Assembly: GCF_018336915.1 (NCBI RefSeq)
Contig: NZ_CP064923.1
Coordinates: 5,370,001-5,402,000 of the forward strand
DNA from: Acaryochloris marina S15
GTDB taxonomy: Bacteria > Cyanobacteriota > Cyanobacteriia > Thermosynechococcales > Thermosynechococcaceae
Length of the DNA: 32,000 nt
Direction of reading: 5' to 3'
Below the pieces are notes generated by a model. It did no database searches. It was not told where the DNA came from and was given only the letters and a program-made list of their open reading frames with translations. The translations under genes and the position numbers were made by a program. Positions within the stretch are counted from its first letter, which is position 1; each line of letters starts with the position of its first letter. This document shows, in pieces, positions 1 through 32,000 of this stretch.

Positions 1-1650
1 CAACCCCCAGGTCTATCTGCCCTCCGCTATACTCGTGACCAGCGTGGGCTAAGCGATGACACCATTCAAACCTTTCAACTGGGCTATGCCCCTGGGGGCT
101 GGAGTACCCTCCATGATGTGTTGGTACAAGAGAAAGGCTTTACCCCTGATTTAGTTCAGCAGGCGGGCTTGATTTTGCCTCGCAAGTCTGGGGGTGGGTT
201 CTATGATCGATTTCGCGATCGCTTAATGATACCGATCCACGATGCCCAAAGTCGGGTAGTGGGATTTGGTAGCCGGACTTTAACGGGGGAAGAACCCAAA
301 TACCTCAATTCCCCAGAAACGGAACTCTTTAACAAGGGCAAACTCTTATTTGGCCTTGATAAAGCCCGTCAAACCATTGTTAAAGCCGATCGGGCGGTGG
401 TGGTTGAAGGCTATTTTGACGTGATTGCCCTCCATTCCGTGGGCATCACCAATGCCGTCGCCTCTATGGGAACGGCCCTGAGCTTGGATCAGATGCGGCA
501 GTTGCTGCGCTATACCGGATCCAAGCAGGTCATCCTTAACTTTGATGCGGATGCTGCCGGAGGTAAAGCCGCAGAGCGAGCTATCTCCGAAGTGGAAGAT
601 CAAGCCTATCGGGGGGAAGTGCAGCTCCGGGTCTTGAATTTGCCCAATGGCAAAGATGCGGATGAATATCTTCAGGAATACACCGCAGAAGACTATCTAG
701 ATCTACTCGATACCTCTCCTCTCTGGCTAGATTGGCAAATCCAGCGAGCCCTCAAGGATCGCGATTTACAGCAAGCCGAGCAGTTCCAGGCGGCAACGGA
801 AGCGATTGCGGCTATTTTGGGCAAGCTGCCCAATGCCACCCTGCGCACCCACTATACCCATCGCTGTGCTGGCCTTCTCAGTCAGGGGGATTCTCGCCTA
901 GCCCTGCAGCTAGAAGAAGCCCTACGGCAGCAGGTTCGCGGCCAGCGCTGGCATGGGCGATCCCAAAAATGGCAGCGGCCTGCAGACTACACCCTGCGAG
1001 AAGCGGCTGAAGCCCAAATCCTTCGCATTTATTTGCATCGACCGCAGTTTCGGCAAGATATTCACAACGCCATGAAGCAGCGGGATATTGAATTTAGTTT
1101 TTCCCACCATCGGTTTTTATGGCGGCAAATCTTAGCCATTGAAGAGGATCAAGCCAAGCTAGAGCCCGTCCATGCTGAATTTGACTCCCCTGCCTTTGAT
1201 CTGATCGCCGTGGTGCAGGATCTGTGTACCGAGTATTCGCAAGAAATTCAGCAGGTTTACCACCTGATTCAGCTCAACGAAAAAACGGAACTGGATATTC
1301 TCCGACCCAACCTCTCGATTCGAGCAGCTGCAGCCAGCTTAGAGCGGATTGCTTGTGAAAAGCGCTGTCGGCATCTGCTGCAAATGTGGGAATCGGCGAT
1401 GAAGTCTGCGAAAAAAGAACTGGGTCAGCGGCAAATCCTCAACACCTATCTGCAACAAATGCTGATGGATGAATCGGAACAGGCCCAGAGTTTACTAGAG
1501 GAAGAATCCTTTTGCTTGCAAGAGCTGGATGAAATCAAACGGCTGTACTACCAAGAAAAGCGCTATTTGCAACAGCTAGATCAACAACGCTGTGTAGCTC
1601 TAAATGATTTCAGTGAGTTGATGGAAAATCCCCAGCTCAATTTGAACTAA
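1..1650 (+). CDS. dnaG: DNA primase DnaG (5' end lies outside the window)
   Basis: Frame 1 is open from base 1 (QPPGLSALRYTRDQRGLSDDTIQTFQLGYAPGGW...) and runs into the listed ORF 118..1650. Toprim signature AVVVEGYFDVIALH...ILNFDADAAGGKAAERA. Stop TAA at 1648-1650. Confidence 0.93.
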   Translation, partial: QPPGLSALRYTRDQRGLSDDTIQTFQLGYAPGGWSTLHDVLVQEKGFTPDLVQQAGLILPRKSGGGFYDRFRDRLMIPIHDAQSRVVGFGSRTLTGEEPKYLNSPETELFNKGKLLFGLDKARQTIVKADRAVVVEGYFDVIALHSVGITNAVASMGTALSLDQMRQLLRYTGSKQVILNFDADAAGGKAAERAISEVEDQAYRGEVQLRVLNLPNGKDADEYLQEYTAEDYLDLLDTSPLWLDWQIQRALKDRDLQQAEQFQAATEAIAAILGKLPNATLRTHYTHRCAGLLSQGDSRLALQLEEALRQQVRGQRWHGRSQKWQRPADYTLREAAEAQILRIYLHRPQFRQDIHNAMKQRDIEFSFSHHRFLWRQILAIEEDQAKLEPVHAEFDSPAFDLIAVVQDLCTEYSQEIQQVYHLIQLNEKTELDILRPNLSIRAAAASLERIACEKRCRHLLQMWESAMKSAKKELGQRQILNTYLQQMLMDESEQAQSLLEEESFCLQELDEIKRLYYQEKRYLQQLDQQRCVALNDFSELMENPQLNLN

Positions 1651-1789
1651 AGGCGCGAGACTGTAAGGACGCTGCAAGCCTGAGATCGAGATTTACCAAT
1701 TTCCCTAAACCTGAAATGAATGACGGTATCGCTGCCGATGGCTAAACTCTGGGGCTAGGATTGAAGAGATGCCTACGTAGACTCTTCCT

Positions 1790-2107
1790 ATGGCCACAAA
1801 AAAGCAATACAAAAATTTTGCCGAGCTCTTAGCTGGATCAGATAAACCATTACTGGTCGATTTCTATGCAATTTGGTGTGGGCCTTGCCGAATGTTAGTG
1901 CCCATCCTGGATCAGGTCAGCACTCTGTTGAAAGACAAGGTACAGGTGGTCAAAATTGACACAGAGCGTTACCCAGAGCTGGCAACGGAATATCATGTTC
2001 ACGCTTTGCCGACCCTCGTTTTGTTTAAGGATGGCCAGCCGGTGGAACGGATCGAAGGGGTCTTGCCGCCAGAAGATATTGTCAGTCGAGTGCAGCCCTT
2101 ACTCTAG
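1790..2107 (+). CDS. trxA: thioredoxin
   Basis: 105 aa with the active-site motif WCGPC (FYAIWCGPCRML) and a thioredoxin-fold tail (ALPTLVLFKDGQPV). Confidence 0.9.
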   Translation: MATKKQYKNFAELLAGSDKPLLVDFYAIWCGPCRMLVPILDQVSTLLKDKVQVVKIDTERYPELATEYHVHALPTLVLFKDGQPVERIEGVLPPEDIVSRVQPLL

Positions 2108-2128
2108 CCCAGGCTGCGGCAGCAGGGC

Positions 2129-3025
2129 TTAGAGATCTTTCAGTAACGAGAAAAAGTCGGTGGCTACAGTGTGTTGTTCGAGTTCTTGACTGCCGAGGAG
2201 CTTGAGAACAATGTTGACTTGGGCCACCATATCCACCACCCGAGTCAGCATATTATCTTCCCGGAACGCCGGGAGTAAATCCGTTGCTCCTTGTTCTTTG
2301 GCCCACCGCAATTCAGAGGGAAGAACTTCAGTTCGCCCCCGACAGGTGAGGACCACCTTCACTGATGGATAGGCCTCATGGCACCAGCGGCAGAACTCAT
2401 AGGGATTGGGTTCTAGGGTCTCTGCTTCGATGAGCAGAAGATCCGGCAATCGGCTTTCATTGAGCGCATAGTTATCTAGACAGATTCTCAGGTCCTCACT
2501 GGTGGTCAGCTTCTCCCAAATGACGGTGACCCCCTGGTAGATAAGCAGCTCTTGCCAGAGTTTGCCTTGGGTGGCAGAGGGCTGGATCATTAAGACGAGC
2601 TTTTGATGGATATGGGGTTGAAACGGCTCCAAACCTGAGGCCAGCTGAAACTCCATACCCAGTTGGCCTAACTTCACCTGATCGCCATGCTGTAAGCAGG
2701 TGGGATGGAGAACCCGTTGTTCATTGATAAAGGAGCCATTCAAGCTGCCCAGGTCTGACAAGTAATACTCTTGCAGAGGGGTCGTGAAAATCAGGGCATG
2801 TTGGCGCGATAGGGTGACATCGTCAAAGGCGATAGAACAAGCTTTTTCTCGTCCCAGGGTCCATAAAGACTGCCCCACTAGGGTCCGGTAATATCCTTGG
2901 GGGGGATAGGGTGAAAACCGTGCCATCGAGACGGATGGAGTCCAAAAGCCACCCTCTGTTAGGGCTTGATGGGAAAGACAGGAATTGGCAGGAATAAACA
3001 GTTGGGGCTTGGGAGCTGATGACAC
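2129..3025 (-). CDS. FHA domain protein with C-terminal receiver-like (pseudo-receiver) region
   Basis: FHA core WTLGREKACSIAFDDVTLSRQHALI...SLNGSFINEQRV. The C-terminal half has a CheY-like beta/alpha pattern (LVLMIQPS...PDLLLIEAE...VKVVLTCRG) but no DD acidic pocket, and E replaces the phospho-Asp. Confidence 0.75.
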   Translation of the reverse strand: MSSAPKPQLFIPANSCLSHQALTEGGFWTPSVSMARFSPYPPQGYYRTLVGQSLWTLGREKACSIAFDDVTLSRQHALIFTTPLQEYYLSDLGSLNGSFINEQRVLHPTCLQHGDQVKLGQLGMEFQLASGLEPFQPHIHQKLVLMIQPSATQGKLWQELLIYQGVTVIWEKLTTSEDLRICLDNYALNESRLPDLLLIEAETLEPNPYEFCRWCHEAYPSVKVVLTCRGRTEVLPSELRWAKEQGATDLLPAFREDNMLTRVVDMVAQVNIVLKLLGSQELEQHTVATDFFSLLKDL

Positions 3026-3185
3026 GATGGTAAAGCACTTATTTCAATAGAAGATTACATATCTGGAACACAGTAATACTAAGAATTTTTAATTGCCCTG
3101 AGTTTAACAACAGTCAGTTTTTTTGCGGGTGAGAATTAATTATGCCATGCTCCATTTTGATCGGGTAGTGCAACGTAGAATTGTC

Positions 3186-3214
3186 AAAAAAAATCACCTC
3201 CCTAGGGAAGGTGA
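3186..3214 (-). terminator. Rho-independent terminator downstream of the DUF4278 gene
   Basis: The minus strand reads TCACCTTCC-CTA-GGGAGGTGA (9-bp stem with one mismatch, 3194-3214) followed by T8 (A8 on the plus strand, 3186-3193). It lies 54 nt after the stop at 3268. Confidence 0.6.
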
Positions 3215-3267
3215 AGAGATCAGTGATTGTTTTAGGAATGGATCCCTAAAAAGAAAAGCTGTGGAGA

Positions 3268-3717
3268 TTAGCTGAGGGCCGCATGGGAGCGATCATAGCT
3301 CCTGCGGAAACTAGGATGGACTTTGCCTTGAATATGATTCCAGTATTGAGCCGCATCCGCACTTAACCCGACTTCAGCTGCAGAGCGACTGAGCAGAGCT
3401 TGCTGGCGATTCTTGATCCAGCGGTGGTGGGATGTCATCAAGGACCGAGCCATATTTTGGACAGTCAAGACAGCAGGTGCAGCTACAGGTGTCGTAGGTG
3501 CTGGGGTATAGGTGGGGGTCACTTCTGACTCTGGGGTGCCTGTTTCATAGGCGACGCCCCGGTAAACCAAGTTAAGACTGGGTTGCATTACCGGGGTTTT
3601 GTGAGCATTTCTAAAGCGCCACTCCAATCCTCGATACTGACCGACTTCTTCACTAGAAGTCATATCCACTTCAGGGGGATTGTATTCGTAGCTAACACCG
3701 CGATAGGTAAGATTCAT
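3268..3717 (-). CDS. DUF4278 domain protein
   Basis: N-terminal MNLTYRGVSYEY and a repeated YRGxxY/W motif (QYRGLEWRF, LVYRGVAYE), typical of the cyanobacterial DUF4278 family as I recall it. Confidence 0.65.
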   Translation of the reverse strand: MNLTYRGVSYEYNPPEVDMTSSEEVGQYRGLEWRFRNAHKTPVMQPSLNLVYRGVAYETGTPESEVTPTYTPAPTTPVAAPAVLTVQNMARSLMTSHHRWIKNRQQALLSRSAAEVGLSADAAQYWNHIQGKVHPSFRRSYDRSHAALS

Positions 3718-3998
3718 GATTCGCCTCCGATCATAATGATGGGTATAGATTTGAGGCGCGTTCCTTCGAGCGAAGGCTCTACTTCCGTCCCTTGATTACT
3801 AAGAACAGGGTTAAAAACGATTTAAGGGATGAACGATTTAATTTCTGTATCAACCATAACATTTTTAAGTAGAATTTGGGCCATTTCACAAAAGTAATCA
3901 TTAGAATTACTTATTGAAAGTGCCGTTTAGAATGAATATATCCGTATCGTTCTTCCCCAGGTGATAATCTAAAGAGTCGTTTTCTGCTGCTCTCCTTC

Positions 3999-4628
3999 AT
4001 GTCTTCTCCTGCAATTCCAGTAGACAAAATCCGATATGACGCTCAAGGGCTAGTGCCGGCCATCGTTCAAGACTATTTAGATGGCACGGTGTTAATGATG
4101 GCCTGGATGAATCCCGAGTCTTTGCAGAAAACCATGGATACGGGGCGGACTTGGTTTTGGAGTCGGTCCAGACAGGAATTATGGCCGAAGGGCGAAACTT
4201 CAGGCCATGTGCAGGAGGTGAAGTCCCTGCGGTATGACTGCGATAGTGATGCCCTCTTGGTCGGGGTGGAACAAATTGGCGATATTGCCTGCCATATGGG
4301 TGAGCGCAGCTGTTTCCATCAGGTGGAGGGCCAGGTTTCTGCCCCGCCTGCTGATACTTTGTCCCAGGTGTTTGATGTGATTTGCGATCGCAAACACAAT
4401 CCCTCCCCCGACTCCTACACCTGCCAGCTATTTGCTGCGGGTGATAACAAGATTCTCAAGAAAATTGGCGAAGAATCCGCAGAAGTGGTGATGGCCTGTA
4501 AGGACGACAATGCTGACGAAATCGCCGGAGAAGTGGCCGATCTGATTTACCACAGCCTAGTGGCATTGGCTCATCATGATGTAGATATCAAGGACGTCTA
4601 TCGCAAACTCCAAGAGCGGCGACGCTAG
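3999..4628 (+). CDS. hisIE: bifunctional phosphoribosyl-AMP cyclohydrolase / phosphoribosyl-ATP diphosphatase
   Basis: HisI block LVPAIVQD...MMAWMN...[19 protein letters not shown]...DCDSDALL...[10 protein letters not shown], followed by HisE block [26 protein letters not shown]...ADLIYHSLV. Confidence 0.92.
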
Positions 4629-4630
4629 GC

Positions 4631-5803
4631 ATGAAGCGCGAAGTTTGGATCGTCTCTGCCATTGCCTTAGTTAACTCCCTTAGTTTTACTGTTCTGCTGC
4701 CGACCCTGTATCCCTACGGTCGGCAGTTTGGATTGAATGATTTTGAGACCAGCTTCCTATTCTCGATTTTTTCCATTGCCCAATTTTTGGCGACCCCCGT
4801 CATTGGACAGCTTTCGGACCGTTGGGGACGACGGCCCCTATTAATTGTCAGTTTGGCAGGGACCATGCTGGCCAATTTGATGGCGGGTATGGCGACAGTG
4901 GCTTGGGTATTATTCTTAGCCCGATTTCTAGATGGGATTACCGGGGGCAATAACTCCGTGATTCAAGCCGTGATTGCGGATGTGACCGAGCCTGAGAATC
5001 GGGCTCGCGGTTTTAGTCTGTTTGGGGCTGCCTTTGGCGTTGGCTTTGTCCTCGGTCCCATTATTAGTTTGGGAGCCCAAGAGATCTCCCTCGGGGCTAG
5101 TTTTTTGGTGTCGGCTTTGATCGCCGGGATCGCCCTCGGGGTGACCTACTTTTTCTTGCCGGAAACCTTAGAAGAGCGGCCACCACAACCCCATCGGTTG
5201 GAGTTGGGGTTGGCCAAATTAATCACAGGATTAACGATTCCCAAAGTTGGCATTCTCTTGTTTATCAACTTTTTGATCGGTACGACCTTTACGATTTTCA
5301 CCTACGCGTTTCAGCCTTACTTTATCAATGTGCTCGACCAAAATCCCCAGTCCTTGGCCCTGATGTTTATCGTTTACGGGGTACTCGGGGTGTTGATGCA
5401 AACTTTCGGAGTGCCTCGCCTGACGAAACGATTTAATTTGCTGTTGATCTTATTTTTGGCATTGCTGATTCGGAGTTTGGCCTTTCTGGCGATGCCCATC
5501 TGGCCCAATTTAATCTATTTTGTCTCCATCACCATTTTCTTTTCGGTCTTTAATTCCCTAGTTCAACCCATTATTAATACTCTCATTTCTCTCAATGCCA
5601 ATCCTCAGCAGCAGGGTATGGTGATGGGCTTGAATTCGTCTTATCTCAGCATTTCTAATGGTATTGGCCCCGTGATTGCGGGTGTACTGATTCGCCAGTC
5701 CAACTTGGCGAGCTATGGCTATCCCCTGTATTTGGCGGGCGGGTGCACCTTGTTGGTGTTACTGGTGGCAGTGCAGACCCGCACAAAATATGCCCCCAGT
5801 TGA
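4631..5803 (+). CDS. MFS transporter (drug/tetracycline-efflux-like)
   Basis: About 12 hydrophobic segments. MFS motif A-like GQLSDRWGRRPLL between TM2 and TM3. The start lies 2 nt after the hisIE stop. Confidence 0.85.
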   Translation: MKREVWIVSAIALVNSLSFTVLLPTLYPYGRQFGLNDFETSFLFSIFSIAQFLATPVIGQLSDRWGRRPLLIVSLAGTMLANLMAGMATVAWVLFLARFLDGITGGNNSVIQAVIADVTEPENRARGFSLFGAAFGVGFVLGPIISLGAQEISLGASFLVSALIAGIALGVTYFFLPETLEERPPQPHRLELGLAKLITGLTIPKVGILLFINFLIGTTFTIFTYAFQPYFINVLDQNPQSLALMFIVYGVLGVLMQTFGVPRLTKRFNLLLILFLALLIRSLAFLAMPIWPNLIYFVSITIFFSVFNSLVQPIINTLISLNANPQQQGMVMGLNSSYLSISNGIGPVIAGVLIRQSNLASYGYPLYLAGGCTLLVLLVAVQTRTKYAPS

Positions 5804-5842
5804 GTTGGGAGCATTCTGTTTGCTGAAATTAATCCTTGGACG

Positions 5843-6886
5843 TTAGCCGGGATGGAAGATGAAGCCGACCTTATCTTCTTTGCCGAGGGAAATGCGATCG
5901 CCGGCCCGTAACCGATAGCGATCGCCTGGACGTAACGGCTGATTATTCACATAGGTGCCGTTCGCACTGCCCGTGTCTTCGATGTAGTAGCCATCCGGCT
6001 CAACCCGGATATCAGCATGGACTCGGGACACCACATCACTATCGGGAAAGCCAGACACATCAATATCGGGGGGAATCCGATCATTGGGCTTACCAATATG
6101 CACCAAGTTGAGATTGGTGGGTAAATCCAGATTCGAGTTAGACCGCTCATGCAACAGTCGTGCCACGGGTAATTGCAGTTGGGTAGCACCAACGGGCATG
6201 GGCTTGGGCTGTTCGGGAATCGGCGTTGTGGTCGGTTGCGGCGCGGCGGAAATGATGGGTTCTGGAGGAGCAGGAGGAGCTTCTGGTGCAGGAGGGGTAA
6301 ACGCTATGGGCGGAGCCACAGGCGGCATGGGCGGAGCTACAGGCGGCATCGGGGGTTGCGAGGCTTCAGGGGGCATGGGCGGAGCTGGTGCTTCGAAATC
6401 TAATTCTGGCGGTGTCGGCAGAGAAGATGGAGGAATCACATTTTCCGTGGGCTGCTCGCTCATTTCGACGGCTAGGGGAGGGGGAAGACTGCCCGGAGGA
6501 GTCACTTCCGTGGGGGCATATCCCAAGTCCACATCGGGAAATTCTGTCATTTCGACTTGGTCAGGCGGTGTCATTGCGGGGGGATCGGGCAAGGGCACCA
6601 CGACGTCGGTGGCGGGAATTGCGGATGGAGTCTCAAAGCTGACTACATCGGTGGCGGGAATTCCTGCACCTGCATTGACTTGAGTCGGAGCAGTGGCCAT
6701 GTCTAGACCGGGGACTTCAACACCTGGCTCCAGTGAGGTTCCACATTGAGAGCAAAAAACGGCGTCTTCTGGCACCTGAGCGTGGCAACTGGGGCAAGAA
6801 GACATTTTGGGTAGCTCCACATAGCAAGCTTCACAAGTAATGGCCCCTTCTGGGTTAGCGTGGCCGCAGTTGGTGCAGGTAATCAT
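5843..6886 (-). CDS. double zinc-ribbon / proline-rich / FHA domain protein
   Basis: N-terminus has CTNCGH..CEAC and CPSCH...CSQCG (two CxxC pairs each). About 200 aa of P-rich low complexity follow (PPMPPVAPPMPPVAPP). C-terminal FHA: HIGKPND...VSRVHADI...SANGTYVNNQPL. Confidence 0.8.
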   Translation of the reverse strand: MITCTNCGHANPEGAITCEACYVELPKMSSCPSCHAQVPEDAVFCSQCGTSLEPGVEVPGLDMATAPTQVNAGAGIPATDVVSFETPSAIPATDVVVPLPDPPAMTPPDQVEMTEFPDVDLGYAPTEVTPPGSLPPPLAVEMSEQPTENVIPPSSLPTPPELDFEAPAPPMPPEASQPPMPPVAPPMPPVAPPIAFTPPAPEAPPAPPEPIISAAPQPTTTPIPEQPKPMPVGATQLQLPVARLLHERSNSNLDLPTNLNLVHIGKPNDRIPPDIDVSGFPDSDVVSRVHADIRVEPDGYYIEDTGSANGTYVNNQPLRPGDRYRLRAGDRISLGKEDKVGFIFHPG

Positions 6887-7115
6887 AGATCTCCAAACTT
6901 TGTCATCACTTCATCCAAGATACACTGCACAACCCAGCCTTAGCATGTCATTGATCACAGTCCTACCAGCTGGGGTGGATTCTGGGGTTTGAGCCCAAAC
7001 TCCCTGCCTACCAAAACTCGGTAAAATTGGCGACAACGCAAAACGAACTGGCTGTTTTAACCCAAGGGAATTCGGGTGGTTTCAGAAGTTCAGAATAATT
7101 TAAACCCTGCTCAGG

Positions 7116-8348
7116 ATGATTGCTTGCATGTCCATCGCGACGTTGATTCTACCCCTACAAGATCCGGTCTATGCCTTTAGCGTGCTGCTGGTGATTTTGC
7201 TCCTAGCCCCGCTGATCGCCAAGCCCTTAAAGCTGCCTGCTTTGGTGGTGCTGATCCTTTTAGGGTGCTTGTTGGGGAGCAATGGCCTCGGCATTATTGC
7301 CCGAGATGCTCAGCTGATCTTTTTAGAAAAGGTCGGTCTGCTCTACATTATGTTGCTGGCAGGTCTGCAAATGGATCTGAGCGACTTACAGCGGTTGGGA
7401 ATGCGAGCGCTTATTTTTGGGTTGCTCACCTTTGGCCTGCCCTTCGCTGTGGGAATCGTGTCCGGTCAGGTGATGATCAGTATGGGAATCATCGCGGTTG
7501 CTGGGTCGAGTGGGTTGGCCGCTGCGCTACTGGGGATCTTGTATTCGCCTCACACTTTGTTGGCCTATCCGAGTATGACCCGTTTGGGGTTGGCCCAACG
7601 GGAATCCATTGGGGTCGCGGTGGGAGGAACCGTGCTAACGGCAATGCTCACTTTAGTGGGCTTTGCATTGATTCAGGCGATGGCCGAGGGGCAGATTGGG
7701 CTGGCGTTATGGCTGAAATTATTGGTGGGCTTACCGTTGTTGGCGACTCTCTGTTTTTGGGGCGTTCCGCAACTGGGGCGCTGGTTTTTTAATCCCAAAG
7801 CAGAGGTTCCCCTGGGGCTACAGTTTATTTTTGTGGTGGCGACGCTATTTGTGATTGCCTCTGCTACTCAGGGGTTAGGGGTGGATTCGATTGTCGGGGC
7901 CTTTATTGCCGGTTTGGCTCTGAATCGTTCGATTCCCATCGAGAGTGATCTGATGAACCGGATTGATTTCGTCGGGAACAGTCTATTTATTCCAGCGTTT
8001 ATGGTGTCGGTGGGGGTACTGGCCAATCCAAAAGTATTTGTTTCAGCACCCGGCAGTTTAGGCATTGCTGGGGTCATTATTGGGGGAGCAGTCGCGTCTA
8101 AATGGGTATCGGCCTGGCTGGTCGGTCGCTGGTTTGACTATGAACCGATGGAAGTATGGACCCTCTTTAGCTTGACGATTCCCCGAGCGGCCTTAGTGTT
8201 GGTGATTACGTTATTTGGCAAAGAAGCGGGGTTAGTGGATGACAATATCTTTAATGCGGTGATTGCCTATATTGTCGTCACTTGCTTATTGGGACCGATT
8301 TTGTCGGAATGGGCTGGGCAAAAATTGGCCACTCAACTCGAAGGCTAA
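7116..8348 (+). CDS. cation:proton antiporter (CPA-family Na+/H+ or K+/H+ exchanger)
   Basis: 410 aa and polytopic. Motifs LLGCLLGSNGLGI, LLYIMLLAGLQMD and GAFIAGLAL are typical of the Na_H_Exchanger family. An alternative start is M5 at 7128. Confidence 0.85.
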   Translation: MIACMSIATLILPLQDPVYAFSVLLVILLLAPLIAKPLKLPALVVLILLGCLLGSNGLGIIARDAQLIFLEKVGLLYIMLLAGLQMDLSDLQRLGMRALIFGLLTFGLPFAVGIVSGQVMISMGIIAVAGSSGLAAALLGILYSPHTLLAYPSMTRLGLAQRESIGVAVGGTVLTAMLTLVGFALIQAMAEGQIGLALWLKLLVGLPLLATLCFWGVPQLGRWFFNPKAEVPLGLQFIFVVATLFVIASATQGLGVDSIVGAFIAGLALNRSIPIESDLMNRIDFVGNSLFIPAFMVSVGVLANPKVFVSAPGSLGIAGVIIGGAVASKWVSAWLVGRWFDYEPMEVWTLFSLTIPRAALVLVITLFGKEAGLVDDNIFNAVIAYIVVTCLLGPILSEWAGQKLATQLEG

Positions 8349-8403
8349 CGGGAGTTCTTGCTTACAATTAAGGCGGACCTCTCTTGGGCTGATTAGCAAT
8401 TCT

Positions 8404-9072
8404 ATGGCTGAACCTAACCGCCAATCCTGGGATGCAGGCCGCTTCCTGCAAACTCTGTCCTACTTTGAAGAAATTCCTGTTCTCAACTGGTTTCAAAAAA
8501 TGATGCCTGGATTTACGCCCCCTGCCCCACCTCCTGTTCAAGCCAACCTCATTTTTGACTTTAGCCAAGCCAATGATATTAGCCAGCTCTGGGGAGCGGT
8601 GGATGATGTGGTTATGGGAGGGGTGAGCAATAGTGGTTTGCGGCAAGAGTCAGGAGTTGCCCTGTTTACGGGGAATGTCTCGACGGCCAATTCCGGTGGG
8701 TTTGCCTCGGTACGCACGCGCAATTTTGATCCGCCCCTAAACCTATCGGCCCATCAAGGTATTGAGCTACAGGTGAAAGGGGACGGCCAACGCTACAAGT
8801 TTTTGCTGCGCGATCAGGATCGATGGGATAGTATTGCCTACTCCCACTCTTTTGATACGGTGGCTCAACAATGGATTACGGTTCGTATTCCCTTTAACCA
8901 ACTCACCCCTGTGTTTCGGGCCAAGACGGTGAATGATGCGCCTTTGATTGAGTCTCAACAAATTCGAGCCATGCAAATGATGTTGAGTAAGTTTGAATAT
9001 GATGGGGCTTTGAATCCTCGGTTTAGTCCAGGTGAGTTTCGACTGATAATTAAAACGATTGGTGTGTATTGA
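8404..9072 (+). CDS. CIA30 family protein (complex I intermediate-associated protein 30-like)
   Basis: WGAVDDVVMGGVSNSG...FTGNVSTANSGGFASVR...RYKFLLRD...W matches the CIA30 pattern. I chose ATG 8404 because the listed start 8263 overlaps the antiporter by 86 nt. Confidence 0.8.
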   Translation: MAEPNRQSWDAGRFLQTLSYFEEIPVLNWFQKMMPGFTPPAPPPVQANLIFDFSQANDISQLWGAVDDVVMGGVSNSGLRQESGVALFTGNVSTANSGGFASVRTRNFDPPLNLSAHQGIELQVKGDGQRYKFLLRDQDRWDSIAYSHSFDTVAQQWITVRIPFNQLTPVFRAKTVNDAPLIESQQIRAMQMMLSKFEYDGALNPRFSPGEFRLIIKTIGVY

Positions 9073-9114
9073 GTGGGTTGTGCTCATTCACCAGCCGGTT
9101 GAGCAACAAGTATT

Positions 9115-9669
9115 ATGACAACCATATTGGCAGTTTCTGGGAGTTTGCGATCGCAATCTTCCAACACGCGTCTAGTCCAGGCCATTGCTGGGTTAGCACC
9201 CCCAGGCATCAAGGTCGAAATCTATAACGGTATTGCTCAATTGCCCCACTTCAATCCTGAGTTGGAAGGCGAGCCAGATCTTGTAGCCGTGGAGCAATGG
9301 CGGACTCAGTTACAAGCCGCGGATGGTGTCCTGTTTTGCACGCCCGAATATGCCCATGGTGTGCCGGGGACCTTGAAAAATGCTCTAGATTGGATTGTGT
9401 CTTCAGGCGAATTTATGCATAAACCCACCGCCGTCATCAGTGCTTCTCCATCCCCAGATGGCGGGGATAAGGCTAATGCCTCATTGGTGCAAACGCTGCG
9501 GGTGATGATGGCGGATATCCAAGAGGAAGCGATTCTCTGCATTCCAGCCATATCGGCAAAGATCAATGCTGAGGGTAAACTCACTGATACCTCTACAGAG
9601 ATAGCCTTGCGATCGGTTCTTCAGGCTTTGATACCTGAGGAGGACTGCATCTTTTCCCTCGACTCCTGA
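9115..9669 (+). CDS. NAD(P)H-dependent FMN reductase family oxidoreductase
   Basis: ILAVSGSLRSQSSNTRL...ADGVLFCTPEYAHGVPGTLKNALDW is the classic FMN_red signature. Confidence 0.88.
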   Translation: MTTILAVSGSLRSQSSNTRLVQAIAGLAPPGIKVEIYNGIAQLPHFNPELEGEPDLVAVEQWRTQLQAADGVLFCTPEYAHGVPGTLKNALDWIVSSGEFMHKPTAVISASPSPDGGDKANASLVQTLRVMMADIQEEAILCIPAISAKINAEGKLTDTSTEIALRSVLQALIPEEDCIFSLDS

Positions 9670-9741
9670 TCTGTCAACTTGAAAGGGCCTTCAGATTGGA
9701 CGAATGGCGATCAGCTACTCTAAGCCATGATCGGCCAAGGT

Positions 9742-10401
9742 TTAGTCTGGGGATTTATCAATCAGCTCCTGTATCATCTGAAGACTCTCAGATGACATGT
9801 TGGCTTCTCTTAGAGCTATTTGTAGGGCCTGCCAGTTTTTCCGGCTTGGATTGGCGAATGCAGTTTCTAACTGAGTCAGCCATAAGGGCACCCCTTGTGC
9901 TGCCTGCCAATCTTCTCGCCCTATGAATAGCCCCAGATCGCCATGAGGATGTTCCTTGGGCAATTTGAGAAATACTTCTAAATCGTATTTGCCGTCATCT
10001 ACTTGAAACATCCACTGGTCCTTTGAATCATTTGGGAAATGATGCAATGCGCCAACGCCAGAATTCAGATCATAAACAGTTGCCGTAGAACCATAACCGA
10101 TTCCCTTCAAAGTTAAAGCAATGGCGATAAGACTTTCCTGTTCCGCGCGAGCTTCAGTACAGGTTAAGTCATCCAAAGTATGGCGATATCCCAAATTCAT
10201 CATTTTTCCAAAACTAACTCGCCCGCCGAATTGTTTTTTCAAGAGAGCTATTTCTTCTGGCGAAGCCGATTCTGATTCAGACGATAGCGTAAAAATATCA
10301 TTGGGCTGTTGTCCCAAAATAATAAATACGGTTTTGCTTTTGTTGAGCAGCATCAGACTATACTCATCATCACGGGCGTAAGCAAAGGATCGGGGATGCA
10401 T
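9742..10401 (-). CDS. hypothetical protein (orphan, AT-rich)
   Basis: 219-aa ORF with no motif I can recognise. About 40% G+C in hand-counted 60-nt stretches, against 50-60% in flanking core genes. It sits next to the IS remnant. Confidence 0.5.
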   Translation of the reverse strand: MHPRSFAYARDDEYSLMLLNKSKTVFIILGQQPNDIFTLSSESESASPEEIALLKKQFGGRVSFGKMMNLGYRHTLDDLTCTEARAEQESLIAIALTLKGIGYGSTATVYDLNSGVGALHHFPNDSKDQWMFQVDDGKYDLEVFLKLPKEHPHGDLGLFIGREDWQAAQGVPLWLTQLETAFANPSRKNWQALQIALREANMSSESLQMIQELIDKSPD

Positions 10402-10459
10402 GGCTCAAAGAAAAACGGGTCAAGGACAATAGATCCTGTACCCGAACCAAAAAACTATC

Positions 10460-11851
10460 ATGACCCTACCATCGCAATTGCTAACCGTGCTAGCCCATGA
10501 CGAATTTCTAGAACAAACTGAAGCACTCAAAGTATCAACCAGCCTGAGTCAGATGGTTTATATCGTTCTGCAAATGGGCTTGTTTCTAGCTCGCTGTCTT
10601 CTGGAGGATGAACTCTCAAGGCGCGCGAAAGCAGTATTTGTATGGCCTGTATGTACTACCTGCGGAACCCGCTTACATTCGAAGGGATGGGAATCTCGTC
10701 AGATGCAGACACTGGTAGGCACTATCTCTTGAAAGCGACGGGTGGGCCGTTGTCCCAAAGGATGTCCAGGCAGTCTGTTGACTCCCCTGGATCAAGCCAT
10801 TGGGATTGCCCCCTATCAGCACAGCAGCGAAGAACTGGTGCGTCTGGGCTGCTTGTTGAGTCTGTTCATGCCCTATGAACTGGCCAGTTGGATGCTGGGT
10901 CAGTGGAGTGGTCTATCCGTGAGTCCATCCAGTTTGTGGAACTGGGTGCAATCCGTGGGTAACAAAGCTCAGCAGGAATTAGAAGCTCAACTCAACGCTC
11001 AATCATCAGGGACTCAGGCCCCTTGTGAAGCGATTTCAGAGATGTTATCTGCTCTACCTTTGGCCATTGCCGCCGATGGTGTGATGGTCCCCTTTCGCCC
11101 CACCCCGAACTCACCCAAGGGAAAAATCCAGTGGCGAGAAGTCAAAGTCGCCATCTTAGCTCGCCTGGGAACACGGGTTACCCGAGCTAAAAAGGAGGTC
11201 CCCCAATTACTGCGTCGAAGACTGGTGGCAGTATTGGGCGATATCGACCAGTTCATCCCTTTACTTCAACTCGAAGCTCACAAACAAGACTTTGAATCTG
11301 CTCCAAAAGTCATCTGGCTCAGTGATGGGGGACGAGGCTTCTGGCGAGTCTATCGCACCTTGTTCTCTCATTGTGCTGTGGCAGTCCTCGACTTTTTTCA
11401 TTCAGCAGGCCATCTGGCACGAGCAACTAAAGCGATGTTTGGAGATGCCCGCTCTGCTCAAGCCCAAGCCTGGTTCCGGCACTGGCGACACCAATTGCGA
11501 CACGGGCAACACCTACTTGTATTACGGTCCTTGACGATATTGATTCACTCACAACTGTTAACGGGAAAGTCTTTTTCAACGTTGCTCCAGGTGCAGGCTT
11601 ATTTCCAACGCCATCATAACCACATCCGTTATCGGCACTTTGAACAGCAACAGATTCCTCTCGGGTCAGGAATGGTTGAAAGTGCATGCAAGTGGTTGAT
11701 TCAGCAGCGCTTTAAGGGAGTTGGCATGCGCTGGAGTGAGGATGGTTTCAACCATTTACTGATCTTGAGAATTGCCTGGGTCAATGAACGGTTTGACTCC
11801 TTATTCCCAGAGGTGACCATTCCGAAAACTAAGGCATCCCCGATCCGCTAA
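10460..11851 (+). pseudogene. ISKra4/ISLre2-like DDE transposase interrupted by one in-frame TGA (10730-10732)
   Basis: Listed ORFs 10460..10732 and 10742..11851 share a frame: ...CTTCGTRLHSKGWESRQMQTLVGTIS*KRRVGRCPKGC... Downstream motifs are WLSDGGRGFW, DFFHSAGHL and GSGMVESACKWLIQQRFKGVGMRWS. IS termini were not identified. Confidence 0.75.
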
Positions 11852-12184
11852 ATACGCCCCATCATCACCGTGATCGCTTATCCGTACCTCAGCATAGTCA
11901 GTGGCGGGAATAGGAACCTGTTGTTCAAACCAGTTAAGTTTCCAGCTAGCGTTGATAGCGATGTTGTCTGGGCGGGGTTGAAAGGTATTATTTATAACTG
12001 ATTCTAAGGTATTATTTGTAGCTGATTCTATTGATAAACCTAGCTTTAATGCTCGGCATCGTTTTGGCCAAGTATCTAAACTCAACCCGGATGGTGGCTT
12101 TAAAGCTTGACTTTTGGCGCAACTCGTTACGGCAATCAGCCCCAAACAGACCAAGAGTTTTGAAATAGAATTATTATGGTTCAT
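11801..12184 (-). CDS. hypothetical lipoprotein whose 3' end runs into the IS remnant (probably truncated)
   Basis: Starts at ATG 12184 (the listed start 12196 is TTG). Signal/lipobox-like MNHNNSISKLLVCLGLIAVTSC. The last 17 codons (11801-11851) are antisense to the transposase C-terminus. Confidence 0.35.
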   Translation of the reverse strand: MNHNNSISKLLVCLGLIAVTSCAKSQALKPPSGLSLDTWPKRCRALKLGLSIESATNNTLESVINNTFQPRPDNIAINASWKLNWFEQQVPIPATDYAEVRISDHGDDGAYLADRGCLSFRNGHLWE

Positions 12185-12457
12185 TCTCAAGCCCAAACCT
12201 ATTATTGAAGTCCTGAATTTATGATGTTCTTAAGATGCCCAATAAGGGTCATTTCTCTGATGTTGTCAAGAGAATTACGACATTGTTTATGGACTATTAT
12301 TAAAGATGTCAAATATCCAATTGTAGAAATATCACCTAATGGTAGTGGGGACTGTATGTGAGTCCATCAATTATCATTAATGGACTAAAAATTACTCAGA
12401 ATATCCTTGGCGCTGGGGTTGTCACTGAGCTAATCATCAAGTAGCTCATCGGCTCGA

Positions 12458-13033
12458 TTAGGAACTTTTGCTGGTATCTGCTTGTAAAGTATCAATCACT
12501 TCTTGACACCAATCGATCCATTCTTGTTCATATCGAATTCCTCGTCTCAGGGTCAAGTACCGGAATTGCATAGCTGGCTCTGGGGCTTCTACCTGTTGGA
12601 AACAGATTTCCTTCTCTAGATATCGGTCCAATTTTTTCTGGTGGAGGGCTTGACGCGCTTTGACCTGTTGAATCAGCAGGGAACGGGGTACGTAGGGGCC
12701 TGCCAGTACTTTGACTAAGAGATCCTCGCGAATAGGCGTAGGTGTGGAAGGCTGAGCATACCAGTCCAGCAACTCTTGCTTACCCACATTTGTGATCTGA
12801 TAGAGCTTCTTATCTGGCTTGCCTTGTTGGGGAACCAGTTCATAGGTCACCCAGCCTTGGGTTTCTATTTTGGATAACTCTCGATAAATCTGTTGCTGGC
12901 TGGCTTTCCAAAAGCAGCTCACCGATTCCTCAAAGCGTTTGCTGAGGTCATAGCCGCTATGGGGAGCCTCAGATAAAACCGTCAAAATCGTGTGGGCTAG
13001 AGTCATGGAATGGTGATGGGGTGGCGTTGACAT
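12458..13033 (-). CDS. PadR family transcriptional regulator
   Basis: Winged-helix block PHSGYDLSKRFEESVSCFWKASQQQIYRELSKIETQGWV...KKLYQITNVGKQEL. ATG at 13033; the listed longer start 13042 is TTG. Confidence 0.85.
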   Translation of the reverse strand: MSTPPHHHSMTLAHTILTVLSEAPHSGYDLSKRFEESVSCFWKASQQQIYRELSKIETQGWVTYELVPQQGKPDKKLYQITNVGKQELLDWYAQPSTPTPIREDLLVKVLAGPYVPRSLLIQQVKARQALHQKKLDRYLEKEICFQQVEAPEPAMQFRYLTLRRGIRYEQEWIDWCQEVIDTLQADTSKSS

Positions 13034-13057
13034 ATCCAACAAGGCGAGTATAAATTA

Positions 13058-13075
13058 TTGTTGAATACTCAACAA
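13058..13075. promoter_or_regulatory. candidate PadR operator in the divergent PadR/adaptor intergenic region
   Basis: Perfect palindrome TTGTTGA-ATAC-TCAACAA. It is flanked by a perfect 10-bp inverted pair, CATATCCAAC (13031-13040) and GTTGGATATG (13091-13100). Further CAACAA half-sites lie at 13037-13042 and 13086-13091. Confidence 0.4.
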
Positions 13076-13125
13076 ATTGTATATCAACAAGTTGGATATG
13101 AACGATAACTCAATCCTCCCCTTCG

Positions 13126-13833
13126 TTGCCCAAACGCGCTCAATCTTCTTTTAGACTTCGCTCTTGGAAATCACCACGAACCTTGGGATGGGTGGTTTTG
13201 GGAGTGAGTGCAGTGGCGATTGGCATAAAAACTTGGGGTGCGCCTCAGACTGGACCTGCTCCTAGGCAGGCCATCTTGCCTGTGGCTACTTTGGCACTGC
13301 AGCCGTCTACCTTCTATGACATTCAGCGCACCTACGCGGGGGAAGTCCAGGCAAATCGCACCAGTGAATTGGGGTTTGAGCTGACGGGGACCTTGATTGA
13401 GATTGCTGTGGATGAAGGGGATTGGGTGCAGCAAGGTATGCCCCTAGCTCGTTTGGATACTCGTAGCTTAGCCGCTCAACGCCAGCAGCTTTTGGCTCAA
13501 AAAGCCCAGGCCCAAGCCCAGTTCCGAGAGCTAAAAACAGGACCGAGAACGGAAGAGATTGGAGCGGCTCGGGCTGCCGTTGAAGATTTAGGACAGCAGC
13601 GCTTGTTGGCAGAAAAGCAAAGTAAACGCCGCCAAGAACTCTATGAAAAAGGGGCTATTTCCCGCGAGGCTTTTGAAGAACGATATTTTGCCGCTCAAGC
13701 ATTGAAAAAACGCCAGGGCCAAGCTCACAAACGGTTAGAAGAATTGCTAGCGGGGACACGGGTGGAGCAGGAAAAGTCAGATCAGAAATCTCGTCAATAT
13801 CAGCCTGAGACGGTAGTTGCGATCTCAGCTTAG
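13126..13833 (+). pseudogene. HlyD-family periplasmic adaptor (membrane fusion protein), 3'-truncated
   Basis: Has an N-terminal TM segment, a lipoyl-like hairpin (GTLIEIAVDEGDWVQQGMPLARLD) and a coiled coil. Family-like sequence stops near GTRVEQ (~13770) and the ORF ends at 235 aa. No beta-barrel or MPD domains, and no pump gene follows. TTG start. Confidence 0.7.
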
Positions 13834-13917
13834 GGATGAATGAGGCAGGTTGGCCAAGGCTGGGATGGGGGTCTGAACCAGCTCGACATTTATCTTGGCA
13901 ACATCTCAAATCAGTAG

Positions 13918-13927
13918 GTTCTATTAG
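13918..13927. repeat. target-site duplication (left) of the ISAs1-family element
   Basis: GTTCTATTAG abuts the left IR. An identical 10-mer abuts the right IR at 15258-15267. Confidence 0.85.
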
Positions 13928-15257
13928 CAGGGTAAGCGCAAGAAAATCAAGCCTCTGAAAGGCTAGACTGTAAAGGAATAGAAGCGCCTAGAACTTTGAG
14001 CATATACGCTTCATCCATGCTCGCCCGTTTTAGTTTTTGACGGGTACTTTTCTTAAAGGACGTTTCTTGATTGAGAAGGTTGATGCTCCAGCGCCTCAGG
14101 ATGGCCATGTTTTCCGGTGCATGTCCTGTGCGAATGCGGCTAGCATCTTCGCCAAAGGTCACATCTAAGACCCAGTGGAGTTGGTTCTCAATCGACCAAT
14201 GCTGGCGGATGGCTTTGCCCAACTGCTGAGCATTTGGCGGTAGAGAGCTGATATAAAACATCACCTCATAGGTGGTTTTGTTCCACAAGTGGCGGGTCCG
14301 AGCGACCTTGACGATGGTTTGCAAGCCCTTCCACTGCGCCTGCTTGTAGAGAGGACCCATCTGTTGAAGGGACACGGCCCAAACTTGTCGTTTCTCGCGA
14401 CGATGGTGCCCTGCTTCCACCCGGGCATCATAGCTGTGCTCAATGCCCTTAAACTCATTCGCTTCAGCCGTTTCAAACCATTGCTCAACCTGCTCAAACA
14501 GCGTGGGATGATTCTCCTTGAGGGCCAGCACATAGTCAGCCTCTTTAGCTTGAATGTGGCGGGCAATCTCGTGCTGAGTTCCCATTGCATCAATGGTAAT
14601 AATGCACCCGGCAATGTCTAATAGCTCTAGCAGTGCTGGAATAGCGGTAATTTCGTTACTCTTGTCTGCAACTTTGACCTGTCCTAGAAATAACCGATAC
14701 TCACTGGCCCAAGCACTGACCAGATGCAATGCGGATTGGTCTTGATTGCGATCATAGGAACCTCTGAGTTGTTTGCCGTCAATCGGTATCACTTGAGCGC
14801 CGAGGGTTGTCACTACCTGATCCAACCAGTGATTGAAACTCCGCTCAAAAGCGGAGGGGCAAATACGCTCAAACACTCGTCGATAGGTGTCTGCTGTCGG
14901 TATCCCGGACGGTAGCCTCAGAAAACTCGACAACCAATCTTGATGGCTTAGACCATAGGTTTCAATGTCTTCCCACCCTTGTGCGCCACCTAAACTTGCC
15001 AATAGTCCAATCACGACGATGCTGACAAACGGATGCTGGACACCTTGGCCTCCACGTGGATCAGGCAAATCTTCAAAACACTCGGACAATTGTTGATAAG
15101 CCTGATCGCAATCACTGGCAGGCAGGAGTGACGAGGATGAGTCAGTGGAAGCTGGTGAGGAAGGAGGCTTGCTGAATCCTGTAGCCATGGGGAAACCCTT
15201 TTAACAGAATGGAGTTCCAAAGCATATTACAGCTTCATTTTTCTTGCGCTGCCCCTG
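13928..15257 (-). mobile_element. complete ISAs1-family insertion sequence (1330 bp)
   Basis: Terminal IRs are CAGGGTAAGCGCAAGAAAA (13928-13946) and the reverse complement of 15239-15257, CAGGGGCAGCGCAAGAAAA (17/19 match). Single transposase ORF, flanked by the 10-bp direct repeat GTTCTATTAG. Confidence 0.88.
13947..15188 (-). CDS. ISAs1 family transposase
   Basis: 413 aa. The N-terminal block DPRGGQGVQHPFVSIVVIGLLASLGGAQGWEDIETYG (DDE_Tnp_1-associated) and the core ITIDAMGTQ...HWSIENQLHWVLDVTFGED are typical of ISAs1/H-repeat proteins. Confidence 0.88.
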   Translation of the reverse strand: MATGFSKPPSSPASTDSSSSLLPASDCDQAYQQLSECFEDLPDPRGGQGVQHPFVSIVVIGLLASLGGAQGWEDIETYGLSHQDWLSSFLRLPSGIPTADTYRRVFERICPSAFERSFNHWLDQVVTTLGAQVIPIDGKQLRGSYDRNQDQSALHLVSAWASEYRLFLGQVKVADKSNEITAIPALLELLDIAGCIITIDAMGTQHEIARHIQAKEADYVLALKENHPTLFEQVEQWFETAEANEFKGIEHSYDARVEAGHHRREKRQVWAVSLQQMGPLYKQAQWKGLQTIVKVARTRHLWNKTTYEVMFYISSLPPNAQQLGKAIRQHWSIENQLHWVLDVTFGEDASRIRTGHAPENMAILRRWSINLLNQETSFKKSTRQKLKRASMDEAYMLKVLGASIPLQSSLSEA

Positions 15258-15267
15258 GTTCTATTAG
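15258..15267. repeat. target-site duplication (right) of the ISAs1-family element
   Basis: GTTCTATTAG, identical to 13918-13927. Confidence 0.85.
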
Positions 15268-15343
15268 ACCTGCGGAACACTTTGTTTTAGATTGCCAGTG
15301 AGGTGACTGTTACGTCTTTAGAGACGTTACTTAGAGATGCTCC

Positions 15344-16123
15344 ATGCCACGTCATCCGCGAACGCTGAAACCTAGCTATTGCTATCACATCACCACCCGC
15401 TGTAATAATCGTGACTTTCGGTTAGTGCGGGAAGAATGTCGGGATGTTTTGCTCTATGCCATTCATAAATGCCAGGTCAAATATGGTTTTAAGCTGTATG
15501 CCCTCTGCATTATGAGCAACCATGTCCATTACCTGTTGGAACCTGCCCAGCCCCAGGACCTGCCCAAAATCATGCACTGGCTGAACTGGTATACGGCCAT
15601 GTGTTTTAACCGGATGCTCAATCGCAGTGGGCACTTCTGGGAAAAGCGCTATCACAGCACGGGGTTTCCGAATACGGATAAGCGACGGGCGTTGAATACG
15701 CTGCGGTATATCCATGCCAACCCGAAAGCGGCGAAGATGCAGCAGGGCTTTTTCTATGATTACAGCAACTATGGCAGCTATGAGCGGCTAACCAATGACG
15801 GAATTAGCCAATGGCATCCAGCTTTTCTGGCGTTGGGAGCGACAATTGAAATTTGTGCTCGGGCTTATCGGCGCTTTTGCCAGCGGTACAAGCCCAAGCC
15901 CAAACCACCCAAGCGCATTTATTGGGGCACGAACCTATTGGCGAAGTTGAGGTTAAAGCGGAAAGTCCATAAACCATCCCCTGGACAAACTCGGTTGCCT
16001 TGGGATGATTGGGATGGGGTAGACCCAGAGATTCAGGCAGTGGCGATGAAGTTTGTGTTGGCAAATTGCTTAAACCCGGAGGTGGTGAAGACTCGATATG
16101 AGCCTGATTTTATACAGTTATAG
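15344..16123 (+). CDS. IS200-like Y1 (HUH) transposase, RAYT-like
   Basis: HUH motif SNHVHYLL and catalytic-Tyr motif LRYIHANP. N-terminal YHITTRCNNRDF. 259 aa. Small hairpins lie at both ends: ACGTCT-TTAG-AGACGT at 15312-15327 and GACTGT-N8-ACAGTC at 16221-16240. Confidence 0.8.
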   Translation: MPRHPRTLKPSYCYHITTRCNNRDFRLVREECRDVLLYAIHKCQVKYGFKLYALCIMSNHVHYLLEPAQPQDLPKIMHWLNWYTAMCFNRMLNRSGHFWEKRYHSTGFPNTDKRRALNTLRYIHANPKAAKMQQGFFYDYSNYGSYERLTNDGISQWHPAFLALGATIEICARAYRRFCQRYKPKPKPPKRIYWGTNLLAKLRLKRKVHKPSPGQTRLPWDDWDGVDPEIQAVAMKFVLANCLNPEVVKTRYEPDFIQL

Positions 16124-16239
16124 ATAAAAAATTGGGTTTGCTAGGTGCCAGGTAAGGAATCGCTAAAAGGACGGGTTTTATGTTGATCTGAATGTGGAAA
16201 TGAAATTTAAAAATGCTCAGGACTGTCTCGTGCTACAGT

Positions 16240-18504
16240 CTACAAGTCTTTGCGCGAGAGAAGAGATTGCGCGAGAGAAGAGAGAATACCCAACGGTAAT
16301 TCTCCCTCAAATCCAAACGGTAATTCTCCGTCAAGAGAATTTTCGAGATCGTATGTTGGATTTTGCCACTTGCCATTGTTTGTCCAGCCGATGCGATCGC
16401 AGAACGTTCTTGTAAACTCATTGTAATCTGTCGGGCTTCCGCACTCTTCCCAAATCCGTTTTTGAACACTAAAGCCCCACTTGCCATCGCTGTACTTAAC
16501 CCACAGACGATCCAGCATTTGCAAATCGTCGCAGGGAAAAGTCTTTAGGTCATCGCTATTCAAATATTGCCCTTCTTCTTTCCCCACGGTGGTAATCATC
16601 AACCGATAGGTCTCCTGGTCGGCTTCACGCCATTGTTGGGTTTGTAGAAGCGTCTCTAGGTTGGCATATCGAGACGTTTCAACTTGGGAGGTAGTTTTTT
16701 CAAATGCAGCCAATTCCTCTGCAGTTAAGTCCAGCCGTTTGGTAGTGTCTTGCTGGATGGTATAGGCCAAATCAATGGCCTCTTGGCGCAAAGCTTCCCG
16801 AATCAATGGCGTAGGGTTGACCTGGGAGGCATAGAGCAAAATCGTCTGTTTCCACCAATCATTCTGGAGATGTTTATAAAGCAACGCTTCTTGCTTATCA
16901 TCAGCAATCTGAGTGGCAGCCAAATACTCTTGCAAACTGAGATGAGCGAACTCAAATTCACCCAATTCCCGCTCTACCAGCAATTCGCTAATTTGCACCA
17001 CTTCTGCCAAGAAATTCTTTTGTTCAACTTGTTCCTGTTGCAGTTTTATATATTTCTTGATTCGTTCCTCTAGGTCAGAGTGACCCAACCGCTCCTCATG
17101 GGCTTCCATCATGGATAACGCCAACCGTTGCAAGATAAGCTGGGCTTCACAATCGATTAAACAAGTCTTCAGCTTTCGTGCCCTTGGCCGGTCTCGAAGC
17201 TGTAACGTACAAATCTCTCGATATAGTTCAACCCTGCGTTTAGGTAACTCTGCGCCGGGATATCGCCAATGGAACGACACAATCATATTCAGCAAGAGTG
17301 GATTTCTGGCTAAATCCTTCAGCTCTTGCCGCGCTTCAATTTGGGTTAGCAGTTCCTCAGCGGCAGTTTTTGCAGCATGCTCAACGTCGGGAGTCAACTC
17401 TCCCCCACTGGCATATTGCTCTTGGTACAAATACCAATTCTCTACAAAATTTCGGCGTTGGGATTCGCTAAAGTCTTGCACCCAAAGGATAGGAAGTTCC
17501 AATCGGTCGACTAGCTCCTGATCTTTATAGGCTTTAGGACGTGAAGTGACTATAAATACTGATTTGCTGTAATGGCGCATCTGATCATTAATCCATCGAG
17601 CCACCACCGGACGTTGCCCAGAGGCCACCTCATCGAAGCCATCCAGCATTACCACTGCTTCACCTTGATTAAGCTTCTTTTTAACCCAATCTTTTGGTAA
17701 ATCAGCTAACTTATCAAAATCCGGCAAATCTGGAATATGGTGATTTCTAATCAACTCCGGTAAAGTCGGTGGTTGCTCTTGAGCCAATAGGTCTCGATGT
17801 TTACGCAGCACCAGCAAAAAAGGGACTCGTCTGGGTACACCGTATTTACCTTGTTGGTTCATGCCATAGGTATAGGCAATATGCTTTAGCAGCGTCGTTT
17901 TGCCATAACCACCCCAAGCCAGTACCCCAATTTGGCTGTGGGTCATGAAGTTTGAGTCTTTCCAGGTCTTACTCAGAAAATCCCAAATTTCACTCTCCTG
18001 CATCTCATTAAAGGAAAGCTTTGTAGGATGTTGCATAGGAGACTCTCTCAAACCCGACGGTAAGGAGTTCCGGTCCAATTGCAAAGGAACATAAATCTCC
18101 TCCAGTAGAGGCCGGAAAATGCCATCGTGTTGAATCACCCCTTCAGATTTCTGGCGACGGCAAGCCCAAGCTTGACATCGAAAATACTGTTCTTCTACGC
18201 CACTAACTTTAGCAATGCCATGATCAATCGCTTTATTGGCTGCTTCTCCTGCTTTTGTTAGGCGATCTTGAGTACCTTTATGAACCGGGTTTAGCAAACT
18301 GGCTCCATAGGAAATCCCCAAACCAATCACCCCAGATGCCAAGGCTTTGGGGATATCACTATCATTGAACAGAGACCAAAACGCACCTGCTCCACCTACC
18401 GTCACCCCGCCTGTCCGTACTGCTTTAACAACAACATCTGCAATCTGGTCACTGAGAGAAACCTTAGCTTTAGGTTTTGGAGTAGGTTTATCAGTCTTGG
18501 TCAT
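16240..18504 (-). CDS. NACHT-family STAND NTPase with hydrophobic Gly-rich N-terminus and C-terminal GUN4-like domain
   Basis: Walker A AWGGYGKTT (nt 17893-17913), Walker B VVMLDGFDE (17629-17655) and the NACHT WH motif FAHLSLQEYLAA. Two Gly/Ala-rich hydrophobic segments at aa 31-71. C-terminal LDRLWVKYSDGKWGFSVQKRIW...DRIGW...GELP matches the GUN4 signature (nt ~16300-16671). Confidence 0.85.
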   Translation of the reverse strand: MTKTDKPTPKPKAKVSLSDQIADVVVKAVRTGGVTVGGAGAFWSLFNDSDIPKALASGVIGLGISYGASLLNPVHKGTQDRLTKAGEAANKAIDHGIAKVSGVEEQYFRCQAWACRRQKSEGVIQHDGIFRPLLEEIYVPLQLDRNSLPSGLRESPMQHPTKLSFNEMQESEIWDFLSKTWKDSNFMTHSQIGVLAWGGYGKTTLLKHIAYTYGMNQQGKYGVPRRVPFLLVLRKHRDLLAQEQPPTLPELIRNHHIPDLPDFDKLADLPKDWVKKKLNQGEAVVMLDGFDEVASGQRPVVARWINDQMRHYSKSVFIVTSRPKAYKDQELVDRLELPILWVQDFSESQRRNFVENWYLYQEQYASGGELTPDVEHAAKTAAEELLTQIEARQELKDLARNPLLLNMIVSFHWRYPGAELPKRRVELYREICTLQLRDRPRARKLKTCLIDCEAQLILQRLALSMMEAHEERLGHSDLEERIKKYIKLQQEQVEQKNFLAEVVQISELLVERELGEFEFAHLSLQEYLAATQIADDKQEALLYKHLQNDWWKQTILLYASQVNPTPLIREALRQEAIDLAYTIQQDTTKRLDLTAEELAAFEKTTSQVETSRYANLETLLQTQQWREADQETYRLMITTVGKEEGQYLNSDDLKTFPCDDLQMLDRLWVKYSDGKWGFSVQKRIWEECGSPTDYNEFTRTFCDRIGWTNNGKWQNPTYDLENSLDGELPFGFEGELPLGILSSLAQSLLSRKDL

Positions 18505-18643
18505 AGCTCTAGAAATATGGCACTGCTTTTAATACAAGACAAAACTTTTTCAGCTAGCTAGGGGTATGTTTTTTAGGAGAGCACGACTCCTCACAATTAG
18601 ATCCGATGTTTTTCTAGTCAACAGTCTCAATTATGCTGCATTT

Positions 18644-18705
18644 GCCCCCTAAATCCCCCATTCTGGGGGACTTTGATTGTCGATCAATGCTTTGCTCACT
18701 CGCAT
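18644..18705. repeat. duplicated copy of the DUF559 gene 3' end (62 bp)
   Basis: 18644-18705 equals 18735-18796 with one mismatch (18663 c versus 18754 t), at a 91-bp offset. Weaker similarity continues for ~25 nt. Confidence 0.85.
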
Positions 18706-18731
18706 GTCTGATTTTGCCAACATCTTCTGTA

Positions 18732-19184
18732 TTAGCCCCCTAAATCCCCCATTTTGGGGGACTTTGATTGTCGATCAATGCTTTGCTCACTCGCATATCG
18801 GATTTGCTGAAGTACATGATCTAGGTGGTGCATGACGTCTGAGTTATGGAATCGGATCACTCGGTAACCTAGCTGGTTGAGCTGCTCGGTACGGGCTTGA
18901 TCATACTCCACCTGCTGATTGTGGATGTCGCCGTCTAGCTCAATCACTAACCGGCATTGGGGACAGTAAAAATCGACAATGAACGAACTAATGGCGTGTT
19001 GACAGCGGAATTTCAGGCCGCTGAGTTGACGTTTTTGCAGTGCTTTCCACAGCTTTTGTTCGGCTGGTGTCAGATTGAGTCTTAGTCGTCGTGCGGCGGC
19101 AACGACTGCTGGAGTCGTGCCGCGAATGCGGTGGTGTTGCGTTGGCTTCTCTCGCATCTTGTTACCCCCAACCCTGTCTCCCAT
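18732..19184 (-). CDS. DUF559 (Vsr/restriction-endonuclease-fold) domain protein
   Basis: LTPAEQKLWKALQKRQLSGLKFRCQHAISSFIVDFYCPQCRLVIELDGDIHN...GYRVIRFHNSDV is the DUF559 pattern. The last 11 codons (KSPKMGDLGG) are encoded by the 33-bp repeat. ATG 19184 lies inside repeat sequence, so M10 (19157) may be the true start. Confidence 0.8.
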   Translation of the reverse strand: MGDRVGGNKMREKPTQHHRIRGTTPAVVAAARRLRLNLTPAEQKLWKALQKRQLSGLKFRCQHAISSFIVDFYCPQCRLVIELDGDIHNQQVEYDQARTEQLNQLGYRVIRFHNSDVMHHLDHVLQQIRYASEQSIDRQSKSPKMGDLGG

Positions 19185-19235
19185 CTAGGATCATCATAAA
19201 TCTCAAAGTCCCCCAAAATGGGGGATTTAGGGGGC
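18735..19235 (-). mobile_element. candidate IR-bounded cassette carrying the DUF559 gene (501 bp)
   Basis: Perfect 33-bp inverted repeats: GCCCCCTAAATCCCCCATTTTGGGGGACTTTGA (18735-18767) and its exact reverse complement (19203-19235). Further copies lie at 18644-18676 (1 mismatch), 19395-19427 and 19587-19619. No target duplication could be identified. Confidence 0.4.
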
Positions 19236-19724
19236 AAATTCAGGGTTTAACTAGGCTTCCAAACCAACTTCTCAACCCAGCTCATGATGACGGCAGAGAG
19301 TGATAGCTTCAATTGTTGTCCTGTAACTGAGGGCGCTGCTTTATTGTGTTCTAGCCATCTCCTGAAGGTCTCCCATCGAGGATAATCATAAATCTCAAAG
19401 TCCCCCAAAATGGGGGATTTAGGGGGCAAATTCAGGGTTTAACTAGGCTTTCAAAACAACTTCTCAACCCAGCTCATGATGACGGCAGAGAGTGATAGCT
19501 TCAATTGTTGTCCTGTAACTGAGGGCACTGCCTTATTGTGTTCTAGCCATCTCCTGAAGGTCTCCCATCTAGGATCATCATAAATCTCAAAGTCCCCCAA
19601 AATGGGGGATTTAGGGGGCAAATGCAGGGTTTAACTAGGCTTTCAAAACAACTTCTCAACCCAGCTCATGATGACGGCAGAGAGTGATGGCTTCAATTTT
19701 TATCCTATAACTGAGGGCACTGCT
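19176..19724. repeat. tandem array, 192-bp unit x ~2.86 copies
   Basis: The landmark TCTCAAAG recurs at 19201, 19393 and 19585 (period exactly 192). Units are 19176-19367, 19368-19559 and 19560-19724 (partial), with only scattered substitutions. Each unit contains one 33-bp element. Confidence 0.9.
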
Positions 19725-20932
19725 CAATCGTATTGAACAACCAATTCCAACCCCTTCGCCCCCCTCAACCGAAACGCATTCAACACAATCGGATCCTTTA
19801 ACTCCAAATCTGCAGTCGGATCATAATCCTCAAAATAAGCCGCAGCAGGCGCATCCCCATCTAAAAACTGAATCACCGCATCTTCCCCAAACCTTTGCTT
19901 CGCCACCGTCAAACAATCCTTCATCAACAAAGACGGCGTAATCATAGAGCCCACATACGCCTTCGTTTCCTCATCAAACACCCGAATCCCCCGCGCCACC
20001 GACTGGGTTTCATGCAGCAAAAACGGACCACCCCGCTTATACTCCCCCCGCTCCAACACCGCCTCAATATCCTTCGGCTGGCGAATCACCCCATGGGTAT
20101 CAATCGTGACCATCGCCACATCTGGTTGGGCCTCCAGCTGCTCTAGCTCCTTGCGAATTTGCCCCTTAATATCATCCAGTCGCTCATTACTGGTCTTCCC
20201 CTCCCCTTCCAGATCACTGAAATCCAGATAAGCCGACCGCCCATCGGCATAGGTCACCAACCCCGACAACAGAATATTGGGGGCAGATTGCCCAGAAATC
20301 TTGGAAGAACGATAAACAGGCAAATCCGTTTTACCCGCATTCTTCGGCAATCGATTGGGATTGAAATAGGCATAGCTAAGGGGAATCGATTCCTTCTTTT
20401 TGGTAAAGCCCTTGAACGTCGTGCCAAAAATCCCCAGCACCTTGCCCCCCGTGCTCTCCACCTCCGCTTTAACCGTCTTATAGCTGTGATCGGGCAATAG
20501 GGGCAAAATCACCGTGCCCGGTTTAGGCTCAAACACAATCGCCGGACCCTGGCCATACCAATTCAGCGGCGTATCCGTTAGCACCGACTTGCCTTCTATA
20601 TTGGTGCGACCGGGCACGGGATAGGTTACATATTCTCGACCGTTATTATCAAGGGCGAACTGGGGTTTATTGCCGCGATACTGAAGGGGCGCAACGTCAA
20701 CGGTTTTGATCACCTTCTTCCAGTCGAAGTCATAGTCATAAAAAGAAAGCTGAAACACCTTGCTCAAGGGCACAGCAGGCTTAGACGCTAAAGACTCATA
20801 CTCAATAGGCATTGCTTCTAACCGAAAGGCATCGGGTTCAGAGGCTTGCTTACGCAAGAGGGTGCAATTCACCAATAGTGTTGAACAACCGATCAGCCCG
20901 ATCAGTTGAATTGATGGAGCAATCTTCACCAT
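19724..20932 (-). CDS. hypothetical lipoprotein (C-terminus weakly resembles phosphodiester glycosidase/DUF2233)
   Basis: Signal/lipobox MVKIAPSIQLIGLIGCS. C-terminal ...GSMITPSLLMKDCLTVAKQRFGEDAVIQFLDGDAPAAAYF resembles the ...lG..dAlnLDGGgS block of DUF2233 from memory (tentative). It lies 23 nt downstream of the rhomboid gene on the same strand. Confidence 0.6.
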   Translation of the reverse strand: MVKIAPSIQLIGLIGCSTLLVNCTLLRKQASEPDAFRLEAMPIEYESLASKPAVPLSKVFQLSFYDYDFDWKKVIKTVDVAPLQYRGNKPQFALDNNGREYVTYPVPGRTNIEGKSVLTDTPLNWYGQGPAIVFEPKPGTVILPLLPDHSYKTVKAEVESTGGKVLGIFGTTFKGFTKKKESIPLSYAYFNPNRLPKNAGKTDLPVYRSSKISGQSAPNILLSGLVTYADGRSAYLDFSDLEGEGKTSNERLDDIKGQIRKELEQLEAQPDVAMVTIDTHGVIRQPKDIEAVLERGEYKRGGPFLLHETQSVARGIRVFDEETKAYVGSMITPSLLMKDCLTVAKQRFGEDAVIQFLDGDAPAAAYFEDYDPTADLELKDPIVLNAFRLRGAKGLELVVQYD

Positions 20933-20955
20933 AAAAGCAGCTTCACACTCACACG

Positions 20956-21648
20956 TTAACGGCGGGACCGATCGTTATCAAACAGCCCCATCAATGGTCC
21001 CAGCAATGCCCCAAACACAAAGCCGCCAGCATGGGCCCAATAGGCAACCCCTCCCATATTCATGGGGGCATTCAGGCTAGCGACGCTATTAAAAGCCTGC
21101 TGGGCAAACCAGAACCCCAAAAAGAAGACTGCAGGCAGATTGACCGTCCAAAAGAAAAATCCTAGGGGAATCAGGGTCAAGACCTGCGCCTTGGGGAAGC
21201 GAATAATATAGGCCCCCATCACCCCTGCGATCGCACCACTGGCTCCCAAGGAAGGAATATCAGAATTGACGCTAAAAAACCATTGACTGAGGGCAGCTAG
21301 AGCACCACAGCTGAGGTAAAATACCAAGTATTTTACATGGCCCAGCTGGTCCTCAATATTATTCCCGAACACCCATAAAAACAGCATATTCCCGGCAATA
21401 TGCAAAATTCCCCCGTGCAGGAACTGGGAGGTAAACAGGGTAATCCAAGCCGGATGAGGCAATCCCGTGGGTTGCCCCTGAAAACTAGCGGTCAAGTCTC
21501 GGGGAACCACCGCCCATAGGCGAAAAAAGGCATCTAGCTCTGGCCCTAGGCGCAATTCATGGAGAAAAACGACCACATTCAGGGCAATCAGAACATAGGT
21601 AACAAAAGGCGTAATCCGAGTGGGGTTATTATCGCGTAGGGGTACCAC
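20956..21648 (-). CDS. rhomboid family intramembrane serine protease
   Basis: Six TM segments. Motifs FLHGGILHIAGNMLFLWVFG and the catalytic GASGAIAGVMGAY (GxSG), with His in AHAGGFVFG. Confidence 0.9.
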   Translation of the reverse strand: MVPLRDNNPTRITPFVTYVLIALNVVVFLHELRLGPELDAFFRLWAVVPRDLTASFQGQPTGLPHPAWITLFTSQFLHGGILHIAGNMLFLWVFGNNIEDQLGHVKYLVFYLSCGALAALSQWFFSVNSDIPSLGASGAIAGVMGAYIIRFPKAQVLTLIPLGFFFWTVNLPAVFFLGFWFAQQAFNSVASLNAPMNMGGVAYWAHAGGFVFGALLGPLMGLFDNDRSRR

Positions 21649-21780
21649 AGTTTTTTTTGATCGATTCCACTAAAAGTGCACTATTCTCTACATGGGGCCA
21701 AGTCGCTCTCCTGAACTAAGCGATGGGTCTGACCAGGATTAGCGATTTCAGGAGCATAGGCTCTAAAAACCGGACAGGGC

Positions 21781-23631
21781 ATGACAGAGCAGGCAGCAGC
21801 ACAGACACAACCCCTTCAGTTCATGTTAGCGGATACCGATCCGATCTTTCGGGTCGGGTTAAAGGCGTGCCTAGAGGCCGTGCCGGATATTCAGATAGTG
21901 GCTGAAGCAGAAGATCCCGCCCAAGTTTTACAGCTGTTCTCGACTCAGCCCGAAGCAGACACCAGCCCAGACGTCGATCCGCAATCCCTGGACTTACTGA
22001 TTCTCGATATCAGTCGCGTTGCAGATACCGAAGCGAATGGCCTTCTCTGTCAACAGTTGAAGAGGCGCTATCCCCATCTGGCCCTGTTTGTTTTATCGGC
22101 CACCGTCGAACCCGATCAGCTCACCAAGCTGTGGCAAGTAGGGGTGGAAGGCTTCTGCCGCAAAGGCAGTGTGGACACCCCCACCTTAATTCAGCAGCTC
22201 CGGCGAGCCAGCCAAGGACAGCGAGTTTGGGATTCAGCCCAGAAGGCCCAGGCCCAGATCGTCCAGCAGCCCGCTGCCACCCCCCAGATAGCCACCCAAA
22301 ATGTGACGGCCTTTACCCTGTTGCGGCAAGTGTTTATGCAAACGGGGTTAAAGCAAATTGAACAAACCCTGGAGCAGCTCCAAAGCCGTCGCCAAGGAGA
22401 AGCCCTTACCCAATGGCAGCGAACCATTAATGAGGGACGAGAGCGGGAACTACAAACCGTGAGCTGGTTGGTGCGCCAGTATATGGAACGCCAAAGTGAT
22501 GACTCTGATGAAGAGCCTCTAGAACCCGAGGAGCCTGCCTTTTCTTGGGCTAATGTCGATCCGTGGGAAACCGATGAGTTAACGGCGGTCCCCTCGCGGA
22601 TTACCGAAATTAGTGACGGGGGTGACCTCGCTGCTCAGCCAGAAATCACCACCGTGCTGCTGGATGGGTTACTGGCCAAACTCCCCACCAGCCTCTCCAA
22701 TCGCACCCAAGATCCCCTAGAAATTGATATTCTCAAAGCCCAAAAGCGCCAGGATTTATTTCTGATTGTGCTCAAGCAATTTGAAACCGTAGTTGAGGAT
22801 TTGAGTTATTCCCAAGTGACGCGATCGCAACTCGTATCCAAACGAGCCAAACTTCTGCAAGACCTGTGGCTCGGGTCTACCGCCGACTTTTTTGGCAAGT
22901 ATTTGACTATCCCCTTATCCTCATCTGTAAATACTCAAGGCCTAGAGGATATTGAAATTGTCAGTGTGCTCCAACAAGATCAGGCCATTGTCGAAGCGGA
23001 AATTCTCGACAAAATCCCCCTGGTGACGGAACTGCTGGATCATCTCCTATTTAAAGCCCCTTTACTGGTTGACAATACCCTGTCCGCCGTCGGTTCTCCC
23101 GAAGCCATGCTCCAGGCAGAAGCCCTCTTGAGCAACCTCGTGGTGAGTGTCGCTAATGGCGTGCTGCAGCCGTTGCTCAATCGCTTTGCTACGAATGAAG
23201 CGATTAAACAAAGCTTCTACGACCGGTCTTTAATTTCTACCCGCGACATCGAGCGGTTTCGCAATGCCCTCTCCAATCACTACCGTTCTCGGCGGTTGTT
23301 TAAAGAGCCCACAGAAATTTTTGAAAGTCAGTATGGATTAATCGTGTTTAGTGAGGCTGGGCTGCAGAAAATCGCCGTCTATGGCTCCCGTGATCAGGAG
23401 CTGAAACAGCTCCAAGGGACTCGATTTTTCGTCACCTTGGCTTTGGAGGGAAGGGATGCGATCGCACCCCCACTACAGGCCACCTTTACCTTCCTGGGTC
23501 GAGGGGTCGTCTATATCCTTACCCAAGTGGTTGGGCGGGGTTTAGGGTTAATTGGTCGCGGCATCTTGCAAGGGGTCGGCGGCACCTGGCAAGACATTTT
23601 CGTCAGCCGTAAAAGCCATCAAGAAAAATAG
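21781..23631 (+). CDS. response-regulator receiver domain protein with DUF3685-like C-terminal region (Ycf55-like)
   Basis: The receiver has an acidic pocket LADTDP, a phospho-Asp context LDLLILDIS, and LFVLSATVE...GFCRKG. The long C-terminal region ends in a hydrophobic Gly-rich tail. The DUF3685/Ycf55 assignment is from memory only. Confidence 0.6.
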   Translation: MTEQAAAQTQPLQFMLADTDPIFRVGLKACLEAVPDIQIVAEAEDPAQVLQLFSTQPEADTSPDVDPQSLDLLILDISRVADTEANGLLCQQLKRRYPHLALFVLSATVEPDQLTKLWQVGVEGFCRKGSVDTPTLIQQLRRASQGQRVWDSAQKAQAQIVQQPAATPQIATQNVTAFTLLRQVFMQTGLKQIEQTLEQLQSRRQGEALTQWQRTINEGRERELQTVSWLVRQYMERQSDDSDEEPLEPEEPAFSWANVDPWETDELTAVPSRITEISDGGDLAAQPEITTVLLDGLLAKLPTSLSNRTQDPLEIDILKAQKRQDLFLIVLKQFETVVEDLSYSQVTRSQLVSKRAKLLQDLWLGSTADFFGKYLTIPLSSSVNTQGLEDIEIVSVLQQDQAIVEAEILDKIPLVTELLDHLLFKAPLLVDNTLSAVGSPEAMLQAEALLSNLVVSVANGVLQPLLNRFATNEAIKQSFYDRSLISTRDIERFRNALSNHYRSRRLFKEPTEIFESQYGLIVFSEAGLQKIAVYGSRDQELKQLQGTRFFVTLALEGRDAIAPPLQATFTFLGRGVVYILTQVVGRGLGLIGRGILQGVGGTWQDIFVSRKSHQEK

Positions 23632-23754
23632 CCTCCGGTCCGTAGATTCACCATCGGGGCTCCCTAAAATTCTCTCGTGATCGGTATATTCACTCTTCTC
23701 ACTTCCAGAAGCCAATGACTAAGATCAAAGCTAAGGATTTGAATAGGTTGAACC

Positions 23755-24528
23755 ATGATGCAAGTAGCCGAGCTACTGGAGCGCTACGCCGCCGGAGAAC
23801 GAGATTTTTGTGAAATAGAGTTAAAAAATGCGGACTTAAGCCAGCAAAATTTGTCCGGCTCGACCTTTATTAAGTCCAAGTTCAGCCATATGAATTTGGA
23901 GGGCGCTTACTTGTATGGGGTCAACTTCAAACATAGCTACATCGCCGATACCAACTTAGCCGGTGCTCTTTTATGTGGTGCCAATCTATGGGGCGTTAAT
24001 TTTCAGGGTAGTGTCCTCGCCGAGGCCAACTTAAGTGATGCCTATATCCGAGGCACCTATCTCCTCAAAGCAGATTTGAGTAAAGTCAATTTACAACGGG
24101 CCAACTTGCAACGGTCCTATTTATGGGGAGCCACCCTCAACCATGCCGATATGCGGGATGCCAATCTCACCGGTGCTAACTTAGATTCTGCAACCTTAAT
24201 GTTCGCGGATCTCAGCGAAGCGAACTGCCAAGATAGCTCCATGAAAGGGGCTAATTTGAGTGGTGCTTGCCTCATTGGTGCTTGTCTAGATCGCGCTAAC
24301 CTCAGCCACGCCAACTTGAGCATGGCAGAACTCAGCGAAGCCCGTATGAAGTTTGCCCAACTGACGGACGCTATTTTCCAGCAGGCCAACTTAAGCAGCA
24401 CTAATTTGGCCTATGCCCAAGTCCAGCTACAAAGATTGCAAGACGCCATCTTGTCTCGAACCATCCTGCCGGATCAGCGAGTAGTCAACAATCTCACTCC
24501 AGCAATGGCCGTTAGCGTCACCCACTAA
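23755..24528 (+). CDS. pentapeptide repeat protein
   Basis: About 35 consecutive A(D/N)LxX pentapeptides (ANLSGACLIGACLDRANLSHANLSMAELSEA...). No signal peptide. Confidence 0.92.
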   Translation: MMQVAELLERYAAGERDFCEIELKNADLSQQNLSGSTFIKSKFSHMNLEGAYLYGVNFKHSYIADTNLAGALLCGANLWGVNFQGSVLAEANLSDAYIRGTYLLKADLSKVNLQRANLQRSYLWGATLNHADMRDANLTGANLDSATLMFADLSEANCQDSSMKGANLSGACLIGACLDRANLSHANLSMAELSEARMKFAQLTDAIFQQANLSSTNLAYAQVQLQRLQDAILSRTILPDQRVVNNLTPAMAVSVTH

Positions 24529-24988
24529 TCGCCCCCGTTTGAATCAACTGGCGAATCTCTTGGCGAACTTGCATTAAGATTTTTCCCAACTGGTTATGCC
24601 CCTTGCCATCGGCACCACAGCCCCAATAGGAATCTAAGGGCGAATTTTCGACAATCCGTTCATCCCCCGTGGACAACAGTTCGGCCTGAATCGTCGGATG
24701 AGTTAAAAATTTAACGTGCACAGCAGCATACATAATCTCAGGCTTGATCACATCCCAATTGTCCTGCTCGGCATATAGGGGATTACGCCCTATGGCTGCA
24801 GCAGCTTCAGGGGTCGATGTCTGTCGAATCTCTTCACACAAGGCTTGATGAGGCGTACCTTGGTATTTTTGGGCTTGATAGTAATGTTCTGAGGTGGGCC
24901 AGGTCTGTCCTTGCAGGTCAATACTATAAAGTGAAAAATTGGAAAAACATCCGTAAGGATCCTGGACTTTGTAGAAGAAAATGGTCAT
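24518..24988 (-). CDS. NADAR family protein (YbiA-like, DUF1768)
   Basis: FYKVQDPYGCFSNFS...WPTSEHYYQAQKY...NSPLDSYWGCGADGKGHNQLGKILM is the NADAR signature. It overlaps the pentapeptide gene convergently by 11 nt. Confidence 0.85.
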   Translation of the reverse strand: MTIFFYKVQDPYGCFSNFSLYSIDLQGQTWPTSEHYYQAQKYQGTPHQALCEEIRQTSTPEAAAAIGRNPLYAEQDNWDVIKPEIMYAAVHVKFLTHPTIQAELLSTGDERIVENSPLDSYWGCGADGKGHNQLGKILMQVRQEIRQLIQTGAISG

Positions 24989-25507
24989 CCTCAGCTAATT
25001 TACCCGACTATCTATTTCTATGATGACAGCAAACCTGACTTAGCAAGAACGTTCTTTTTCCTACAACTGCCAAACTCCACACTGGAAAGGGTGCACTTCT
25101 AACGACTGAAATTGCACATCCATGAGTCCCTCCTGACTCTGCCCAAGGCTCAGCACATCCAGACGGGCTAGAGCATATTGCCAAAGGGATAGCACCCATC
25201 CCGAGCACACAGCTCATGGTCCTGCTTCAAACCGCTGGTTCCTGTTTTCAGATGATCAACCCATGCTCAACAATGGCCCTGAGCATCTTATGCCCATTTC
25301 CGGTGATGCCAGGTTTGCCATCGCTTTACTCCGTATGGCCCCAACACCAAGCGCTTCAATCCGTTCAGATCGTCATACCTGTAAATTTTTGAAAGATTTA
25401 GGTTAAAGCTTCCAAAAAAAGATATTTTTCTGAGGGGTTATACATCTTAAGCCCAATATTTTTCACGATGACGGGTTTGCGAAAAATAATGACGAAAGGA
25501 TGAGTCA

Positions 25508-25984
25508 ATGCCTACCTCTCGAAAAATTTCTAGTTCTTTTTTTGCGATTGTTCTCATTTGTTTCTTCTTGCCCTTCATCACGATTTCTTGCGATCGCACC
25601 CCGGTATTGGAGTTATCGGGCATACAGATGACAACAGGGACGACGGTGGAAACGCCATCGTTTGCCGGGCCAGCCGAGTCTAAGAAAATCCCTGCAGATG
25701 GCAAAGCAATATTCGCGTTTACCTGTTGTGCAGTGGGATTAGGCAGCAGTCTAATCAAGCAAACCCGTAACAATAAAGTTCTACCAGCTTGTGCAGGTGG
25801 ATTAGGGGCGTTTTTAATTCTGTCCATCAAGTCTGGTTTAGATCAAGAGCTGACCAAACAAGGGGCAGGTTATGTGGGGTTCAATGCAGAATATGGCTTG
25901 GGTTTTTGGGGAGCCTTTATATTTTTCCTGGCCGCAGCCCTTTACAATGTCTGGCAAATCGTTAACCCCATCCCCACGGACTAG
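25508..25984 (+). CDS. hypothetical membrane protein
   Basis: 158 aa with four hydrophobic segments (FFAIVLICFFLPFITI, AIFAFTCCAVGLGSSLI, LPACAGGLGAFLILSI, GLGFWGAFIFFLAAALY). Preferred over the overlapping antisense ORF 25447..25830. Confidence 0.65.
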   Translation: MPTSRKISSSFFAIVLICFFLPFITISCDRTPVLELSGIQMTTGTTVETPSFAGPAESKKIPADGKAIFAFTCCAVGLGSSLIKQTRNNKVLPACAGGLGAFLILSIKSGLDQELTKQGAGYVGFNAEYGLGFWGAFIFFLAAALYNVWQIVNPIPTD

Positions 25985-26066
25985 CCTCCATTTTTAGCTC
26001 TCCTATTTTCTATATCCCTGTGCTACTCAGTTATTAGATAATCATCCAAACACCAGACTTCAACCT

Positions 26067-26411
26067 ATGGGAAAGATCAACATGTTAGTGACCACAACGG
26101 ATGTCATTCAGGGCGCTGTTATCGAAAGCTATTGCGGCATTGTCACAGCTGAAGTTGTGTATGGCAGTAATGCCCTGCGAGATTTTTTTGCAGGCATTCG
26201 CGATATTATCGGTGGTCGCACCGCCAGCTATGAACGAGTGTTTGAAAAGGGACAGCAGGATGCCATTGCTGAGCTGGAAAAACGGGCAGATCGATTAGGC
26301 GCGAATGCTGTCATCGGGGTTCGGGTCAGTACCGACACCATTAATATTGATGAAACAGGAGTTTTACTGTTAATCACTGCAGCTGGGACAGCCGTAAAAA
26401 TGGCCCGTTAA
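26067..26411 (+). CDS. YbjQ family protein (UPF0145, heavy-metal-binding-domain-like)
   Basis: TTTDVIQGAVIESYCGIVTAEVVYGSN...GGRTASYE...ELEKRADRLGANAVIGVRV is typical of YbjQ. An alternative start is M6 at 26082. Confidence 0.85.
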   Translation: MGKINMLVTTTDVIQGAVIESYCGIVTAEVVYGSNALRDFFAGIRDIIGGRTASYERVFEKGQQDAIAELEKRADRLGANAVIGVRVSTDTINIDETGVLLLITAAGTAVKMAR

Positions 26412-26482
26412 GACTCGTCCCATTTAGCTGAATCTGTTACAGTACGTTTTGGAGCTGTCGCGACGGAAGTAAAGAAAAACGC

Positions 26483-26995
26483 ATGAGATTTGGTGTTTTT
26501 GCGATTGCACTCACCCTTGGGGTGACTGTAGGTAGCTCTGCTCTCGCCGCAGACCCTAAACATGTTGCCCAACTTAAACAAGTTAATTCCTGCGAAGGCT
26601 GCGATCTCAGTGGCGCTGATTTAAGTGGGTTAATTCTGATCCGTGCCAATCTTCGCAATGCTAACTTGCAAGGGGCCAACCTCCGCAATACCTCTTTACT
26701 GCTGAGTAATTTAGAGAATGCCAATTTAGAAAATGCTAACTTCACCGCCGCCTATCTCTACGGCAGCAATTTAGAAAACACCCAGCTCACCAGCACTGAC
26801 TTTACCCAAGCTGTTTTGCGGAGTGCCAAATTGCAAGGCGCTGATGTTTGTACTGCCACCCTTGCCGGGACGGACTTGACGGATGCTGATGTCGATTTAG
26901 ACGACTGCCCAACTTCCCCACCCCCTAGCGCTTCAGAAGCAGAGGTTAAACAGGAAGAGTCGCTGATCAAAGATACGCTGCCTGAGAATCCTTAA
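26483..26995 (+). CDS. secreted pentapeptide repeat protein
   Basis: Signal peptide MRFGVFAIALTLGVTVGSSALA, then A(N/D)LxX repeats (ANLRNANLQGANLRNTSLLLSNLENANLENANF). Confidence 0.88.
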   Translation: MRFGVFAIALTLGVTVGSSALAADPKHVAQLKQVNSCEGCDLSGADLSGLILIRANLRNANLQGANLRNTSLLLSNLENANLENANFTAAYLYGSNLENTQLTSTDFTQAVLRSAKLQGADVCTATLAGTDLTDADVDLDDCPTSPPPSASEAEVKQEESLIKDTLPENP

Positions 26996-27006
26996 CCTGA
27001 ATTGGG

Positions 27007-27483
27007 TTGGTGACCGTCCACCTTTTCACCTACGGAACGCTCACCTTTCCTGAAGTCATGCAAGCGGTTACAGGTCAACACTTTCCAGCAACGGACGCTT
27101 GGTTGCCTGGATATGAGCGGTTTTGTCTTGTGGAGCAACTCTACCCAGGCATTATCAAAACCGGTCAACAGTCCACCTTGGGTAGAATTTATTTCGATAT
27201 CGATCCCATTTCCCTCCACCGCCTCGATTACTTCGAAGGGGATCTGTATAGCCGACAAGCCGTAACGGTCGTTCTGCCCGAGCACTCAACCATATATGCC
27301 GATACCTATGTTGTTCCCCTCAGCCAAATAAATCAGTTATCCCATCGATCGTGGAATGCAGAACAGTTTCGCACCTCACATCTACCCCAGTTTCTAGTCC
27401 AAGTCCATGCTTGGATGGATGACTACTCTCTCAGTCCATCCCCTGCAGCCGATGAACAGGATACCTGGGATCTAGAGCCTTAA
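27007..27483 (+). CDS. gamma-glutamylcyclotransferase (AIG2/GGCT-like) family protein
   Basis: N-terminal LFTYGTLTFPEVMQAVTG and LDYFEGDLYSR are typical of the AIG2-like GGCT fold. Start is TTG 27007 or GTG 27010. Confidence 0.75.
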   Translation: MVTVHLFTYGTLTFPEVMQAVTGQHFPATDAWLPGYERFCLVEQLYPGIIKTGQQSTLGRIYFDIDPISLHRLDYFEGDLYSRQAVTVVLPEHSTIYADTYVVPLSQINQLSHRSWNAEQFRTSHLPQFLVQVHAWMDDYSLSPSPAADEQDTWDLEP

Positions 27484-27526
27484 AAAAATCAGTCCTCTGG
27501 GCTAGGGGGAAGCATCCAGAGGACTG
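27482..27526 (-). terminator. Rho-independent terminator for the minus-strand small secreted protein gene
   Basis: Perfect 11-bp stem CAGTCCTCTGG (27490-27500) / CCAGAGGACTG (27516-27526) with a 15-nt loop. On the minus strand it is followed by T7 (A7 at 27482-27488). It sits between convergent genes. Confidence 0.65.
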
Positions 27527-27565
27527 AGTCAGACATGAGGATCTCTAAAAAACGCCCAATTAGGG

Positions 27566-27880
27566 TTATTGCTGGGTCGCAACGACCTCTGGTTGAGCCT
27601 TCTGATCAACCGCTACGGGTTGAGTTTCTTGAGCTTCAGGGGCCGAGGCTTTGAAGGTAAAGCCCAAACGAGCTTCTTCTACAGAATTATCTGGTGAATG
27701 CTTAGGAGCAGAGGTTGCGGACAGATGTCGGCAACCCGCAGGTACGACTTTGACAATAGACGCAGCACCATTAGGACCGCAGGTCACTAAAGTCCCTGCA
27801 TGGGCGGTTGGTGCTAGGGCTGATGCGCTGGCTAAAGAACCAAAAATCAATGCGGTATGAAGTAAGGCTTTCGTGTTCAT
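27566..27880 (-). CDS. small secreted hypothetical protein
   Basis: 104 aa. Signal peptide MNTKALLHTALIFGSLASASALAPTAHA, two Cys residues, and an acidic/Q-rich tail. No recognisable family. Confidence 0.55.
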   Translation of the reverse strand: MNTKALLHTALIFGSLASASALAPTAHAGTLVTCGPNGAASIVKVVPAGCRHLSATSAPKHSPDNSVEEARLGFTFKASAPEAQETQPVAVDQKAQPEVVATQQ

Positions 27881-28295
27881 CTTCCTGACCTACTTATAGT
27901 CTCATTTGCTTATGGGAACAGTATGGAATTCCTAGCTGAGATCAGCCTGAAAAATGTATTAGATTATACTAATTTACTTTATCTAAGTTTACTGTTACCC
28001 CCAAAGTAAGCGCTTAGAGAGCAGCCAGGACTGACATCATTTTATAGATAAAATCTTGAATTTTACCCATTCTCGGCAGTATTCAGCATTTTTGTCGACA
28101 AGCTGTTTTTCTCCCCTTTAGACCCTGCAATTAAGCGTCGAAAGCTGACTTTAGAGTGGGAATCATAACGATATAGAAGGTCTGATTACGGTCTAGCCAT
28201 AGCTGGTGGCCAAACCTCTCTTCAAACGATTGCAGTCTGTCAGTTTTGAGGGGCGAAGGATCAGCCTATCCATCATTTATCTTGTCTAGATCTTA

Positions 28296-31200
28296 ATGAA
28301 AACATCGGTAGAACTCTCCCAGTCTGTCTTTGATCGTCTATTTGCCTTAATGGAGCAAGGGTTCTATCTCCAGGCCTATGAATTATGCCAATCCGTTGAC
28401 CTGCTCGCGACCCGGCAAGACACAGCGACCCAAATTTTGGCAGGCCGACTAGTCGGGTATCTGGGGGCACCCCGACAGCGAGCTGCTGTATTACTTCGAG
28501 CCTGGCGACAGAATCCTACCGATCCAGACGCCTTGTATTACTACATCAGTACAAGGCTTTGGCGGCAGGGTCCCTTAGCTGCCTATCGTCTAATCCAAAA
28601 GTACCAACCGCAGTTTGAGCGCTTCACACCGGACCAACAAGCCCATTGGCTGGGGTTAAAAGCCCAGGTGGTTTTAGAATTCCGAGACTTTGATCGAACG
28701 GATGCCTATCTCCAAGAGGCAGAAACCCTAGCCCCAGACGATCCTTGGATCACCCTTCTCCGGTCTCGTCTGTTGGAGCAAGAAGATAACTATCCAGAGG
28801 CCTTGGCCATGACCCAACAGGCCTTGGCACAGCGCCCCTGGTATCGCCCTGCTGTATTGACAGCAGCCCATTTACATACCCTCTTAAGCCAAGATGACCA
28901 GGCACTGCACCTACTGCAGCAGGCCACTACTCAGCTCGAAAGTGGTGAGCTTTGGGCCCAATTGGCTGCACTTCAACTGGAGTTAGGGCAGTATGCCCAG
29001 GCTCAACACAGTTATCAGCAATATGAACAAGCCTGCCCACTCCTAGAGAAGGCAGGGCAAGCCCGACTGTGGTCCGCCCAAGCTGACATTGCTTATCAGA
29101 TGGCGGATTTTAATCACGCCCATCACTTGGCTCAGAAATTGGCGGAGTATCCCTACTACCAGTCCTTAGCCCAACGCTTGCTGGATTTACCCGAGGGGAA
29201 ACGGGTGATTTTGCCCGTCGGTTTTGTGCGCCAACACCACATGACTTGTGCCCCCGCCACATTGACCACCCTTTGTGCCTATTGGGGCATCTCGGTGGAT
29301 CACCATCAGATTGTGGACAGCATCTGCTACAACGGTACGTCTAGCTATAGTGAGCGGGACTGGGCCAGTCAACAAGGATGGGCGGTCTGCGAATTTACGG
29401 TTACCTGGGACAGCATTATCCAGCTGATTGATGCAGGCGTTCCTTTTACCCTCAGTACCGTTGAAGCCACATCAGCCCACTTACAGGCCGTGATTGGTTA
29501 TGACAGCCGATTGCAAACCCTCATGATTCGTGACCCTTACCACCGGGGTATTGTTGAACCCTGGGCGGAGGAGTTTCTAGAGCGGTATCGGGCATCCGGT
29601 CCCCGAGGCATGGTCATTCTTCCTGCTAAGAAAGCGGGACTACTAGAAACCCTAGAACTTCCTGACAGCCGTCTTTACGATCAGCTCCACGATCTACAAG
29701 CAGCGCTGCTCAAACATGATCGCTCCACAGCCAGTGACTGGAGCCAACGGATGAATGGGGTCGCTCCTCACCATCGCCTTGCCCTCCAGGCTCAGTTCGA
29801 GCTGGCTTACTATGATTCTGACCAAGCCAGTGGTTTGACCGTCATAGAACAAATGCTGGAGCAGTTTCCTGCTGCCCCACAGCTAATGTTGCAGAAACTT
29901 CAATACTTACAGGAACTGGCCAGCCGCCAAGATTGCCTCGATTGGCTCGCCCATATGATTGAGCAGGACCAGTTCCATCCCATTTTTTGGACTCGGCTAG
30001 CCAAACTCTTCAGTGACGATGCCAAGGCGAGTGAATCAGCCATTGGTCTGCTGCTGCGGTCTATCGGTGCAATGCCGACGGAAGCCTATAACTACTTTTT
30101 ATTGGCTAACCTGTATTGGTCACAACGCCAGTTTGACCTAGCCCTGGACTTATATCGGTTTGCAGCCTGTCTAGAAGATAAGGAGCAAACCTATGGCCAC
30201 AGCTATTTTCTGGCAGCTCGGGGCTGTCGACAAACGTCTGTGGCCTTACAGCTCTTACAACAACGGTGGCACCGGGACCAAAAGCAGTCGACCCGTCCTG
30301 TTTATGCTTTGGCTATCGCCTATGACCATTTAGATCGCCCGTCCGAAGCCATAGAGGTTTTGGAACAAACCCAAGCCTGGCACCCGGACGATGGCGATTT
30401 ACTGTTATATCGGGCCAAGTACCTGGGCGAGCATGGTCAGTTTGCCCAAGCCCATACCCTGCTAGACGAGGCCAAAGCCAAAACAGCCCATAGTCATTGG
30501 TTAAGTACGGCTGCCAAACTCGCGCAGTTTGAATACAAGCCTGACAAAGCCCTCGACCTATGGCAACAGCTCGTCACAGCCGATCCTTTGGATATCGAGG
30601 CGAATCGCGCTGTCAGTCAACTGTTAGCAGAACAGGAAGGAGTCACTGCCGCCCGTGAGTTTTTAGCAGCCACCTGCAGCACCTTCCCTGACCATGCCGG
30701 GTTACATCACCTCTGGTATGAACAGGTGCAAGAGGGAGATCCGATCGTCGCAGAACAGGTGCTGCAACGACTGGTGGAGATTAACCCTAAAGACGCTTGG
30801 TCCTGGCGACAGATTGCCTGGCAATTGGGTCGACAACAGCAGCTAGAGGCAGCATTTGAAACCTGCGAAACCGCTCAGCACCTAGATCCTCACAGCACGG
30901 CCTATTTCACCATCTATGGGTGTCTCTGCATTTTGGCAAAAGACATGCCCACCGCTAAGACCGCGTTTAAAGAGGCGATTCAACGGTCTGTAGACTCTAG
31001 CCGAGCCATCTCAGAACTGATGGATATTTGCCAGTCCATAGAAGAACAAAAAGACGTTCTCGACTTTATCTTTCAAGAGTTTCAGCAACAGGTGATTACG
31101 GGGGATAGCCTGTTCACCTTTTATCAATACGCTCGCACTGTCTTGACGCCCGCAGACTTTGATCAACGCATACAAGAAGTTCATGCCGCTCGGCCCGATT

Positions 31201-32000
31201 TATGGCAGGCCTGGACCGTCAGGAGTCGGCAGCTCCTCAGCAGCGACCGAACAACGGAAGCCTTGGCAATTGCAGGGGAAGCAGCGGAGCGCTTTCCCCT
31301 CTTACCCAGAGTTTGGGTGGATTTAGCGATCGTGCATCGTACCCGCAAGGATGATGAGGCAGAAGAACAAGCCCTGCAAACCGCTTTACGAATTAATCCC
31401 GGGTGGGACAGCGCCATTCAACAGTTGGCGGATCTTTATGACCGCACTGATGCTCTAGACAAATGCAAAGCCCTGTTAGAAACAGCCCTGATGCATTCAC
31501 CCCTGGAGGCCTATCTTCATGGCTATCTTGCAGATGCACTGTGGAAACTGGATGGCCAAGAGACCGCACTGCAGCACTTACAGAAGGCCCTTCGCCTTGA
31601 TTCTAACTATGACTGGGGATGGAACAAGTTAAGAGAATGGGCTCAAGCATTGGAGCGTCTGCATCTAACCGCAGATCTGGCTCGGGAGCTAACAGTCACT
31701 CGATCGGGAGAGGCCCAATCCTGGTTGCGGTTAGCTGAGCACCTGGCCGAGGAGGACACGCTGGATGAACGGCTTGCTGCTGTAGATCAGGCGATTGAGC
31801 TCAATCCTTGCTATTGGGATGCCTATGATTTGAAGGCTCGGGTGTTGGCAGCCGCGGAGCGATTTGAGGATGCGATCGCAACCTGTACTCCCACCCAATT
31901 AGATGATGACTTACCCGTATCCTTGGCAGCTCGGGCCGCTTGGATTAAATACCAGCAAGGCAAGTTTGACGAGGCCATCCAAGACATGCAGGCTGTGGTT
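28296..32000 (+). CDS. large TPR-repeat protein with embedded C39-like (papain-fold) cysteine peptidase domain; 3' end outside window
   Basis: Not in the ORF track. ATG at 28296, then 1235 sense codons to base 32000 with no stop; frame spot-checked at 29247, 30000 and 30960. The peptidase-like block is aa ~300-445 (nt ~29193-29630): VRQHHMTCAPATLTTLCAYWG (Cys318, nt 29247-29249), SAHLQAVIGYD (His395, nt 29478-29480), IRDPY (Asp413). TPR-like helical repeats lie on both sides. Confidence 0.85.
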   Translation, partial: MKTSVELSQSVFDRLFALMEQGFYLQAYELCQSVDLLATRQDTATQILAGRLVGYLGAPRQRAAVLLRAWRQNPTDPDALYYYISTRLWRQGPLAAYRLIQKYQPQFERFTPDQQAHWLGLKAQVVLEFRDFDRTDAYLQEAETLAPDDPWITLLRSRLLEQEDNYPEALAMTQQALAQRPWYRPAVLTAAHLHTLLSQDDQALHLLQQATTQLESGELWAQLAALQLELGQYAQAQHSYQQYEQACPLLEKAGQARLWSAQADIAYQMADFNHAHHLAQKLAEYPYYQSLAQRLLDLPEGKRVILPVGFVRQHHMTCAPATLTTLCAYWGISVDHHQIVDSICYNGTSSYSERDWASQQGWAVCEFTVTWDSIIQLIDAGVPFTLSTVEATSAHLQAVIGYDSRLQTLMIRDPYHRGIVEPWAEEFLERYRASGPRGMVILPAKKAGLLETLELPDSRLYDQLHDLQAALLKHDRSTASDWSQRMNGVAPHHRLALQAQFELAYYDSDQASGLTVIEQMLEQFPAAPQLMLQKLQYLQELASRQDCLDWLAHMIEQDQFHPIFWTRLAKLFSDDAKASESAIGLLLRSIGAMPTEAYNYFLLANLYWSQRQFDLALDLYRFAACLEDKEQTYGHSYFLAARGCRQTSVALQLLQQRWHRDQKQSTRPVYALAIAYDHLDRPSEAIEVLEQTQAWHPDDGDLLLYRAKYLGEHGQFAQAHTLLDEAKAKTAHSHWLSTAAKLAQFEYKPDKALDLWQQLVTADPLDIEANRAVSQLLAEQEGVTAAREFLAATCSTFPDHAGLHHLWYEQVQEGDPIVAEQVLQRLVEINPKDAWSWRQIAWQLGRQQQLEAAFETCETAQHLDPHSTAYFTIYGCLCILAKDMPTAKTAFKEAIQRSVDSSRAISELMDICQSIEEQKDVLDFIFQEFQQQVITGDSLFTFYQYARTVLTPADFDQRIQEVHAARPDLWQAWTVRSRQLLSSDRTTEALAIAGEAAERFPLLPRVWVDLAIVHRTRKDDEAEEQALQTALRINPGWDSAIQQLADLYDRTDALDKCKALLETALMHSPLEAYLHGYLADALWKLDGQETALQHLQKALRLDSNYDWGWNKLREWAQALERLHLTADLARELTVTRSGEAQSWLRLAEHLAEEDTLDERLAAVDQAIELNPCYWDAYDLKARVLAAAERFEDAIATCTPTQLDDDLPVSLAARAAWIKYQQGKFDEAIQDMQAVV

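Follow-up and report, generated by a model that had tools for sequence, protein, structure and literature searches.

An antiphage role of bNACHT proteins is said to have been described by Kibby et al. in 2023, and one of Avs proteins, reportedly, by Gao et al. in 2022. In DGRs, a conserved IMH delimits the variable region on its 3' side. Excision of IS200/IS605 elements is precise, and low-complexity G/T runs slip readily in replication. The DGRs of cyanobacteria vary kinase, caspase and TIR fusions (PMC7517822). Guided by GTAG, RAYT enzymes cut single-stranded DNA at CT dinucleotides close to a bulged hairpin and pass the strand to any attacking 3'-OH (PMC8266576). The TnpA_Y1 proteins of subclass 2.1 have been described without REP and without a known function (PMC6006769). 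LxNxLR is the bilin/porphyrin-proximal ligand-contact motif of GUN4 (PMC10156173), and PD-T4-6 is an anti-phage Ser/Thr kinase of E. coli (Vassallo et al. 2022, PMC9519451).

Here, we compare with these systems a locus within 32,000 nucleotides of the Acaryochloris marina S15 genome (contig NZ_CP064923.1, positions 5,370,001 to 5,402,000; this whole stretch is referred to as the window and numbered from its first letter). Taken alone, the NACHT-GUN4 protein encoded there is a variant of bacterial NLR-like proteins. For the module at the 3' end of its gene, in which a hypervariable tract at the GUN4 ligand-contact site is tied to a conserved element and a HUH/Y1 gene, we could find no counterpart in the searchable literature, and the association suggests an undescribed bacterial way to diversify immune-type sensors.

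Results

An NLR-like STAND NTPase with a family-specific N-terminus

The gene and its protein have the following features:
16240..18504, minus strand: NACHT-GUN4-like gene (NLR-like STAND NTPase), a 754-aa ORF with an ATG start and Pfam NACHT and GUN4 matches
18100..18504, minus strand: family-specific N-terminal module, aa 1-135, from cross-genus conservation
18289-18414, minus strand: two Gly/Ala/Ser-rich hydrophobic segments, aa 31-72
16735..18099, minus strand: NACHT NTPase module, aa 136-590, from Pfam, invariant motifs and an AF2 pLDDT of mostly 80-95
17893-17913, minus strand: Walker A, GGYGKTT, G198-T204, including K202
17629-17655, minus strand: Walker B, VVMLDGFDE, including D288, G289, D291 and E292
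aa 447-557, minus strand: winged-helix/helical region, DUF7755-like, C-terminal to the NTPase motifs and within the NACHT module (aa 136-590)
16318..16680, minus strand: GUN4-like core domain (Pfam GUN4), aa 609-729, ending in GELP, the counterpart of canonical GHLP

The ORF listing and Pfam searches confirmed the 754-aa ORF together with the three parts that the initial annotation gave it. A protein of identical sequence is registered under the name 'GUN4 domain-containing protein [Acaryochloris marina]', and more than 900 cyanobacterial homologues of about 750 aa each were found. The central module matches Pfam NACHT over aa 199-357 with 47.5 bits (cut-off 26.7), and Walker A, Walker B and a FAHLSxQEY motif are invariant among 40 homologues, which bears out the P-loop module originally proposed. 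Foldseek searches with the AF2 model returned NLRC4, NLRP3 and NOD2 as top matches, with a best E of 5e-11. The best explanation of the gene product is a cyanobacterial NLR-like STAND NTPase composed of an N-terminal module, a NACHT switch and a C-terminal GUN4-like sensor.

The Gly/Ala/Ser-rich hydrophobic segments reported for the N-terminus are present and conserved across genera, with G37, I60, G61 and P73 invariant. The module that contains them (aa 1-135) matches no Pfam family and is rare: a search across 1.84 billion proteins gave only 51 matching cluster representatives, each of them matching at the N-terminus; all seven scanned representatives with a Pfam match carry NACHT or STAND, and four of these seven also carry GUN4. 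The hydrophobicity of the segments is marginal (Kyte-Doolittle 19-residue maxima of 1.32 and 1.14), and a crude sum on the Hessa scale comes to +4.8 kcal/mol, compared with −3.1 for an MFS helix, −0.55 for a Na/H exchanger helix and +2.4 for the best rhomboid helix of the same window. In the AF2 model, pLDDT is mostly <50 over aa 1-100. Such hydrophobicity and a low-pLDDT model neither confirm nor exclude insertion of the N-terminus into a membrane, and we regard the module as a candidate effector or a candidate hydrophobic hairpin exposed on oligomerisation.

Genomic context and relation to defence proteins

The neighbouring genes named initially all exist; besides the Y1_Tnp gene described below, these are:
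18732-19184: DUF559 gene
13947-15188: ISAs1 transposase
10742-11851: ISKra4 transposase

The lower GC content claimed for the gene holds to a modest degree (0.456-0.467 versus approximately 0.49-0.53 in most of the window). The defence-island context suggested by the same source did not hold up, as a PADLOC scan of ten neighbours yielded no matches except weak nuclease-fold ones of DUF559, and the upstream flank is syntenic with that of A. marina MBIC11017. The flanking genes are 90-96% identical to their MBIC11017 counterparts at the amino acid level, and the NACHT-GUN4-like protein 80%.

Among the PADLOC 2.0 models, neither bNACHT nor Avs matched the 754-aa protein at E ≤ 1; the matches were PD-T4-6, in the C-terminal region, and a weak P-loop match to mad8. 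Positions 240-423 of the 450 in the PD-T4-6 model align to aa 542-729 with an E of 2.6e-36, which suggests that the GUN4-like C-terminal region also occurs in a validated family of defence proteins. This alignment, together with the joining of GUN4-like modules to TIR and caspase elsewhere, supports the likeness to NLR-like conflict proteins seen at the outset.

A hypervariable tract in place of the GUN4 ligand-contact motif

The assignment of the C-terminus as GUN4-like is secure over its core: Pfam GUN4 matches aa 609-721 with an E of 2.7e-32, and phmmer searches from the domain retrieve the solved GUN4 structures 7e2r, 1z3x, 1y6i and 4ykb. Alignments of the family to solved GUN4 structures end at GHLP. 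The canonical GUN4 C-terminus continues beyond this point as GHLP-LTNALRG-TQLLKCV-LSHP (7e2r; 1z3x was compared likewise), with the general form GHLP-LTNALRG-xQxLxxx-LSHP. Directly after GELP, LxNxLR is absent here; GELP is followed by FGFEGELPLGILSS..., and this segment is hypervariable throughout the family. In the window, the following features were located at this position:
16284..16317, minus strand: hypervariable tract (HVR), 34 nt, at the position of the canonical LxNxLR segment; 71% G+T by hand count
16289-16310 and 16313-16334, minus strand: tandem duplication in and beside the HVR, 22-24 nt, giving GELPxGxx twice; from a repeat search

Judged by its sequence, the sensor is not a tetrapyrrole-binding GUN4, because the hypervariable tract stands where true GUN4 has the segment that bears LxNxLR, and the porphyrin or bilin sensing that had been proposed for the domain loses its basis. 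In the AF2 model, aa 723-754 have a pLDDT <50. The tract of this strain, at only 71% G+T, looks shaped by tandem duplication.

Across the family, tract length ranges from 0 to 192 nt and falls into all three classes modulo 3. The pooled composition is G 0.40, T 0.32, A 0.16 and C 0.12; at least 85% G+T was found in 17 of 53 tracts, compared with a G+T fraction of 0.516 ± 0.045 in adjacent coding DNA. All three codon positions show this bias equally, so it acts at the nucleotide level. The tract is sharply bounded by a Pro codon on one side and by position 1 of the conserved element on the other. No substrings are shared among tracts beyond chance, and hand comparison of the tracts of loci L111 and L112 revealed no common purine/pyrimidine pattern.

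Closely related alleles differ at this position as well. In pairs of loci whose flanks beside the tract are 95-100% identical, the tracts cannot be aligned. At one syntenic locus, four alleles reach 99.0-99.7% identity over 1950 nt and share an identical element, yet their tracts, approximately 34-50 nt long, are completely different and contain no C. The cleanest protein cluster at 90% identity shows differences almost only after GxLP, with all three frames present; the tails are invariant in two other such clusters (P0017 and P0086). These alignments show replacement of the tract at the strain level with sharp boundaries. The three tail types of the family, SLLSHxDL, LFSRxxTCxL and SSLAxRLVxC, correspond to one DNA block read in three frames, and about two-thirds of the alleles are out of the ancestral frame, which could reflect neutral decay and not function.

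A conserved 123-nt element and a convergent Y1 gene

The block that follows the tract and the gene beyond it are composed of:
16267..16283, minus strand: tandem duplicate of the element's first 17 nt (TCTCTTCTCTCGCGCAA), 100% identity in a repeat search
16144..16266, minus strand: conserved 123-nt element, from an alignment of 65 copies and an nhmmer match at 16266-16144
16221..16240, minus strand: imperfect hairpin within the element, GACTGT / ACAGTC, with GTAG in and beside the 5' arm
15344..16123, plus strand: convergent RAYT-like HUH/Y1 gene, 259 aa, Pfam Y1_Tnp

The element begins with TCTCTTCTCTC at its 5' edge and consists of a CT-rich start (TCTCTTCTCTCGC..AGACTTGT), the imperfect hairpin, an AT-rich spacer and an invariant end, TACCTGGCAC(C). 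It covers the stop codon at 16240-16242 and provides stops in all three frames. Each 10-20-kb locus contains one copy of about 123 nt, the start and end blocks are invariant across genera, and similarity among loci vanishes abruptly outside both ends. In the ancestral frame, the first codons of the element encode the canonical GUN4 ending, (S)LLSHP. Its 5' part has been partially duplicated independently at this locus, at L113 and at L145, which fits break-and-rejoin events. Decayed remnants of the element also occur, and metagenome contigs often break within or right after it. No Rfam family matches the element, and its pattern is absent from viral contigs.

The hairpin folds weakly as DNA, with −4.0 kcal/mol in this strain and a mean of −2.6 kcal/mol (z −0.6). 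In the family alignment, its six pairs are 82% paired, compared with 23-53% in slid controls, with 21 double-change cells; none of 500 shuffles reached the observed value. GTAG or GTAA is present at the hairpin across the family; RNAalifold gave no global consensus structure for the element alignment. The TCTCTTCTCTC start and the GTAG/GTAA at the imperfect hairpin resemble features of RAYT substrates.

The best-matching family of the Y1 protein is NCBIfam REP_Tyr_transpos (E 6e-19, 68.3 bits, cut-off 80); transpos_IS200 reaches 23.6 bits, below its cut-off of 55. The HUH (SNHVHYL) and Tyr (RYIHANP, Y122) motifs are invariant, the proteins are 65-78% identical across genera with a mean column identity of 76%, and a 130-aa C-terminal extension is conserved. 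A second IS end was not found: the 220 nt upstream of Y1 cannot be aligned across 28 loci, except between close relatives such as L093 and L094, and DNA is conserved only 3' of the gene. Among Y1-homologue loci with enough flank, the element is present in 53 of 60 and a convergent GUN4-like ORF in 43 of 48; the five loci without GUN4 all lack the element too. Across cyanobacteria, the GUN4-like host is joined to NACHT, TIR, caspase or AAA_35, or stands alone. The loci compared show an association of Y1, the element and GUN4-like 3' ends throughout cyanobacteria, and Y1, taken in the initial annotation as IS context, is instead a conserved partner. Pseudogenes of Y1 are also present, and many loci retain the element with no Y1 nearby, where Y1 would have to act in trans. 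Whether or not a Y1 lies beside the locus, the G+T purity of the tract shows no difference (p = 0.6).

Discussion

Possible mechanism of tract replacement

We hold it a real possibility, to be advanced tentatively, that the locus combines an NLR-like protein with a Y1-linked system by which immune-type sensors have their ligand-contact loop rewritten. It is possible, with some doubt attached, that a domesticated RAYT-like HUH/Y1 enzyme and the 123-nt element constitute a non-retroelement diversity generator. It would open the coding strand again and again at a fixed junction within the GUN4-like sensor domain of NLR-, TIR- and caspase-type proteins and close it once untemplated G/T-rich DNA has been inserted, giving the ligand-contact loop junctional diversity in a manner analogous to N-region addition. 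Support for an action of Y1 on the element and for its part in tract change is comparative throughout. From these comparisons we infer Y1 as the putative cause of the variation, and likewise the nick site, the untemplated synthesis, the source of the G/T-rich DNA, the immune function and any antiphage role.

On this model, Y1 would bind the imperfect hairpin on single-stranded DNA and nick the run of CT dinucleotides at the 5' edge of the element, remaining covalently attached to the 5' phosphate. The coding strand's 3'-OH end, now exposed, would be resected and then refilled with untemplated, G/T-biased DNA by a putative polymerase, no candidate for which is linked to the module, and the junction would be resealed through strand transfer by Y1. 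Because a tract built of G and T alone cannot contain a stop and the element ends translation in all three frames, tracts of this composition would leave the ORF open at any length. The new loop, predicted to be rich in Gly, Val, Trp, Phe, Cys and Leu, would recognise variable, probably non-self, ligands, and, once a ligand is bound, the NACHT module would bring about oligomerisation and activate the N-terminal module.

Alternative explanations

It is unlikely that Y1 and the element form an IS200/REPtron-like mobile element homing to GUN4-like 3' ends, with the tract, the frame shifts and the duplications as scars of insertion and excision devoid of an adaptive role. Such an origin would accommodate the relationship of Y1 to the IS200/RAYT superfamily, the partial 5' duplications in three loci, the decayed elements and Y1 pseudogenes, the use of three frames without preference and the frequent contig breaks at the element, but it is at odds with the missing second end upstream of Y1, the single element copy per locus and a Y1 that retains its sequence, invariant catalytic motifs and convergent position across genera. 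Furthermore, excision of the IS200/IS605 type, being precise, would leave no C-poor, G/T-rich stretches of 30-190 nt behind, and the element's first codons, which match the GUN4 ending LLSHP, indicate an origin in place and not by insertion.

We consider it doubtful, and rather improbable, that what follows GHLP is a disordered linker that the protein can do without, subject to slippage of G/T-rich DNA, the element being a bidirectional terminator or a regulatory RNA and Y1 being domesticated for an unrelated role. Slippage could explain length changes in low-complexity G/T runs, and the low pLDDT of the tail, the tandem duplications in and beside the tract of this strain, the lack of a covarying global RNA fold and a tract composition uncorrelated with an adjacent Y1 are compatible with it. 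It does not readily explain why nearly identical alleles carry unalignable tracts and not just tracts of different length, why purine/pyrimidine patterns differ between L111 and L112 and tracts share no substrings beyond chance, or why the boundaries are sharp, at the Pro codon as well as at position 1 of the element. Fresh tracts free of C, with a bias equal at all codon positions, also argue against relaxed constraint, and a 123-nt block with invariant ends, 90% tied to one gene family, would be unusual for a terminator.

The original proposal of an abortive-infection NLR in a defence island, whose GUN4 domain would sense a phage protein or a porphyrin- or bilin-type ligand and which would kill the cell through a membrane-inserting glycine-zipper N-terminus, with Y1 and the ISs as bystanders, is very unlikely, for despite the genuine tripartite architecture, the PD-T4-6 alignment and a gene evolving faster than its neighbours, LxNxLR is replaced, the scanned neighbours include no defence genes and the upstream flank is syntenic, Y1 is not incidental, bona fide transmembrane helices of the same window exceed the N-terminal segments in hydrophobicity, and the element pattern is absent from viral contigs.

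If, as in the preferred reading of a Y1-linked system that rewrites the sensor loop, Y1 drives the variation, this would be the first cellular function for 'REP-less' tyrosine transposase homologues and would give bacteria a second way of diversifying proteins in a programmed manner, by a mechanism unrelated to that of DGRs. It would also make testable whether recognition by bacterial NLR-type sensors is diversified somatically, as opposed to by germline evolution alone, and the Y1/element pair could serve targeted diversification in vivo. Even if Y1 is irrelevant, the conserved element and the replacement-type variation still need explanation.

Comparison with known systems

The protein shares with bNACHT and Avs proteins the order of N-terminal module, NACHT-STAND and C-terminal sensor, intact Walker A and B motifs and a fold matching NLRC4, NLRP3 and NOD2. 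It differs from them in that the sensor is GUN4-like and not made of repeats, the N-terminal module is family-restricted and the sensor carries a hypervariable tract tied to a HUH gene. With GUN4, the Mg-chelatase cofactor, it has fold and sequence in common as far as GHLP; the N-terminal helical domain of GUN4 is missing, the tract takes the place of LxNxLR, and the domain, which is fused here with domains for signalling or death, falls into the 'paralog' class without Asn211 (PMC10156173). PD-T4-6 differs at its N-terminus, which is a kinase where a NACHT is found here; Pfam detects no Pkinase in the 754-aa protein.

The Y1 protein resembles IS200/IS605 transposases in its invariant HUH and catalytic Tyr motifs, whereas the two subterminal hairpin ends are lacking and the transpos_IS200 score lies far below the cut-off. 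The best NCBIfam match is to the RAYTs of REPtrons, and the element has an imperfect hairpin with GTAG/GTAA and nearby CT dinucleotides as in RAYT substrates, but the score is 68 versus 80 bits, no REP arrays were seen, and a single 123-nt element lies on one side only, joined to the stop codon of one protein-domain family. Y1 fits TnpA_Y1 subclass 2.1 in its NHVH, WE and YIHANP motifs, its size (about 255 aa), its long C-terminal tail and, apparently, its low copy number (PMC6006769, Quentin et al. 2018).

In DGRs, too, hypervariation is local and falls in the C-terminal, ligand-binding domain of multidomain proteins of signalling or conflict, with a conserved 3' boundary and an adjacent enzyme gene. 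No reverse transcriptase was found among the scanned neighbours, and no repeat copy of the tract that could represent a DGR template within 13800-19300. In DGRs, variation consists of adenine-site substitution at fixed length, whereas here it is G/T-biased and affects length and frame, and the linked enzyme is a HUH/Y1 nuclease-ligase.

Architecture of the NACHT-GUN4 protein

The 754-aa ORF on the minus strand (16240-18504) encodes a NACHT/STAND NTPase, and an identical protein is recorded from Acaryochloris marina. In Pfam, aa 199-357 match NACHT (47.5 bits, cut-off 26.7), aa 609-721 match GUN4 (E 2.7e-32), and a sub-threshold DUF7755 match falls between the two. Across an alignment of 40 homologues from several genera, 51-82% identical to the query along its full length, Walker A GGYGKTT (K202), Walker B DGFDE and FAHLSxQEY are invariant. 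The AlphaFold2 model (mean pLDDT 72, pTM 0.68) is confident over aa ~170-720 and poor over most of aa 1-100 and over aa 723-754; its Foldseek neighbours are NLRC4, NLRP3 and NOD2 (best E 5e-11). Because the Pfam domains, the invariant motifs and the Foldseek placement of the model agree, the three-part build described in the initial annotation (Gly-rich N-terminus, NACHT and GUN4-like domain) is correct.

The family alignment shows strong conservation of both Gly-rich segments (aa 31-72). When aa 1-135 were searched against 1.84 billion cluster representatives, only 51 matches were returned, every one N-terminal; the eight scanned with Pfam comprised six with NACHT (four also with GUN4), one with a STAND NTPase model and one with no match. 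The module has no match in Pfam or NCBIfam, and a wider family was rejected given the few, exclusively N-terminal matches and the NACHT or STAND identity of the scanned representatives that matched Pfam. Hydrophobicity is marginal (Kyte-Doolittle maxima 1.32 and 1.14), and the best 19-mer reaches +4.8 kcal/mol in a crude sum on the Hessa scale (family median +4.1), compared with -3.1 for an MFS helix, -0.55 for a Na/H-exchanger helix and +2.4 for the best rhomboid helix of the same window. A constitutive transmembrane anchor is unlikely, and the segment is a possible candidate for a conditionally exposed, membrane-active or self-associating one. An amyloid-signalling (BASS/Bell-type) partner gene is also disfavoured: the gene upstream differs between genera (DUF559 in the window, Pyridox_oxase_2 at metagenome locus L141, none on the same strand at locus L060), so there is no conserved partner.

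Genomic setting

Ordinary chromosomal genes fill the left part of the window, among them dnaG, hisIE and genes for MFS, FHA and Na/H-exchanger proteins. The NACHT-GUN4 gene is flanked upstream by genes for DUF559, a 402-aa unknown protein, a rhomboid protein and a response regulator, and downstream by Y1, an ISAs1 element, HlyD-like and PadR genes and an ISKra4 transposase. The genuine insertion sequences here are the ISAs1-family IS and the ISKra4-family transposase.

Features at and beyond the 3' end of the NACHT-GUN4 gene
10742-11851: ISKra4-family transposase ORF
13928-15257: ISAs1-family IS bounded by 19-nt terminal inverted repeats (13928-13946 / 15239-15257); the Y1 start lies 87 nt further on
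15344-16123, plus strand: Y1, convergent RAYT-like HUH/Y1 gene, 259 aa
16144-16266, minus strand: conserved element, overlapping the stop codon of NACHT-GUN4
16267-16283: tandem duplicate of the element's first 17 nt
16284-16317, minus strand: hypervariable tract

In A. marina MBIC11017 (locus L008, compared with window 16240-23631), the upstream flank is syntenic: amino-acid identity is 90-96% for the products of the DUF559, 402-aa, rhomboid and response-regulator genes and only 80% for NACHT-GUN4, which evolves faster than the genes around it. This MBIC11017 locus has no Y1, and the element lacks its distal part there. PADLOC found nothing in ten neighbours of NACHT-GUN4 beyond weak nuclease-fold matches of DUF559. 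With these neighbours negative and the upstream flank syntenic in MBIC11017, the defence-island setting suggested previously does not hold: the locus is not recognisable as one.

A pair of 41-nt inverted repeats (18727-18767 / 19203-19243) brackets the DUF559 (Vsr-like nuclease) ORF at 18732-19184, another copy lies in direct orientation at 18636-18714, and the whole (18636-19243) looks like a small MITE-like cassette with the ORF as its cargo. A homologue with 90% amino-acid identity stands upstream of NACHT-GUN4 in MBIC11017 (L008), and at locus L021 DUF559 is on the opposite side of the homologous gene. Elsewhere in the window, a glutamine riboswitch (RF01739, 51.8 bits; 3755-3837, minus strand) directly precedes a 149-aa DUF4278 ORF (3268-3717, minus strand), an order known for gifB/IF17, the inactivating factor of glutamine synthetase. 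At 28290-32000 on the plus strand, an ORF of more than 1237 aa continues past the window end.

A conserved element at the 3' end of the gene

Past GHLP (GELP, aa 726-729, in the window protein), the family alignment becomes variable in length and sequence, and the variable C-termini close with one of three conserved tails, SLLSHxDL, LFSRxxTCxL or SSLAxRLVxC. DNA alignment of the 3' ends of 28 loci revealed that the three tails are a single conserved nucleotide block read in three frames, the start of a ~123-nt element. Its layout is TCTCTTCTCTCGC..AGACTTGT, a short hairpin, an AT-rich spacer and an invariant TACCTGGCAC(C), with similarity lost abruptly past either end.

A known RNA family was rejected for the element, as Rfam gave no credible match in 16000-16400 at gathering thresholds or at E <= 10. 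RNAalifold predicted no pairs and no global structure from 65 copies. The hairpin has six pairs and is imperfect, with a central T:T mismatch; it is 82% paired, compared with 23-53% in slid controls, it shows 21 double-change cells, and 0 of 500 shuffles came up to the observed value. Its folding energy as DNA is weak. Only this short hairpin stood up to the pair-count controls. Phage carriage was rejected because the exact element pattern does not occur in viral contigs.

Four independent metagenome contigs (L141-L144) stop 77-270 nt past the GUN4-like stop codon, inside or just beyond the element, which fits either repetition of the element within genomes or population heterogeneity breaking the assemblies. 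Other GUN4-like genes, in MBIC11017 (L042) and at locus L040, carry a decayed, recognisable element and frame-specific tail remnants; from these remnants, the module seems to go back to an ancestor of much of the GUN4 'paralog' clade, with piecemeal loss since then.

A hypervariable tract replaces the ligand-contact segment of the GUN4 fold

The canonical GUN4 C-terminus reads GHLP-LTNALRG-TQLLKCV-LSHP (Arabidopsis; phmmer alignment to solved structures, also T. elongatus). LxNxLR is the motif lying against bound bilin, and it is absent from GUN4 paralogs (PMC10156173). Since the tract in the NACHT-GUN4 family starts directly after the Pro of GHLP, and the element in frame 0 (SLLSHPDL) is the counterpart of the canonical LLSHP ending, the tract replaces the ligand-contact segment. 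The element has evolved over the final codons of the GUN4 domain. With LxNxLR replaced, the porphyrin or bilin sensing through GUN4 put forward in the initial annotation loses its footing.

The variation is sharply bounded. In six locus pairs whose tract-adjacent flanks are 95-100% identical, the tracts are unalignable, with the variation delimited by the Pro codon and element position 1. In P0095, a cluster of proteins at 90% identity, ~700 residues are almost identical and the sequences past GEFP are wholly different in all three frames; an Acaryochloris-like cluster varies in its tails in the same way, its members being more variable elsewhere, and two other 90%-identity clusters have invariant tails. 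Four alleles of one syntenic locus, which share the upstream Pyridox_oxase_2 gene, show 99.0-99.7% identity across their first 1950 nt, and the element is the same in all four; the tracts are unrelated sequences of ~34-50 nt that contain no C. One of them, with Y1 adjacent, carries a 43-nt partial duplicate of the 5' part of the element, and partial element duplications are also found in the window and at locus L113.

Tract length ranges from 0 to 192 nt (median 52; 54 loci), with 11, 26 and 17 loci in the three length classes modulo 3. The pooled composition is G 0.40, T 0.32, A 0.16 and C 0.12, and 17 of 53 tracts are at least 85% G+T, some reaching 97-100%, compared with 0.516 +/- 0.045 in the 120 nt of coding DNA directly upstream. 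The G+T excess of the tracts is equal at codon positions 1, 2 and 3 (0.70, 0.70 and 0.74), so the bias acts at the nucleotide level, and amino-acid selection was rejected as its source. A stop codon is impossible in pure G/T DNA, and the element brings a stop in every frame (TGA, TAG and, further along, TAA/TAG, as read from the sequences), so a pure G/T tract of any length makes a complete ORF.

Several sources of the variation were rejected. A DGR-like template finds no nearby repeat of the tract, and tract lengths differ. Transition hypermutation (C>T plus A>G) as the origin of the G/T richness was rejected because the tracts of loci L111 and L112, compared by hand, have no common purine/pyrimidine pattern. 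A shared cassette pool or gene conversion was disfavoured by longest common substrings of at most 16 nt (12-16 in shuffled controls), a weak test as the sample spans different genomes.

Y1 as a partner of GUN4-like genes

Homologues of Y1, 60-75% identical, likewise stand in convergent orientation on the downstream side of NACHT-GUN4 genes from other genera, and degraded remnants occur at some further loci. We assessed the linkage in 80 metagenome loci fetched with Y1, together with contexts from Microcoleus, Oscillatoria and Leptothoe. A convergent GUN4-domain gene stands beside the Y1 homologue in all three of these contexts (GUN4 alone in Microcoleus, caspase-GUN4 in Oscillatoria, NACHT-GUN4 in Leptothoe). 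Exactly one antisense copy of the element lies just downstream of Y1 at 53 of 60 loci with at least 300 nt of flank, and a convergent GUN4-like ORF at 43 of 48 loci with at least 800 nt; the five GUN4-less loci also lack the element. By these counts Y1 is a partner of GUN4-like genes and not the incidental IS context it had been taken for. The linked host proteins range from ~210 to 1035 aa and carry TIR, Peptidase_C14, several NACHT types, AAA_35 or no other Pfam domain.

In Y1 (~255 aa), the HUH (SNHVHYL) and Tyr (RYIHANP) motifs are invariant, the 130-aa C-terminal extension is conserved and mean column identity is 76% across genera. Its best curated family is the REP-associated tyrosine transposase (68 bits, cut-off 80), and its IS200 equivalog score is far below cut-off. 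A second IS end was sought upstream of Y1 and rejected: no DNA is conserved there across the 28 loci compared, and therefore the usual two-ended IS structure is absent. That the element is selfish and IS-like, with the tracts as its scars, we consider unlikely.

Loci L117 and L113 each have two GUN4-like ORFs within a few kb and one Y1, the second ORF of L117 with a truncated element copy; one Y1 may serve several targets there. In Oscillatoria sp. FACHB-1407 (L059), a 'Pepco' (PF24393) gene at 8414-8764 directly precedes the Y1-linked caspase-GUN4 gene, and toxin-antitoxin pairs (ParE, PIN/PhdYeFM) lie on the far side of Y1.

A possible mechanism

RAYT proteins act on single-stranded DNA, where GTAG guides them to cut at CT dinucleotides on the 5' or 3' side of a bulged hairpin; the 5' end stays covalently on the tyrosine and is joinable to any attacking 3'-OH (PMC8266576). 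The element has a CT-dinucleotide run at its start and GTAG/GTAA at its imperfect hairpin. From this chemistry and these signals we infer a four-step cycle that could generate the tracts: Y1 would nick the 5' edge of the element in the TCTCTTCTCTC run, the coding-strand end would be resected, a putative polymerase would refill it with untemplated G/T-biased DNA, and Y1 would reseal the junction.

Tract G/T purity does not differ between loci with and without adjacent Y1 (p = 0.6), and a dependence of purity on an adjacent Y1 was rejected. Nor is there a Y1 within 10 kb of many genes that bear the element, and some lineages have stable tails. These results weaken the proposed Y1 cycle or leave it unaffected. 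The tract of the window strain looks shaped by duplication, which counts against the cycle or is neutral to it. Neutral slippage in a dispensable tail adjoining a terminator is more doubtful still than a selfish origin.

Comparison with known systems

The sole strong PADLOC match of the NACHT-GUN4 protein covers aa 542-729 (E 2.6e-36) and involves the PD-T4-6 profile in its C-terminal half, and the bNACHT and Avs profiles gave no match. PD-T4-6 is an E. coli anti-phage Ser/Thr kinase, of which the Vassallo paper mentions the kinase alone (PMC9519451); the NACHT-GUN4 protein lacks a kinase domain and so is not PD-T4-6. Neither is it an orthologue of GUN4. The motifs and length of Y1 fit TnpA_Y1 subclass 2.1, which is described as low-copy and REP-less (Quentin et al., PMC6006769). 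The Y1/element pair differs from IS200 in not being two-ended, and the tract variation departs from that of DGRs on every criterion tested. Full-text literature searches on GUN4 with transposase/HUH, orthocaspase or hypervariation turned up no description of a GUN4-Y1 association. The NLR-like protein itself is of a kind already known; the Y1-linked hypervariable sensor cassette, whose mechanism and function stand as proposals, is rated new in kind.
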